Assembly: GCA_016927185.1 (NCBI GenBank) | Contig: JAFGND010000023.1 | Coordinates: forward strand, 1-64,000 | Direction: 5' to 3' | Length of the DNA stretch: 64,000 nucleotides | Origin: Candidatus Coatesbacteria bacterium | Lineage (GTDB): Bacteria; JAFGND01 | Shown here: positions 1-64,000 of the stretch, piece by piece | Position numbering within the stretch: position 1 is the stretch's first letter | Layout of the letters: each line of letters begins with the position of its first letter | Position numbers and translations under genes: made by a program | The notes under the pieces: generated by a model | The model's input: the letters and a program-made list of their open reading frames with translations, nothing else | The model's database searches: none | What the model was told of the DNA's origin: nothing

Positions 1-779
1 AGATACAGTCCAGGATTATATGCATACAATGTATCTGAAGCAACACTATATATTACTCCATTCCTGTCTATTGAAGGTGGAGTTGGACGTGGAGAACATC
101 CATATCTGAAACCATTAGGGGGATAGAAGACTGTTAATTTATCATACCAGTGAGCATAGTAATATCCATTATCTGTTCCTATTGCCATTATTCCACTATT
201 CTCTTCTCCAAGATTGTAATACCATACACATCCTCCATTATCTTTATTGAATGCATATATATAATCAGAATTTGTCATTACATATATATTTGAACCTCCT
301 GGGATAAAAATAATTGAATGGCAAGAAGTATTTAATCCACGCTCCCAAAGAATAATCCTTTCCTTTGGATCAAAGCATGTAAGACTATATCCTGTTCCAA
401 AATATAACAATCCTTTCTCATCCATGCACATTTCTCTGCCATATTCACCAGTAAATTCCTCTCTCCATAGAAGTTGTGCATTCTTGACTGCCACTAGATA
501 ATTACATTCAGAAGTAGTATGAGCATATAATGTACTGTCTTCTGATATTACTCCTGCTGAAGTAGGCCAGGCGTACATTGAAGATTTTTCAGAATAGATA
601 TTTTTTTCAGATGATTTATTCAAGGAAGGTTCAATATCAATTTCTCCCAGGAATACTGGTTTTGTAGGTCCTTTCAAGGAAGATAATCCATCCTGTCTAT
701 AGTTTACTTTGGAATTATCCCAGAAATGCTCTCCCCAAAGTAACGAAAATCCCACCAAAATTATTATCAAAATACGCAT
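1..779 (-). CDS. Secreted PQQ-like beta-propeller repeat protein (5'-complete, 3'-truncated by window edge)
   Basis: Manual translation of minus strand from ATG at 779-777 gives MRILIIILVGFSLLWGEHFWDN... with signal-peptide-like N-terminus and repeated Y/W-rich blades (GxxYxxxxDG, LYAYN) typical of PQQ/BamB-like propellers; not in ORF track because it has no stop in window. Confidence 0.55.
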   Translation of the reverse strand, partial: MRILIIILVGFSLLWGEHFWDNSKVNYRQDGLSSLKGPTKPVFLGEIDIEPSLNKSSEKNIYSEKSSMYAWPTSAGVISEDSTLYAHTTSECNYLVAVKNAQLLWREEFTGEYGREMCMDEKGLLYFGTGYSLTCFDPKERIILWERGLNTSCHSIIFIPGGSNIYVMTNSDYIYAFNKDNGGCVWYYNLGEENSGIMAIGTDNGYYYAHWYDKLTVFYPPNGFRYGCSPRPTPPSIDRNGVIYSVASDTLYAYNPGLY

Positions 780-1005
780 AAAACCTCTTAAATACATTGA
801 CTTTTATTATTTAAACATCATTGCATATTATAGTTTTCTGACATGCAAAAAGATATCGGTTTAAAGTAAATCTAGTCAAGCAGTTTTCATTTTATGAACA
901 CCATGAATTAATAGTACAAATAAACTTCAACTGTTGAAATAGATTGACTATATTGATAGATTACAAGTAATGTCATGTTTATAATTATATTCTAAGGAGG
1001 AAATA

Positions 1006-2736
1006 ATGAAGCATCTTCAGGATCTTATACAGGTAGCGCAGGGACAAAAAAAGGCAACTCTCCTTATAAAGAATGTTAAATTGATAAATATCTTCAATCA
1101 TGAAATACAGAATACAGATATAGCTATTTATAAAAGCAGAATAGCAGCAATAGGCAAATTCAAGATAGAGGGAGAAAAAGAGATTGATTTCCATAATTCC
1201 TGTTATGCTGCCCCAGGCTTCATAGACAGTCATATACATATTGAAAGTACTATGGTTCCACCAGATGAATTTGCAAGAGCAGCAGCTGTACATGGGACTA
1301 CTTGCGTTATAATTGATCCTCATGAAATAGCAAATGTGCTTGGATATGAGGGAATAAAATATATGATGGAAGCAGCAAAACATAATCCGATTTCAATTTT
1401 TATGATGCTTCCCAGTTGCGTACCTGCATCTCCTCTGGAAACAAGTGGCTCCACTCTTTATGCAACTGATTTATATCCACTCCTGTCTGATGAGTGGGTT
1501 CTTGGAATAGGGGAGATGATGAATTATCCCGGAGTAATCACAGGAAACAGGGATATGCTTGACAAGATACGAATAGCAAAAGGAAAGAGAATTGACGGGC
1601 ACGCTCCATATCTTGCTGCATCATCTCTTAATGCGTATGTTGCAGCCGGGATTTATTCTGAACATGAAGCAACCAATCTCAAGGAGGCAAGTGAAAAACT
1701 GTCTCTGGGAGTTTATATAATGATCAGGGAGGGTAGTGCAGCAAGGAATCTGGAGAATCTGGTCAGATTGATAAAGCCAGAAACAAAAGAACGAATTCTT
1801 TTCTGTTCAGATGACTTGCACCCTTCAGATCTGATAAAAGAAGGTCATATAAACAGGATAGTTACAAAAGCAATTTCACTTGGGGTTGATCCCATAACTG
1901 CAATCAGAATAGCAAGTTATAATGCTGCACAGTATTTCCAGTTGACAGATGTAGGTGCAATAGCCCCTGGCTATTTCGCTGATATAATACTTTTCAAGGA
2001 TATGAAGGTTATAAAACCAGATATGGTTATAAGAAGCGGGGAAATTGTTGTTGAAAAAGGTGTCTGTACTAAGAAGAGAAAGATAAACAGGAATCCACCA
2101 CGTGGAACAGTCAATATTGGCAAGTTCCATATAGACAAGCTGAAGATATTCGCACCTGTTGGGAAAAAGGAAGCAAGGATATATGTTATCAGGATTGTAC
2201 CAGGTGAGCTTATAACAAAAAAGGAAACGGAAATCATGCATGTATCTGATGGTTTGCTGAACTCTGCTGTAAAAAGGGATATATTGAAACTTTCTGTTGT
2301 TGAAAGGCATAGAGCAAGCGGAAAGGTGGGACTTGGATTTGTTTCAGGAATGGGACTTAAATATGGAGCTCTGGCTTCAACAGTTGCACATGATTCCCAC
2401 AATATTATTACTGTTGGAACAAATGATTCAGATATGTATCTGGCAATACAGGCTTTAGTTGATTCTCAAGGTGGAAAAGTGGTTGTAAAAGACGGGAAAG
2501 TCATTGAACTTTTACCGCTTCCAATAGCTGGTCTTATGAGTCCCCTTCCAATACAGAAAGTCTCCTCCCAAATCAAGAGACTCAATGCAGCTGCACAAAA
2601 ACTAGGTTCCCGGCTTATAGATCCATTCATGACATTATCATTCCTGGCTCTTCCAGTAATTCCTGAGTTGAAACTAACTGATTTTGGATTGATAGATGTC
2701 GGAAAATTCCAGGTAATCTCCTTGTTTGCAGATTGA
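1006..2736 (+). CDS. ade: Adenine deaminase
   Basis: 576 aa; amidohydrolase metal-binding motifs (FIDSHIHIES, HGTTCVIIDPHEIANV, DGHAP, AHDSHNII) and length typical of Ade; strong SD (AAGGAGG) 7 nt upstream. Confidence 0.85.
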   Translation: MKHLQDLIQVAQGQKKATLLIKNVKLINIFNHEIQNTDIAIYKSRIAAIGKFKIEGEKEIDFHNSCYAAPGFIDSHIHIESTMVPPDEFARAAAVHGTTCVIIDPHEIANVLGYEGIKYMMEAAKHNPISIFMMLPSCVPASPLETSGSTLYATDLYPLLSDEWVLGIGEMMNYPGVITGNRDMLDKIRIAKGKRIDGHAPYLAASSLNAYVAAGIYSEHEATNLKEASEKLSLGVYIMIREGSAARNLENLVRLIKPETKERILFCSDDLHPSDLIKEGHINRIVTKAISLGVDPITAIRIASYNAAQYFQLTDVGAIAPGYFADIILFKDMKVIKPDMVIRSGEIVVEKGVCTKKRKINRNPPRGTVNIGKFHIDKLKIFAPVGKKEARIYVIRIVPGELITKKETEIMHVSDGLLNSAVKRDILKLSVVERHRASGKVGLGFVSGMGLKYGALASTVAHDSHNIITVGTNDSDMYLAIQALVDSQGGKVVVKDGKVIELLPLPIAGLMSPLPIQKVSSQIKRLNAAAQKLGSRLIDPFMTLSFLALPVIPELKLTDFGLIDVGKFQVISLFAD

Positions 2737-2800
2737 TTTATTATTGTTGTAAAAGCGATAATTCTTCAACACAATAAACCAATCTGGCTTGATGAGTAGA

Positions 2801-3580
2801 TTACAATTCCACTTTGAAAAAACCTTTCAAGATGAAAGCAAACAGGATTGTAAGCAGGAAATATGGATACAGCCAGTAGGTTTTTACTGACAGGAATTCT
2901 ATTTCCCTTTCTGGATATTTAATCTCGTAAGCTTGTATGCCATCAAGAGCATTATATGGAACGGGAGAGAGTATTCCTGAAAGGGATTTACTTGAACCGC
3001 TAAAGAGAAATGAGTTTTTTGAACCTTTTACCTTGATTTCTCTGGTCTTATCTGACAGTTTTATTATTGCATCCTTATCTGAATTGTACTTTAATCTCCA
3101 GTAATATCTGTTTTCTTCTTCCAGGAAAAAAGGATCTGTTTCCTTGATTAATCCCTTGAATTCAACATCAGGTTTATTTATTCCTCTCAAAGAGAAAAGA
3201 AATGTTTCGTTTTTCTTGAATGGTCTATGTGCCAGATGAGGCTCAACCTGTATTATCAGAACAATTGCAGGAATTATTAAATATGCAACTGGTTTGAGAT
3301 TAGCAAGAAAGTATTTCAGGTTGGCAGAAAGAACAAATTTCAAGCTCTTTACTGTTTGTGCAGGATTATCCTTGAATAGAAGCATTTCCAGTATCCCTGC
3401 TTTTACCATGGATTTTGCTGTTTTTATTTTAAGAGGATCACTTACTTTCTTGTAAACAAACAGGGCTAAAACTGATGTCAGAAGTGAAATCAAGGTGATA
3501 GCTACCCAGTCAGGCAAGGATATTGCAATAAAAGAGAAAGGTATGAACAAGGTAGTAAGGAAGTAATTCAGATAATGCAC
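2801..3580 (-). CDS. Hypothetical membrane protein
   Basis: 259 aa ORF, N-terminal hydrophobic helices; start codon overlaps stop of upstream 63-aa ORF (translational coupling). Confidence 0.5.
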   Translation of the reverse strand: MHYLNYFLTTLFIPFSFIAISLPDWVAITLISLLTSVLALFVYKKVSDPLKIKTAKSMVKAGILEMLLFKDNPAQTVKSLKFVLSANLKYFLANLKPVAYLIIPAIVLIIQVEPHLAHRPFKKNETFLFSLRGINKPDVEFKGLIKETDPFFLEEENRYYWRLKYNSDKDAIIKLSDKTREIKVKGSKNSFLFSGSSKSLSGILSPVPYNALDGIQAYEIKYPEREIEFLSVKTYWLYPYFLLTILFAFILKGFFKVEL

Positions 3581-3771
3581 TATAAATAACCAAGTCCCTG
3601 CAGTTTTTCTTTTATTGCTTCGCTGTCAGTTTCTCCTTCAAACTTTGCTATTTCCTGCTCAAGTATATGTGAAACAAACTCATCAATACTGCTATAACCT
3701 GCTTTTTCAGATATCTGCTTGAGTCTCTCGTACAATCCGTCAGCTATCTTTATTTTTTTCCCTCCGAACAT
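3580..3771 (-). CDS. Small ribbon-helix-helix-like (CopG/Arc-type) protein
   Basis: 63 aa; N-terminal KKIKIADGLYERLKQIS resembles RHH beta-strand+helix; coupled to downstream membrane protein. Confidence 0.4.
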   Translation of the reverse strand: MFGGKKIKIADGLYERLKQISEKAGYSSIDEFVSHILEQEIAKFEGETDSEAIKEKLQGLGYL

Positions 3772-3781
3772 TTCTTCTCCT

Positions 3782-5770
3782 TTACAAAATTATCTTCCCG
3801 TCATAATCATTTGGAACTGGGATATTGAAAATGTTCAATACTGTTGGTGCAATATCAATGAGAGAAGGATTGGCATCAATAAGCTTCCTGTTGCTAAGGA
3901 ATACTCCTGGAACCCTGTTGTAATCTATACAGTGATCACCAGACCATTTACCTTTGTTAGGTCTTATAATCCATTCAGTTATTTTACCCAGAGCGCTTTG
4001 CCATGCAATTCTGTAATCCCTCTCAAATCCGAGAATTATATCCGGAGATTCATTCATGAATTCACCTTTGAAAATCTCAGTGGCTTTATAAATATTTGCA
4101 AAAACATTTTTGTTAGTTGCAGGATCCTTCAATGCAAGCAATTTTTCCTTGATTTCTTCTAATAATCCTTTTTCCTCATTAGGCGTCACTATTCCCTGTG
4201 CTTCCCTGTTCCTTTTATTAAGATAAAGTCCATTCAAGCCATATGCATATGCTCTTGTCTGTGGCCAGTCAACATCAATAAAAGCTTCATTATCACTTGA
4301 CTTCAAGCCATCGCTGAAATAAAGGTATTTGTTTTCATGAAGCCAGGAGTTGACATTTACTGAATACTTGAAAGAAGCAAAACCATGATCGCTGCAAATG
4401 ATTATTATATCATCTTTATCAAGTTCTGACAGAATTTTTCCAAGCATAACATCAAATGATAAATAAAGATCCCTGATAGCATTTTTTATTTCAAGACATT
4501 CCTTGATATTATAAGCAGGATGATGTTCATCAAGTGCTCTCCATAATACATGAGTATTCTGGTCTAAACTGGAGAAATAGAAGAATAGCAAACCATCCTT
4601 GAAAGACTTGAATTCATGCTCGAAATGAGTAATACTCTCATCAAGTATATAGAGAGCTTGTTGCAGATATTCCCTGTCAGTAAGTGCTCCTGAAGTCAAT
4701 GATTTAGTATTTTCTGGCATTCCCTGCGTGTAAAACAATCCCATATCTTTAGAAAGATTTGCAGCATATCCAGAAGGTGCATCTATCGGAAGAGCCGGAT
4801 CATTGGGGTTTATATTCACTGGTGTAACATAAAGTTGGAAATCCGGATATAATGATTTCAGATAGAATCTGACAATCCCTGATATTTTCTTCATAGAACC
4901 TGCAAAAGGAAAATCTATCTCAATCCATCTTGACCATTCCTTTTCCTTTAGAAGAATCTCTTCTTTTCCAAAACGAAGCAACAATAACGACTTTTCTTTA
5001 TCCAGAAATGCCGTTCCATTTGAATATGTTGTTATTTTCTTATTCTTGAATGGATTTTCAGGTCCAGGTATTGATAAATTTACTTTGTTATTTGTTACTG
5101 CTACAGGTATTATCTGACCGCCTCCAGCTTCTTCATCCTGTATGAATTCAACATTTGTGAAAAGTGTGAACAAGCCATAAGTCCCTTGTAAATCCGGAGT
5201 ACCCATACCGCTTATGCTTTTGCCAAATCTTGTTTCTTTTGGAGGAAAGTTAGAAGGGATTTTATAAATAGTATGAGCAATTTTATGTGCATCAAGATAA
5301 TCCCAGAAAACATCACTCCTGTTCAGATTTTCGACCTTGCCTGCTGACAAGGGGATTTTCCATGAGGATAAATTCAGATTAATATCTCCACTTATACTTT
5401 TCGAAGTACTCAGGAAAGGTGTATAGAAATTGGGATCTCGGTGTATGAAATCGAAAATTCCATGTTTGGCAGGATTCTTCCCTGAAGCAAATGAAGCCCA
5501 TGCAACAGGAGATTGGGGAGGCATTACAGTACGCAGAGGGGAAAATGAACCTGTTTTTGATAACGTATAAAAATTTTTCATTAATCCTTCATTGAACATT
5601 TTTTTAAGAAAACCTGGATCCATACCATCTATTCCAAGTATTAAAATCCTTCTTCCTGTTCTTATGCTTCTGCTTTGAAGCCTGCAACCAATCATTCCAG
5701 TAGAAAGCAGACCACAAGCAGATAGCTTCAAAAAATCTCTTCTATTAATCTCGAATCTTTTTCTTGTCAT
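3782..5770 (-). CDS. TAT-secreted alkaline-phosphatase-superfamily enzyme (type I phosphodiesterase/nucleotide pyrophosphatase-like) with C-terminal extension
   Basis: 662 aa; twin-arginine motif RRDFLKLSACGLL; GIDGMDPGF metal site, Ser/Thr nucleophile region PPQSPVAWASF...HGIFDF, SDHGF motif; paralogous to ORFs at 38212-39480 and 40083-41492. Confidence 0.75.
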   Translation of the reverse strand: MTRKRFEINRRDFLKLSACGLLSTGMIGCRLQSRSIRTGRRILILGIDGMDPGFLKKMFNEGLMKNFYTLSKTGSFSPLRTVMPPQSPVAWASFASGKNPAKHGIFDFIHRDPNFYTPFLSTSKSISGDINLNLSSWKIPLSAGKVENLNRSDVFWDYLDAHKIAHTIYKIPSNFPPKETRFGKSISGMGTPDLQGTYGLFTLFTNVEFIQDEEAGGGQIIPVAVTNNKVNLSIPGPENPFKNKKITTYSNGTAFLDKEKSLLLLRFGKEEILLKEKEWSRWIEIDFPFAGSMKKISGIVRFYLKSLYPDFQLYVTPVNINPNDPALPIDAPSGYAANLSKDMGLFYTQGMPENTKSLTSGALTDREYLQQALYILDESITHFEHEFKSFKDGLLFFYFSSLDQNTHVLWRALDEHHPAYNIKECLEIKNAIRDLYLSFDVMLGKILSELDKDDIIIICSDHGFASFKYSVNVNSWLHENKYLYFSDGLKSSDNEAFIDVDWPQTRAYAYGLNGLYLNKRNREAQGIVTPNEEKGLLEEIKEKLLALKDPATNKNVFANIYKATEIFKGEFMNESPDIILGFERDYRIAWQSALGKITEWIIRPNKGKWSGDHCIDYNRVPGVFLSNRKLIDANPSLIDIAPTVLNIFNIPVPNDYDGKIIL

Positions 5771-6108
5771 TATTTTCCGTGCTCTTTGGGAATCTTTTCT
5801 ATTACAAACCTTACTATAGTAGATATAATCATTATGGAACCCATTGTCAAGAGAATAATGCTTGTATTTTTAAAATCAACAATTTCCTTTTCCATATTCT
5901 TTAATTCAGTATCTTCAAATGATCCTGCATTTGAATTTGTATTCTCGGTAATGTTAAATCTTGTTTCTTTGCTTTTCAATTCATTCAGCTCATTTTGTTT
6001 CTTTTTTGATGCTGAATAAAAGAAACAGGCAAGCAGAAGGCAAATTATAAAAGAAATAAAAGGAAGTAAAACCAGTTTTCTCTTAGGCAAAAGCCGTTTT
6101 CCTTTCAA
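5770..6108 (-). CDS. Small membrane protein, hypothetical
   Basis: 112 aa ORF with two hydrophobic segments, start overlaps upstream gene stop. Confidence 0.4.
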   Translation of the reverse strand: MKGKRLLPKRKLVLLPFISFIICLLLACFFYSASKKKQNELNELKSKETRFNITENTNSNAGSFEDTELKNMEKEIVDFKNTSIILLTMGSIMIISTIVRFVIEKIPKEHGK

Positions 6109-6228
6109 ACTGAAAGTTCTTTGCAGGTCAGGTATTTCCTGATCTGCAGCAAATGCACCCCAGGCTTATTAATAGAATTACTAGCAAAAAAATTATTATC
6201 ATTAGTTTCATTTTTGCTTTTTTATACA

Positions 6229-6735
6229 TTAATCTATCCACAGGTTTTTCTCCCTTATAAGATCCTCAATGCGTTTTTCTATCAATCTTGAATCATTAGT
6301 AGAAAAAACTCTTTCTTCAAGATTATCGGGAATATCTGATTTGTCATGTTTTGTGTATCTTATTGTATAGCAACCATTTGCAAGCGCACTTAAGCAATCG
6401 TCCTTATTGTTACCTATGAATATGGAAATCTTTGGCTTGGTTTTCTCTATCCATTTCCAAACCTTGTTGATTTTTGTCCATCCATATGTCCCCTTTAAAT
6501 GATCAGGAACCTGCCAACCTTTTATTCGCATTCCAAGCTTGAATATCCATGCAAAAGGGGTAGGTCTCTTGCTAAGTATAATCAGAGTTGCAAATGAATT
6601 TATTCTATTCCAGAATTCTTTTGAGATTGCTGGTTCAGAAGGAGTAAAATCTTTTATCGCAGAACTTATTAGTGTCTGATCGATATCTACAAATATCAGT
6701 ATATCATTCTCGCGCATGCTATCTCTCAATAACAA
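6229..6735 (-). CDS. HAD-superfamily hydrolase
   Basis: 168 aa; N-terminal DxD motif (ILIFVDIDQTL) and C-terminal GNNKDD consistent with HAD phosphatase fold. Confidence 0.55.
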   Translation of the reverse strand: MLLRDSMRENDILIFVDIDQTLISSAIKDFTPSEPAISKEFWNRINSFATLIILSKRPTPFAWIFKLGMRIKGWQVPDHLKGTYGWTKINKVWKWIEKTKPKISIFIGNNKDDCLSALANGCYTIRYTKHDKSDIPDNLEERVFSTNDSRLIEKRIEDLIREKNLWID

Positions 6736-7558
6736 ATGAATCTACCAGTTTATTCTCATTATTGAAGCAGAATGCAAGGGTTTTAGATGAATAAACCTCA
6801 AGCAGTAAATAGTGATTTGTAACAAGAGCAAAAAAGTCTTTTTTATCTTTATAATAATTCTTCCTTATGAAAGTTAGTTTCCCTCCTCCTCCTCCAGATA
6901 CAACATGCCAGACACCATTGACTTTCTGTCTTGCATAAAGATGATCATGACCACTGAAAAAAGAGGAGACCTTGACTTTCTTGAAAAGAGGAAGCAAGTT
7001 CTTTTGCAAATTTATATTATCACTGTGTCTCCCGGGTGAATACATCGGGTGATGAAGAATTACAAATAAGTAACCAGTGCAATCAGATTTCAGCTGATTA
7101 ACAAGCCATTTACTCTGATCGCTGTTATTCGAATAATCAATGTTAGAATCAAGAATAATGAATTTGGAGTTGGGTTTGTTTTTGGGATAACTGAATGTAT
7201 AATATGTTTTGCCTCCACTCATTTCATAAATCGCAGGGAAGTATTTTTTCAGAATTTTCCATCCTTTAGATCCATATGTTTCATGATTCCCTATAGTTGG
7301 ATAATATGGGATTTCAGATAATGGTTTTATTTCCTTAAGGAATAATTTCCATAAGGAATCTATTCCACCAATATTAACCATATCACCAACGGTAATCACA
7401 AAATCAGGTTTTTTTGAAACTATATTTGCAATAATTTTTTCGTGTCTTACTCCACCTCCCTGGCTATCTCCATATATCACGAATTTATAGAGAAGTTGCT
7501 CAGAAAGCAAAGATTGAAAGGTGGAAATGATAAAAACAATAATCAGAATAAATTTCAT
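6719..7558 (-). CDS. Secreted calcineurin-like metallophosphoesterase
   Basis: 279 aa; signal peptide; GDSQGG, GDMVN, GNHE, HHPMYS, GHDH motifs of metallophosphoesterases. Confidence 0.7.
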   Translation of the reverse strand: MKFILIIVFIISTFQSLLSEQLLYKFVIYGDSQGGGVRHEKIIANIVSKKPDFVITVGDMVNIGGIDSLWKLFLKEIKPLSEIPYYPTIGNHETYGSKGWKILKKYFPAIYEMSGGKTYYTFSYPKNKPNSKFIILDSNIDYSNNSDQSKWLVNQLKSDCTGYLFVILHHPMYSPGRHSDNINLQKNLLPLFKKVKVSSFFSGHDHLYARQKVNGVWHVVSGGGGGKLTFIRKNYYKDKKDFFALVTNHYLLLEVYSSKTLAFCFNNENKLVDSFVIER

Positions 7559-7654
7559 ATTGCTTAAGATACCTGAAACTGAAAGTTTGTCAAATGTTAA
7601 AGATAATTATTTTTGTGTTGATTATATAATCAAACAGATGAAAACGTACCAGAT

Positions 7655-8617
7655 ATGAATGAACATTATTCAAATAACGAAGAAGCTTATATAGAGAAAC
7701 TCAGCACTAATCTTGGTAAACTGAAGCTGAAGACTCCATGGATAATGGCTTCAGGGACTTTTGGGTATGGATATGAGCTTAAAGAAGTGACAGATTATAG
7801 ATTTATTGGAGCTATAACAACAAAGACAATAACTAGGAAAACGAAAGCTGGTAATCTCCCACCTCGCCTGTTTCAAATAAACAAGGGACTTTTGAATACT
7901 ATAGGACTTGCTAATGCAGGGATGGAAGATTTCAAGGATGGAATATTTCCTCTTTTGAAAGATATAGAACCCAGGCTAATCCTTAGTATTGGTGGTGAGA
8001 GTGTGGATGAATATCTTGAAGTGATAGAAAATCTTGAAGGCTTGAAGAAAGTAAGTGCAATTGAACTTAATGTTTCATGTCCCAATATAGATATATCAGG
8101 AAAGAATCTCTGCCAATCACCTGATAGATTATCTAGTCTGGTTAAATTGGCAAGGGGAATCACAAGTAAGCCAATAATAGTCAAAATAACTCCAAATGAA
8201 ATAAACACTGCTGGAATATCAAATCTTTGCATATCAGCAGGAGCAGATATTTTAAATATATCAAATACTTTTACTGGAACTTTTTTAACCTTTCCTGACC
8301 TGAAATTTGTTCTGTCCAGACCTCTGGGAGGTTACTCCGGGAAACCTGTTTTCCCAATATCTCTTGCAAAAGTGTGGCAAACCAGACAGGAATTGAATAG
8401 TCCAATAATTGCATCAGGTGGAGTTGAAGATTTAAAAAGTGCAATTTCATTTCTTGCAGTTGGAGCTAATGCTGTTTCTATTGGAACAGGCATCTTCAAG
8501 GATTATGGGTTGCCAAAAAAACTATCATTAGGTCTTCTGACTTATCTTAAAAAAAGAGACATCACAATAGATAAACTAATAGGAATTGCTTCTATAGAAG
8601 ACAATAGGGGGGAATAA
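7655..8617 (+). CDS. pyrD: Dihydroorotate dehydrogenase (class 1 catalytic subunit)
   Basis: 320 aa; MASGTFGYG, NTIGL, IELNVSCPN, TNT, GG motifs of PyrD TIM barrel; followed directly by pyrG. Confidence 0.85.
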   Translation: MNEHYSNNEEAYIEKLSTNLGKLKLKTPWIMASGTFGYGYELKEVTDYRFIGAITTKTITRKTKAGNLPPRLFQINKGLLNTIGLANAGMEDFKDGIFPLLKDIEPRLILSIGGESVDEYLEVIENLEGLKKVSAIELNVSCPNIDISGKNLCQSPDRLSSLVKLARGITSKPIIVKITPNEINTAGISNLCISAGADILNISNTFTGTFLTFPDLKFVLSRPLGGYSGKPVFPISLAKVWQTRQELNSPIIASGGVEDLKSAISFLAVGANAVSIGTGIFKDYGLPKKLSLGLLTYLKKRDITIDKLIGIASIEDNRGE

Positions 8618-10224
8618 TGCAAACCCGTTATATTTTTGTTTTGGGAGGAGTTGTAAGCTCTCTTGGCAAGGGAATTGCTTCAGCTTCTATTGCAATGTTG
8701 CTTTCCAGAATGGGTTTGAGTGTAACTTTGCAGAAATTTGATCCTTATATTAATATCGATCCTGGAACTATGAATCCTTATCAACATGGAGAGGTTTTTG
8801 TAACTTCAGATGGAGGTGAAACTGATCTGGATCTTGGTTACTATGAAAGATTTACAGGCATTAATATGACCAAGAACAACAACACTACAGCAGGACAGGT
8901 TTATAACACTATTATTGAAAAAGAGCGAAAAGGTGAATTTCTTGGAGATACCATTCAGGTCATACCTCATATAACAGATGAAATAAAGCGAAAAGTCAAG
9001 TTTGTAGGTACTGGTTTCGATGTCGTTGTTACTGAGATTGGTGGAACAGTAGGAGATATTGAAAGTCTGCCTTTTCTGGAAGCAATAAGACAATTAGCAC
9101 TAGATTTAGGTCGCGAAAATGTTTTATATATACTTGTAACACTTGTCCCTTATATAGAAAGTGCAGGAGAGATTAAAACTAAACCAACTCAACATAGTGT
9201 TCACAGGATAAGGGAGATAGGTATTCAACCTGATATAATAATCTGCAGATCAGAAAAGCATATTTCAGATGAAATAAAGGACAAGATAAGTCTTTTTTGT
9301 AATGTGCAGAAAGATTGCGTTATTGAAGCTCCTAATGTAGAGAATATCTATGAAGTTCCGATTATTTTTGCAGAGCAAAAATTACATTATATAATTACAG
9401 GTAAAATGAGTATTGATCCAAACAGTGATCTTGAAATAAGTGACTGGAATACTTTGGTCAAGCATGCTAATGAAATAAACTCAGTAGTAAAAATTGCTAT
9501 TGCTGGCAAATATACCAAGCTAAAAGATGCCTATAAATCTGTTCTCGCAGCAATAACCCACGCTTCATGGGCTAATGACGTAAAACCAGAAATAATCTGG
9601 ACAGAGTCAGATAGTCTGGTTGAAAATCCTGATCTTCTTGATGAAGCAGATGCTGTTCTTGTCCCCGGAGGATTCGGATTGAGGGGAATGGAAGGCAAAG
9701 TAGCAGCTGCCAAGTATGCTCGCGAAAACAAGATTCCTTATCTTGGATTGTGTCTTGGGCTTCATGCAGCTACTATTTCTTTTTCAAGGGATATATGCAA
9801 ACTCGAAGGTGCTCAAAGTACTGAATTTGACAAGAAGACTCCTCATCCTGTTATTGACTTGCTTCCTCAGCAAAAGGATCTGAAGAAGATGGGAGGGACA
9901 ATGAGATTAGGGCATTATGCATGCCTTCTCTTTTCAGGAACAAAATCACTTGATCTATACGGCACTAATATAGTTTATGAAAGGCACAGACATAGATTTG
10001 AGGTAAACAGCAAATATATAGATATATTGAAAAAAAATGGACTTGTTGTTGCTGGTATAAATCCTGATACAAAACTTGTCGAGATCATAGAAATACATGA
10101 TCATCCATTTTATATAGCTACGCAGTTTCATCCAGAATTCCAGAGTAATCCTCTAAAACCACATCCATTATTCAAAGGATTTATTAGAGCAGCAAAAGAA
10201 AGATCTAATGAAAGAAAAAGATAA
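8617..10224 (+). CDS. pyrG: CTP synthase
   Basis: 535 aa; N-terminal synthetase domain ([15 protein letters not shown]) and C-terminal glutamine amidotransferase ([13 protein letters not shown]). Confidence 0.95.
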
Positions 10225-10555
10225 ATTCATAAGAAAAAAAAGTGATTATGACAGGATTTTTAAAGAGGGAAAAAGAATTTACAATCCTTATTTCTCAATT
10301 TTGTTTACAAAGGCTGATTTAAACTCAAGGCTTGGAATTATACTTAGCAAAAAAACAGGAAATGCTGTTAAAAGGAATCTTATAAAGAGAAGAATAAGAC
10401 ATATTTGGAAAATGGTTGAACCAGTACTGGAATATAAAGCTGATTTTCTCATTATTCCTAAACCAAACATTATCCAGATTTCATTTAATGAAATGAAAAA
10501 CGAAATTCAGAGAAAGTTTTTAAAGGTTTATATTGAAAATTATACGTCTATTTGA
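10208..10555 (+). CDS. rnpA: Ribonuclease P protein component
   Basis: 115 aa basic protein ([16 protein letters not shown]) immediately upstream of yidD-yidC as in the conserved rnpA-yidD-yidC cluster. Confidence 0.6.
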
Positions 10556-10772
10556 TGGATTAATAAGGTTTTTACTGAGGCTTATGATCAGAATTTACAG
10601 GATAACAATTTCACCTCTTCTTCCCCCTTCCTGCATATTTACTCCATCATGTTCCCAATACGCATTTGAGGCACTTTCAAAGTATCACTTATGGAAAAGC
10701 CTTTATTTAATTATTAAAAGGATTTTACGTTGTAATCCCTTTGGAAAAGGAGGATATGATCCTGTTCCATAG
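10533..10772 (+). CDS. yidD: Membrane protein insertion efficiency factor YidD
   Basis: 79 aa; hallmark YRxxISPLLxxxCxFxPSCSxYAxEAL motif. Confidence 0.85.
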
Positions 10773-10786
10773 ATCCAGGAGTTGAA

Positions 10787-12469
10787 ATGAATAAGAATTC
10801 CATATTAGCTTTCGTTATTATTTTTGCATTAATTCTTATCTGGAGTTATTTTGGTGGTTTGAATATCACTGGTAAACCTCAATCTCCAGCTCAGAAAAAA
10901 ACTGTAGTCGCAGATGAGAAAGAATCAAAAAAATCAGAAGCAAAAAAAGAGGAAATAAAAAAGGAGAAAAAAACTGAGCTTGTTGAAGCAGATACTTCAA
11001 AGGCTATTAACAAGAAAAAAGCTGTAACCGAAGAAATAGAAGTAAAGACTGATCTCTGGACAGCAGTTTTATCAAATAAAGGCGGTATTATATATAGCTA
11101 TAAACTTAACAAATACAAAGTTGCAGATAAAGATATTCCAGTGGAACTTAGAGGAAATATTGCAATTGTCTCCAAAAAAGGAGATGAAAATGACAAGGAA
11201 ACTGTTTATGAGATTTCCAGGGAAGGAGATATTGAAAAAGACCATCTGAAAATTACCTTTACTGATTCACAAAGGAATATCCAGAAAATATACACTTTTT
11301 ATAGGGGGAAGTATCATTTCTCACTAGAAATAAAAGCTCCTGCAGAATATGAATATCAGGTATTAAATAGAGGTTCCATGGATTTTGCAGAAAAAATGCA
11401 TGATCAGGAAATTCAGAATACTTATTTCTATTCATACTACCAGGCTGGAAATTATGATTATTTTTCATTGAGCGACTTTAAAAAGAAGTATCAAGAAGAG
11501 TTTAACCAGCTTAAATGGCTTGCTTTCAGAACGAAGTACTTCCTTACAGTAATGGAAGTCTCTCATACTCAGAATCTTCCAGGAAGCGTATCAGTAAGAG
11601 AAGCAGATTTATCTCCAATAACAAATAATGATGAACTTGCAAAGATAGCACAATCTGTTTTAACACCCTATACCTTGGGTTTTGTTGCAAGTGGTGTTTC
11701 TCAATTCAAGATATTCATGGGACCAGCAGATTATAATCTTCTAAAGAAAGACTATGGCGAATGGTATAAAGTAATTGACTTTGGATGGCCAGTCATAAGA
11801 AATATTAGCCCATATCTTTTGAAATTTATGGAGTTTTTATATTCATTCATACCTCATTATGGATGGGTTATTATAATTTTTTCTATCCTTATGAAATTTG
11901 CATTTTATCCATTGACTCACAAATCGATGAAAAGCATGGCACAAATGAAGGAAGTTCAGCCTAAAATTGATGCCCTCAAGGAAAGATATAAGAATGATCC
12001 AAAGAAGATGCAGGAAGAGACATTCAAACTGTACAAGGAGCATGGTTTCAATCCAATGGGCGGATGTCTTCCTCTATTTGTACAAATGCCGGTATTTTTT
12101 GCATTGTACAGGGTGTTGTCATCATCTATTGAATTAAGACAGGCAGGATTCCTTTGGATAAAAGACCTGTCATCACCTGACATTCTATTCAATTTCGGAG
12201 TAACCTTACCTTTGGTTGGTTCAGAATTTCATCTTCTTCCTTTATTAATGGGACTGACGATGTTCTGGCAGCAGAAAATGACTATTACTGATCCAAAACA
12301 GAAAATGATGGTTTATTTCATGCCAGTATTCATGACATTTATTTTTTATTCCATACCTTCTGGTTTGGTGTTATATTGGTTTGTAAATTCAATCCTGTCA
12401 CTTGGAGAGCAGTATATATCCGAGTGGAGAAAGAAAAACAAAGTAGAAGAAAATGAAATGAATCAATAA
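10787..12469 (+). CDS. yidC: Membrane protein insertase YidC
   Basis: 560 aa; N-terminal TM plus periplasmic domain, C-terminal 60-kDa IMP core (HYGWVIIIFSILMKF, PMGGCLP). Confidence 0.9.
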   Translation: MNKNSILAFVIIFALILIWSYFGGLNITGKPQSPAQKKTVVADEKESKKSEAKKEEIKKEKKTELVEADTSKAINKKKAVTEEIEVKTDLWTAVLSNKGGIIYSYKLNKYKVADKDIPVELRGNIAIVSKKGDENDKETVYEISREGDIEKDHLKITFTDSQRNIQKIYTFYRGKYHFSLEIKAPAEYEYQVLNRGSMDFAEKMHDQEIQNTYFYSYYQAGNYDYFSLSDFKKKYQEEFNQLKWLAFRTKYFLTVMEVSHTQNLPGSVSVREADLSPITNNDELAKIAQSVLTPYTLGFVASGVSQFKIFMGPADYNLLKKDYGEWYKVIDFGWPVIRNISPYLLKFMEFLYSFIPHYGWVIIIFSILMKFAFYPLTHKSMKSMAQMKEVQPKIDALKERYKNDPKKMQEETFKLYKEHGFNPMGGCLPLFVQMPVFFALYRVLSSSIELRQAGFLWIKDLSSPDILFNFGVTLPLVGSEFHLLPLLMGLTMFWQQKMTITDPKQKMMVYFMPVFMTFIFYSIPSGLVLYWFVNSILSLGEQYISEWRKKNKVEENEMNQ

Positions 12470-12489
12470 AATTAGGATCAGTTTTTTCT

Positions 12490-14145
12490 CTACTTTAACA
12501 TAGGCATATTAATATTTTTTTCTTTGGCACATTCAATAGCCAATTCATAGCCTGCATCAGCATGCCTAACAACACCACTCCCAGAATCATTATTCAAGAC
12601 TCTATGCAATTTTTCTTCAGTCAGCTCAGAACCATCAACGCATATTACAACACCTGAATGTATAGAATATCCTATTCCAACTCCTCCTCCATGATGCAAT
12701 GATACCCAGGTTGCTCCACCTGCTACATTAAGCATAGCATTAAGAACTGGCCAGTCAGCAATTGCATCAGAACCATCTTTCATGGCTTCTGTTTCCCTGT
12801 ATGGAGAAGCTACTGATCCCGTATCATGATGATCTCTTCCAATAACTATAGGTGCTGAAAGCTCACCTTTTCTTACCATATGATTGAAAATCAATCCCAT
12901 TTCTTCTCTTTCACCATATTTTAACCAGCAAATCCTTGAAGGTAGACCTTGAAACTTGATTCTCGATTGTGCTAGTTCCAGCCATTTTTTTAGATGCAAG
13001 TTATCCGGATATATCTCAAGCAATTTCCTGTCTGTCTTGAAAATATCTTCTGGATCACCAGAAAGTGCAGCCCATCTGAAAGGTCCACTTCCTATTGAAA
13101 ACAAGTCTCTAATATAGGCTGGTACATAACCAATAATCTCGAAAGAATCTTCATATCCTCCTTGCTTTGCGAAATTTCTAATATTATTGCCATACTCAAA
13201 AACCTTGCATCCTGCTTTCTGGAAACCAACCATAGCTTCAACATGTACAGCCATACTGGAAAGGCTTTCCTTGATGTATCTTTCTTTGTCTTTCTTTCTT
13301 AATGCATTAGCTTCTTCATATGTGTAACCTTTTGGATAATAACCATTTAATGGATCATGTGCTGCTGTCTGATCCGTTACTATATCAGGAAGGTCATTGT
13401 ATCTTAATATCTCAGGAAATATATCAGCAGCATTTCCCAGAAGTCCAATTGAAATAGCTTTTCCATTACTTAATGCCTCACTTTTTAATTTCAGTGCTTC
13501 TTCAAGACTATAAGCTATTACATCACAATATTTCTCACGAATTTTTTTCTGGATTTGTGCCTCATTAATCTCTACAACTATAGCAACACCATCGTTCATT
13601 GTTACTGCAAGTGGTTGTGCTCCACCCATTTCTCCCAATCCTGCAGTTAAAACCCATTTTCCCTTGAGAGTATCTCCAAACTCTTTTTTAGCTACGGCTC
13701 CAAGAGTTTCATATGTTCCCTGGAGTATCCCCTGAGTCCCGATGTAAATCCATGATCCTGCCGTCATTTGACCATATACTGTTAATCCCATTGATTCAAG
13801 TTTCCAGAATTCATCCCAATTAGCCCAATGAGGTACAAGTAAGGAATTGGTAATAAGAACTCTCGGTGCCCATTCATGTGTCTTGAATACAGCAACTGGT
13901 TTTCCACTTTGCATCAGTAGAGTTTCGTCTGAATCAAGATTTCTGAGTGAATCGACTATTTTATCGAAAGCTTCCCAGGATCTTGCAGCTCTTCCTGTCC
14001 CTCCATAAACAATAAGATTATCAGGATCTTTTGCTACTTCTGGATCCAGATTGTTCATTAACATTCTCATTGGTGCTTCAATCTGCCATGTCTTGCAGCT
14101 AATAGAAGAACCATGTGGGGAATGGATTATCCTTTTTGAAGACAT
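12490..14145 (-). CDS. hutU: Urocanate hydratase
   Basis: 551 aa; characteristic urocanase N-terminus ([21 protein letters not shown]) and NAD-binding core; strong SD (AGGAGG). Confidence 0.9.
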
Positions 14146-14178
14146 ATTGTTACCTCCTAAAAATCAAATTAATGCGGA

Positions 14179-14202
14179 TTGACAAGTTGCAAGATTTGTC
14201 AA
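14179..14202. promoter_or_regulatory. Perfect 7-bp inverted repeat TTGACAA-N10-TTGTCAA upstream of hutU (candidate operator / -35-containing promoter)
   Basis: Read directly: attgacaagttgcaagatttgtcaag, ~20 nt upstream of hutU SD on its coding strand. Confidence 0.4.
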
Positions 14203-14219
14203 GAATTTGATTTGCATAT

Positions 14220-15872
14220 TTATTTTTCCAATGTCTTGAGATGTTTATCGAACTGGTTATAATATTCTTTATATTCTGGTAAATTTGCCAGCCTTTTCAT
14301 ATAGAATTTTGCTTCTTCATTCTTGTTTTCCAGAAGCAGAGAGGCAATCAAAGCAGGATAAGCTCTATTAAAATTTGTATCCATTTCAATAATCTTCTTA
14401 AAGATCTTTTCTGATTTTTCATAAGATTTAGTTCTGTAATAAACAAAACCCAATGTATATAGAGAATTGATACCAGTAGCAGGCTTGCTAGAGTATGAGA
14501 ATATAATAAACGAAATTGTCAGTAAAATCGAGGGAATAGCTTTATAATATTCTTTTCTTCTCAACCATTGAATAACATCTCTTGCTCCTCTGGCTGCAAG
14601 GAAAGCAACTATGGGAACCAGATAAAGCCTGTATCTGTCACTAACATAAAATATAAGCAAGAATGCTGCAAGTATAAGTAAGGAAACTAATACAGGATAT
14701 AACTTGCTTAATGCATTTCTGTCCTGAAATATTGATATAAGTGATATTGCGGCAAGAGGAAAAAGGTAACCCCAATTTAGAAAAAAAACAGACAGAAGTG
14801 GAAGAAATTCTTTCCTTTCAAGTTCCATATCATAGATTAGTATTGTCTCTGCTGGTCTGGCTAACAATAGTAATTTCTTAAAAACAAGCTTCAGCCATTT
14901 ACAAGGATGCGAAAAAATGAAATCCAGTCCTTTTCGCCAGAAATAATTATCTGCTTCCCATATAGAAAGATTCCTTCCTGAATTTCTTGAAGCATATGTT
15001 TGCATATCTCTGATCTGGGTTTTAATATCATCTGATATCCCAGATATAGTTGTATAATCACCTTTTGAATTCTGGTTGTTTCCAGTATAAAATGTAATTC
15101 CCCCGTTTGGAACACTGAAAGTGAATTTTTTTGTTTTCGTGAGATTATAAAAACAAAAAGGCAACAGGCATAACAAGGTTATTATCAATGGTAATACTCT
15201 GAATAAATGCCTTTTGAATTTACTATGATGATTTACTTTTCTCAAAAAAATATCAAGTTCAAGTATTAAAATAATAGGTAGAAACTGCCCTCTTATAAGA
15301 ATACACAAACCTCCAAAAATACCGTAAACTATCAAAAAAACCAGCTTGGATTCCTGTCTTATCATATAGTACAATAGCAGAAAACATGATAATAAGAATA
15401 TTGAGAAGATTTCTGGAAGAATTTTAATTGTATAATAAGCATAGGGCAGATAGAGGATTACAAATACGCAACTTAAAAATGATATTCTCTTTCCATCTAG
15501 TTTTTGCCATAATTCGAATAAAACCAAAATTGTCATTATAGCAATAATAGAATTTACTAAATATGCATAAATCAAATCTGGTCCAGTAATTTTTGTTATA
15601 AGAGCAAGAAACAGTGTATACAATGGAGCAGTATAAAGGAAATCAGGAATAGGTTTTCCCATATGACCTATTGAAACTGCTAATTCCCAATAGTATTCAG
15701 AATCTACAACAAGGATTTTTGCAAAAGGTGAATTCCTTATGTAATATACAACAACAAACAAGAATAAGATAGTTGAAATAGCAGCTATTAAAAAGGAAAA
15801 TGGAACTCTTTCTTCTGCAAATGAAGCCAATGATTTGGGAATTCCCTTCATTTTTTCTCTCAGGTTAATCAT
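14220..15872 (-). CDS. Polytopic membrane protein with C-terminal TPR repeats (ArnT/PMT-like glycosyltransferase family candidate)
   Basis: 550 aa; >10 predicted TM helices followed by soluble TPR-like C-terminus (YYRTKSYEKSEKIFKKIIEMD). Confidence 0.5.
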   Translation of the reverse strand: MINLREKMKGIPKSLASFAEERVPFSFLIAAISTILFLFVVVYYIRNSPFAKILVVDSEYYWELAVSIGHMGKPIPDFLYTAPLYTLFLALITKITGPDLIYAYLVNSIIAIMTILVLFELWQKLDGKRISFLSCVFVILYLPYAYYTIKILPEIFSIFLLSCFLLLYYMIRQESKLVFLIVYGIFGGLCILIRGQFLPIILILELDIFLRKVNHHSKFKRHLFRVLPLIITLLCLLPFCFYNLTKTKKFTFSVPNGGITFYTGNNQNSKGDYTTISGISDDIKTQIRDMQTYASRNSGRNLSIWEADNYFWRKGLDFIFSHPCKWLKLVFKKLLLLARPAETILIYDMELERKEFLPLLSVFFLNWGYLFPLAAISLISIFQDRNALSKLYPVLVSLLILAAFLLIFYVSDRYRLYLVPIVAFLAARGARDVIQWLRRKEYYKAIPSILLTISFIIFSYSSKPATGINSLYTLGFVYYRTKSYEKSEKIFKKIIEMDTNFNRAYPALIASLLLENKNEEAKFYMKRLANLPEYKEYYNQFDKHLKTLEK

Positions 15873-15990
15873 CTATTAATAGGAAAATCAGCCTGTTATG
15901 AAGCAGACTGTAAAAACCTTCAAGATACCCATGTATAATGTCCTTTAGGTGAATGTTATTGTTCAAAAAACTTAAGGGGACCTGCTTTTA

Positions 15991-17553
15991 TCAATCACAT
16001 TTTAAAGCTTTTATCGTATCAATTATTGTTCCATCTCGATATTCAACCAGGGCAACTATCCTGTCTTCAAACTCCACTTCTTCCGGTTTATCAGTAAGTT
16101 TCTCCACATCTTCTTTTATTTCATGTATATCTCTTATTGGAAGTTTGCTTTTCTTCATGAATTCAATCAAGTCAGATCTTTGAGGATTTATTGCAATACC
16201 TCTCTCGGTTACAATTACATCAACACTTTCTCCAGGAGTAATCACTGTATGAACCTTATCTACAATACTTGGAACCCTTGCCCTGAAACTTGGGCAAACA
16301 ATAATAGTCAATTTTGCTCCAGCTGCAGTATCTGGATGACCACCGCTTGCACCCATAAGGACTCCAGTATTACTTGTCATGACATTAACATTGAAATCAG
16401 CATCTACCTGAAGCGCAGCAAGGATTACTATATCGAGATTATTGACAACACAATTCTTTGTGAATGGATCGCTGTAGTATGTAGCTGGAATTTCAATATG
16501 ACGAGGATTCTTTGCGATTGATTTAGCAACAACAGCATCAAAACTCTGAACATCAAATAAGGTATTCAGATAGCCTTCTTCAAGCAATTCAACCATATAG
16601 GAAGTTATGCCACCTATACCAAAAGATCCTTTTATGTTTCTTTCTTTCATTGCTTCTTTCATGAATTTTGCAGCTGCAAGACTTGCTCCTCCTGCCCCAA
16701 CCTGGAAACTCATTCCTTCCATGAAATATGGAGTCCTGGCTATGAAATCTGAAGCTGATTGAGCTATTGCAAGATCTATGGGATTCTTGGTAATTCTTGT
16801 GCTACCTGTAGCAATTTTCGCTGGATTTCCTATCCTGTCTACTTTTACAACAAAATCAACCTGCCATTCTGGTATACTAGCTGGATGCAGTGGGTAATCA
16901 ACAATATTATCTGTTACAATAACTGTTTTGTCAGCATAAAGGGCATCGACCATTGCATATCCAAGACTTCCACATGCCGATGGTCCTTCTATTCCATTTG
17001 AATTGCCTAATATATCAGAAGAAGGAGCAGCAACAAATGCAATATCTATTGGGACTTCTCCCAAGGCTATGGATCTAGCTCTCCCTCCATGTGTTCTTAT
17101 TACAGCAGGTATCTTTAGTTTCCCATCGGTTATGAATTTTCCCAATTTTTCCCTGAGTCCGCTGGTAAATATTCTTGAAACTGTTCCATTCTCGATATAT
17201 TTTATCAATCCATCATGAGAGCTTGTTAATGATGATGAAAAAACAGTTATATCCTTGATTCGCATCTCATTAACAGCTGCTATCACCTGCATCAGGGTTT
17301 CATCGCCTGCTCTGAAATGATGATGAAAGGATAAAGTCATGCCATCTTTTATATTACATCTCTCTAATGCAGTTTTTATATCCGGAAGAAGTTTTTCTAT
17401 CCCTTTTCCTATGCCGTAACAAGCTCTTGCATGAAGATGCTTTGACTGAGTTTTTTTTATGTATTCCCAGACACCTTGATACGGTATCAAATCTCCAATT
17501 CCTTCGACGAATTCAGGGATTTCTCTTCCCAATGAGTTCTTGATCATTTTCAT
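15991..17553 (-). CDS. citF: Citrate lyase alpha subunit (citrate CoA-transferase)
   Basis: 520 aa; DGMTLSFHHHFRAGD motif and size of CitF; directly downstream of citE and citD. Confidence 0.85.
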   Translation of the reverse strand: MKMIKNSLGREIPEFVEGIGDLIPYQGVWEYIKKTQSKHLHARACYGIGKGIEKLLPDIKTALERCNIKDGMTLSFHHHFRAGDETLMQVIAAVNEMRIKDITVFSSSLTSSHDGLIKYIENGTVSRIFTSGLREKLGKFITDGKLKIPAVIRTHGGRARSIALGEVPIDIAFVAAPSSDILGNSNGIEGPSACGSLGYAMVDALYADKTVIVTDNIVDYPLHPASIPEWQVDFVVKVDRIGNPAKIATGSTRITKNPIDLAIAQSASDFIARTPYFMEGMSFQVGAGGASLAAAKFMKEAMKERNIKGSFGIGGITSYMVELLEEGYLNTLFDVQSFDAVVAKSIAKNPRHIEIPATYYSDPFTKNCVVNNLDIVILAALQVDADFNVNVMTSNTGVLMGASGGHPDTAAGAKLTIIVCPSFRARVPSIVDKVHTVITPGESVDVIVTERGIAINPQRSDLIEFMKKSKLPIRDIHEIKEDVEKLTDKPEEVEFEDRIVALVEYRDGTIIDTIKALKCD

Positions 17554-17554
17554 T

Positions 17555-18448
17555 TCATGAAACCTCCATCAGTTCTGGATATTCATAATATTCTGCTTGA
17601 TTAAGGATAATTTGAGCTCTTTTAACAACAGGAGCATCTACCATTTTCCCATCAATCGAAAAAACCCCTTTTCCTTGTGAAACTGCTTCTTCATATGCCT
17701 TGATAATTCTCTTTGCTCTCTGAACATCCTTTGGATCTGGCTTGAAGACTTTATGTACAACTATGATTTGTCTTGGATTGATAACAGCCTTGCCTGAGAA
17801 ACCAAGGGTTTTTATCATCATGGTTTCCTTTCTCAAGCCTTCTTCATCATTGACATCTGCGAAAACAGTATCAAGAACATCTATTCCTGATGCTTTTCCT
17901 GCCATTACTATTCTTGTTCTTGCATAATGAAGTTCTTCTCCCTCATCAGTTTTTTTTATGCCCATGTCAGCTGTCAAATCCTGGCCTCCAATGCTTATTG
18001 CAGTAACCCTGGGGCTGCTTCTGGCAATGGAAAAGGCGTTTTCAACTCCTCTTGCTGTTTCTATTAATGGATGAATTTCGATACTTCCAGACTCTATATC
18101 ATGTTTTTTTTCCAGTGCATCAAGTATTGAAGATAGAATTATTACATCTTCCTCTTGCTCTACCTTGGGAAGTCTTATTGAATCTGGTTTTGAAGGAATT
18201 ATAATTTCAAGATCATCCTTGAAAAAAGGTGAGCTTATTGGATTGATTCTTACCACTTTTTCTGTTTTACCAAAGTTCAAGTTTTTTAATACTGCTCTTA
18301 CTAGAAATCTTGCAGAATCTTTTTCCGAAACAGCAACTGCATCTTCCAGGTCCATCAAGACACTATCAGCACCATGAACAGGGGAATGCTGAAGCATGGC
18401 AGCATTATTTCCAGGAATATATAAGCATGTTCTTCTCAAGCGCATCAT
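17555..18448 (-). CDS. citE: Citrate lyase beta subunit (citryl-CoA lyase, HpcH/HpaI fold)
   Basis: 297 aa; RRTCLYIPG...MLDLEDAV pattern of CitE. Confidence 0.85.
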   Translation of the reverse strand: MMRLRRTCLYIPGNNAAMLQHSPVHGADSVLMDLEDAVAVSEKDSARFLVRAVLKNLNFGKTEKVVRINPISSPFFKDDLEIIIPSKPDSIRLPKVEQEEDVIILSSILDALEKKHDIESGSIEIHPLIETARGVENAFSIARSSPRVTAISIGGQDLTADMGIKKTDEGEELHYARTRIVMAGKASGIDVLDTVFADVNDEEGLRKETMMIKTLGFSGKAVINPRQIIVVHKVFKPDPKDVQRAKRIIKAYEEAVSQGKGVFSIDGKMVDAPVVKRAQIILNQAEYYEYPELMEVS

Positions 18449-18449
18449 A

Positions 18450-18716
18450 TTAATCTCCTTTCATAGAGCGTGAAAGTGCTGTCAGCAATCTTGCCTCCAG
18501 AATACACGGCAGGGAACCATTATCTTGAATTCTGAAAATCCCGTTCTTGATACCTTCTCGTTCAATAATAGATTTAATCTGTTTTCTTATCTTGTCTCCA
18601 TAAAGTATTTCAACAGATGAAGCAATTTCAATTGTTAAATCATCTGAAGGTTCAATTTGTATAAGAACATCTGAACTTTCCAGTGTTCCAGCTTGAGCTA
18701 CTTTGCTTATTTCCAT
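18450..18716 (-). CDS. citD: Citrate lyase acyl carrier protein (gamma subunit)
   Basis: 88 aa; AGTLESSDVLIQIEP...conserved Ser prosthetic-group site context; position upstream of citEF. Confidence 0.8.
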   Translation of the reverse strand: MEISKVAQAGTLESSDVLIQIEPSDDLTIEIASSVEILYGDKIRKQIKSIIEREGIKNGIFRIQDNGSLPCILEARLLTALSRSMKGD

Positions 18717-18733
18717 CTCGTCTCCTTGTGGTG

Positions 18734-19561
18734 TTAACAGCTTTTCTTGTCGTCAATATTTATAGAAATAGTATTACCAGTACTCTGTCCAAGTGATTGA
18801 ATTAATCTCAATTTGAATAGATTTGGATTCTCTTCAAGCATTTTAGCAGCATTTGCAAGGTTCCGAAGTGCTGCCTGTTCACCTCTTGCCTTCTCCAGAA
18901 TTGCCAATCCTTCTTTTCTTGCCTTTATGACTTGAACAAAAACATTTTTCAAATCTCCCGGGAATGTTATATCTCTTATTGTTATAAACTTCAATTCAAG
19001 GCCTATTTCTTTTGCTTTGTCTTTAGACAACTCAAATAGCATCGAAGATACCTCATTTCTTTGCTCCAGTATTTCATCAATATTTTTTGTCCCTATTATC
19101 TCTCTTGTTTTTATCTGTATTGTCTGATAAAGAGAAGTATGATAATTCACAATCTTGTTGACTGCAAAAGCAGGATCAACAACTGTAAATTCTCCTGTCA
19201 GGGAAACCTTTATTGAAACATTATCCTGACTCATTACTTCCTGACCAGGTAAATTTATTTGCTGGGGACGCATATCAACAGTGAAATAACTAATTTTGTA
19301 TGGTGATATCCTGTACTTCCCTGGTCCCACCAAACCGGTATATTTACCTTTAACATATTTCAGTGCCTGTTGATATTCCATTACAATAATATATTGTAGT
19401 CTGGCTTTGATATAAGAATACAAGGCAAGTGCTACTATGACACCTACAAGAATTATTAATAGTCGTATAAGCAAAACATCCATAACAACTCCTTTTTTCC
19501 TCCCATTCCCTAGAGCAAATAGCCAATTGATTTGCGGAGGTTTCCCTGCAAAGCTAGTCAA
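18734..19561 (-). CDS. SPFH/band-7 (stomatin/slipin-like) membrane protein
   Basis: 275 aa; N-terminal TM then SPFH core (YTGLVGPGKYRISPY, IKTREIIGT) and coiled-coil C-terminus. Confidence 0.8.
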   Translation of the reverse strand: MTSFAGKPPQINWLFALGNGRKKGVVMDVLLIRLLIILVGVIVALALYSYIKARLQYIIVMEYQQALKYVKGKYTGLVGPGKYRISPYKISYFTVDMRPQQINLPGQEVMSQDNVSIKVSLTGEFTVVDPAFAVNKIVNYHTSLYQTIQIKTREIIGTKNIDEILEQRNEVSSMLFELSKDKAKEIGLELKFITIRDITFPGDLKNVFVQVIKARKEGLAILEKARGEQAALRNLANAAKMLEENPNLFKLRLIQSLGQSTGNTISINIDDKKSC

Positions 19562-19817
19562 TTGTTTGTGCTATTGCTCGTTCGGGATAGGGAGTTAACC
19601 ACTTTCGAATCCGAATCGAACGGTGGAAAAGGTTTACTGAGCAAATATCCTTAATAACTGAGATACGCTCTTCCTTTCCCATGACTAATGACTTTAACAC
19701 AGTAAGTAAAGTCAAGGCAAATATTACTTGTTTTTTCAGGATAAATAAGTAAGACATTAATTAAGTTCTTCTTTTTCTCTTTTCACTATTTTATTAAATA
19801 CCAAACATGTCATTAAT

Positions 19818-21515
19818 ATGGATGTTTGTTTTATATATAATGGATCAGAAAAGAAACTTGAATGTGCAGAATATGCCTGGTCAAATATTGCAAACAGGGC
19901 AGGATTGAACTATCATATGAAACCTTTTTCAGGTACATTTCTTTCTTTTTGTTATGGAAATAAACCAGAAAATATTAGTAATAGCTATTTATGGATGCCA
20001 TCTTGCAGCAACTGCTTTGAAAATGAGACTAAACTTGAATTAGCTGGGAATTTGACTTCCTCTTTTGCTAATGAAGAGATTCCCATTTTTTCTGAAATTC
20101 ATGAAGTTACTGGAGAAATAATTGGAAGTATAAAAACAAAAACTGAATCAAATATAGTACCTGTATTGAGCAGGAAATCTTATAATGGTTTGGAATGCAT
20201 ATTTGCAGGATTTGATTTATTGAATGCTGTATTCTCCTTGCTTACTTTCAAAAACGAAGAAACAAGCAATAATGATGTTTTGAAAAGGCATGATACAATG
20301 AAGCATATCTTAATAAAATCAAATATGAAAGAGATGCCTGTAATAGATATTTATGCAGAATTGATGAAGAAGCTTTTCTGGAATTTAGCTAAATCAAGAA
20401 GTTCAGTTTTTCTTATAAAAGGAATGTATCCAGGAAATCAGAAAGGAGCACTTATTATAACTCATGATGTTGATAGAATGGGTTATATATACAAACAGCC
20501 TTCTTATTTACAGCTAAAAAGAATAACAAAAGCACTATTGAAAAAGGAAGTATTCAGCTTCAATGAATTGATTTCATCTATAAGAAATCCCTTGAAAGAT
20601 CCATATTGGAAAATTGATGAAATACTTGGATGGGAAAAAGAAAAAGGGATTAAAGCTGATTATTTCTTTCTGGCAAATCCATCAGATCCATTTTGCTACA
20701 GGTATGATATAAGAAAACCTGAATTAGGCAACAAGATAAATGAAGTAATTTCAAGAAATCATTCTGTTGGATTACATAGTTCTATTGAAGCTTTCAGCAG
20801 TCTTGAGCAATTGATAATGGAAAAAGAAATGCTTGAAAGAATATGTAACAAGAAAATCTCTAAAGTGAGGCAGCATTATCTATTGTTTGATTATGGAAAA
20901 AGCCCAGAGAGATTTAAAGAAGCAGGTTTGAACATAGATGCAGGAATATCTTTTCATGATGAAACAGGTTTCAGGGCGGGAACAAGTTACCCATTTAAAT
21001 ATTTCAACCATAATCAAATAACAGCATTTCCATTATCCTTGATGGATGGAGCTCTTCTTTTCAAGAAAGACATTGATCATTGGGATGATTTTATTAGATT
21101 ATTCAATTCAATATACAAGATGAATGGAATACATCACTGGTTGATACATCCAAGAACATGGTTTGAAGATGAGTTTAAGGGTTGGAAGGAATTTTTTAAA
21201 AAGGCATTCGAGTTTGCATATTCAAAACAGCTGTGGCAAGTAACACTAGATGAACTTGTAAATTGGCTGGAGAACAGAAATCTTGTCAGAATGAGTCATT
21301 TATCAACAAAACCTGATAGGTGGTTTATTTTAAATACTTGCAATGAGAAGATTCAAATGACTTTCAACGTTCTTTCTCAAAATGAATTTACAATAGAATT
21401 ATACAGAAATCAGGAAAGCAAACCATTCACAAGGGAGAGGAATTTTCAGTTGGAACTGAATGCAGGTGAAGAAATTATCATAGTAGCTAAGATTGGGAAG
21501 TCCTTAAATGCTTGA
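19818..21515 (+). CDS. Hypothetical protein (possible carbohydrate deacetylase/hydrolase-like fold)
   Basis: 565 aa ORF; ITHDVDRMGY and HSS/HYLLFDYG motifs loosely reminiscent of polysaccharide deacetylase-like enzymes; no confident family. Confidence 0.55.
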   Translation: MDVCFIYNGSEKKLECAEYAWSNIANRAGLNYHMKPFSGTFLSFCYGNKPENISNSYLWMPSCSNCFENETKLELAGNLTSSFANEEIPIFSEIHEVTGEIIGSIKTKTESNIVPVLSRKSYNGLECIFAGFDLLNAVFSLLTFKNEETSNNDVLKRHDTMKHILIKSNMKEMPVIDIYAELMKKLFWNLAKSRSSVFLIKGMYPGNQKGALIITHDVDRMGYIYKQPSYLQLKRITKALLKKEVFSFNELISSIRNPLKDPYWKIDEILGWEKEKGIKADYFFLANPSDPFCYRYDIRKPELGNKINEVISRNHSVGLHSSIEAFSSLEQLIMEKEMLERICNKKISKVRQHYLLFDYGKSPERFKEAGLNIDAGISFHDETGFRAGTSYPFKYFNHNQITAFPLSLMDGALLFKKDIDHWDDFIRLFNSIYKMNGIHHWLIHPRTWFEDEFKGWKEFFKKAFEFAYSKQLWQVTLDELVNWLENRNLVRMSHLSTKPDRWFILNTCNEKIQMTFNVLSQNEFTIELYRNQESKPFTRERNFQLELNAGEEIIIVAKIGKSLNA

Positions 21516-22077
21516 TAACTTCTTGTGCAACAAATTTGAAAGTCTCGAAAACATTTACGCCATCTGAGGCAACTGACAGAAAATATGGGACAGAATACCA
21601 GTTAAGCTCTTTTTGTAAAATCTCAATATTCATTGCTCCTAGAAGATCCCTTTTATTATATTGTATAACGAAAGGAACAGATGTAGGCAGCATATTATAT
21701 TCCTTGAGGTTAGCTTCAAGATCCAACATAGAACCAATATTGGCATCCAGTCTGTCTATTTGACTATCTGCAACAAAAACTATACCATCCACATTTCTCA
21801 GTATCAGTCTTCTGCTTGCAGTGAAATAAGTTTGACCAGGAACAGTATACAAATGAAATCTTACATTATAACCATTTATTGTAGCAAGATTGAGAGGCAG
21901 GAAATCAAAAAATAAAGTTCTTTCGTGATCTGTTGCAAAGCTTATTAGTTTACCACCAATCTTTTCTCTGGTTATTTCATGGATTCTTGCTACATTAGTA
22001 GTCTTGCCTCCAAGACCAGGTCCATAATAAACAATCTTCGTATTAATCTCTTTAGAACTATAATTTATTACAGCCAT
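21487..22077 (-). CDS. MglA-like Ras-superfamily small GTPase
   Basis: 196 aa; KIVYYGPGLGGKTTN P-loop, DFLP..., YTVPGQ (switch II with Thr/Gly), NKRD G4 motif exactly as in MglA/Arf-like prokaryotic GTPases. Confidence 0.7.
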   Translation of the reverse strand: MAVINYSSKEINTKIVYYGPGLGGKTTNVARIHEITREKIGGKLISFATDHERTLFFDFLPLNLATINGYNVRFHLYTVPGQTYFTASRRLILRNVDGIVFVADSQIDRLDANIGSMLDLEANLKEYNMLPTSVPFVIQYNKRDLLGAMNIEILQKELNWYSVPYFLSVASDGVNVFETFKFVAQEVIKHLRTSQS

Positions 22078-22089
22078 TTAATCTTCTAT

Positions 22090-22119
22090 CAGATGACCTG
22101 ATTTTTACCAGGTCATCTG
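22090..22119. terminator. Perfect 11-12 bp hairpin (CAGATGACCTG-attttta-CCAGGTCATCTG) between porB 3' end and MglA-like gene start
   Basis: Read directly in sequence; lies 14 nt downstream of porB stop on the minus strand; no clear U-tract. Confidence 0.4.
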
Positions 22120-22132
22120 AATTTTATTACTC

Positions 22133-23059
22133 CTACAAACTCTCAAGTTTTAGCAATTGTTCCCACTTCTTATCAACATGAGCCTGAATTTTTTCCCTTA
22201 TCTGTTCATTGCCCGGTTGAAATAGATGCTTGAATCGTCCTTGTAACTTAAGCCATTCGTCAACTGGTTTTTTTTCTTTGGGTTTATAAGTAATTTTATA
22301 AATTCCATCAACCACTTCATATAATGGCCAGAAGCAGGTTTCAACAGCTAATTTAGCTAGATGAATTGAGTCTGAATATGGAAATCTCCAGCCTAATGGA
22401 CATGGAGAAAGAACATTAATGAAAGCTGGACCATCTACTGCCAGAGCTTTCTCCACTTTTTCTATAATGTCACTATAGTTATGAGGTGATGATTGAGCAA
22501 TATATGGAATATTGTGAGCTATCAGAATCTTTGTTAAATCCTTTGGATATTGCTGTTTTCCTGGGATAACCTTGCCTGCTGGACTAGTTGTAGTATCAGC
22601 ACCATATGGGGTTGCTGAAGAGCGCTGGATCCCCGTATTCATATATGCTTCATTATCATAGCATATATACAGCATATTGTGACCACGTTCCATTGCTCCT
22701 GACAGACTTTGCAGTCCAATATCATATGTTCCGCCATCTCCTCCAAAAGCTATGAAATTTATTTTCTTGCTTATCTTGCCTTTTCTCTTCAAAGATCTGT
22801 AAGCTGCTTCAACTCCACTTACAGTTGCTGCAGAATTCTCGAAAGCACTATGAATATAAGGAACTCTATGAGAAGTAAATGGATAGATTGTTGTCACAAC
22901 TTCCATACAACCTGTTGCAAATCCTACCACTGTATCTTTTCCTGCAGCAAGAAGAGCTTGTTTTATGATAACAGGTCCAGGACAACCAGCACATGCACGA
23001 TGTCCGGGAGCTAGCAAAATCTCTCTTTCTGTGCTTATCTTCTTTAAATTGACAGCCAT
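22133..23059 (-). CDS. porB: 2-oxoacid:ferredoxin oxidoreductase beta subunit (TPP-binding)
   Basis: 308 aa; CAGCPG, GDGG TPP-binding motifs; last gene of 4-gene por-type operon. Confidence 0.85.
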   Translation of the reverse strand: MAVNLKKISTEREILLAPGHRACAGCPGPVIIKQALLAAGKDTVVGFATGCMEVVTTIYPFTSHRVPYIHSAFENSAATVSGVEAAYRSLKRKGKISKKINFIAFGGDGGTYDIGLQSLSGAMERGHNMLYICYDNEAYMNTGIQRSSATPYGADTTTSPAGKVIPGKQQYPKDLTKILIAHNIPYIAQSSPHNYSDIIEKVEKALAVDGPAFINVLSPCPLGWRFPYSDSIHLAKLAVETCFWPLYEVVDGIYKITYKPKEKKPVDEWLKLQGRFKHLFQPGNEQIREKIQAHVDKKWEQLLKLESL

Positions 23060-23071
23060 TTCAATCCTCCT

Positions 23072-24250
23072 TTATCCACGAAGACCAATAAATTGGACTG
23101 CTGGAAATTTTTCACCCTTAACAGCTTTTTCAAGATCACTAAAGGATATTCTCATTTCCGTTGGAGTAATGTCTCTTCCCCCAAGACCATAGATATAATT
23201 CAAGACAGGAATATCTATTCCAGTTCTGAATAGTGCACTTTCCACTTCTACAAAAACGGGTCCGCCTTTAGCACCAAAACTGATAGATCTATCTAAAACC
23301 GATAATCCCTTGAGTTTCTTTACAGCAAGACGCAAGTCTTCTATTGGGAAAGGTCTGAAAGATCTTATCTTTATCATTCCCACTTTCTTGCCTTCATTTC
23401 TCATTTGGTCAACAAGATATTTTGCCGTTCCGGCAGTAGAACCAAGAGCAATTATTGCGAATTCTGCATCCTCCATTTTATGAAGTTCAAGCAAGTCATA
23501 ATATCTACCTGACAAAGCTCCGAATTCTTTGCCTACATTCTTAATAACATCAGCTGAATTTTGCATTGCCTGATATTGCTGTCTTTTATGTTCAAAATAA
23601 TAATCCTGTAGATCCAGAGGTCCATATGTAACTGGATTATCAACATCAAGAAGAGGATATTTTGCAGTAAAGGTACCAACGAATTTACTTACTTCCTCGT
23701 CTTCCAGTGCTTCAACTCTTTCCATTACATGGCTTATTATGAAACCATCTAGTGTTATCATTACAGGTAGCATGACATCCTTGTTTTCACCTATTTTTAC
23801 TGCCTGGATTATATTATCATAAGTTTCCTGGGTATTTTCTGAAAAAAGTTGTATCCAACCGCTATCTCTGCACCCCATTGAATCAGAATGATCACAATGT
23901 ATATTTATAGGTCCTGACAAAGCCCTGTTAACAACTGGAGCTACTATTGGAAGCCTATATGAGGCTGCAATATAAACTATTTCCCACATCAAAGCTAGTC
24001 CATTTGCTGAAGTTGCAGTCATTGCCCTTGCTCCTGCAGAGGCAGCACCAACAACAGCACTCATTGCGCTATGTTCAGATTCAACTGTAACCATTTCGGT
24101 ATCGACAAGACCATCTGCCACAAAACTGCTGTATGTCTGAACAATACCAGTTTGAGGTGTAATGGGATATGCAGCAACAACATCCGGATGAACCTGGCGC
24201 ATGGCTTCAGCTGCTGCATCAGCACCTGTTAAAGCTAATATTTTTGTCAT
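23072..24250 (-). CDS. porA: 2-oxoacid:ferredoxin oxidoreductase alpha subunit
   Basis: 392 aa; typical PorA N-terminus (LTGADAAAEAMRQVHPDVVAAYPITPQT). Confidence 0.85.
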   Translation of the reverse strand: MTKILALTGADAAAEAMRQVHPDVVAAYPITPQTGIVQTYSSFVADGLVDTEMVTVESEHSAMSAVVGAASAGARAMTATSANGLALMWEIVYIAASYRLPIVAPVVNRALSGPINIHCDHSDSMGCRDSGWIQLFSENTQETYDNIIQAVKIGENKDVMLPVMITLDGFIISHVMERVEALEDEEVSKFVGTFTAKYPLLDVDNPVTYGPLDLQDYYFEHKRQQYQAMQNSADVIKNVGKEFGALSGRYYDLLELHKMEDAEFAIIALGSTAGTAKYLVDQMRNEGKKVGMIKIRSFRPFPIEDLRLAVKKLKGLSVLDRSISFGAKGGPVFVEVESALFRTGIDIPVLNYIYGLGGRDITPTEMRISFSDLEKAVKGEKFPAVQFIGLRG

Positions 24251-24262
24251 CTCTGCCGCCTC

Positions 24263-24541
24263 CTATTCCTCTAAAACCATTTCAATACATTTTTTTGGGC
24301 ATTCCTTTGCGCAAACTCCACAACCCTTGCAATGAAAAAGATCTGTGTCTACAAGTTTTCCATCCTTGACTATTCTTGAAGAGTCTGGGCAGTACATCCA
24401 GCAGAATAGACAATGGATGCATTTTTCCATATCAGTTACAGGTTTGTAAGTTCTCCATGAGCCTGTCTCATATTTTATGCTGTTCCCTGCCTCAAGGATT
24501 AATCCACCTTCAGGTATATCTTTCCATCCGTTATTGGACAT
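24263..24541 (-). CDS. porD: 2-oxoacid:ferredoxin oxidoreductase delta subunit (2x[4Fe-4S] ferredoxin)
   Basis: 92 aa; two CxxCxxCxxxCP clusters (CIHCLFCWMYCP, CKGCGVCAKECP). Confidence 0.8.
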   Translation of the reverse strand: MSNNGWKDIPEGGLILEAGNSIKYETGSWRTYKPVTDMEKCIHCLFCWMYCPDSSRIVKDGKLVDTDLFHCKGCGVCAKECPKKCIEMVLEE

Positions 24542-25109
24542 GCTCCTTCACCTCCTCGAATGCGCGCTTGACAGCGTTTATATTGCCTTCAATAATTTTA
24601 TCTGAGAATTTCTTTTCAAATTTCTTAGTTAAATCCTTAAGGAAAGGTTCTAAGGGCATTATTTTAGTCACTTTTATTAGTGCCCCAATAAGAGGAGTAT
24701 TTGGAAGTTCTCTTCCTATTGTTTCTTTGCTTATCTTGTTTGCATCTACTATGAATAAACTCCCAATATCCGTTTTCAGTAGTTCGCGAATTTCCTTTCC
24801 ATCTTTGCTTGAATTTATTAGAATTATTCCATCTTTTTTCAATCCGCTTGTTACTGGAATATTCTTGAGAAGGGTTTGATCCAGTATTATTACAATATCT
24901 GGATACTCAACAGCGCTATGTATTGTTATCGGTTTTTCACTAATACGGTCATAGCTCCGCATAGGTGCTCCCATTCTCTCAGGACCATACTCTGGAAATC
25001 CCTGAGCAAATTTTCCTTGATGTATGGCAGCTTGAGCTAATAAGTCAGCAGCAGTCTTTGCTCCCTGACCTCCTCTGCCATGCCATCGAATTTCCAACAT
25101 TTCTTTCAT
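24531..25109 (-). CDS. porG: 2-oxoacid:ferredoxin oxidoreductase gamma subunit
   Basis: 192 aa; IRWHGRGGQG motif; first gene of operon. Confidence 0.8.
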   Translation of the reverse strand: MKEMLEIRWHGRGGQGAKTAADLLAQAAIHQGKFAQGFPEYGPERMGAPMRSYDRISEKPITIHSAVEYPDIVIILDQTLLKNIPVTSGLKKDGIILINSSKDGKEIRELLKTDIGSLFIVDANKISKETIGRELPNTPLIGALIKVTKIMPLEPFLKDLTKKFEKKFSDKIIEGNINAVKRAFEEVKEHVQ

Positions 25110-25273
25110 TTTTTCCCTCCTTTTAGGGATGAACTAAATGGTTAAGACACCTGTTTTTTGAAGTAGGCAATTTAGGTCAAGAGAAAAGGACTATTGATCT
25201 TGGAAAAGCTAAGATTTGATGTGAATATGTGGATAAAAATCATTTCATTATTATGAAACGCTCTTCAGCTATC

Positions 25274-25537
25274 TTATTTGTTTTCTTCCATGGTTTTCAA
25301 ATGTGCTTTAACTTTATGAAACCGAACAAACCCAATTATTAAAACAATAATGCTGATTCCTACGAAATTCCATCCAAAAACAAAAAGTACTACATCATTG
25401 AACAATCTCAGGCAAGCCAAAGCTGTTACAAGAAAAGCTAATGCGGTTCTTATATAAGCAAGCAAGTTTCTTTCTGAAGCAAGCCTTGTTCTGTAATGAG
25501 CAAGTTTGTCTCTAAGCAAAGTATCATTCTGAGTCAT
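25274..25537 (-). CDS. DUF202/YidH-like small membrane protein
   Basis: 87 aa; LAxxRTxLAxERNxLAYIRTALA motif then two TM helices. Confidence 0.6.
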   Translation of the reverse strand: MTQNDTLLRDKLAHYRTRLASERNLLAYIRTALAFLVTALACLRLFNDVVLFVFGWNFVGISIIVLIIGFVRFHKVKAHLKTMEENK

Positions 25538-25637
25538 ATAGTAAATGGAACAAAATGAAACATTTCTAAATTAGTCAATATATTTATTGATTTTGTCTAA
25601 TCTCTTTTTATTGACACAATAAAGCATAAACTATCTT

Positions 25638-26681
25638 TTGTCATGCATGAACGAACAACCAGCAAGAAAAAGAATTATAACTCCTGAGCAATTACCTGAG
25701 GACAGGAATCAACCATCATCAATCCGTCCAAGGTTCCTTGTTGAATATATAGGTCAGGAGCAGATCAAGGAAAATCTCCTTATAGCAATAAATGCTGCAA
25801 AAGCAAGAAATGAAGTTCTTGATCACCTCTTGTTTTATGGTCCCCCTGGACTTGGTAAAACGACCCTTGCAAACATAATATCCAATGAATTGAATGTGAA
25901 GTTTACAAAAACTTCAGGTCCTGCTCTTGAAAGACCTGCTGATTTAATGGGAATTCTTTCCAATCTTGAAGAAAAGCAGGTTTTGTTTATTGATGAAATA
26001 CATAGACTTCCCAAGATTGTTGAAGAATACCTTTATCCTGCTATGGAAGATTTCAAGATTGATTTTATTATAGATAAAGGTCCTTATGCAAGAACCATGG
26101 AGTTTGCATTAAAGAGATTTACATTAATTGGGGCAACAACAAGAGCTGGTAGTTTGACAAGAGCAATTAGAGAGAGATTTGGTATCTTTCATTCACTTGA
26201 TTTTTATATTCCTTCTGAATTATCAACGATTGTAATGAATACTGCCAGAATATTAAATATTCCCATAGATGAAGAAGGAGCAAATGAAATTGCGAAAAGA
26301 TCTCGTGGTACTCCCCGTGTTGCAAACAGGCTTCTTAGAAGGGTAAGAGATTATGCTGAGGTAAAGTCTAATGGATATATATCCTGTGAAATCGCAAATC
26401 TCTCTCTTGAATTGCAGGGTATAGATAATCTTGGACTGGATAATCTTGACAGGAGATTTTTGAAAACAGTAATAGATATCTATCAGGGAGGACCGGTAGG
26501 TATAGAAGCAATTGCTGCTACCTTGAATGAAGATATAGATACACTCCTGGATGTTGTCGAACCTTATCTATTGAAACTAGGCTTCGTAATAAGAACAAAA
26601 AGCGGCAGGAAAGCTACTCCTGATTCATATACACATCTTGATTTATTGAAAAAACAAGAAGAGAATCAAGAATTATTATAA
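25638..26681 (+). CDS. ruvB: Holliday junction branch migration ATPase RuvB
   Basis: 347 aa; AAA+ Walker A GPPGLGKTTLA, sensor and winged-helix C-terminus typical of RuvB. Confidence 0.95.
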   Translation: MSCMNEQPARKRIITPEQLPEDRNQPSSIRPRFLVEYIGQEQIKENLLIAINAAKARNEVLDHLLFYGPPGLGKTTLANIISNELNVKFTKTSGPALERPADLMGILSNLEEKQVLFIDEIHRLPKIVEEYLYPAMEDFKIDFIIDKGPYARTMEFALKRFTLIGATTRAGSLTRAIRERFGIFHSLDFYIPSELSTIVMNTARILNIPIDEEGANEIAKRSRGTPRVANRLLRRVRDYAEVKSNGYISCEIANLSLELQGIDNLGLDNLDRRFLKTVIDIYQGGPVGIEAIAATLNEDIDTLLDVVEPYLLKLGFVIRTKSGRKATPDSYTHLDLLKKQEENQELL

Positions 26682-29023
26682 TGAAGCGATTAGCGAAATT
26701 GATAAAAAAACCAGTTTTACTGGTATCAATTATAAGCATCTTTATCTTGTTCTTTTATACTCCATATTATCTTGGTGATTTTGAAAGAATAGCAGCAGAT
26801 ATCTCGGTTATACATTTACCATTCTACAAGCTTTTTGCAGATAATCTTTATAATGGCAATAGAATATACTGGACTCATCTTATTGGAGGTGGCTATCCCA
26901 TTTCAGGAGATGGCCATACTGGAGTTTTCAATCCTGTAACGAATGTTATTTTTTACTTTCTAAAGTGGCAAACTGGATTAAAACTTGTTTTTTTCTTGTT
27001 CTTGTTCCTTGCCTGGCTTGGAATGTATAAATTTCTTGTATCTATAGGGATCTGCAAGAGGTTATCTATACTTGGAGGAGCTGCCTGGACCTTTTCAAGC
27101 TATATGCAAAGTGTACAAATTACATTAGTTATGGTAGAATCACTAGCTATTCTTCCATGGATGCTCTTTCTGACACATGAGTTCAACAAGAAGAAACATT
27201 ACTATTTATTTATCTGGTTATTAATTGCTTCAGCAATACAATTTCTTTTTGTTCACCTACAGACAGCAGTTTATAATACATCATTCATGATTTTTTTCTT
27301 CCTGTTCTCGAGAAAAGGGGAAATAGCAAGCAAGAAAAGATGGTTATATCTTCTTATACTTCTTGCAGGAATAGCAATAATTGCATCACCTCAATTATAT
27401 TCTTCTTACAAATTAAAAATGATTTCAAGCAGAGCTTATGGATTACCACTCAAGATAGCATTATTGGGAGCACCAGGTTTGGAATTACTTTATACATTGT
27501 TTTCTCCATTTATCCTTTTTCCATATTTTCACAGCTTTCCATGGGAAATATCTCCGGAAACATCATGGATGAGATATTTGATTCAGGCTTCAGTAATATA
27601 TATAGGAATAATTCCCTGGTTTGGTTTTTTTTATATGCTTATTATAAAGAGAAACAGGATCAACAATTTTTTCCTCTTATCTGCTATTATTGCACTCTCT
27701 ATGGTTTGGGGAAGAATTAATCCATTATACTGGTTATTGCTTAAATTACCTGTTTTCGATAATTTTGGAGGTACAAGTAGATTCATTCCATATTTCCTCT
27801 TCTCTATAATAACAATTGGTTTTACTGGATGGAATGAGTATCTAACAGATGAAAAAGATAAGCAGTTTTTTCATAAAGCTGCTTTCTATTCCCTTATGAT
27901 CTATTCGGGTATTTTGCTGATACTTAAGGGTTTATCAGGGAGTAAATTACTTAGCATGATGGAATTGCCAGGATTTCTTCAAAACCAAATCTTAAGATTG
28001 AGCTTTCATTTTGATTATAAGATGATAATCTTTCCATTAATAATACTTGTTTTATTAACTATTATCCTATATCACAAGTATAAGTATAAAATCTCGAACA
28101 TAGCTTTTCTTTCTATGCTATCATTTATATTTTTTATTGATATTTCATATAATTGGCTTGGGTATACAATCTATTTTCCCTCAAAGGAATATGAAAAAGG
28201 TCCTCCTTCTGCAAGATTTTTAAACATGGATACTTCTCCTTTCAAGATGCTATCTCTAGGGACTCTGGTACATTGTATATCAAATATTTCACTCCTGCCA
28301 CCTTCATCCTCAACATTCTGGGGGATCTCTTCTGACAGACCAATGATGGTTTTAACACAGCAAAGATATAGGGATATTTATGAAAAAGCTTTCAATAAAA
28401 GAATTGAATCTCTAATTGGAGATATAAGTTTCTCTAACAAGAATATTCTTGATATTTCCAGTGTGAAATATATTGTATCTCCTAAATCTTTGTATGATAA
28501 GAATTTAAAATTGGTTTATCATCATGATCAGGTTTGGATTTATACCAACAATGTTGCTGAAGAAATCCCTTATTTTGTGAGTTCTATCAAGTATGTAAAA
28601 AATGATTTTGAAGCAATGAATGTGATTTTCAGCGAAAATTTCAAACCAAGAGAGGAAGCAATTATAATTGTTCCTTCAAGCAAACAACTTGTTGAGAATA
28701 CTGGAAAAGGCAGAATAAGAGAGTTCAGGATAATCCCAAACGGATTTGAAGCAAAAGTTGTAACTGATAGCAAATCTTTACTGGTTTTTCCATTTGTTTA
28801 TAGCAAAGATTTCGAATCTAATTATCCCTTACAACAAGTTCAATATTGCTATACTGGCATTTCTCTTCCGAAGGGAGAGCACTTTATAAAAGTACTGTAC
28901 AGAGAAGTTTTATCTGAATATCTGTTTTTAATGTCAACTATAGCTCTTTCAATCCTTGTCCTTGTTTCTTTATTCTTGAGCTATTTAATCAATTATAAAT
29001 CAAATTTCCCTAGAATAAATTGA
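26681..29023 (+). CDS. Large polytopic membrane protein (YfhO-like glycosyl-transfer/membrane family candidate)
   Basis: 780 aa; many TM segments across N-terminal 480 aa then soluble C-terminal domain and final TM; start overlaps ruvB stop. Confidence 0.55.
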   Translation: MKRLAKLIKKPVLLVSIISIFILFFYTPYYLGDFERIAADISVIHLPFYKLFADNLYNGNRIYWTHLIGGGYPISGDGHTGVFNPVTNVIFYFLKWQTGLKLVFFLFLFLAWLGMYKFLVSIGICKRLSILGGAAWTFSSYMQSVQITLVMVESLAILPWMLFLTHEFNKKKHYYLFIWLLIASAIQFLFVHLQTAVYNTSFMIFFFLFSRKGEIASKKRWLYLLILLAGIAIIASPQLYSSYKLKMISSRAYGLPLKIALLGAPGLELLYTLFSPFILFPYFHSFPWEISPETSWMRYLIQASVIYIGIIPWFGFFYMLIIKRNRINNFFLLSAIIALSMVWGRINPLYWLLLKLPVFDNFGGTSRFIPYFLFSIITIGFTGWNEYLTDEKDKQFFHKAAFYSLMIYSGILLILKGLSGSKLLSMMELPGFLQNQILRLSFHFDYKMIIFPLIILVLLTIILYHKYKYKISNIAFLSMLSFIFFIDISYNWLGYTIYFPSKEYEKGPPSARFLNMDTSPFKMLSLGTLVHCISNISLLPPSSSTFWGISSDRPMMVLTQQRYRDIYEKAFNKRIESLIGDISFSNKNILDISSVKYIVSPKSLYDKNLKLVYHHDQVWIYTNNVAEEIPYFVSSIKYVKNDFEAMNVIFSENFKPREEAIIIVPSSKQLVENTGKGRIREFRIIPNGFEAKVVTDSKSLLVFPFVYSKDFESNYPLQQVQYCYTGISLPKGEHFIKVLYREVLSEYLFLMSTIALSILVLVSLFLSYLINYKSNFPRIN

Positions 29024-30456
29024 CTCTGAAGTCCAATTCTTATGAAAGGTAAAGTTGAATTATAATCATCTTTATTATCCCTGTTCCTTATTAAATAGAC
29101 ACCACCCTCAGTAAAAACCTGCATAAAACGTGAGGGGTATAGAATAACCTTTAACGATGGCTTGCTGGTTTTCTCGACAGTTCCTGTTGGGAATGATTCA
29201 GAGTAATCATCAACGTGAAACCAGGGTTGTGTCCATTCAGCGTCTATTCTACCTTCTCCATGAGACATGTATTTGTATTTTCCCTCTATTGAGATCTTAT
29301 AGTTTATACTATATCTTATCAATCCATCAACATACCAGAAGTCATTTCCAAATGGGGATCCAATAGGCAAATTTTGATTTATATAAACATTTCTCCTGAA
29401 GTTCTGATTATATGTCCAATTATTAACTCTTACATATTCAATTCCTAAATCCAAATTATCTATAGATAAAAGATTAAACAAGTCAATACCTAATGTATAA
29501 CCAATTTCATTTGGTTCGAAATCTCCCTTTTCTTTCTTATCAATTTGAAGGTCATCAATGAATAAAGTGCCATATAATCTCATACTGTTCAAGAAAAGAT
29601 AGCTTATATCGAGGCTGAGGAAATTATTGTCATTATAATCTGAATTTTCCGCTTCATTTCTTTGTACGCTTGAGTAACAAAGAATAGGAATAAAATAATA
29701 GAATTCAATATTTCTGTTTTCTCCTCCATAAATTATCAGTTCGGAAGCAGAAATTTCCAATTTGCTATTGGGTCTATACACAATCTTATGTCCTGCCAGG
29801 TATCTATCCTCAATGGTTAATGTAGTATCTGAAACAAGCTTCGCATGAAAAGTATCAAAATAGAAATCACCAAATCTTACCTGATATCTTAATTTGTCCA
29901 TTGGATGAGCTTCTTTTGAAATGGATAGATTTCCAGTTCTTGAATTTCCCCAGGATTGCCTGTCTCTCCCTAATTGAATAATACCAAGGCTTGTATCAAT
30001 TTGAAAAATGGCTCTCTCTGCATCCATTGAAAGATTATTTCTTCTGAAAACCGGTATAGTATCGGAAGCATGCTGAAGCCTGTAGTCTAATACTGCTGAA
30101 AAGCACTTTTTTTGCATTAAAAATCCTGCACTAAGACTATTGTTTATTTCAGGAGTTGTCTTATATATCATTTCTTGATCAAACATAGGTCCGGCAAATA
30201 TTGAAAAAAAGCTTCTCTTACCTCCATGGATATATTCAGAGAATTCCTTTATTCTTTTCATTTCATAGTATTCCGTATTATTGTTTCCTGTTTCAAAGCT
30301 CATTAATGGATCACTAAATACAGGTTGATTGCCTAGATAACCTTTGTTTATTGATTTCTCCAGGTCATCTCCATGAAAATTCATAAGTCCATAAAACAAA
30401 GGAGATTCTGCAAACAAAGACAAGGCAATTGCAAGTACTAACAAAATAGATTTCAT
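28993..30456 (-). CDS. Putative outer-membrane beta-barrel protein
   Basis: 487 aa; signal peptide (MKSILLVLAIALSLFA), alternating amphipathic strands, C-terminal aromatic residue-rich end (ILGKFDL). Confidence 0.5.
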   Translation of the reverse strand: MKSILLVLAIALSLFAESPLFYGLMNFHGDDLEKSINKGYLGNQPVFSDPLMSFETGNNNTEYYEMKRIKEFSEYIHGGKRSFFSIFAGPMFDQEMIYKTTPEINNSLSAGFLMQKKCFSAVLDYRLQHASDTIPVFRRNNLSMDAERAIFQIDTSLGIIQLGRDRQSWGNSRTGNLSISKEAHPMDKLRYQVRFGDFYFDTFHAKLVSDTTLTIEDRYLAGHKIVYRPNSKLEISASELIIYGGENRNIEFYYFIPILCYSSVQRNEAENSDYNDNNFLSLDISYLFLNSMRLYGTLFIDDLQIDKKEKGDFEPNEIGYTLGIDLFNLLSIDNLDLGIEYVRVNNWTYNQNFRRNVYINQNLPIGSPFGNDFWYVDGLIRYSINYKISIEGKYKYMSHGEGRIDAEWTQPWFHVDDYSESFPTGTVEKTSKPSLKVILYPSRFMQVFTEGGVYLIRNRDNKDDYNSTLPFIRIGLQSQFILGKFDL

Positions 30457-30469
30457 AATATCTCCTCAA

Positions 30470-32650
30470 TTACTTTATTTTTCTTATCTTAAGAGATCCC
30501 CAGATATAACCACTAGGATATCCCCATTTTGTCTTTGCATTGTTTTCAGACCAGAAATTTGGATTTTCAGTAATAATTACTTTGTCCAAAGAATTGATCC
30601 TCCCTGTCCATGTTGCATTTTTTTTATTTGCTTTGAGTACTATAACAGGATTAGGTAATGTATTTTTGAAAAAAGGATAATCTTTTCCAATGAAAACATA
30701 AAGATCTCTTTCACCTTCTTTCAGATTTTCATACCCTCTATTATAATTCCATGGTATATATTTGAAGTAGTTTTCATCAGCTCCCTTTACTTTGGATAAA
30801 GTATTGGGATAATCATAGTTTAACGTTATTTCATATTCACCTTCAGGAAATATGAACTGGCAAAATTGGGAGCAAGTATCATACTTCAAAGAGCTTTGAA
30901 AAGGGATTTTGCTTTCAGGCTGAATTAAAGATAATCTATTAGTATCTTTTCTTATCAGTGATAGACCAGCAATAGATAAAGGAGCTAACCATTCACCAAA
31001 GTCAATCCCGCTCGTTCCGATAAGATGTCCATTTTTTTTGTTAGGATTATGCATAAGCCCATAATAGTGCCATGGAAGAGCAAGATCAGGATAGATACCA
31101 GTACTGAAGCAGTAGTAAACAAGATGTGTTACAGGAAAATCACGGTTTTCATTATTCCAATCATTAACAATATGTATATACTCATTCATTAATCTTGCTG
31201 TCTTAAGTTCATTTAATATTGGCGTCCTTGCTATAATTGACTTGGAGATGTTTTCATTTTTTGAAAAATTACTTAATAATTTTGTTTTAACCTTAACGAA
31301 ATCACCATACCAATCAGGTATCTTATACTTGCCTGAGAGAAAGGTTCGCCAAAGATCATTTATATATTCGGCATAAAGATCAATAATATCTCTGTTACTA
31401 TTCATATCATAAGATAGTATTTTTCCCCATTCAGGGAATACTTTATTATCTCTTCTATATTCATCTACTACGTCTAGTCTAGCTATTTGTGGGTATCCAA
31501 ATTCAGTTATTGCAAGGTTTTGAGGCATTCCAAATTTTTTATATTTTCTAAGAAAATCCCTGCACCATTCAATTTCAGACCTTAAAGTCATAGGAACACC
31601 AGGATTTCTTCCTGATCCGAAATTATACTGTATTGCCTCGTAAGGACTTCTATATTTAAATCTGTATAAATGAACAGAAACTGAATTGAAGAAGATTTGA
31701 GAGATACCAATTTCATCATTCTTGTAGTTTTTTCTTATTTTTCTTACTTCTTCACAAAACATATCAGATAAAGCATATGAATAATCAGAACCTGCTTGAT
31801 TATTAATATCACTATTCCAGTCTTGCCATTTTATAAGGCTTTGTCTTGGGCCAGAGCATTCCAGATTTCCCCAGAAAACTTCAGAGGGACAGTCAAGTTC
31901 GTCAAGTTTTTTAAGATTTCCCTTCCACTTATCGTACTGAACCAACGCTCTTTTCAAGCCTCTCATGGCAGCTCTTGTCATTGCCAGTTTTATATAGAGT
32001 GGAGCAGCTCCTACTCCTATTTGCCCGTTTCCCTTTTTTACTCCTGTAGCACATTCAAAAATAAACCAATACTCATTTCCAATTATAAACTTCACTTTTT
32101 TAAAGCAATTTTCAGGATTATCTTTAAATATCTCCATAAATGATTTGGCTACTGAATAGCAAAAATACTCATAAGTCTGTTGATTTCTTATAGAATCAAA
32201 TGGAATTCTTTCGTTAATAAAAATGTAAGAACTATCAGAAGGTGCCCATCTATATATATGACCATTTTTGGGATATTCATAGAAACCAATACCCATTCTG
32301 GATTTAACAGATGATATTTCTGGCATTGCTGTGGATAAAACAATGAATACAGTATTTTCGTTATTCCTTCTTATCCAGAAAGCAGCAGTTTTCTCAAGTT
32401 CATCTTTAAGTTTCTGGGGGTTGAAACCGCTTGCAGCATAATAATCTGGGAAAGAAAGAAAATATTGAGAATTTCTTATTCCCATTTTGATTGCAACTTT
32501 GGCAGCTGCTTCATTGTATATTCGTGATTTGTATCTGCAGAGATACATTGCTCCTAATTGAAAACTCAATTCCTGCTCAGCATGAATGGAATTTGCAAAA
32601 GCAAGTAATAGAATGATAATCATTTTTTGAATAGTTTTTTTATGAGCCAT
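30470..32650 (-). CDS. Secreted hypothetical protein (possible glycoside hydrolase-like)
   Basis: 726 aa; signal peptide (MIIILLLAFANSIHA); no confident family. Confidence 0.5.
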   Translation of the reverse strand: MAHKKTIQKMIIILLLAFANSIHAEQELSFQLGAMYLCRYKSRIYNEAAAKVAIKMGIRNSQYFLSFPDYYAASGFNPQKLKDELEKTAAFWIRRNNENTVFIVLSTAMPEISSVKSRMGIGFYEYPKNGHIYRWAPSDSSYIFINERIPFDSIRNQQTYEYFCYSVAKSFMEIFKDNPENCFKKVKFIIGNEYWFIFECATGVKKGNGQIGVGAAPLYIKLAMTRAAMRGLKRALVQYDKWKGNLKKLDELDCPSEVFWGNLECSGPRQSLIKWQDWNSDINNQAGSDYSYALSDMFCEEVRKIRKNYKNDEIGISQIFFNSVSVHLYRFKYRSPYEAIQYNFGSGRNPGVPMTLRSEIEWCRDFLRKYKKFGMPQNLAITEFGYPQIARLDVVDEYRRDNKVFPEWGKILSYDMNSNRDIIDLYAEYINDLWRTFLSGKYKIPDWYGDFVKVKTKLLSNFSKNENISKSIIARTPILNELKTARLMNEYIHIVNDWNNENRDFPVTHLVYYCFSTGIYPDLALPWHYYGLMHNPNKKNGHLIGTSGIDFGEWLAPLSIAGLSLIRKDTNRLSLIQPESKIPFQSSLKYDTCSQFCQFIFPEGEYEITLNYDYPNTLSKVKGADENYFKYIPWNYNRGYENLKEGERDLYVFIGKDYPFFKNTLPNPVIVLKANKKNATWTGRINSLDKVIITENPNFWSENNAKTKWGYPSGYIWGSLKIRKIK

Positions 32651-33918
32651 AATAACTCCATAATTTTCAATATCAGATTAACAAATACAGAAAGAGGGAA
32701 CGGATTATAAAATTTCGGCTCCAATAAGTCATCATCTTTGTCAATTATCTCTTTTTCGATGGATATCTTTTGAAGCTCAGTATTTGGATAAATTCTCATA
32801 GTAACAATAAATAATCCATGAAGAGCTAGTAGCTTCCCCAAATGTAGTTTCGCTTTTATTATGAAAGATATTGTTTTTACAAGGCTGAATATGGTTTCCC
32901 CTGGAGCATTAAGCATGAAGTCATAACCAACACGAAGGTTTGCCTTTTTTGCCAGCATGTAAGTCTTTTTTAAGTCTTTTGAAGTAATTTCCTTTCTCAG
33001 ATTATTAAGTATTTTATTATCAGCACTATCAGGGCTGAAAATAGCCTGTTTGCAACCGGATTCTTTCATTAAATTGAAAAAATCCATATCAAGATTTTTT
33101 TCATAAAACCATGCTGTCCATTTAATACCAATCTCATTTTCTATAATGCTTTTCAATAATGATTTAGTATATTCATACGGAATATTGAATATCTGATCAG
33201 CAAAAAAAACATTCTTAATTCCTATCTTTTCCATATCTTTAAGCTCATTAACAATATCCTCAACAGGTCTTGTAAAAATATTGCTTCCTAAAAGGTGTTT
33301 ATCACTGCAATGAATACAGTTAAGAATACAACCTCTTCTGGTTTGTATTCCATATGCATTTTCAAATCTTGCATAAAGCTCTACTGGAATAATAGTTCTA
33401 TCAGGGGTAACAAGCTTATTCTTTTCATCGTCAGTCTGATTAAAAGAGTATTTTATTGTCTGATTGAACCTATAATAAACTCCTGCAACTTTTTGTGGTT
33501 TATACAGATTCTGAAGCAATTTTGGAAATGTGACTTCAGCGCTTCCAAAAAGACCGTAATCTATTTCATTATAAATCCTCATTAGAGGTTCAGCAAACAA
33601 TGAAAATCCCATTCCACCTGCAATAAGCACTGAATCAGGTTGTACTCTTTTTGCTATTCTTATCAGGTTATGATGCTCATCAACTATATTTGCATGCTTC
33701 CTTATTGTTGCAACTTTAATGTTTCTTATTCCAAAGCCTATCACATCATATTTATACTTATCAAGCATATTTAAGTATTCATCTTCTGTTGAGACATTTA
33801 TATCTAATCCATATATTTCATGGTTTTCTTTTAGTACTGTTTTAAGACAAGCCAATCCAAGCGGATAAATAGGTGGTTCTTCAGGTGAAGTGAAAGATTG
33901 AACTAAAAGTATTTTCAT
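32620..33918 (-). CDS. B12-binding radical SAM enzyme (class B)
   Basis: 432 aa; N-terminal cobalamin-binding Rossmann region then CxxxCxxC (RRGCILNCIHC). Confidence 0.8.
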   Translation of the reverse strand: MKILLVQSFTSPEEPPIYPLGLACLKTVLKENHEIYGLDINVSTEDEYLNMLDKYKYDVIGFGIRNIKVATIRKHANIVDEHHNLIRIAKRVQPDSVLIAGGMGFSLFAEPLMRIYNEIDYGLFGSAEVTFPKLLQNLYKPQKVAGVYYRFNQTIKYSFNQTDDEKNKLVTPDRTIIPVELYARFENAYGIQTRRGCILNCIHCSDKHLLGSNIFTRPVEDIVNELKDMEKIGIKNVFFADQIFNIPYEYTKSLLKSIIENEIGIKWTAWFYEKNLDMDFFNLMKESGCKQAIFSPDSADNKILNNLRKEITSKDLKKTYMLAKKANLRVGYDFMLNAPGETIFSLVKTISFIIKAKLHLGKLLALHGLFIVTMRIYPNTELQKISIEKEIIDKDDDLLEPKFYNPFPLSVFVNLILKIMELLWLIKKLFKK

Positions 33919-35474
33919 TACCAGCCAACACCAATTCTCTGTTTCAGATGAAACAAAATTCCGAATAGCCTTCCTGAAAAAACTGCTTTCAAACCTTTTT
34001 CCAAGAATCTTAATCTTTCTAACCAGAAGTAAAGAGAATTATAGAATTTATTGAATTTATCCTTGTGTAAATATTTAACATACCTGGGAGTAGCTAGTTT
34101 CCTTATAATTCCTTTTGGAAGGAGACTATAACATGCTAGATAAATAAGAAAATTAAGGTAATCTCCTTTTGGAATACCAAATGGATGCCTGTTTATCTCA
34201 AGTTCTTCATCTTTGATCAATCCTTCTTTCTTTGCTCTTTCATAAAGCGGAGTTCCATGAAAGAAGGTCAATGAAGAAAGGCAAGTATCATATGGTTGGG
34301 GAAGCTTAAGTATGGTCTCAAGTGTAGTCAAAAGAGCTTCTTCTGTCTCCCATGGATTATCCAGTATTATATGGTATCTTGGAGCCAGCATTTTCTCTTT
34401 TCTTGTATTCAGTATCTGTATTGATTTTCTTATCCTGTCTGTTCCTGTTTGCCTTTCATAACAAGCTTCGGTTTCAGAACTGGTCGTTTGTATGCCCATT
34501 TCCAGATACATCAGACCTGCATCAATAAGCAAATCTATTTTTTGTTCAGTTAAAGTGGCAGGACTTGTTTGAGCATAGATTGGCAGATTGATTTCCTCTT
34601 TGTATTTCTGTACGAGTTCTTCAAGATATTTAAACGGTGTTGCAAAAAATGTATCATCAAAAAACTGTATACCGCTATACCATGGATATTTATCAATTGC
34701 CAGTTTCATTTCCTTTATTATATTATCAACAGATCGTCGCCTTGAATGCATCTGGTTTTTATATAGTTTGTGATAGAGATTATTTATGCAATATGAACAA
34801 GAGTGAGGACATCCTCTTGTTGTCATAAGTCTGTAACAAATCCTTCTTTTACCATCAGTATGTGAAATACGAGGAGCATGGTATTTATATGTTTCTTCAG
34901 TCAATGGGACAATCTCTTTCTTGTGTTCCATATATATGAAGTGGCCTTCAGTGTCTATGTCACAATATGGAAGATTATCTACATCCTGAAGCAAGGGGGC
35001 TAGATTATTATACTTGATTAATCCGTCTTTTTTATATGCAAGATTAGGTACATTTTCAAAAGGTAGCTGCCTTGCAAGAGCTAGAATTGCTTCTTCTCCT
35101 TCTCCAATGCAAACTGCATCAACTTCATTCAGGGATGATTCAATATTAACCATTGTATGGACTCCGCCCCAGATTATCTTTCCTCCAAATCTGGATCTTA
35201 ATCCCCTTGTAAGCTGTAAGCCTCTGTCATAATATAATGACATGAAAGAAAAACCAGCTATTTCGCTATCCTGTGATAATTCAATCAGTTGACTAATCAC
35301 TTTTTCAGGATATCTATAAACATAATTAACTGTATGCCTGTAATTATTTATACCGCCTGGGAAAAAAACTATTCTTGTTTTGAAGCCATGATGCTTAAGG
35401 TAAGCACTTAATGCTCTGATACCAAATGCACTTATATCAAAAGGAGTAGGAGTAACAAGAAGAATAGGTTTCAT
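33918..35474 (-). CDS. B12-binding radical SAM enzyme (class B), second copy
   Basis: 518 aa; N-terminal B12-binding-like domain, TTRGCPHSCSYC radical SAM cluster motif; stop overlaps start of downstream rSAM. Confidence 0.8.
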   Translation of the reverse strand: MKPILLVTPTPFDISAFGIRALSAYLKHHGFKTRIVFFPGGINNYRHTVNYVYRYPEKVISQLIELSQDSEIAGFSFMSLYYDRGLQLTRGLRSRFGGKIIWGGVHTMVNIESSLNEVDAVCIGEGEEAILALARQLPFENVPNLAYKKDGLIKYNNLAPLLQDVDNLPYCDIDTEGHFIYMEHKKEIVPLTEETYKYHAPRISHTDGKRRICYRLMTTRGCPHSCSYCINNLYHKLYKNQMHSRRRSVDNIIKEMKLAIDKYPWYSGIQFFDDTFFATPFKYLEELVQKYKEEINLPIYAQTSPATLTEQKIDLLIDAGLMYLEMGIQTTSSETEACYERQTGTDRIRKSIQILNTRKEKMLAPRYHIILDNPWETEEALLTTLETILKLPQPYDTCLSSLTFFHGTPLYERAKKEGLIKDEELEINRHPFGIPKGDYLNFLIYLACYSLLPKGIIRKLATPRYVKYLHKDKFNKFYNSLYFWLERLRFLEKGLKAVFSGRLFGILFHLKQRIGVGW

Positions 35475-35481
35475 TACAGTT

Positions 35482-36234
35482 TTAATTTATTGCCTTCAAT
35501 CCTTCTTTTATTCTAATCAAATTACCATTTTCTTTTATAATGCTTATAACATGTTTTGCCAGACACCAGGTTAGAATGGTATTATCCAGAGCATTCTTTA
35601 TCTTTGTTTCATTTGGATCCGAAATGAAATAAAAGAATGGGAGGCTTAAAAAGAAATCTTCCTTATATTGTGTTTGATATAAATATAGCGGGAAAAGTAT
35701 TTCATCACCTTCTTGCGGTATTTTATACTCGCCAAGCGAATAATAAAATTCAGGTGAGTGTATCCTGACAACTACTCTTGGTTTTCCTTTAGTTATATTA
35801 TATACGAAGTCTTTTCCCCAAAATATCTCATTTATCTCTATTTCCAGCCTTGTTTTTTTTGTCCAGAGATAATAGTGTGCAGGATCAGTATTCATAAGAT
35901 CAGGGATCGGAGTATAGGACACAGAAATGACCTTAGCTCGACATAAGACATTGGCAGCAGCAATATTTATCCAGAATCTCTCGGGACAATTCCTGAATCC
36001 ATAATGCCAATTAGGAAAGCATTCCAGTTTTATCTTCCATGAATTCAACATGATTGATCTATATACAGGGAGGAAACTATCCTTTGCAGATTCAAACACC
36101 TTGGGATCTAATTTAAAAGGCAATTCAGTATTTTTATAAAAACTGCAATCCCATGTATTATAATTCAGGAATTTGTCTTTTTCAGGAAATTTCGAAAACG
36201 AAACAATAATAAGTAAAAATCCCCAACAAAACAT
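35482..36234 (-). CDS. Hypothetical protein, first gene of rSAM operon
   Basis: 250 aa; N-terminal hydrophobic signal-like segment. Confidence 0.5.
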   Translation of the reverse strand: MFCWGFLLIIVSFSKFPEKDKFLNYNTWDCSFYKNTELPFKLDPKVFESAKDSFLPVYRSIMLNSWKIKLECFPNWHYGFRNCPERFWINIAAANVLCRAKVISVSYTPIPDLMNTDPAHYYLWTKKTRLEIEINEIFWGKDFVYNITKGKPRVVVRIHSPEFYYSLGEYKIPQEGDEILFPLYLYQTQYKEDFFLSLPFFYFISDPNETKIKNALDNTILTWCLAKHVISIIKENGNLIRIKEGLKAIN

Positions 36235-36401
36235 ACTAGTCTCCTTTTTTGATTAGTTTGATAAGCAGATATACTCAAAACTGTCAATTGGAAAAACTAT
36301 ATTATTAAAGTATGCAAAGAAAAAACTAATCTAATTGCTACTTTACTAATTTATGAAAGAAAATATTCCAGGATAGATTTCATGGGTCAAAGATGAGTTT
36401 T

Positions 36402-36773
36402 TTATCTCTTTGACACTGAAAAAGTCCCGCTGGCTGTACCATCATCATCTGGATAATACCATTTACCATTAACATTATCCTGTTCAAATGCTCCTTCAAT
36501 TCTGCCTTGATGATCCAGATCAATATATATCTTGAATTTACCTTGTTCATCAATCTTGCCGTACCAGCCAGAAAACTCTTTTTCAACTTCTTCCTCTGAA
36601 AGTTTTACCCTTATCTTTATATAACCATTATTGATATTATTGTCTTTAACATTGAAATAAATGGGAAGAGATTGATTTGTCTGACCTGAATAATCGCCAT
36701 AAGCAGTATTATCTCCGGGATCTGTACAGGATAAAATGAAGAAACAAAAGCAAAATATAATAAGTGCTTTCAT
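36402..36773 (-). CDS. Small lipoprotein
   Basis: 123 aa; lipobox FFILSC at end of signal peptide. Confidence 0.55.
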   Translation of the reverse strand: MKALIIFCFCFFILSCTDPGDNTAYGDYSGQTNQSLPIYFNVKDNNINNGYIKIRVKLSEEEVEKEFSGWYGKIDEQGKFKIYIDLDHQGRIEGAFEQDNVNGKWYYPDDDGTASGTFSVSKR

Positions 36774-36792
36774 GTCTATATTTTACGGACAA

Positions 36793-37512
36793 TCACAAAA
36801 GATTTCTGTGAGGTGAAAGTATTTCTGCTATTTGCTTTCCCATAAGTATATATTGCTTGAGTTCTTCCTTATCCTCTATCAAACCAGTTTTTTGAAAAGT
36901 TGCATCATGACCTTCCAGGGTAAAATCTATGTTGTTATATTTGAAACTGCACATGGCAATAAAAACCTGCTTGAAATGGCTATTGACAACTTGTATGGCT
37001 GAATCAGGATTATTGCATTTTATAATGTATTGCCCGTCAAAGTCAGGATCACCTATTTCTATGTCTTGCATACCAAGGGATTTTCCTATCTTTGAAAAAA
37101 AACCTTCTGGATAGATCCTGAGTTTGTATTCATAAGGTTTTTCGAATTCAATGAAAATATCAGTATAGAAGATTGGGTTTTTACCTCCTGAAGAATGATA
37201 AGTACAACGGAGTTTTGAACCTTTCAAAGGCAATTCCAAAACAGGAAATCCTGTATTCCTGGGAATATTATTCGGATTGAGTAATTCCTTTGATTTTCCT
37301 TGAAAAATAAAGGAGGTTAAGTCTATAAATTTCAAAGGTTTTTCATATATAGCTCCAATCTCAAGAGCAATTTCCTCAAATACTTTATGTCTACGTTCTG
37401 ATCTTTTTTTTGCTGAAATTATGGAATAACTAAGAGAGATTATAAATATTGAGAGGAACAAAATGAACATGATAACTGGAAACATATTTGACAGTAGATT
37501 ACCGAAATTCAT
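36793..37512 (-). CDS. Membrane-anchored hypothetical protein (paralog A)
   Basis: 239 aa; single N-terminal TM; shares DxDFDxxYxIKxxNPDxA motif with adjacent 216-aa ORF. Confidence 0.55.
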   Translation of the reverse strand: MNFGNLLSNMFPVIMFILFLSIFIISLSYSIISAKKRSERRHKVFEEIALEIGAIYEKPLKFIDLTSFIFQGKSKELLNPNNIPRNTGFPVLELPLKGSKLRCTYHSSGGKNPIFYTDIFIEFEKPYEYKLRIYPEGFFSKIGKSLGMQDIEIGDPDFDGQYIIKCNNPDSAIQVVNSHFKQVFIAMCSFKYNNIDFTLEGHDATFQKTGLIEDKEELKQYILMGKQIAEILSPHRNLL

Positions 37513-37521
37513 ATATACTCC

Positions 37522-38172
37522 TTATAGCTGTTTACGTAAGTTATTACTAAAAGTTTCTCCCAGCTCTTTTGAATTCACAAGAAAGAGTTTCAAATTATCT
37601 TTGTTACAGATTGATATATCTCTGTCAATATTAATTTCAGCTTCATTTATGATTATTGTCATGAAATCCTTCTTGTCTCCATGAATACCTCTGATGCAAT
37701 TCTTTATATTATTATTCAAAATTTTTCTAGCCTTATCCGGATTATCAGTTTTTATTTTATATTCTTTATCAAAATCACTATCATTAGTTTCTATTTCTAT
37801 CAAATGGACTTCTTTTGGGAAAGGAGAAGCCATATTCAAAATCTCATATAAATCCTCAGGAATGATTAAAATCTTGCAAAATAATGAGTTATAGAGGTTC
37901 AGTATTAGTTTGTTTTCGTTCTTCTTATGAATGAAGACTCCTTCTCCTCCTTTGAATCTGAATTCTATTTGCAGATGTCTTTCTTGATCATTTCCTGAAA
38001 TTTTAATTCCTTCCATAAAAAAAGGTTCAATGTCTTTTATGAAATCAGTGCTTATGCTTCTATTCCTTCTATAAGCTATTCTTGAAAGAAAATAAATAAC
38101 AATGATGATTAATGCCATTTTGAAGTAAATTGAATTTGTAATAATCATGATATTATTAATAATATTATTCAT
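37522..38172 (-). CDS. Membrane-anchored hypothetical protein (paralog B)
   Basis: 216 aa; single N-terminal TM; conserved motif NDSDFDKEYKIKTDNPDKA matching paralog A. Confidence 0.55.
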   Translation of the reverse strand: MNNIINNIMIITNSIYFKMALIIIVIYFLSRIAYRRNRSISTDFIKDIEPFFMEGIKISGNDQERHLQIEFRFKGGEGVFIHKKNENKLILNLYNSLFCKILIIPEDLYEILNMASPFPKEVHLIEIETNDSDFDKEYKIKTDNPDKARKILNNNIKNCIRGIHGDKKDFMTIIINEAEINIDRDISICNKDNLKLFLVNSKELGETFSNNLRKQL

Positions 38173-38211
38173 TACCTATTTTCAGATCAAGTATTTACTG
38201 GAATCAATAAA

Positions 38212-39480
38212 TTAATAATCAAGAAGAAAATTCAGTATATATTCACCGACATTCTGAATAGATATGCATTCTGGCATTAATTGATTTGTTATACGGAATG
38301 CATTGTCATATGTATGGCAGCCAGTTATATGAGTACTATTAAAAACTTCCTTAGTATTAAGCCTTGCTTTTAAATCGTAACCATGCTTCGGAAGAATTAC
38401 CATGTCTGGTGCAATATCCAGAAACTCGCCTTTATATATATCTTCTTTCCTGAATACTTTTTCTATTACTGCTTCATTATTATATTTCAATGTAAAGAGT
38501 TTGCTCTCAAGATCATCAAGGTATTTTTTACAGTCTTCTTCGGAAATTTCAAGACCATTTTCAAATATCTCTCTTTTATTCAAATATATCCTTCCTGGAT
38601 CCAGAGACATGAATAATGATTTTCCGCTAATATCTTCTATGCTTGCAGGATGGCTTTTATTCAGTACCATTAAGTTATTCTCGATAAGCCAGTTATTTAT
38701 ATATATTTCCTGCTTTAATCCAGTGAAACCATGATCTGAAAGCATAATGAACGGATTTTCATCAAAAAAATCATCAACCAATCTTCCAAACAGTTTGTCT
38801 ATCTTGTTGAAATATTCCATAACAAATGAGTGATATATATTACTTTTATCTGTAATTGCATGATGCATGAAATGCAGAAGCCTATCAGTTTCAGTAATAA
38901 CTCCTATCCATAAATCGTACTTGTCTTTCAAAGTCAACCTGAAACTTTTTTCCCTTATTTCGAGCATCTCAATTAAATCTTTTACAAGGAAATCCAAATC
39001 TTTTGCTTTAGTCAAATCAACATCTATTCTATATTTCATGTCCTTTAAATCCCTGTAGAAGGAAAGCGGATATACTGATTTTTCCAGTTCTAATGCCACA
39101 AAACCCGAAACCATAAGTCCATTTATCGGGGTAGCAGGATATGTACTTGGTAAATTAATGACTGCTGAAGTCATATTCTTCTCAGCTATTATTTCCCATA
39201 AAGTTTTCTTTTTCCTGTCTTTACTGTTGGGAAAAGTCAAGCTATATGATGGTCTGTTAAAATCCATGAATCCAAATATGCCATGCTCAGCAGGATTTGA
39301 AGCAGTCATGAAAGATGTCCATGCAACTGACGAAATAGGCGGGTAAGAGCTCAGAAGAGGGACAAAGCTGGATTCAGATTGATCTATATAACTTTTGAAA
39401 TTTGGCATTATCCCGGCATCAATATATTCGCTTATCAGACTGAATGGAGTCCCGTCTAATCCCAGTACATAAAAAGCCAT
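38212..39480 (-). CDS. Cytoplasmic alkaline-phosphatase-superfamily enzyme (type I phosphodiesterase/nucleotide pyrophosphatase-like)
   Basis: 422 aa; no signal peptide; LGLDGT, PPISSVAWTSF...HGIFGF, LSDHGF motifs; stop overlaps cysC start. Confidence 0.75.
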   Translation of the reverse strand: MAFYVLGLDGTPFSLISEYIDAGIMPNFKSYIDQSESSFVPLLSSYPPISSVAWTSFMTASNPAEHGIFGFMDFNRPSYSLTFPNSKDRKKKTLWEIIAEKNMTSAVINLPSTYPATPINGLMVSGFVALELEKSVYPLSFYRDLKDMKYRIDVDLTKAKDLDFLVKDLIEMLEIREKSFRLTLKDKYDLWIGVITETDRLLHFMHHAITDKSNIYHSFVMEYFNKIDKLFGRLVDDFFDENPFIMLSDHGFTGLKQEIYINNWLIENNLMVLNKSHPASIEDISGKSLFMSLDPGRIYLNKREIFENGLEISEEDCKKYLDDLESKLFTLKYNNEAVIEKVFRKEDIYKGEFLDIAPDMVILPKHGYDLKARLNTKEVFNSTHITGCHTYDNAFRITNQLMPECISIQNVGEYILNFLLDY

Positions 39481-40079
39481 TAAATATATCCCAGATCTTC
39501 AAGTCTTTTCTTGATTTTTGCTTCTTCATCAGGGGAATAAACATTCTTTATGAAAGTGCGATTTGTTATGAAACCTTTTTCTTGAAGATAATTCAGTATT
39601 GTTTCCACGCTTTCCTCTATAGATGTATTTTTTAACTCAATTTCAGGATTTAATGGTGGTTCATAAGGATCATCCACTCCAGTGAAGTCTTTTATTTCAC
39701 CTTTTCTTGCTTTTGCATACATTCCCTTTACATCCCTTTGTTCACATATTTCAATTGGGGTATTCATATATACCTCTATGAAATTCGTACAGGATTGTCT
39801 GGCATCAAAACGCGCTTTCCTGTAAGGTGAAATAAAAGAGACAATAACAGCAACTTCATTTCTGGATAAAAGCTTTGCTACAAAAGTAACTCTATCGATA
39901 TTTTTATCCCTGTCTTCTTTTGAAAATCCAAGATCCTTGCATAAGGATTTTCTGACAACATCCCCATCAAGTCTCTCCACCTTCAATCCTAGATCTGTCA
40001 ACTCCTTTGCTAAAGCATCTGCTATAGTTGTTTTTCCAGAACATGGTAAACCGGTAAACCAAATACAAAATCCATTCAT
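39480..40079 (-). CDS. cysC: Adenylylsulfate (APS) kinase
   Basis: 199 aa; FWFTGLPCSGKTT P-loop, LDGDVVR, classic CysC. Confidence 0.9.
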   Translation of the reverse strand: MNGFCIWFTGLPCSGKTTIADALAKELTDLGLKVERLDGDVVRKSLCKDLGFSKEDRDKNIDRVTFVAKLLSRNEVAVIVSFISPYRKARFDARQSCTNFIEVYMNTPIEICEQRDVKGMYAKARKGEIKDFTGVDDPYEPPLNPEIELKNTSIEESVETILNYLQEKGFITNRTFIKNVYSPDEEAKIKKRLEDLGYI

Positions 40080-40082
40080 TTA

Positions 40083-41492
40083 TCACTCCTCGTAAAAACT
40101 ACTTTTCCAAAATGATGTTCCCAAATAGTGATTTGGTTTTTTTATCCCGAAAGCCTCAAGGACAGTTGGGGCAATATGATAAATTGCTTGATGATCCAGC
40201 CAGTTTTCTCCGATTCCAGGATGATACAAGAGGAAAAATCCATCTTGGGCATGATTAGCATCATCAGGCCCCGTATCATTTTCATGAGTGTATAGTCTGG
40301 AGGTCCCAACAGTACCTTGACTTCGCCATGAAAGATCACCTAAGTATAGAATAATATCAGGTGGAATTCCATTAGTTTCATGATATATCTCATCAGGTAA
40401 ATATGCCTTGTTGTTCATGCAGATTCCGTTGTCATCAAGAATTGCTTCAAGTTTCTTTTTCAGTTCTTCAAGGAAATCCTTTTTCTGGTTTTCTTTTATT
40501 ATCCCTCTGGGTTCTCTGCCAGCAATGTTTAAAAAAATCCTTGAATAGTATCCTCCCTCTCCATAACAATATGTATTATCCCAGTCAATAATATCGTGAC
40601 TAATTTTTAGTGCTTTCTTTGGGGTTTCTATCAGTTTCAAATAACCTTCTTGCATTAGCCATTCATTGATATAGAAACCGCCTTTCATTGCTTTTGCTCC
40701 ATGATCAGATACTATGAAAATTGCGATTTCTTCATTATCTATATAAGGATTCAAAAGCTCCTCAAGGTTTTTGTCAAGAGAAATGTAGTACTTTTCTACT
40801 ACATTTTTCAGGATGCTATCAGGCTTATATAATGGATGCTCTTCATCGAAATATTTCCAGAAACCATGATGTAGTCTGTCAGGTCCCATAAAAACTGCCA
40901 TGAAGAAATCCCATTCTTTGCTTTCAAGAAGAAATTTTGCTGCCTTGAAGCGAGCTTTTGTCATTTTGTAAATCTCTTTTATCAACCATTCCTTATCTTG
41001 TGTTCGGAAATTATTGACATCTATCTGATAATCAGGTACTGCTAGTAGAAGTTCCTTTTTAAGCTCTTTTGGATAAGTAAAATCTGAATTGAGGTCTGGA
41101 GTAAGAAAACACCCTACAAGATTGCCCTTTATTGGTTTAGGTGGATATGTTTGAGGAACATTTAGTATTGTAGATTTCAATCCAGCTTCTCCCAAAATAT
41201 CCCACAATAAAGGCTTCTTAATAAACGTGCTGTTAGCAATCACTTGATCATTATAGTCATAACTTCCTCTGTTTCTGAAGCCATAAATACCTAGCTGACC
41301 TGGATCCTGAGAAGTCATCATAGTCATCCATGCTGGTACAGTGATCGCTGGAATGGTACTCCTGAGTGTTCCATAACGAGAACTCTGTTTGAGTTTGTTG
41401 AAGAAATCAAGTTGATTAACGAATCTGCTATTCACAAGCTGAGGCGCAAGACAATCAAGTCCTATAATAATGAATTTTTTAATCTGTGGCAT
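40083..41492 (-). CDS. Cytoplasmic alkaline-phosphatase-superfamily enzyme (type I phosphodiesterase/nucleotide pyrophosphatase-like), paralog
   Basis: 469 aa; IIGLDCLAP, ITVPAWMTMMTS...GIYGF, VSDHGA motifs. Confidence 0.75.
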   Translation of the reverse strand: MPQIKKFIIIGLDCLAPQLVNSRFVNQLDFFNKLKQSSRYGTLRSTIPAITVPAWMTMMTSQDPGQLGIYGFRNRGSYDYNDQVIANSTFIKKPLLWDILGEAGLKSTILNVPQTYPPKPIKGNLVGCFLTPDLNSDFTYPKELKKELLLAVPDYQIDVNNFRTQDKEWLIKEIYKMTKARFKAAKFLLESKEWDFFMAVFMGPDRLHHGFWKYFDEEHPLYKPDSILKNVVEKYYISLDKNLEELLNPYIDNEEIAIFIVSDHGAKAMKGGFYINEWLMQEGYLKLIETPKKALKISHDIIDWDNTYCYGEGGYYSRIFLNIAGREPRGIIKENQKKDFLEELKKKLEAILDDNGICMNNKAYLPDEIYHETNGIPPDIILYLGDLSWRSQGTVGTSRLYTHENDTGPDDANHAQDGFFLLYHPGIGENWLDHQAIYHIAPTVLEAFGIKKPNHYLGTSFWKSSFYEE

Positions 41493-41499
41493 TACATTC

Positions 41500-42657
41500 C
41501 TATTCTACAAATGGTTTTGGATAATTGATCATAATATCACTTATTTCTTTTCTTGTCATTTCCTCAGGAATAGATATGTGTTTTATAATCATCTCCCTTA
41601 CTAATGAACCGGAAAGATAAATTCTTTCTGAATCTCCATGAGGACATGTTTTTGAAGTTGCCATCTGATCACAAGTACTGCAAAAGAAAGAATTCTCGAA
41701 ACAAAGTGGTTTTATTTCAAGTTTATTGAAAGGCATTTTTTCAAAAATTTTTTGTGCGTCGTAAGTCCCATAATATTTTCCAACACCTGCATGATCACGT
41801 CCTACAATAAAGTGGGTACAACCGAAATTTTGACGAATAATTGCATGAAAGATTGCTTCTTTAGGACCTGCGTAGTTCATCTTCATAGGCAAAATGCTCA
41901 TAACAGCTCTGTTTTTAGGATAAAAATCTGAGATCATCTTTTCATAAACTGCTATTATTACTTCGTCTTTAAAGTCACCAGACTTCTTTTTCCCAATGAC
42001 AGGATTAATGAAAAGTCCATCAACAACTTCTAATGCACATTTCTGAAGATATTCATGAGAACGATGAACTGGATTTCTGGTCTGAAAAGCAACAACTGTC
42101 TGCCAGCCTTTTTCCCTGAAAAGAATCCTTGTTTCAAGGGGATCCAGATTATATTCAGGAAATGGTTGCCTGTTTGTATCTATAAGATCAATTCTTCCAG
42201 CAACATAATATTCCTTTTTTGAGAGAAAACCCGCAACTCCTGGATGTTTTTCATCATTAGTCTGAAATACGCTTGAAACAAGCTTGTTTACATCAGGTTT
42301 ATATATTTCTTCAACTAGCATGGAAGCTAAAGGTGAATTATCCTCATTTTTTATAAGAACATGCCTGCCTTCTTTCAATTTTATAGCCGTTTCATGATCA
42401 ATATCCAATACAATTGGAACTGTCCATATAAGTCCGTTTTCAAGAATGCTGTCATCTATTATTGCTGAAAGATCAATTTTGGACAGAAAGCCATTCAAGG
42501 GACTGTAGATACCCCTGCAGATATTTCTTATATCCTTGGAAGTCTCTTCATCAACAATAATTGATATCCAGTTGCAGCAGTTTTCAAGAACATTCTCTCT
42601 TTCTTCACCCTGAAGAATTCTTCTGATCAGTTGTCCTCCATGTGGTTTTATTTGCAT
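41500..42657 (-). CDS. sat: Sulfate adenylyltransferase (ATP sulfurylase)
   Basis: 385 aa; QTRNPVHRSHE and GRDHAGVG motifs of ATP sulfurylase. Confidence 0.9.
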   Translation of the reverse strand: MQIKPHGGQLIRRILQGEERENVLENCCNWISIIVDEETSKDIRNICRGIYSPLNGFLSKIDLSAIIDDSILENGLIWTVPIVLDIDHETAIKLKEGRHVLIKNEDNSPLASMLVEEIYKPDVNKLVSSVFQTNDEKHPGVAGFLSKKEYYVAGRIDLIDTNRQPFPEYNLDPLETRILFREKGWQTVVAFQTRNPVHRSHEYLQKCALEVVDGLFINPVIGKKKSGDFKDEVIIAVYEKMISDFYPKNRAVMSILPMKMNYAGPKEAIFHAIIRQNFGCTHFIVGRDHAGVGKYYGTYDAQKIFEKMPFNKLEIKPLCFENSFFCSTCDQMATSKTCPHGDSERIYLSGSLVREMIIKHISIPEEMTRKEISDIMINYPKPFVE

Positions 42658-42658
42658 C

Positions 42659-43642
42659 TTAAATCCCTTCTTTTATTTCCTTCTTTAACCTTTTAGTTTC
42701 AGGAATTTCAGACAATTTCAACAAAAAAGTCTTTGAAAGTTTTAAATATTTGTCTGCATTTTCGACATCACCGCTTGTTTTATATGATTTTGCCAGATGA
42801 AAATTGAAAAGAGCAAGGTTGTAATTACTTATTGGCTTTATTTCATTTACTTTATTAAGCCCAAGATTAAGGTAATCAATGGATGATTTGATTTCATTAT
42901 TACTGACAGAGCATATTGATAAAATATAGTATGGCCATGGATCCCTTGGGAATAACTTGTTAATATTTTTTGCAACTTCTTCAGTCTTCGTAAAATCCTT
43001 TTTTTGATAATAAATATCAAGAAGAACAAACATGGAAGAGGGATATGAATATAAACCTTTTTCTATCGATGTTCTCAAGTATTTTTCCGTATCAGTATTC
43101 TTCATGAGAATACCTCCGCCTATATCCTTCCAATGTAAAAACATTCCCATTCCACCATAAGCATCATAAAACTCTGGTTCTGCATCTATTATCTGTTTCA
43201 TCAAGTTATAACCTTTATATGCAAGCCTGAATGCCCCGATTAAGGCACCATTCCTTGCAAGATGAATTGCTTGTAAACCATAACTTGATCCAAGATAATA
43301 TTTTGCCCACAAATCCTTGTTATTACTATAAATATTATCATTAGAAAATTTCTGGCATTTTTTTACATTAGCAATAAATTCTTTTTCCTTGCTATTGTCT
43401 TCCATATCTTGCATAATCATTTCATATACCATTGCCTTGAAGAAGTAAGCTGAAGGATTATCAGGGAATTTGTTTTCAAGGGAGTCCAATACAGCGAGTG
43501 ATTCATCATAGTATTTCTGATGCATTTTTTCTAATGCGCTTTTCAGATATTTATATCTTATGGAGTTTTTCTCTTGAGAGTGCTGATTTCCTTCAATTTG
43601 CTCTATTGAGAAAATTAAAATAAAAACTAATAAAATAATCAT
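42659..43642 (-). CDS. Secreted TPR-repeat protein
   Basis: 327 aa; signal peptide then TPR-like helical repeats. Confidence 0.55.
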   Translation of the reverse strand: MIILLVFILIFSIEQIEGNQHSQEKNSIRYKYLKSALEKMHQKYYDESLAVLDSLENKFPDNPSAYFFKAMVYEMIMQDMEDNSKEKEFIANVKKCQKFSNDNIYSNNKDLWAKYYLGSSYGLQAIHLARNGALIGAFRLAYKGYNLMKQIIDAEPEFYDAYGGMGMFLHWKDIGGGILMKNTDTEKYLRTSIEKGLYSYPSSMFVLLDIYYQKKDFTKTEEVAKNINKLFPRDPWPYYILSICSVSNNEIKSSIDYLNLGLNKVNEIKPISNYNLALFNFHLAKSYKTSGDVENADKYLKLSKTFLLKLSEIPETKRLKKEIKEGI

Positions 43643-44268
43643 TCGGATTTATCTATTATTTTTGCTCCAGATGGTAGCCTAAATTCAAAATGCTTGCTAT
43701 CCAATTTTGGATTTATAATTATATCAGAAAAAGTATAAACGATTTTACTCTCAGTATCGTCTTCATATGCTATTCTGTAAATAATACTATCTGTCCCCAC
43801 CCAGATTTCCATCTTAACAAAGTCTGTTTTTTCATTCCTCGGAACCAGAAAAAGCTTTTTGCATATCCTGCCATCTATTTTTTCAGAACCAACATAAGTA
43901 ACATCAGATTCCTCAGGATATTTATAAATCAAATCCTTAAATCTTAATCCATATTCCAGCTTATTTGTTGAGAATTTCATAACTTGTTTGTTTACCGGTG
44001 AATACAAATAAATGAAATCTCCCGTACTCAAAAGGAATTGACCTTTTGGATGAATATATTCAAGCAATAATTTATTCGGTTCAGAAACATATATCTTACC
44101 ATTCAATGCTCTCCATTTGTTCAATTCTGACCAAATATTCACCTGCCTGAAAACACCTTGAAATGAATTAATTTTCTTATATTTTTCTTGAATCTGTTTT
44201 ATTATCTCATCAGTATTTTCTGCAAGAATAACAGTGCACGAAAGTAATATTATCAGTAAGTATTTCAT
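43639..44268 (-). CDS. LolA-like outer-membrane lipoprotein carrier family protein
   Basis: 209 aa; signal peptide, FxGxFxQ motif (INSFQGVFRQ) typical of LolA/LolB fold. Confidence 0.65.
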   Translation of the reverse strand: MKYLLIILLSCTVILAENTDEIIKQIQEKYKKINSFQGVFRQVNIWSELNKWRALNGKIYVSEPNKLLLEYIHPKGQFLLSTGDFIYLYSPVNKQVMKFSTNKLEYGLRFKDLIYKYPEESDVTYVGSEKIDGRICKKLFLVPRNEKTDFVKMEIWVGTDSIIYRIAYEDDTESKIVYTFSDIIINPKLDSKHFEFRLPSGAKIIDKSE

Positions 44269-44362
44269 ATTACCTCAAGGTTAAATAACGGACATTCTGA
44301 CAAGCGTTTTCTTGCAATATATCAAGAATAAAAGCCTGGTTCATCAAATTAATACCATAAAC

Positions 44363-45712
44363 CTACTTTTTCTTCTTTGTCTCTAATCCAGCTTCCATAT
44401 CAAGCTTGAGATGCTTAAGAAAATAAGCCTTTATCTTTTTCACGTTTTCATCACTTATTTTACGTTCTAAAGGGAATTCTGCTGAACATGAAACCCATCT
44501 AAAGAGTAGGATTTCAAGAAATCTGCCATAATCTTCCAATGCTTGCCGATCTAGCCATGAAATTGTATCTTCCTCTGTATGCAAGACATTATTGGAAGGA
44601 GAGGATCTGGCAAATTGAAGAGCGGGAATGCCATGATAAGCTAAACTTGTACCATCAGATGACATTGCATATTCCTTGATATCTAATTTGAATCCCAATT
44701 CTTTTGAAAGCAATTGCATTCCTACGATATGATCCGAACAACCTGCAACTGCAACATGATTTGTTCCCAGTAATGCACCATGAACATCTATATTGATTGT
44801 TAGTAGGTGATTATCTAGCTCAGTCTTATCCCAGATTTTAATATATTCTTTTTTTTCCTTTTCTTTCTTGTCTTTTTTTGCTAGTTCCTTGATATAATAT
44901 CTGCTTCCATTTAATCCTCTTTCCTCACTCCCGAATGCGATAAATCTGATTGTTCGTTTGCTTCCATGTATTGAAAAAATTCTTGCGAGTTCCATTACTA
45001 TTGCGGTTCCTCCTGCATTATCAGAAGCTCCACTTCCTTCCCATATAGAATCATAATGTCCACAAACAACAATAATCTCTTCAGGATAAAGACCTCCTTT
45101 CAATTCACCAATTACGTTCTGGCTGGTTGACGGTTTTATATCTTGCTCTGTTATGATAGTCATTTTTTTAGGTTTAGCTTTTACCAGTTTTAAACCATCA
45201 TCATATGAAATCATCAATGTTGGCTGATTTGCCAGTATTTTGTCCCATTCTTCGAGACGTTCAATATGCAGTGCTTTTGTACCTCTTGATGAACCAATAA
45301 CTATAACTCCTGCAGGTTCATATTCATCCATCTTTTTTCTCAGTTTGTCATCAAGAGCTCCATATCTGACAATGATTTTGTTCTTGATATCAGGTGTAAT
45401 TTCCAGAGGACTTCCTGAAAGGCACCAGACAATATCAGAAGTAATTCCTTTGGTTGGCGTATTTGAGCACAATCCATAAGATCTGCAATGTATGTCTCCT
45501 GTTTCTCTGGAAGTAATGAATGATTTTTTTACAGAGAAATCCTTCGTCTTGAATTCCTGTAAATATGACTTCAAGCCCCATTCCTTGAATCTCTCTAAAA
45601 TATAATAAGCTGCTTTTTTTTCTTCTCTTGAACCTCCCAGTCTTGCACCAATATTAACAGATAAATGATTCAGAAATTCAAAAGATGCCTTACCACTGAA
45701 TAAGTTTTTCAT
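44363..45712 (-). CDS. M28-family zinc aminopeptidase
   Basis: 449 aa; HYDS...D...GASDNAGG, EE, H metal ligands in M28 order. Confidence 0.75.
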   Translation of the reverse strand: MKNLFSGKASFEFLNHLSVNIGARLGGSREEKKAAYYILERFKEWGLKSYLQEFKTKDFSVKKSFITSRETGDIHCRSYGLCSNTPTKGITSDIVWCLSGSPLEITPDIKNKIIVRYGALDDKLRKKMDEYEPAGVIVIGSSRGTKALHIERLEEWDKILANQPTLMISYDDGLKLVKAKPKKMTIITEQDIKPSTSQNVIGELKGGLYPEEIIVVCGHYDSIWEGSGASDNAGGTAIVMELARIFSIHGSKRTIRFIAFGSEERGLNGSRYYIKELAKKDKKEKEKKEYIKIWDKTELDNHLLTINIDVHGALLGTNHVAVAGCSDHIVGMQLLSKELGFKLDIKEYAMSSDGTSLAYHGIPALQFARSSPSNNVLHTEEDTISWLDRQALEDYGRFLEILLFRWVSCSAEFPLERKISDENVKKIKAYFLKHLKLDMEAGLETKKKK

Positions 45713-45723
45713 ATAAACCTTCC

Positions 45724-46806
45724 TTAAATAGAACCAGTTTCCTCAAATGGTTTAACAGTCAATCTGTTATAGGGGACTTCGAAATCAGGCCATTTCTCCA
45801 GAAACCTGACATCAAGAAATTGACCATATCTATCAATCAAAGCTCTTATTCCGAAAAATACAATGTTCTTGTCAAAATCATATGATAAATCTCTCCAGAA
45901 AACAAGATATCCTTCTTCCACTTCCTTTACAGTTGGATAAGGATTTTTAGCACACGTTAAGAAATCCCGTATTTTGAAATGCTCTTTGGATTTCTCTATA
46001 TATTCATTCATCTTATCCTTTTTTACAGGATAAAATCCAATCTCCTTGAATTCACCTTTCAAATTCATCTCATATGTAGAGAAGGATTTATTATTCTTTC
46101 TCAAAAACATCCAGTTGAGTCCAGAATAGGAGTGAGGGAAAATCTGTATATTCCTGGTTGAGAATCTTTTCCTTGCCTTTTTCAAGACGATAAGTCTTGC
46201 TATATAAAGCCAAAATGTGAATATCAAGACTAAAGCAAATCCAATTATAGAACCATATTTGTTAAAAACTAAATTAATCATTATTCCAAATAAAAGGAAA
46301 TAAAGTATTGGAGACATAATAGTACTATTCAACAAGCATATAAAGCATCTCAGTCGACTCGGGGGATAGCAGCGAGCCTTTTTATTCAAGTGAGTTAATC
46401 CTAATATTAGTTTCAGGGAAAATTTTTTATTAATCACTGGCCAGAATACTGCTATACCATCTGAGTGAAGAAAAACATCCAAAAAAATGTGAGAAAAGAA
46501 TGATACTAGCAAGAAAACAAAAGTATACTCATAGCTTAAATTAGTATAATAACTTCCAAGCAAGGGTCCAGTCATAGTGATTAACTTCGCTCCCAAAGCT
46601 GAAAAAATAACTCCGCCTACTATAGAGTGACTGGGTCCATGATGAGGGAATATATCTCTTATCGAGCTCTGTTTATCTGATATAGCATCAATATCTGGTA
46701 AATTTGCAAACAAAACGCCTGAAAAAAATAATAAAGGATTATTAATATGTATTGAAAAACCTTGATTAATGCTTATCCCTGCTAAAGTATGAATTATCGG
46801 ATCCAT
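45724..46806 (-). CDS. Membrane-bound metal-dependent hydrolase (YdjM/DUF457-like) with C-terminal soluble domain
   Basis: 360 aa; N-terminal MDPIIHTLAG...H/D-rich TM helices. Confidence 0.5.
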   Translation of the reverse strand: MDPIIHTLAGISINQGFSIHINNPLLFFSGVLFANLPDIDAISDKQSSIRDIFPHHGPSHSIVGGVIFSALGAKLITMTGPLLGSYYTNLSYEYTFVFLLVSFFSHIFLDVFLHSDGIAVFWPVINKKFSLKLILGLTHLNKKARCYPPSRLRCFICLLNSTIMSPILYFLLFGIMINLVFNKYGSIIGFALVLIFTFWLYIARLIVLKKARKRFSTRNIQIFPHSYSGLNWMFLRKNNKSFSTYEMNLKGEFKEIGFYPVKKDKMNEYIEKSKEHFKIRDFLTCAKNPYPTVKEVEEGYLVFWRDLSYDFDKNIVFFGIRALIDRYGQFLDVRFLEKWPDFEVPYNRLTVKPFEETGSI

Positions 46807-46809
46807 GTT

Positions 46810-48300
46810 TTATTCCTTGGATTTGTCTGAAAAATATGATTTCAGTTTCATTATTAATGATTTCTCAGGTTTACATAAATGATTCCAGAGTCCCCATGTA
46901 ATTCCTAAAAGAATAAACAGTTGTGTAAGTATGACTGTAGTTGCAAATAAGTAATCTATTAAACTGTGAAGTCCTATTGCTAACCATGAGGAAAAAACAG
47001 CAATAACGATTTTTTTATCTTCCCAATTATCTGCAGATTTATACATTTTTATATGCATATAAGATAAATATAAAATAAAAATCAGAAGGAATAACAATCC
47101 TGCAATGCCAAGTTCGAATAATATTTGAAATTCAAGCTGATTTGCATGGACTAAATCTCCAACAAAAGCATCAAATAAAAAATCTATGTTTGCCTGCTTG
47201 ATTACCCATCCTCCATAATTACCTAAACCCAGTCCACCCTTTAAGTCCTGTGGTTTGAATTTATCTATTGTCCATCCCCATAGAAGAAATCTTACCATTA
47301 GTGCAGTTGGTTTATTAGAACTTGTTACTAGTGAAGTTTGGAGCATTCTTGGGGCATACTTTTTTGCAATTATATAAAAGGATGGTAATATAACTGTAAT
47401 TATACTAAGAAGACCGTAAAATCTTTTTCTAAAGCTATATTTCGATTTTAGGAAAAAATAAAAATAGAAAGAGCTTGCAATTATTATGGAAATAGTAGCT
47501 CCTCTTGAACCACTAAGAATAGTAATATAAAAGTAGAGAAATACTAAGAGTAAAAAGAGAATCTTTATCTTGTATGATTTCGAATTCAAGAAATAATAAA
47601 CGCAAAATGGGAATATCATATCATAATAACCACCAAGATTATTAGGATGCTCAGTAAAGCTTTTTAATCGCTTTACTCCTTCATAAGATGCTTCAGAATA
47701 TTCTGTTACGCCAAACAAATAAATTATACCTGAAATTAAAAAAACCATAACAAAGAAATGAATATTTTCCTTGTTTTCAGTAATATATAGCATAACTAAT
47801 ATCATAATAGGAATCGGAATGGAATAGTTTATTAAAGCTTTAATTGAAGTAAATCGATCATGACTTATATATAATGATTGATATACAATAAACAAATAGG
47901 CTAATACAATCAGGAAAAAAATAGGAGAATGAAATATACAATCTATTTCAAATCTTTTTAAGAGTAAAGCAAGAATTAGAATAATTCCCCATGTTATTGT
48001 TATGAAATCTGCAAGATTATAAGATGAATCTATAATATGAAATCTCGGAGAAATCCAGAGTGGGTTAAGAAGAATAAATAATCCAAGACTATTTCTTAAA
48101 GGTTGCCTGGAAAAAAGTAGAATTGGAATCAATAAACCCAAGATAGTGAAAGCTAGCGAATTGAACATACCCTTTTCAAAAGACTTGATAGAAAAAACTG
48201 ATATAGAAATTATGACTAAAGAGTATGTAAATCCGATAATTTGTATCGTTGGTTTTATCTCTTTTTGTTTTATTAAAAACTGTGGAATAAACATAAACAA
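46810..48300 (-). CDS. O-antigen ligase/polymerase-like polytopic membrane protein
   Basis: 496 aa; ~12 TM helices with large periplasmic loop as in Wzy_C/WaaL family. Confidence 0.55.
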   Translation of the reverse strand: MFMFIPQFLIKQKEIKPTIQIIGFTYSLVIISISVFSIKSFEKGMFNSLAFTILGLLIPILLFSRQPLRNSLGLFILLNPLWISPRFHIIDSSYNLADFITITWGIILILALLLKRFEIDCIFHSPIFFLIVLAYLFIVYQSLYISHDRFTSIKALINYSIPIPIMILVMLYITENKENIHFFVMVFLISGIIYLFGVTEYSEASYEGVKRLKSFTEHPNNLGGYYDMIFPFCVYYFLNSKSYKIKILFLLLVFLYFYITILSGSRGATISIIIASSFYFYFFLKSKYSFRKRFYGLLSIITVILPSFYIIAKKYAPRMLQTSLVTSSNKPTALMVRFLLWGWTIDKFKPQDLKGGLGLGNYGGWVIKQANIDFLFDAFVGDLVHANQLEFQILFELGIAGLLFLLIFILYLSYMHIKMYKSADNWEDKKIVIAVFSSWLAIGLHSLIDYLFATTVILTQLFILLGITWGLWNHLCKPEKSLIMKLKSYFSDKSKE

Positions 48301-48327
48301 AACCCCGAGTTTTCTCTCGGGGTAATT

Positions 48328-49941
48328 TCATTGGAGTCTGTAACCGCTAGTATAAGTCTGATCATCTTTTCTATGGATGAAGATACCATCTGATAAATCA
48401 TCAGTTAGGAAGATATTCCAAATCGCTCCATCTGCGGGTAAATTTTCTGACTCCATTATATTCATGTGCTCTCCATTATAAAAATACATATTTCTATTTG
48501 TTGTTCCAAGGAAATATAATTCTGGAGAAATCACTCTAGATGAAGTAAGAAATAGTTTTTGGTAAACATATGAAGGAACTGAATATTTACTCCACACTCC
48601 ATTGATGTATACTGCTGCAATCCCATCTTTGGATACTGCAATTCCATAGGTTCCACTAGAATTAAATGAAAGTCCATTCACTTCATAATCCAAATTGTAG
48701 CTCTTGGTTCCGTCATTATGACAAACAACAACACCATTACCTGTTGATGATGAAACTCCAAATAACCATACTAATCCATTGTTTAAGACTATTTTTTTCA
48801 ATCTATTATACTTGTAATCAGTTTTAGTAACGTCACTCCATTGATTAGTCATATTATTAAAAGAAAGGAGTCTTATTCCTACTTTACCAGAATCATAGGC
48901 AATTGCAAAGGTTCCAGGAGAACCAGATTGAATTTCATCTATTACCTTGTATGGATTTAATTGATCCCTGTAAATAGCAACTACTTGGTTATGATTTGTA
49001 TAATAACAGATTCTATCCCATAATCCAGCCCATCCAGAATTGTCATTTATTGGACAGATACTGAAAAGCATATCTTCCATAGTAATTTCCTGATGAGATA
49101 AAGTATATGAAGTTAATGCTCCATAACTATACTGAGTATATGAAGGAGGTTTTGAATCATGACCAACACATATAACATTTTCATTGAGGATTTCAACATC
49201 TGTGCATCTCCTACTAGAAGGCCAACCTGAAATCTCTGTCCAATCCTTTGATAAAGTGGTTACAGAAATTGAAGAACCTACTGGAGTATACTGACCTGAA
49301 ATGCTAAAATATAATCTATAATAAGCTTTTTGGTTTATTAATGCTGAATTATCAGTTATTTCCTGGTTAGTAGTTTCTCCTATAAAAGTGCCATTTGAAG
49401 GGTTCACATCACTTTTTGTACTTCTAAAGACTGCAAATCTTTTATATTTTGGACTTGTAAAATCCCAGCTTAATTTTACTTTATTTTTGGCTAAAAGTGT
49501 TGCAGTTATCATATTTGTACCTTGTGATAACCTAAAGTATCTTCTATCACTAGCGCCTAATCCATTTATATCCTTAGCTATTATAAAAATGTTGTAATAG
49601 TTATCTTTCCAGAATTTTGTTGAATCTGAAACATCCAGTTTGTAATAGTATTGATTATCTGATCCTTCCATTTTAGTCATAAAACCCAGGAATTCAGATT
49701 CTTCAAAACTCTCTTTACCAGGAGGCGTGATCCAGATTTCAATAGAATCCTTTTTAATTCTATACATTCCCTCTACCTTAGCAGAGATCTCAACAATGTT
49801 ATCAACAGGATATACCCATGTACCATTTGCTTCTGGATAAGTAATCCAGCAAACTGGATTGACGGGTTCAGTTAGATTTGTACAGCTGAACAATGCAATG
49901 AGCAGCAGTATTAGTGTTAAGAATATTATCTTTCTTATCAT
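48328..49941 (-). CDS. Secreted lipoprotein, hypothetical
   Basis: 537 aa; lipobox ALFSC. Confidence 0.5.
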   Translation of the reverse strand: MIRKIIFLTLILLLIALFSCTNLTEPVNPVCWITYPEANGTWVYPVDNIVEISAKVEGMYRIKKDSIEIWITPPGKESFEESEFLGFMTKMEGSDNQYYYKLDVSDSTKFWKDNYYNIFIIAKDINGLGASDRRYFRLSQGTNMITATLLAKNKVKLSWDFTSPKYKRFAVFRSTKSDVNPSNGTFIGETTNQEITDNSALINQKAYYRLYFSISGQYTPVGSSISVTTLSKDWTEISGWPSSRRCTDVEILNENVICVGHDSKPPSYTQYSYGALTSYTLSHQEITMEDMLFSICPINDNSGWAGLWDRICYYTNHNQVVAIYRDQLNPYKVIDEIQSGSPGTFAIAYDSGKVGIRLLSFNNMTNQWSDVTKTDYKYNRLKKIVLNNGLVWLFGVSSSTGNGVVVCHNDGTKSYNLDYEVNGLSFNSSGTYGIAVSKDGIAAVYINGVWSKYSVPSYVYQKLFLTSSRVISPELYFLGTTNRNMYFYNGEHMNIMESENLPADGAIWNIFLTDDLSDGIFIHRKDDQTYTSGYRLQ

Positions 49942-50226
49942 AATTGTCTCCTTCCCTATACAATAGGTTCTAAAAATTATTTAACTCAGTCGGCTAGAAG
50001 CTTATGCTTTTGTCAAATAAAAAAAACAAAATCTACTGGTTTTGGTTTAGTTTCTTAGTTTATGATTAACTGTTGCGCTATTTAAACCTAATACTAGGCT
50101 GTAAACCTAAAGCAATTATAAGCTAAAGAAATCAATTTGCTTTTGTCAATAAACTCGTATTGGATTGACAAAAAATACATTAATATCATTATGCTCAAAG
50201 TCTAATACAATCTTAAGGAGATTACA

Positions 50227-50646
50227 ATGATTAATTGGGATGTAATACCTAAAGAATCTCAAGAGGAAACTGTTGATAGATGCTATTATAGCCTGATAGA
50301 TTCTTCAAGAATCTATAGAAACAGAATACTTGAATTGAAACAAGAATTTCTTCAAAAAATGTTGGTTACAATCCAGGATCATGGTTTATGGCAATGGCTA
50401 ATTGGAGAAGAGAGATGTACTGAATTATGCAAGAGCTTTGACGGAAAAATTGTCTTTTCCTTGAAACTGGAAGAAGCAGGTTTCATAATAAGCATTGAAG
50501 CAAAAAGTGAAACTGATACTATATACTATGAAATATCCAAATCTGGAATAGTAGATAGAGGATTAATACCTTATATAGATGAAATCTCACAAGGCTTGCT
50601 TGAAGTATATATGAAGGCAAAAAAAGAAAGAACCAGAAACCTATAA
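50227..50646 (+). CDS. Hypothetical protein convergent with E2-like gene
   Basis: 139 aa ORF with good SD (AAGGAGA) upstream; no recognisable domain. Confidence 0.45.
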   Translation: MINWDVIPKESQEETVDRCYYSLIDSSRIYRNRILELKQEFLQKMLVTIQDHGLWQWLIGEERCTELCKSFDGKIVFSLKLEEAGFIISIEAKSETDTIYYEISKSGIVDRGLIPYIDEISQGLLEVYMKAKKERTRNL

Positions 50647-51297
50647 AAAAGTGACTTTAGGTTTTATTTTTTCTGTAATATCTGGAATACCTGTCGGCAA
50701 TACCTTGTAAAAACTGATCCATCTTGTCAACATATATTCAAAGACTTTTTGAGGATTCAAATCCTGATACCATTTCATGATTTCAATATTCAATCCCCAA
50801 TCTGAATCTTTGTACAAACTTGGTGGTTTTACCAAATCAGGTTTCAGAAGCACATTGAAAATAATGTCTCCTATTATCCTGTCTATCTCTCCATTTACAA
50901 TATAGCAAACCGGCATTTCCCTGTTAGAAGAACACCTGGGATGGAGTAATGGAGTTTTACAATAGATTTTTACTTTATCAAGTCTATATGGATAATATCT
51001 TGGTATCTTGAATACAAAAATATGATTGAAGCCAATTATTGCTTTGCCATTCCTTTTATTCACAATTCCAGGAATTCTATTTAAAACGATTTCAAATCCT
51101 TTATATGTTTTATCTTTTCTTTTTCCAATTGATCTTATTGTAATGTCCTCTTGAATCCAGCTGTCTTCGATCCTTTTATGTTTTGAAATCGAGATTTCGT
51201 AAGATAAAGCAAATCCAGAAAATTCCTTATAGAAATTTTCTATTCCTATTTCTATTCTCCTGTTGAATATCAAAGGTGGAAGGTTCAGGTCTTGCAT
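50641..51297 (-). CDS. Ubiquitin-conjugating (E2/UBC-fold)-like enzyme
   Basis: 218 aa; FKIPRYYPYRLDKVKIYCKTPLLHPRCSSNREMPVCYIVNG aligns to UBC core (F.P..YPF.PPKV.F.T.I.HPN....G.ICL); HP + Cys active-site arrangement. Confidence 0.7.
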   Translation of the reverse strand: MQDLNLPPLIFNRRIEIGIENFYKEFSGFALSYEISISKHKRIEDSWIQEDITIRSIGKRKDKTYKGFEIVLNRIPGIVNKRNGKAIIGFNHIFVFKIPRYYPYRLDKVKIYCKTPLLHPRCSSNREMPVCYIVNGEIDRIIGDIIFNVLLKPDLVKPPSLYKDSDWGLNIEIMKWYQDLNPQKVFEYMLTRWISFYKVLPTGIPDITEKIKPKVTFL

Positions 51298-51605
51298 GTT
51301 CCTACTGTTGGTCTTACATCGAATTTGAAAACCTCGCCATTTTCCAGATCTGGTGTTAACTCACCTAATGTTAATCCAGGACTAATTTCTGAGTGTCCGG
51401 TACCTTTTCTTATTAAAATGAAGTTATGCTGCGAACCCACTTTTTTTTGAGCCCACTTATCTAAATTCAGATCAGGTTCTTTTTCGCATCTTGCAACAAT
51501 AGCTTCAAGAATTTCCTCAATTGTAGTTGTTAAATCTACTCCTATTCTAAAGCTCTTATTCTTCGGTTCAACCTCTACCTCAATTGTCCTCCAAAAGGTA
51601 CTCAT
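51285..51605 (-). CDS. Beta-grasp ubiquitin-like protein with C-terminal extension after Gly
   Basis: 106 aa from ATG with perfect SD (AAGGAGG); TIEVEVEP...TIEEILEAIVARC...LTLGELTPDLENGEVFKFDVRPTVG pattern mirrors ubiquitin strand1/helix/strand5; ends ...TVG-TCKT. ORF-track TTG start (MKKKRRKR) rejected. Confidence 0.6.
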   Translation of the reverse strand: MSTFWRTIEVEVEPKNKSFRIGVDLTTTIEEILEAIVARCEKEPDLNLDKWAQKKVGSQHNFILIRKGTGHSEISPGLTLGELTPDLENGEVFKFDVRPTVGTCKT

Positions 51606-51709
51606 CCTCTTCCTCCTTTTTTTCTTCAAGGCTGTTCATGTGAATTTCACAAATAAAGTAAGGTAACCAGTTTGGTGGTTTTTCATTTTTATATGGGAAA
51701 GAAATTTCA

Positions 51710-52507
51710 TCAATGATCTTTATTTTTGACATCTAAATCCTCTATACAAAAAGGTTCAACGCAATTGGGATTTTTTATTATATCTGTTTTAAACAACAGT
51801 CTTTTTTCCAGATTAAAATGCAAGTGAAAATTTCTCTTCTCATTTTCCTCAAAACTGTTTAGCCATTCTGTAACCATCAAACTTGCAGCAATGCTGTTCA
51901 ATGTAATTATAATAGGGAAGGACGGAGAAACGCTTTTAATTAAATCATTGCATTTCGATTTTACTTTCTCAGCAAGAATTTCGTTTTTATATTTTTCTGT
52001 AAAAGAACAACTCATGCATGAATTCTTAAGATTCTTGTAGACTCTTATATCTACTATATTTTTCCCCATTGCTCCATCTATTATAATGGGATGACTCTTC
52101 ATGGAAAGCAAAATTATATTGATCATATACCTAGAGTAATCATTATCAATGCACAAAAAAATACAATCAGAATTCCAATACTTCTTGTTAATGTTTTCTG
52201 CATAAGAAACCAGAGAATCAATTTTTGTTTTCCAAGCTTGCTCTCCGATTACCTTTTTTATGATTTGTGTTTTGAAAGTTCCTTTTCTTATTCCTGGATT
52301 GAAGAATATGCATCTGTTTCTGTTATGTTCTTCTATTTTGTCAAAATCAACTATTGTTATTCCTTTTATTCCTAGTAAAATAAGATTTTTGATAACTTCA
52401 TTTCCAATAGATCCAGCACCAATTACAAGTATCTTTTTTTCGATAATCTCCTTATATCGCTTTTTTCCAATATATTGAGCGTTTTTACTATGTTGAATAT
52501 AAGACAT
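51710..52507 (-). CDS. E1-like ubiquitin-activating enzyme (ThiF/MoeB/HesA family)
   Basis: 265 aa; ILVIGAGSIGNEV nucleotide-binding loop and VDFDKIEEHNRNR adenylation motif; Cys-rich SCMSCS segment. Confidence 0.8.
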   Translation of the reverse strand: MSYIQHSKNAQYIGKKRYKEIIEKKILVIGAGSIGNEVIKNLILLGIKGITIVDFDKIEEHNRNRCIFFNPGIRKGTFKTQIIKKVIGEQAWKTKIDSLVSYAENINKKYWNSDCIFLCIDNDYSRYMINIILLSMKSHPIIIDGAMGKNIVDIRVYKNLKNSCMSCSFTEKYKNEILAEKVKSKCNDLIKSVSPSFPIIITLNSIAASLMVTEWLNSFEENEKRNFHLHFNLEKRLLFKTDIIKNPNCVEPFCIEDLDVKNKDH

Positions 52508-52994
52508 ATTTAATTGGTGCTAGGAATAAACCTCCATCTATAGCTCCTCTTATCTGGAATACTTTGAAGTATTTTGATATTGGATCTGCTATTATGAAGA
52601 CATTACCAGGAGTTCCATATGGAAACAGCAAAAATGTTGATAGATCTTTTAAGGAAAAAAACGGTTCTGTTCCAAAAGGATGAGAATGAAAAAGTCCAAT
52701 TTCTCTCGGTGGATTTATACTGTCAGGATAACGTTCTGATAACATCAGAGAACAATCTCTTAGCCCCTTGTTTGTAAATGAAGCACTTGATCTTGTTTTT
52801 TCGAATTCACCGGTAACCCAATCAGTAATTTTTATATAAATAGCTCCTTCAAATAGACATCTATAGCCGATAAGTTTTGCCAATGCCTCGTTAGGTAATT
52901 CCTCTTCAGAGAATCTCATCAAGTCCCTTGCAATTCTTTTCAGAATATAAACTGAATATATAACTTTTTTCTGCATAATCAATATAGTCAGCAA
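52488..52994 (-). CDS. JAB/MPN (JAMM) metallopeptidase
   Basis: 168 aa; JAMM motif HSHPFGTEPFFSLKD (HxHx7-8SxxD) with upstream Glu. Confidence 0.75.
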   Translation of the reverse strand: MLTILIMQKKVIYSVYILKRIARDLMRFSEEELPNEALAKLIGYRCLFEGAIYIKITDWVTGEFEKTRSSASFTNKGLRDCSLMLSERYPDSINPPREIGLFHSHPFGTEPFFSLKDLSTFLLFPYGTPGNVFIIADPISKYFKVFQIRGAIDGGLFLAPIKYVLYST

Positions 52995-53078
52995 AGATCC
53001 AAATCCACAAAATAAAGCAAGAAGTTTATTTTTGATAAAATGCTTGCATGAATAATATAAAATATTCGCTTTGCCAAC

Positions 53079-53378
53079 ATGATAATTGTAAAAATAATGG
53101 GTCCAGTGGTTTCTACATTGAAAACAGATTCTCTGAAGGGTTTTAAGCTTCTTCTAGTTCAAAGACTTGATATTGAATTGAAAGGTGAAAAACAAGCTCT
53201 CGTAGCTGTTGACTTGGTTGATGCCGGGCCTGGGGATATTGCTTTATTTGTTAGCGGTAGCAGTGCAAGGCAGACTACCGAAACACAAAACAAGCCAGTT
53301 GATGGTTTATTAGTTGGCATTGTGGAGCAAATAGAGAAAGAACATAAAGTGATCTATAAAAGAGGAGAAAATGAATAA
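53079..53378 (+). CDS. EutN/CcmL/PduN-family bacterial microcompartment vertex protein (orphan)
   Basis: 99 aa; MIIVKIMGPVVSTLKTDSLKGFKLLLV...VAVDLVDAGPGDIALFVSGSSAR...PVDGLLVGIV is near-textbook EutN/CcmL signature; no shell hexamer genes nearby. Confidence 0.8.
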   Translation: MIIVKIMGPVVSTLKTDSLKGFKLLLVQRLDIELKGEKQALVAVDLVDAGPGDIALFVSGSSARQTTETQNKPVDGLLVGIVEQIEKEHKVIYKRGENE

Positions 53379-54375
53379 AAATGATCCTAAGGACATATTA
53401 GGACTTTTTTTTACTATCTCCCAGCAACTTGAATATGCAACGAGTGAGAAGTTTTTTTATGATATAAACCCAGATGAATTTGATTCAATATTGTTCGTGG
53501 GAATGGGTGGCTCAGGAGTTGCAGCGAGAATCATAGCTGAGCTTTTTAACAATAAGTTTAAAACTCCATGGTCTTTCAGTAATGATTATCTTGTCCCTGA
53601 ATGGATAAGTGAAAAAAGCTTAGTTGTTTCAATAAGCCAATCTGGAAATACCGAAGAAGTATATTTTTCAACTGAAGATGCATATAGAAAGAATGCAAAG
53701 ATAATAATTATTACAAGCGGAGGTAATCTTGAGATTCTTGCCAGAAAACTTAATTGCCCAATCATAAAAATTCCACCGGTAATTGCCCCGAGAGGAGCTT
53801 TCGGAAATCTATTTGGTACTTTACTTAATTTTTTAAAACAAATGAAAGTGATTGATGTTGAAACCAAGGAAATAGAAGAGACAATAGCTTTGCTTGAGGA
53901 ATTGAAAAGTGAGTGGACTAAGGATGATAGCTTGCCATGGAGAATAGCAAGATATCTTGAAAAATCTTATCCAATGATATATGGTGAAGAGAATTATATG
54001 AACAGCATTTGTTTCAGATGGGTAACACAATTAAATGAAAATGCCGGGATTCTAGCTCATTTCGCAATGCAGCCGGAGATGTCACATAATGAAATAGTAG
54101 GATGGAGAGACAAGAGTATGCCTGCAAAGATATTGTTTCTTTGCGGTAATCAGGTTCATCCGAGAATAGCATTAAGAAGAGAGATAATGAAGAAAATAAT
54201 TCCCTTCGAATATAAAATGATTTTTCCACCATCAGGATTATTGAAATGGCAGGAAGCCTTTTATTTTCTGCATTTAGGAGATATAGTAAGTGTATATCTT
54301 GCTTATATTAATAATAAAGATCCTTTTGATATAAATGAGATTAGTTGTTTGAAAATGGAAATGGGAAAGAAATAG
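53371..54375 (+). CDS. Bifunctional phosphoglucose/phosphomannose isomerase (SIS domain)
   Basis: 334 aa; FVGMGGSG...SQSGNTEE SIS motifs, size typical of archaeal-type PGI/PMI. Confidence 0.75.
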   Translation: MNKNDPKDILGLFFTISQQLEYATSEKFFYDINPDEFDSILFVGMGGSGVAARIIAELFNNKFKTPWSFSNDYLVPEWISEKSLVVSISQSGNTEEVYFSTEDAYRKNAKIIIITSGGNLEILARKLNCPIIKIPPVIAPRGAFGNLFGTLLNFLKQMKVIDVETKEIEETIALLEELKSEWTKDDSLPWRIARYLEKSYPMIYGEENYMNSICFRWVTQLNENAGILAHFAMQPEMSHNEIVGWRDKSMPAKILFLCGNQVHPRIALRREIMKKIIPFEYKMIFPPSGLLKWQEAFYFLHLGDIVSVYLAYINNKDPFDINEISCLKMEMGKK

Positions 54376-54380
54376 GTTTT

Positions 54381-55523
54381 ATGGTAAATACTGATAGATT
54401 ATTGAAGTTATTCATTGAATTATGTTCTATTCCAAGCGAGTCAAAATGTGAACGCGAAATAGCTGAAGTAGTATCAAGAAAAACAAAAAAATTAGCTAAT
54501 GAAATATGGTTTGATGAAGCTCATAAGAAATTTGATGGAAATTGTGGTAATCTTTATATAAAGTATAATGGAAATGTTGATATGCCACCAGTTCTTTTAA
54601 ATGCGCATATAGATACTGTTCCAGTAAAAGGTGAAATAGTTCCAGTTATCCACAATGGAATTGTAAAATCAAAAGGAGATACAATACTGGGAGCTGATGA
54701 TAAGGCTGGAGTTGCAGTAATAATTGAAGTACTGAATACTATAATAGAGAAACAACTTCCCTGCCCTCCACTTGAAATTGTTTTTACTGTTGCAGAAGAA
54801 ATAGGTCTTTTGGGAGCTAAAAATATGGACTACTCTAAACTGAATTCCAGGTATGGGATAAGTCTTGATAGTGCAGAAGTAGAGAAAATAGTTAATGCAG
54901 CACCTTCTCAGCATACATTAAAAGTTGAGATAAAAGGGAAAGCTGCTCATGCTGCAATGAATCCGGAGGAGGGTATTAATGCAATATCCCTGGCTTCAAG
55001 AGCTATATCTATGCTTCCTTGGGGCAGAATTGATGAAGAGACTACTACCAATGTTGGAAAAATTCAGGGAGGAGTTGCTACAAATATTATTCCAGACAGT
55101 ACTATCATAGATATTGAAGTGAGAAGTATGAATAATGATAAATTAGGTAATTTTACAAAGCAGATAGAATCGGTTTTCAAGGATCAGGTTGAAGCTGCCT
55201 GGATAAAGAATGAAAACAAGATACATAGGGCAGATATGAAATTTAAGGTAAATAAGGAATATAGTTCATTCAAGATATCTAGTAAACATAGATTGGTAAA
55301 AGCCTTCTTGAATGCTGGTTGTAAACTGGATATAGCAGTAGAACCAGTAAGGATTGGCGGAGGTAGTGATGCAAATATTTTCAATCAGCATGGAATAGAG
55401 AGTGTAATAATGGGAGTAGGGATGGAAAAATACCATACTTCAGAAGAATTCATTAGAATTTCAGATCTTAACAAAGCAGCCTTTTTGTTGCTTGAAGCAC
55501 TAGCTGCTTTATCTCATAAATAG
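54381..55523 (+). CDS. M20-family peptidase (PepT-like tripeptidase)
   Basis: AHIDTV, GADDKAG, EE metal ligands; start placed at internal ATG (MVNTDRLL) to avoid overlap with PGI; ORF track start 54345 possible. Confidence 0.75.
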   Translation: MVNTDRLLKLFIELCSIPSESKCEREIAEVVSRKTKKLANEIWFDEAHKKFDGNCGNLYIKYNGNVDMPPVLLNAHIDTVPVKGEIVPVIHNGIVKSKGDTILGADDKAGVAVIIEVLNTIIEKQLPCPPLEIVFTVAEEIGLLGAKNMDYSKLNSRYGISLDSAEVEKIVNAAPSQHTLKVEIKGKAAHAAMNPEEGINAISLASRAISMLPWGRIDEETTTNVGKIQGGVATNIIPDSTIIDIEVRSMNNDKLGNFTKQIESVFKDQVEAAWIKNENKIHRADMKFKVNKEYSSFKISSKHRLVKAFLNAGCKLDIAVEPVRIGGGSDANIFNQHGIESVIMGVGMEKYHTSEEFIRISDLNKAAFLLLEALAALSHK

Positions 55524-55532
55524 GAGTTTAAC

Positions 55533-56465
55533 GTGGAGCTGGTATTCTGGGGCACCAGCGAGTTTTGTATTCCAACATTAAAAGCTTTATTTGAAGATAG
55601 TTTTTTCAGAATTAAAGCGATAATTACTCATCCAGATACTATTTGTAATAGGGGATACAAATCTCACTCTTGTCCTGTCAAGAAATTTGGTATAGACCAC
55701 AACATAAGAATACTTGAACCAAGTAAGCCATCAAGCAAGCTTTTCATAGAACAGAATATTGAACATCTAGCTGTAGATGCATATGTTGTAATTAGCTATG
55801 GTTATATTTTGAAAAAAAGGCTTCTAGATATACCCAAGCTTGGAGCTATTAATCTTCATCCTTCACTTTTACCAAAATATAGAGGACCAGCTCCAATTTC
55901 ATGGGCTTTGATTAATGGTGAAAAGAAAACAGGACTGACCACTTTCATACTCAATGATAAGGTTGATTCTGGTGAGATTTTGTTGCAAAAGGAAGTAGAT
56001 ATTTTTCAAGATGAAACTTATGGGGAACTTGAAGCAAGATTATCATTTTTAGGAAGCAAATATGTTGTAGAATCGCTAAAAAGGCTTATCGATGGTAGTA
56101 TTACACCCCAAAAGCAGGATGATTCATTAGTCAGCTTTGCCCCTAAGATAGACAAGCAAATGGTTAAGATAGACTGGAATAAAACAAGCAATAACATTTT
56201 TAATTTCATAAGAGGACTATCTCCCAAATATAAACCATTCACATATATGGAAGATAAAAGAATAAATATTTATAAAGTACTTAAAACAGATTTAGATATA
56301 AGTCTCTTCCCTGGGGAATGCAGGGTAATTGCCAGACAATTATATATAGGAACTTCGGATAAGCCTCTTGAAATTATGACTTTACAGATTGAATCCAAAA
56401 AGATTCTACCTTCAAGTGAATTCCTAAAAGGATATCCCAATATATCAGGGAAAGTACTCAGATAA
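55533..56465 (+). CDS. fmt: Methionyl-tRNA formyltransferase
   Basis: 310 aa; GTSEF, HPSLLPKYRG, formyl-transferase core; GTG start. Confidence 0.9.
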   Translation: MELVFWGTSEFCIPTLKALFEDSFFRIKAIITHPDTICNRGYKSHSCPVKKFGIDHNIRILEPSKPSSKLFIEQNIEHLAVDAYVVISYGYILKKRLLDIPKLGAINLHPSLLPKYRGPAPISWALINGEKKTGLTTFILNDKVDSGEILLQKEVDIFQDETYGELEARLSFLGSKYVVESLKRLIDGSITPQKQDDSLVSFAPKIDKQMVKIDWNKTSNNIFNFIRGLSPKYKPFTYMEDKRINIYKVLKTDLDISLFPGECRVIARQLYIGTSDKPLEIMTLQIESKKILPSSEFLKGYPNISGKVLR

Positions 56466-57638
56466 ATGATACAAATATTTGAAATTATTGGAATAATAAG
56501 CATGTTTACCTTGTTTTACATTTACTTAGGGTACCCAGTTATTTTATACATGCTAAGCCTTTTCAAGAAAAAAGAGGATATCAATGAAATAAACATAACT
56601 CAATCAGGGATAAGTATAATAATCCCAGTTCATAATGAAGAGGAAATTATTGAGAAGAAGATAGAAGATACAATAAATGTCTCTAATGATATAACCGAAA
56701 GGGAGATTATTATAGTTGATGATGCATCAAATGATAACACTTCAAAAATCTGTAAGAATTACTCAGAACAATATCCGTTTATCAAATTAAAAACCTTTGA
56801 TTGCAGAGGAGGCAAGACAAGAAGTATTAATTATGGTACTGCCATTTCCACTCATGAATTCATACTTTATACTGATGCTAATATATTCCTCAAGGGAAGT
56901 GATCTGCTAAAAACGCTTTCCTTATTTACTGATGAAAAAGTTGGTTGCATATGTGGAGAGAAAAGACCTATACAGATGGTTATATCGGGAACAGGAAAAG
57001 GAGTTGGTTTTTATGCAAGATGGGAGTGGTTTGTTAAATCACTGGAAAGCAAGATAGATAGTGTTGTAGGAGCTGATGGTGGTTTATTCATGATAAGAAA
57101 AAGACTATTCACAGCACTTCCTGAAGATGTTATAGACGATTTTACTACAAGTCTCAATATCAGAATAAAGGGATATAAAATAATTCTGTCTACATATCTC
57201 CTCGGAATGGAGCCTGCTACAACAAATTACAAGGAGGAATTCATTTCTAAAGTAAGAGTTATTTCAAGAGCCTGGAAAGGTTTTTTATATTCATATAGAG
57301 TGTTATATTTCTGGAAATATCCTGTTTTTACCTGGGAATTCATTTCTCATAAAATATTAAGATGGTTGAGTCCTTTTTTCATGTTATGTTTATTGTTAAT
57401 AGTACCAGTCTCTTTTAATAATATATACTTTATGCCTTTTTCATTATTATATATTATTTTTTTAATTCTATCTTTTCTTGGTTATTTATCTGAAAAAAAC
57501 AAAAGAAGAAATAGATTTCTTTCAGTTCCATTTTATTTTTGTTTAGTTAATTTTGCTGCGATAAACGGGTTAGCAAGATTCTTGATGGGAAAAAGCAATG
57601 TAATCTGGCAGAAAAGTCAGTCTTCAAGGAAGTTTTAA
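56466..57638 (+). CDS. Family 2 glycosyltransferase, membrane-integrated
   Basis: 390 aa; ISIIIPVHNEE...IIIVDDASNDNT GT-A motifs, C-terminal TM helices. Confidence 0.75.
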   Translation: MIQIFEIIGIISMFTLFYIYLGYPVILYMLSLFKKKEDINEINITQSGISIIIPVHNEEEIIEKKIEDTINVSNDITEREIIIVDDASNDNTSKICKNYSEQYPFIKLKTFDCRGGKTRSINYGTAISTHEFILYTDANIFLKGSDLLKTLSLFTDEKVGCICGEKRPIQMVISGTGKGVGFYARWEWFVKSLESKIDSVVGADGGLFMIRKRLFTALPEDVIDDFTTSLNIRIKGYKIILSTYLLGMEPATTNYKEEFISKVRVISRAWKGFLYSYRVLYFWKYPVFTWEFISHKILRWLSPFFMLCLLLIVPVSFNNIYFMPFSLLYIIFLILSFLGYLSEKNKRRNRFLSVPFYFCLVNFAAINGLARFLMGKSNVIWQKSQSSRKF

Positions 57639-57640
57639 TA

Positions 57641-58945
57641 ATGACTAAGGTCGTATCAATTATAGGCAGACCCAATGTTGGTAAGAGCAGTATTTTCAAT
57701 GCACTCTTAAGGAAGAGAGTATCAATAACATCTGAAATCCCAGGCGTAACAAGAGACAGGATTTATCAGAAACTGATGTTAGATAAAGGATGGATATGGC
57801 TTGTTGATACAGGTGGTTTTATGCCAGAACGAAATGCAGTTGATCCTCTTGCGAAAAAGGTCTTGAATCAAATTGAAGATGCTATTGAGGAAAGCGATCT
57901 TTGTTTGTTCATTGCAGATTCTGAATGTGAGGTAACTGACCAGGATATTCAGCTTGCAAATCTTCTTTTGAGAAAGCAGAAACAGATCTGGCTTATAGTC
58001 AATAAAATAGACAGAGTCCAGGATATCTCTTCTTTTTATAGACTAGGTTTAGGAGAACCATTTGGAGTTAGTGCTATACAAAGGAGTAACATAAGCAGAC
58101 TTCTCGAGAAGCTGAATATTTTTGCTGAAGAGACTCCATTCAAATATCAGCATGAACTTACAACTATTGCCTGTTTTGGTAAACCCAATGTAGGGAAATC
58201 ATCATTAATAAACAGGATTATTGGTGAAGAGAGAGTCATAGTATCAGAAATTCCTGGTACTACAAGGGACAGGATACAGATACCATTCAAATATAATAAT
58301 AAGGATCTTGTTTTGCTTGATACTGCAGGAATCAGGAAAAAAAGCAAATTAAAAGACCAACTTGAGTTTTTGTCTTTCATAAGAACATTGAAGGCAATTC
58401 CCATGACAGACATAGGAATACTTCTCCTTGATGCAGAAACTGGTATGACATCATATGAAATAGACATATGTCAGGAACTCGTTCAGGCATTCAAAGCTAT
58501 AGTTTTGGTTTTCAACAAAATAGACCTTGTCAGCCATGACAAAGCAAGATTGAATTATTTGAAATCTGAAATTGTATCATGGATCCCCTTTTTCCCATAT
58601 ATAAAACCATTTTTTGTTTCCGCTAAAACAGGAAGAGGAATTGAAAAAATAATCAAAGCTTCACTTGAAGCAGAACAAAGAAGAAAACAAAGGATTTCAA
58701 CTTCTGAATTACAGAATTTTCTGAAGAAGGTTATTAATCATTACAATCCTCCTGTTGGAAAATTCGGTAGAAAAATAAAAATTGGTTTTTTGCAGCAATC
58801 TGATTCAGATATTCCTCATTTCATTTTTTTCGGAAGGCATCTTGCTGATTTACAGGAAAATTATAAGAGGTATTTGAGAGGACAGTTTTATAAGAGTTTC
58901 GATTTTGTTAATGTTCCAATAAAGATTGATTTCAGAGAAGAATAA
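57641..58945 (+). CDS. der: Ribosome-biogenesis GTPase Der (EngA)
   Basis: 434 aa; two tandem G domains (GRPNVGKSS, GKPNVGKSS) + KH-like C-terminus. Confidence 0.9.
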   Translation: MTKVVSIIGRPNVGKSSIFNALLRKRVSITSEIPGVTRDRIYQKLMLDKGWIWLVDTGGFMPERNAVDPLAKKVLNQIEDAIEESDLCLFIADSECEVTDQDIQLANLLLRKQKQIWLIVNKIDRVQDISSFYRLGLGEPFGVSAIQRSNISRLLEKLNIFAEETPFKYQHELTTIACFGKPNVGKSSLINRIIGEERVIVSEIPGTTRDRIQIPFKYNNKDLVLLDTAGIRKKSKLKDQLEFLSFIRTLKAIPMTDIGILLLDAETGMTSYEIDICQELVQAFKAIVLVFNKIDLVSHDKARLNYLKSEIVSWIPFFPYIKPFFVSAKTGRGIEKIIKASLEAEQRRKQRISTSELQNFLKKVINHYNPPVGKFGRKIKIGFLQQSDSDIPHFIFFGRHLADLQENYKRYLRGQFYKSFDFVNVPIKIDFREE

Positions 58946-58946
58946 A

Positions 58947-59861
58947 CTAGAAGTTCTCTTTGTTAATACTATGGTAACTCCAAACAAGCCTGTCTATTGA
59001 ACCTTTATCATGTCCGTTTGTTATTGATTTCCAGCCATTGTTACTTTCATTCCATAGGAGTTTGTATTTCTCTCCAATCTTATATTCGCTTAATTTTGGT
59101 ATAGCTCTTTCAAATCTAAATAAAAATCCTAGCCATTCAATCATAATATTATACTTATCAGCAAGATAAATGAAGTATTTTTTTGTTTTTTCAGCCTGTT
59201 TCATTTCCTGGATTTCATATAGAGATTTGAGAATTGAAGACAGAAATGGAGTGAAAAAAGGATTGTTTGAAGAAGGGATTTCAAAATCTATCTTGTTCTT
59301 CTTGAAAACTGCAACAACAGGGAATCCTGTTGAAGGATAAAAATCTAGCCATATTAAATCTGGTTGAAATCCATATTGAAGCGAAACAAATAGAGAATTT
59401 GATCTCAAGAAACTCAAGCTTTCATCTACAAGAAATAACTTCGATTTATATTGCCGATCCTTCATTGCCTCAAAATGCTGGTTGATATCAATATTATATG
59501 CAGGCAGGGAATCCTCCCATACTAAATTGGAGCAATCATCAGGATATAGGGGAAGATGTAATTTCACAAGACAATCACTTTTTCCTTGAATCTTGGCCCA
59601 TGCCCTGAATAACAAAGTTGCAGCTTCAGATTTAGAAGGATAGAAGCATATTTCATAACCTTCAATTCTTCGTCTAAACCATTCTTTTAAGTGAGTTAGA
59701 TAAGGATCTTTTTCGTCCCAATTACCTAATGAGAGAGTGTTTTTGAAAGTTTTTGTAATTACTGGATTTCTATAACCAAGTAAGGGGATGAAAGGAGAAA
59801 AGCTTAGCCACTTTGTCCCCTCAATATCATATAATCTGCATTCTCTATATCTCTTGAACAT
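58947..59861 (-). CDS. Hypothetical protein
   Basis: 304 aa ORF co-oriented and overlapping with lpxH-like gene. Confidence 0.45.
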   Translation of the reverse strand: MFKRYRECRLYDIEGTKWLSFSPFIPLLGYRNPVITKTFKNTLSLGNWDEKDPYLTHLKEWFRRRIEGYEICFYPSKSEAATLLFRAWAKIQGKSDCLVKLHLPLYPDDCSNLVWEDSLPAYNIDINQHFEAMKDRQYKSKLFLVDESLSFLRSNSLFVSLQYGFQPDLIWLDFYPSTGFPVVAVFKKNKIDFEIPSSNNPFFTPFLSSILKSLYEIQEMKQAEKTKKYFIYLADKYNIMIEWLGFLFRFERAIPKLSEYKIGEKYKLLWNESNNGWKSITNGHDKGSIDRLVWSYHSINKENF

Positions 59862-60636
59862 TATTTTCTTTCTTTTCCAATATTACTTTTTTAAGCTCCC
59901 TGAACTTAAGCATTTCGTTTTCAATATAGGCTATTTGCTGTATCAAATTCAATCCATCAAAACTAACAAATGAGAAATTCTTGATCCAGTCACCAAGTGA
60001 GAAATAATGGCTTGAATTTCCTATCTTTTCATAAACAGGATTATGATAATGACCTAAAAGAAATATTTCATATCCATTTTCAGAAAGATCTTCAAGATTT
60101 TTAAAAAACCTGATCCCCGGTTTTTTTTGTTCTGTGTAAGTCCTTGAAATACCAGAAAATATATATGCACCGTATAAACCTGCATCTGGATGAATGAGGC
60201 TGAAAACAAAAGATATTATCCTTGATCTTAATATTTTCTTCAATATTTGATACCCTATATCATCTGACATAAGTTCATCTCCATGTGAAACATAGATTTT
60301 ATAACCATTCAGACTGATTGCAAGTGGTCCTTTTTCAACCAAGAATCCGCTATTTGTTAAAAAACCATTAATGGCAAAATCATGATTCCCATCTAAAATT
60401 ATTATTTTACAGCCATTTGATTCCATTTCTTTCAAGAGAAAAATCAAGTCTAAACCCTTTTTGGGAACAGCATTCTTGTACTCAAACCAGAAATCGAAGG
60501 TGTCACCAGCTAGATATAACTGAGTTGCATCTTTCTTGATTTTTCTCAAAAACTGTATGATCATCCCTGATCTTAATTCATGATCAACGTTTTTCCATGA
60601 AGCTCCCCAATGAAAGTCTGAAAGAAAATATATCAT
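59845..60636 (-). CDS. lpxH: UDP-2,3-diacylglucosamine hydrolase-like metallophosphoesterase
   Basis: 263 aa; LSDFHWG, AGDTFDFWFEY, DGNHDF, GHYH motifs of LpxH/YbbF. Confidence 0.7.
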   Translation of the reverse strand: MIYFLSDFHWGASWKNVDHELRSGMIIQFLRKIKKDATQLYLAGDTFDFWFEYKNAVPKKGLDLIFLLKEMESNGCKIIILDGNHDFAINGFLTNSGFLVEKGPLAISLNGYKIYVSHGDELMSDDIGYQILKKILRSRIISFVFSLIHPDAGLYGAYIFSGISRTYTEQKKPGIRFFKNLEDLSENGYEIFLLGHYHNPVYEKIGNSSHYFSLGDWIKNFSFVSFDGLNLIQQIAYIENEMLKFRELKKVILEKKENNVQEI

Positions 60637-60969
60637 TTTGTAAATCTGATTTTTAAACTGCTTTTAATACGTCAAGCATAAAGGTAAATTGAATAATTGA
60701 TGGAGCAAATCTATCCAGAAAGCATCATCATCTTTATTGTCTTGCAAGATCAAGAATTTCGTTGGCAGAACAAAACATTAACCAGAAGAAAAGAGGCTAT
60801 AATTTGATAGAAATAAATATAGAATTGTATGCATGATAAAGATATTTTGATGATAGATGAAAGTATTCTAAATCCTTGACAGAAAAGCGCATTTTTTAAA
60901 CCTCATTCTTTAGTTTTTGCATCTTTTTAATGAATAACAATCTGACTTCGTCGGATAAGGAGGTTATTT

Positions 60970-61392
60970 GTGAACAGCTTAATAAAGCATATTGAAGACC
61001 AGTATAAACGAAAATTAGATAAATTCAATATTGGGGATACAGTCAAGGTTGCATATAAAGTAAAAGAAGGGGATAAAGAGAGAATTCAGATATTTCAAGG
61101 GATAGTAATATCTCAATCAGGTGGAGGTATGGGAGAGACCTTTACAGTTAGGAAAATTTCTGCAGGTATAGGTGTTGAACGTATTTTTCCAATCAATAGC
61201 CCCTGGATAGAAAGTGTAAAAGTATCCAGATATGGAAGAGTAAGAAGAGCTAAATTGTTCTTTTTAAGAGAAAGAAAAGGCAAAAAAGCTAAGGTTCCTG
61301 AAGCCAAGAGATTTGAAGTTGAAAGAAAAACAGAGAAAAAGACACGTCGTCGCGGTAAAATCACCCGTGCAAGTGAGGAAGAAAAGAATTAA
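60970..61392 (+). CDS. rplS: 50S ribosomal protein L19 with Lys-rich C-terminal extension
   Basis: 140 aa; GDTVKV...IQIFQGIVI...FTVRKIS core; GTG start with AAGGAGG SD. Confidence 0.9.
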
Positions 61393-61999
61393 TGGCTTCT
61401 CTTCAATCGAAAGAGAGCTTTTTGATAATGGATGCATACATATTGCAGGGGTTGACGAAGTAGGAAGAGGATCTATTGCAGGTCCTGTGGTTGCTTCAAT
61501 AGTGATCCTTGATGAAAACTGTAAACTTGATGGAATAGCGGACTCAAAATTACTAACTCTTAACGAAAGACTGAAAGCATATAAAATAATAATGGAAAGC
61601 TCAATTGCTGTTGCTGTCAGTAGTGTAAATTCAGATGTTATTGACAAGATAAACATAAGAAATGCAACTTTACTGGCAATGAAAAAAGCTATTGGAAAAC
61701 TTAGTATAGAACCTGATTTCATAGTATTTGATGGAAGAGACACTGTAAATCTCAGTAAGAATGAAAAAGCTGTAATAAAGGGAGACAGAATTTGCCTGAC
61801 AGTTGCAGCTGCCTCTATAGTTGCAAAAGTAATAAGAGACAATATTTTAATATCTTATGAAAAGAGATACCCAGGTTATGGATTTGCAAAACATAAGGGA
61901 TATGGTACATTACAGCATAAGAAAGCTATTAGCGAAAATGGACTTTGCCCTATTCATAGAATTAGTTTCTGTAGTTTCATTCAGCCAGAATTATGTTAA
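61313..61999 (+). CDS. rnhB: Ribonuclease HII
   Basis: [17 protein letters not shown] catalytic motif; ATG at 61313 overlaps rplS by 80 nt, alternative in-frame GTG starts at 61364/61370. Confidence 0.85.
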
Positions 62000-64000
62000 A
62001 TGGCTAGAGCAAAAAAGACAAATACAAAGAAAGTAATTAAAACTCCAAAAAGACCAACAGAGAAATCTTCTGGAAAGAGACCTGTTTTAGCAGTATTAAT
62101 AGCCACCTTGGGTTTATTCTTTTTCACTAGTCTTATTTCCCACATAATTTCACCCTTCACTGGTGGTTTTGGCGTAATAACAAGCTTCATTTCAAGGATT
62201 TTCTTTAATGTTTTCGGAATATCGTCATTTCTTTTTGTTTTTATTGCCTTATTCTTTACCAGACATTATTTACAGATATTATCTATGAAAGAGGCAATAT
62301 TGAAATCAATATACGTCACTCTATTAATAGTTATTTTGGGAAGCCTGATTGGCTTATTCTCTGATAAAAATGATTCATTAATGGTTGGATATATAGGTTT
62401 TAATTTAAGCAGTATTTCAAGGGATCTTTTTACATTACCAGGATCTATTATTATTATACTTGGTTTGGGATTGTCTCTGATAATAGCTATAACTGATATA
62501 GAACCTTTGGTTTTCTGGAAAAACATGAAGATTTTCAAGAAAGATGAAGATAATTCTGTTTTGATTGAATCTCAGATAGAACCTGAAAAAAAAGAAGAAA
62601 AAAAACCAGAGAATGATTTTAAAAACCTATATGTTTCTGAAATTGAGGAAGAAAAAAAACAATCTGCTAGTGATAAAAAGGATATTCCTGAAATCAAAAT
62701 AGAGAGTTCGCAAGGTTATAAATCAACTGAACCAGAGTCTGAAATTGAACCTGATTTGAATACTGAGAGTTATTTCCACTTTCCTTCTGATGAAGAGATT
62801 GCACCTTCGGGGCAGACTGATATAAACACGAATCCTATAAAGGAAGCATTCGAAAAGGCAAAGAGGGAAAAATACTCTTTATCAGATCGTCCTATAGAAA
62901 TTTCTGAAGATGACATAACTATTATTGGCTGGGATGAACCAGATAATCTTACGCAAAAGGGACCAAATGAAGAAAACATGAGTTTACCAAAACCTCCAAG
63001 AAAAAAGCAATCAATTGCTAACAAGTATACATTTCCTTCTCTTTCACTATTAAAAGAGCAATCCCCCATTAAATTAAGACCTTCAGAAGATGAATTATCA
63101 GAAATAGCACAAGCAATAAAAGATAAATTAGCTGATTTTGCAATTAGCTGCGAGATAACGGAAATTAAGCCAGGACCTGTTGTAACAAGGTTTGTTGTAA
63201 AACTTGCAGCAGGTGTAAAGGTTTCCAGGATTTTGTCTCTTCAGGATGATCTTGCATTAGCAATGAGAGTTCAATCACTGAGGATTTTGGCTCCAATACC
63301 GGGTCAACCAGCAGTAGGTATTGAAATACCAAATCCCAAACCCGATATAATTTCCATTAAGAATGTGCTAGAAGATCCATCTTACCTGGAAAATCAAGAT
63401 GGATTAACTTTGGCATTGGGGAGGACTTGTAGCGATAAACCTTTTTTTGTTGAGTTGCAGAATATGCCACATCTTCTTATAGCTGGAGCAACTGGTACAG
63501 GTAAATCTGTATGCATAAATTCCTTGATTACAAGCCTTGTTTACAAATTCAGCCCAGAAAAGCTGAGACTGATAATGATTGATCCAAAAGTTCTGGAACT
63601 ATCAATGTATAATGGTATTCCACATCTCCTATGGCAGGTGATTACTCAGCCTAGAGAAGCAGTAAAAATATTACAATGGGCAGTTGATGAAATGGAAAGA
63701 AGATATTTGCTTCTTTCAAAATTGAAGGTAAGAAGTATTATTGGCTTCAATGAGAAGCTTCAGAAATTGATTAGTGAAAATGATGAAATGAAGGATATCA
63801 ATGAAGAAGAATTGAAACCGATTCCGTATATAATTATTATAATAGATGAATATGCAGATCTCAAGATGACAACAGGGAAGGAAGTTGAAATACCAATAAC
63901 AAGACTTGCACAAAAAGCCAGAGCAGTAGGTATTCATATCATTCTAGCCACTCAAAGACCAGAAGTTAAAATAATTGGCGGGTTAATCAAATCGAATTTC
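62000..64000 (+). CDS. ftsK: DNA translocase FtsK/SpoIIIE (N-terminal membrane + linker + start of motor domain; truncated at window end)
   Basis: Manual translation from ATG 62000: MARAKKTNTKK..., 4 TM helices, acidic/Lys-rich linker, then ...LLIAGATGTGKSVCINSLI...IIIDEYADLKM Walker A/B of FtsK; absent from ORF track because no stop in window. Confidence 0.85.
   Translation, partial: MARAKKTNTKKVIKTPKRPTEKSSGKRPVLAVLIATLGLFFFTSLISHIISPFTGGFGVITSFISRIFFNVFGISSFLFVFIALFFTRHYLQILSMKEAILKSIYVTLLIVILGSLIGLFSDKNDSLMVGYIGFNLSSISRDLFTLPGSIIIILGLGLSLIIAITDIEPLVFWKNMKIFKKDEDNSVLIESQIEPEKKEEKKPENDFKNLYVSEIEEEKKQSASDKKDIPEIKIESSQGYKSTEPESEIEPDLNTESYFHFPSDEEIAPSGQTDINTNPIKEAFEKAKREKYSLSDRPIEISEDDITIIGWDEPDNLTQKGPNEENMSLPKPPRKKQSIANKYTFPSLSLLKEQSPIKLRPSEDELSEIAQAIKDKLADFAISCEITEIKPGPVVTRFVVKLAAGVKVSRILSLQDDLALAMRVQSLRILAPIPGQPAVGIEIPNPKPDIISIKNVLEDPSYLENQDGLTLALGRTCSDKPFFVELQNMPHLLIAGATGTGKSVCINSLITSLVYKFSPEKLRLIMIDPKVLELSMYNGIPHLLWQVITQPREAVKILQWAVDEMERRYLLLSKLKVRSIIGFNEKLQKLISENDEMKDINEEELKPIPYIIIIIDEYADLKMTTGKEVEIPITRLAQKARAVGIHIILATQRPEVKIIGGLIKSNF

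Follow-up and report, generated by a model that had tools for sequence, protein, structure and literature searches.

The 64,000-nucleotide stretch of Candidatus Coatesbacteria DNA analyzed here (hereafter, the window), which represents 64 kb of one 67,189-bp MAG contig, encodes a divergent microcompartment vertex protein (BMC-P), probably of the satellite type, whose gene context is new; shell loci that are satellites or fragmented have already been catalogued (Sutter 2021). We lean modestly towards reading this gene as a satellite that supplies vertices to a shell whose other genes lie elsewhere, a reading that is favored because scattered shell genes are well documented and because canonical features of the protein have been kept under strong constraint. 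The original prediction, in which the gene was interpreted as an orphan with a moonlighting or repurposed role, was partly supported.

Identity of the vertex protein and gene content of the window

The 99-aa open reading frame of the EutN/CcmL/PduN type that had been predicted was present at the expected location (Table 1), including the peptide strings quoted in its support, and its product was 100% identical to MBN1232216.1. In the Pfam search, the protein matched PF03319 (EutN_CcmL) with 88.9 bits (E = 3.2e-25; curated cut-off, 25 bits) over profile positions 1–82 of 83. Among the NCBIfam models, CcmL scored best (82.3 bits), followed by EutN (61.5), CsoS4 (42) and carboxysome peptide B (23). 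Although CcmL and EutN were also the top fold matches (see below), both scores lay far below the equivalog cut-offs, namely 125 bits for CcmL (NF053795) and 118 bits for EutN (NF011992), and carboxysome and ethanolamine genes were absent from the window. Judged by these profiles, the protein is a family member and an ortholog of neither CcmL nor EutN.

Searches with phmmer against PDB sequences returned the BMC-P of the Haliangium ochraceum (HO) shell (5v74) as the top match, followed by GrpN, EutN and several CcmL proteins; the matches, which included 5v74, 4i7a, 2hd3 and 2qw7, were full length and free of indels. The similarity to the HO BMC-P (5v74/6mzx; E = 7.6e-16) was colinear over residues 1–93, with about 39–40% identity. 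The HO protein, however, belongs to a triplet and has a proven place at shell vertices beside BMC-H and BMC-T, whereas the window gene is a single copy with a predicted vertex role. An AlphaFold2 monomer model built with 52 homologs in the input reached a pLDDT of 88.1, and all 47 PDB structures matching this model at E ≤ 1e-3 were BMC-P proteins. CcmL and EutN gave the best fold matches (TM 0.85–0.88, rmsd 1.6–1.8 Å, 36–42% identity); for the HO BMC-P, the TM value was given both as 0.83 and as falling within the 0.85–0.88 range.

To assess residue conservation, the window protein was aligned with 119 further members of the family, of which 118 were database homologs and one was E. coli EutN. 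All family-invariant residues (G8, D45, GSSARQ at 60–65, P73 and D75) were kept in the window protein, and so were the near-invariant T13, K15, K23 and A49-G50. The motif equivalent to GAGxGE reads DAGPGD in the window and GAGPGD in a related contig (L001), so that its acidic end is preserved; an Asp occupies this site in 34 of the 119 relatives. In CsoS4A, which has a motif of the GCxPGD type, the Asp forms a salt bridge to the hexamer (2026 review, PMC13370225). Clade-specific changes at positions conserved in more than 85% of sequences were V55A, I78L and D83E, with A76G, T9P and G/A4V as further differences of the clade. An earlier idea of decay in the interface motif, which had arisen from a 9-sequence alignment, was rejected with the 121-sequence alignment, where the changes proved conservative and the acidic end was retained. 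Loss of the hexamer interface does not follow from these substitutions, which appear conservative at the sequence level. BMC-P is canonical in every respect that profile score, colinear matches to solved vertex proteins and predicted fold can test.

Table 1. Coordinates of BMC-P and of the features flanking it in the window.
Feature	Position	Strand	Basis or remark
JAB-domain gene, last of the Ubl/E1/JAB module	52488..52994	-	PF14464 Prok-JAB, 25.1 bits
JAB/BMC-P divergent intergenic region	52920..53078	.	two blocks conserved across both sublineages
Conserved block 1	53042-53050		GCTTGCATG
Conserved block 2	53068-53076		GCTTTGCCA
BMC-P gene (EutN/CcmL family)	53079..53378	+	PF03319; 99 aa, ATG start; predicted first gene of the operon
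Bifunctional PGI/PMI (SIS + bact-PGI_C)	53371..54375	+	TIGR02128; Pfam PF10432, PF01380
PepT-like M20 peptidase	54345/54381-55523	+	TIGR01883, 298 bits
Methionyl-tRNA formyltransferase (fmt)	55533-56465	+	Pfam Formyl_trans_N/C
GT2 glycosyltransferase	56466-57638	+	Pfam Glycos_transf_2
434-aa GTPase-like ORF	57641-58945	+	by-eye reading only

The claim that the rest of the 64 kb is unlike a microcompartment locus was borne out by tblastn, phmmer, an ad hoc BMC-H HMM and Pfam. PduA, CcmK2, EutM and the HO BMC-H found no match in the window by tblastn, and neither did a small ad hoc BMC-H HMM in its six-frame translation. With proteins from two related loci as phmmer queries for shell and core enzymes, no BMC-H/T, AldDh, PTAC, RnfC/PduS-like, DeoC, class II aldolase or AckA was detected in the 64 kb. 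Similarly, the Pfam scan of about 60 window ORFs was devoid of BMC-associated families; it recovered adenine deaminase, CTP synthase, YidC, urocanase, citrate lyase CitDEF, 2-oxoacid:ferredoxin oxidoreductase, RuvB, sulfate activation, radical SAM, LolA, Wzy, Fmt, GT2, L19 and RNase HII. As regards specific types, the window contained no families of a carboxysome context (RuBisCO, CcmK/M/N, carbonic anhydrase), no EutA/B/C as in an ethanolamine context, and none of the SPU signature enzymes PF01791 (DeoC-type aldolase) and PF02502 (RpiB), AldDh or further shell genes, all of which may be located in other parts of the genome. The stretch free of other BMC genes thus extends over 53 kb upstream and 10.6 kb downstream of BMC-P. 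Further shell genes or signature-enzyme genes were likewise absent from the five other contigs of the lineage, all of which are at most 8.2 kb long. The GC content of the window was 33.9%.

Operon context, upstream region and conservation among relatives

The isomerase said to follow BMC-P was confirmed as PGI/PMI, its TIGR02128 score of 224.5 bits exceeding the cut-off of 213.9. In the window, the BMC-P stop codon and the PGI/PMI ATG overlap by 8 nt (ATGAATAA), and a strong Shine-Dalgarno motif for PGI/PMI (AGAGGAG) sits within the 3' end of BMC-P. SD-like motifs were found for 27 of the 57 window genes, and BMC-P is among those that have none. Further downstream, the plus-strand genes from 54345 to 58945 are tightly packed, with gaps of 0–10 nt or overlaps; the GTPase-like ORF at the end of this string is, judged by eye, a candidate Der/EngA. 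From this arrangement, BMC-P is predicted to be the first cistron of an operon with pgi/pmi, the pepT-like gene, fmt, GT2 and the GTPase-like ORF. The sole terminator-like site on the plus strand falls within PGI, and promoter and terminator scans yielded site numbers no higher than in shuffled sequence. With regard to the claimed absence of encapsulation peptides, PGI/PMI and the PepT-like peptidase were checked, and neither carries a terminal extension able to hold such a peptide relative to the family models (NF006425 in the case of PGI/PMI).

On the other side, the JAB gene is indeed divergent from BMC-P, while the reported gap of 84 bp applies only with a TTG start at 52994 and becomes 159 bp with the ATG at 52919, which is the JAB start in the gene calls of three related contigs. 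Alignment of the upstream regions of the window, L009 and L001 revealed two conserved blocks between both genes, the second of which ends 2 nt before the BMC-P ATG and reads GCYTTGCCA across the sublineages. Block 1 (GCTTGCATG) has a single exact occurrence in the window and is hence not a window-wide repeated motif. No riboswitch or other known RNA was found by Rfam in the window or in the intergenic region, blocks included. PADLOC recognized no known defense system in the Ubl module and gave generic E1-domain matches only. On sequence grounds, the JAB gene is a conserved neighbor of BMC-P, and any functional link between the two is hypothetical.

A search space of 5.8 billion proteins contained close relatives of BMC-P in two clusters at 90% identity (100% and 76% identical to the window protein, respectively), the remaining matches listed being at most 54% identical. 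Contigs were taken from the members of these two clusters and from PGI-based look-ups, and the arrangement of BMC-P followed by PGI/PMI was present on six independent contigs belonging to two sublineages: the window, L009 (SRR21537128) and L092 (ERR14964774) in the first, and L001 (GCA_017973795.1), L091 (GCA_964396635.1) and L010 (JGI 3300010319; only the last 19 codons of BMC-P) in the second. The contig prefix of L001, JAEMOL, is mentioned in a publication on metagenomes of the deep subsurface. The overlap of BMC-P with the PGI start was found in 6/6 contigs, where its length was 8, 11 or 14 nt, and both the overlap and the PGI Shine-Dalgarno motif were conserved in L009, L092, L001 and L091. 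In L001, L091 and the window, as well as in the Logan copy of the window (L008), PGI is followed by the PepT-like gene; for the remaining contigs, the gene after PGI is truncated or not identified. Every contig that reaches upstream of BMC-P carries JAB or the complete Ubl/E1/JAB module there in divergent orientation, the module being present also in L009 and L092; the JAB ortholog of L001 is 62% identical, and that of L091 is assigned by position only. Between the sublineages, dS is saturated and PGI is 39–43% identical, as compared to 75–81% for BMC-P. Judged from these sequences, coupling of BMC-P to PGI is conserved across deeply diverged relatives.

Selection on the genes of the neighborhood was estimated within each sublineage. 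In the comparison of the window with L009 (dS about 0.95), BMC-P had the lowest dN/dS (0.014) among the seven genes compared, followed by JAB (0.030), the Ubl candidate (0.034), p139 (0.045), p218 (0.094), PGI (0.096) and E1 (0.165); between L001 and L091, values were 0.036 for BMC-P and 0.155 for PGI. The BMC-P ratio was therefore 4–7-fold below that of PGI. Between sublineages, dN was 0.12–0.16 for BMC-P versus 0.52–0.57 for PGI, and the BMC-P reading frame was intact on five contigs. BMC-P is functional and the most constrained gene tested in the neighborhood, as might be expected if the protein had numerous interaction partners.

Ancestry and previously described scattered shell loci

Outside the lineage, the nearest relatives of BMC-P (38–54% identity) are the main vertex proteins of SPU-like and PVM-like metabolosome loci. 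Representative examples are an SPU-like locus (L005) with genes for a Sugar-bind protein, PTAC, BMC-P, AldDh, a PduS-like protein, BMC-T/H, a second BMC-P and DeoC, and a PVM-like locus (L007) with a BMC-P triplet, PTAC, AldDh, aldolase II, AckA and BMC-H. In a metagenome scan for related BMC-P genes, 80 loci were retrieved and locally annotated. Nearly all of the longer ones were SPU-like or PVM-like with BMC-H, and the matching BMC-P lay typically immediately 5' of an AldDh or PduS-like gene. None of the 80 had PGI, JAB, PepT-like or Ubl-module genes adjoining BMC-P, and one of them (L049) showed a single generic E1-like match, which lay about 3 kb from the BMC-P match on its upstream side. 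Some relatives (L060, L002 and L011) are loci with BMC-P alone or in a triplet only: L002–L004 represent a satellite with a BMC-P triplet, and L060 carries a lone BMC-P between GSDH and a GAF-SpoIIE phosphatase. Two further loci (L028 and L087) are modules in which EutA lies beside BMC-P. Taken together, these relationships point, at the level of sequence, to an SPU-like (sugar-phosphate) or PVM-like aldehyde-processing metabolosome in the ancestry of the window BMC-P.

In the NJ tree, the window clade formed a separate long branch within the group of principal vertex proteins. The PGI of the lineage was equally divergent, being at most 37% identical to anything outside the clade among the matches listed, and the long BMC-P branch hence reflects a deep, sparsely sampled lineage and no special rate shift. 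The tree did not unite orphan copies in one clade, a possibility raised with the original prediction, since the lone L060 copy branched apart from the window clade and the two catalogued Coatesbacteria BMC-P proteins (see below) fall into different subclades.

A vertex protein without a shell had been called unexplained, but a lone vertex gene has precedent. According to the parts of the Sutter 2021 survey covered here (PMC8217296), satellite loci are distal loci with shell proteins alone or with shell proteins plus enzymes, and BMCs of the FRAG type, which are common in candidate phyla and usually include BMC-P triplets, have their components spread over up to six locations, often with no identifiable enzymes. 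The BMC-P tree of that survey, in the parts covered, holds two Coatesbacteria entries: A0A1W9S2B8 from Coatesbacteria 4484_99 (131 aa), labeled "fragmented (sat) (omitted)" in an SPU4-like subclade, and A0A1F5EWD0 from RBG_13_66_14 (103 aa), a long-branch outlier labeled "incomplete (sat) (omitted)". The covered parts of its BMC-H/T trees held no Coatesbacteria entries, which is weak evidence, and beyond these tree labels, nothing on lone BMC-P genes or Coatesbacteria BMCs was found in the literature, insofar as the sources were covered.

The window resembles the described satellite and FRAG loci in its distal shell gene, its candidate phylum and the optional enzyme, and thus corresponds to that half of the description in which a distal shell gene stands with an enzyme. 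It differs from FRAG types, which usually have BMC-P triplets, in that its gene is single-copy, and a main locus or BMC-H elsewhere is hypothetical. A pairing of BMC-P with PGI/PMI was not found among the catalogued satellites in the parts of the survey covered. With the principal BMC-P proteins of SPU/PVM loci (L005, L007, L012–L016), the window protein shares its length, the C-terminal tail and the invariant residues, and in both cases a co-oriented enzyme gene follows immediately. SPU/PVM loci, however, contain BMC-H/T, AldDh, PTAC, DeoC or aldolase II and often two more BMC-P paralogs, unlike the window, where a single BMC-P is followed by PGI/PMI and housekeeping genes.

Competing explanations and biological meaning

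If the gene is a satellite vertex gene, BMC-P would form a functional pentamer, and the hexameric and trimeric shell genes, together with those for the cargo, would lie elsewhere in the genome. It would head the transcript of a housekeeping-type operon and probably be synthesized constitutively at a low level, given that it has no Shine-Dalgarno motif while that of PGI/PMI is strong; such a low supply would amount to a few dozen copies, as required for closing the 12 shell vertices. The shell served would plausibly be SPU- or PVM-like, and the close tie of BMC-P to a hexose-phosphate isomerase may mirror a metabolic link. Family, fold, invariant residues, the acidic motif end and purifying selection all count for the satellite gene, and so do the BMC-H-carrying loci of the nearest relatives, the lone and triplet-only relatives and the Coatesbacteria entries marked "(sat)" in the covered parts of the survey. 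On the other hand, no shell or signature-enzyme gene occurs 53 kb upstream or 10.6 kb downstream, the gene leads a housekeeping operon in translational coupling with PGI/PMI that persists at about 40% PGI identity, PGI, JAB or PepT stands beside BMC-P in 0/80 related loci, the gene is single-copy as opposed to FRAG triplets, the substitutions V55A, I78L, D83E, A76G and T9P have accumulated, and the shell elsewhere is assumed.

An alternative, which we hold to be realistic though rather unlikely, is a repurposed BMC-P in a lineage that has lost, or never had, BMC-H/T. There, the pentamer might, for instance, act on PGI/PMI as a scaffold or regulator, or take part in another housekeeping function tied to its operon partners. 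It would explain a BMC-P that is alone within 64 kb, a coupled BMC-P/PGI pair kept on six contigs from two deeply diverged sublineages, and selection stronger than on the neighbors, which indicates that some function is maintained. The own long branch of the clade, with changes at conserved sites including D83E, agrees with it as well, but is matched by an equally divergent PGI (at most 37% identity outside the clade). The catalogued Coatesbacteria BMC-P proteins, all "(sat)" with no main locus and with no counterpart in the covered parts of the BMC-H/T trees, add a weak argument in the same direction. Conversely, the retained invariant residues and interface-type acidic motif are as expected of a functioning vertex protein, PGI/PMI and the PepT-like peptidase display no extension or other sign of shell-protein binding, and only about 64 kb of the genome are covered. 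The literature searched yielded no report of a BMC-P function outside a shell, and we know of none. In its more specific form, in which a deep-branching, AT-rich lineage labeled Coatesbacteria lacks hexameric shell proteins altogether and retains the single BMC-P under very strong selection as a coupled leader of pgi/pmi, possibly acting with PGI/PMI or Ubl/JAB, the explanation is a little more doubtful still. Strong constraint and conserved coupling do not tell a satellite vertex gene apart from a repurposed protein.

A link to the adjacent Ubl/E1/JAB module, with BMC-P as its target, adaptor or co-regulated partner through a shared divergent promoter region, strikes us as improbable. JAB is the divergent upstream neighbor in both sublineages, JAB and the Ubl candidate are also strongly constrained (dN/dS 0.030 and 0.034), the intergenic region holds two conserved blocks, and the module, not being a recognized defense system, may be housekeeping. 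This link nevertheless rests on adjacency within one lineage, where synteny could be simply inherited, and a JAB, Ubl or E2-like neighbor was seen in 0/80 related BMC-P loci, which gave one generic E1-like match (L049). To our knowledge, there is no precedent for Ubl modification of shell proteins. Last, the isolation of BMC-P from any BMC locus could suggest a chance ORF or what is left, without function, of a decayed locus, to which we assign a negligible probability: five contigs have an intact frame, the protein scores 88.9 bits with Pfam, its structure is modeled with confidence and dN/dS values of 0.014–0.036, with dS near 0.95, exclude a decaying remnant and rule out a relic or chance ORF.

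BMC-P proteins are thought to exist solely for closing the vertices of microcompartment shells. Should it be true that selection strongly maintains BMC-P in a BMC-H-free lineage, another function of the fold would have to exist, and this would be the first vertex protein with a shell-independent cellular function, which could show how shell proteins emerge from ordinary cytosolic roles or revert to them. In the more likely case of a shell encoded elsewhere, the finding is a modest one, which adds a divergent BMC-P clade and a new satellite context, with the vertex gene built firmly into a constitutive operon in which it is coupled to the gene of a hexose-phosphate isomerase; it would then suggest an SPU- or PVM-like metabolosome in this little-known lineage.

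The Ubl/E1/JAB module and the sequence upstream of BMC-P

The gene for the vertex protein (BMC-P) lies beside a compact Ubl-type module, which is also present on two contigs of the window's sublineage (Table). On the minus strand, the order of genes was the 218-aa ORF, the candidate Ubl, the 50-aa ORF, ThiF/E1 and JAB; Pfam returned matches within the module for E1 and JAB only, and none for the other ORFs. With regard to PADLOC, only generic E1-domain matches were obtained (BilD weak, E = 8e-6), and therefore the module does not correspond to a recognised defence system. Values of dN/dS of approximately 0.03 for JAB and the Ubl candidate indicated strong constraint, and JAB (62% identity) still adjoins BMC-P in the diverged sublineage too.

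Two short blocks upstream of the BMC-P start, GCTTGCATG and GCTTTGCCA, were kept across the sublineages, while the rest of the intergenic sequence was unalignable between them. Neither block matched an Rfam family. Since GCTTTGCCA ends 2 nt before the BMC-P ATG, there is no space for an SD, and the region could represent a promoter, an operator or a near-leaderless start.

Table. Location of the features described in this part
Feature	Location	Strand	Remark
139-aa ORF	Ubl-type module, window 50227-52994	+	
218-aa ORF	same module	-	
Candidate Ubl, 106/114 aa	same module	-	
50-aa ORF	same module	-	
ThiF/E1, 265 aa	same module	-	Pfam match
JAB, 143/168 aa	same module	-	Pfam match
Ubl-type module	L009 (SRR21537128) 106-2798		
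Ubl-type module	L092 (ERR14964774) 141-1775		
GCTTGCATG	window 53042-53050		
GCTTTGCCA	window 53068-53076		
BMC-P x3, in succession	L002 10001-10985		also L003, L004
BMC-P x3, in succession	L011 2240-3200		
BMC-P, then directly EutA	L028 9995-11719		
BMC-P, then directly EutA	L087 1067-2843		
Solitary BMC-P	L060 9980-10273		PF03319, 84.9 bits
Small GTPase, 196 aa	window 21487-22077	-	Arf (E = 3e-8) and Ras family matches
APS kinase, ATP sulfurylase	window 38212-42657	-	interleaved with two 'Phosphodiest' genes
Third 'Phosphodiest' gene	window 3782-5770	-	

BMC-P genes outside the window's lineage

No BMC-H flanked the triplets of L002 (~10 kb upstream and ~3.2 kb downstream covered) or L011 (only ~2 kb upstream and ~6 kb downstream covered), which show the 'BMC-P triplet' satellite pattern of Sutter 2021 (PMC8217296). 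The L028 and L087 contigs carried no BMC-H, and their pairs of BMC-P and EutA (ethanolamine ammonia-lyase reactivase) resemble the satellites known as 'EUT module' in SPU/HO-type BMCs. The BMC-P gene of L060, a 17-kb marine-sediment contig, is truly solitary, with no BMC-H in 10 kb upstream and 6.5 kb downstream; its neighbours (a glucose/sorbosone dehydrogenase, a GAF-SpoIIE phosphatase and a metallo-beta-lactamase-fold protein) form a context unrelated to that in the window.

Other genes in the window

An Rfam scan of both strands (window 1-64000) yielded no family at gathering score, nor any riboswitch or sRNA match. The small GTPase is eukaryote-like, in a candidate-phylum bacterium. The ATP sulfurylase, APS kinase and 'Phosphodiest' (alkaline-phosphatase superfamily) genes may constitute a sulfation or sulfonucleotide-related cluster.
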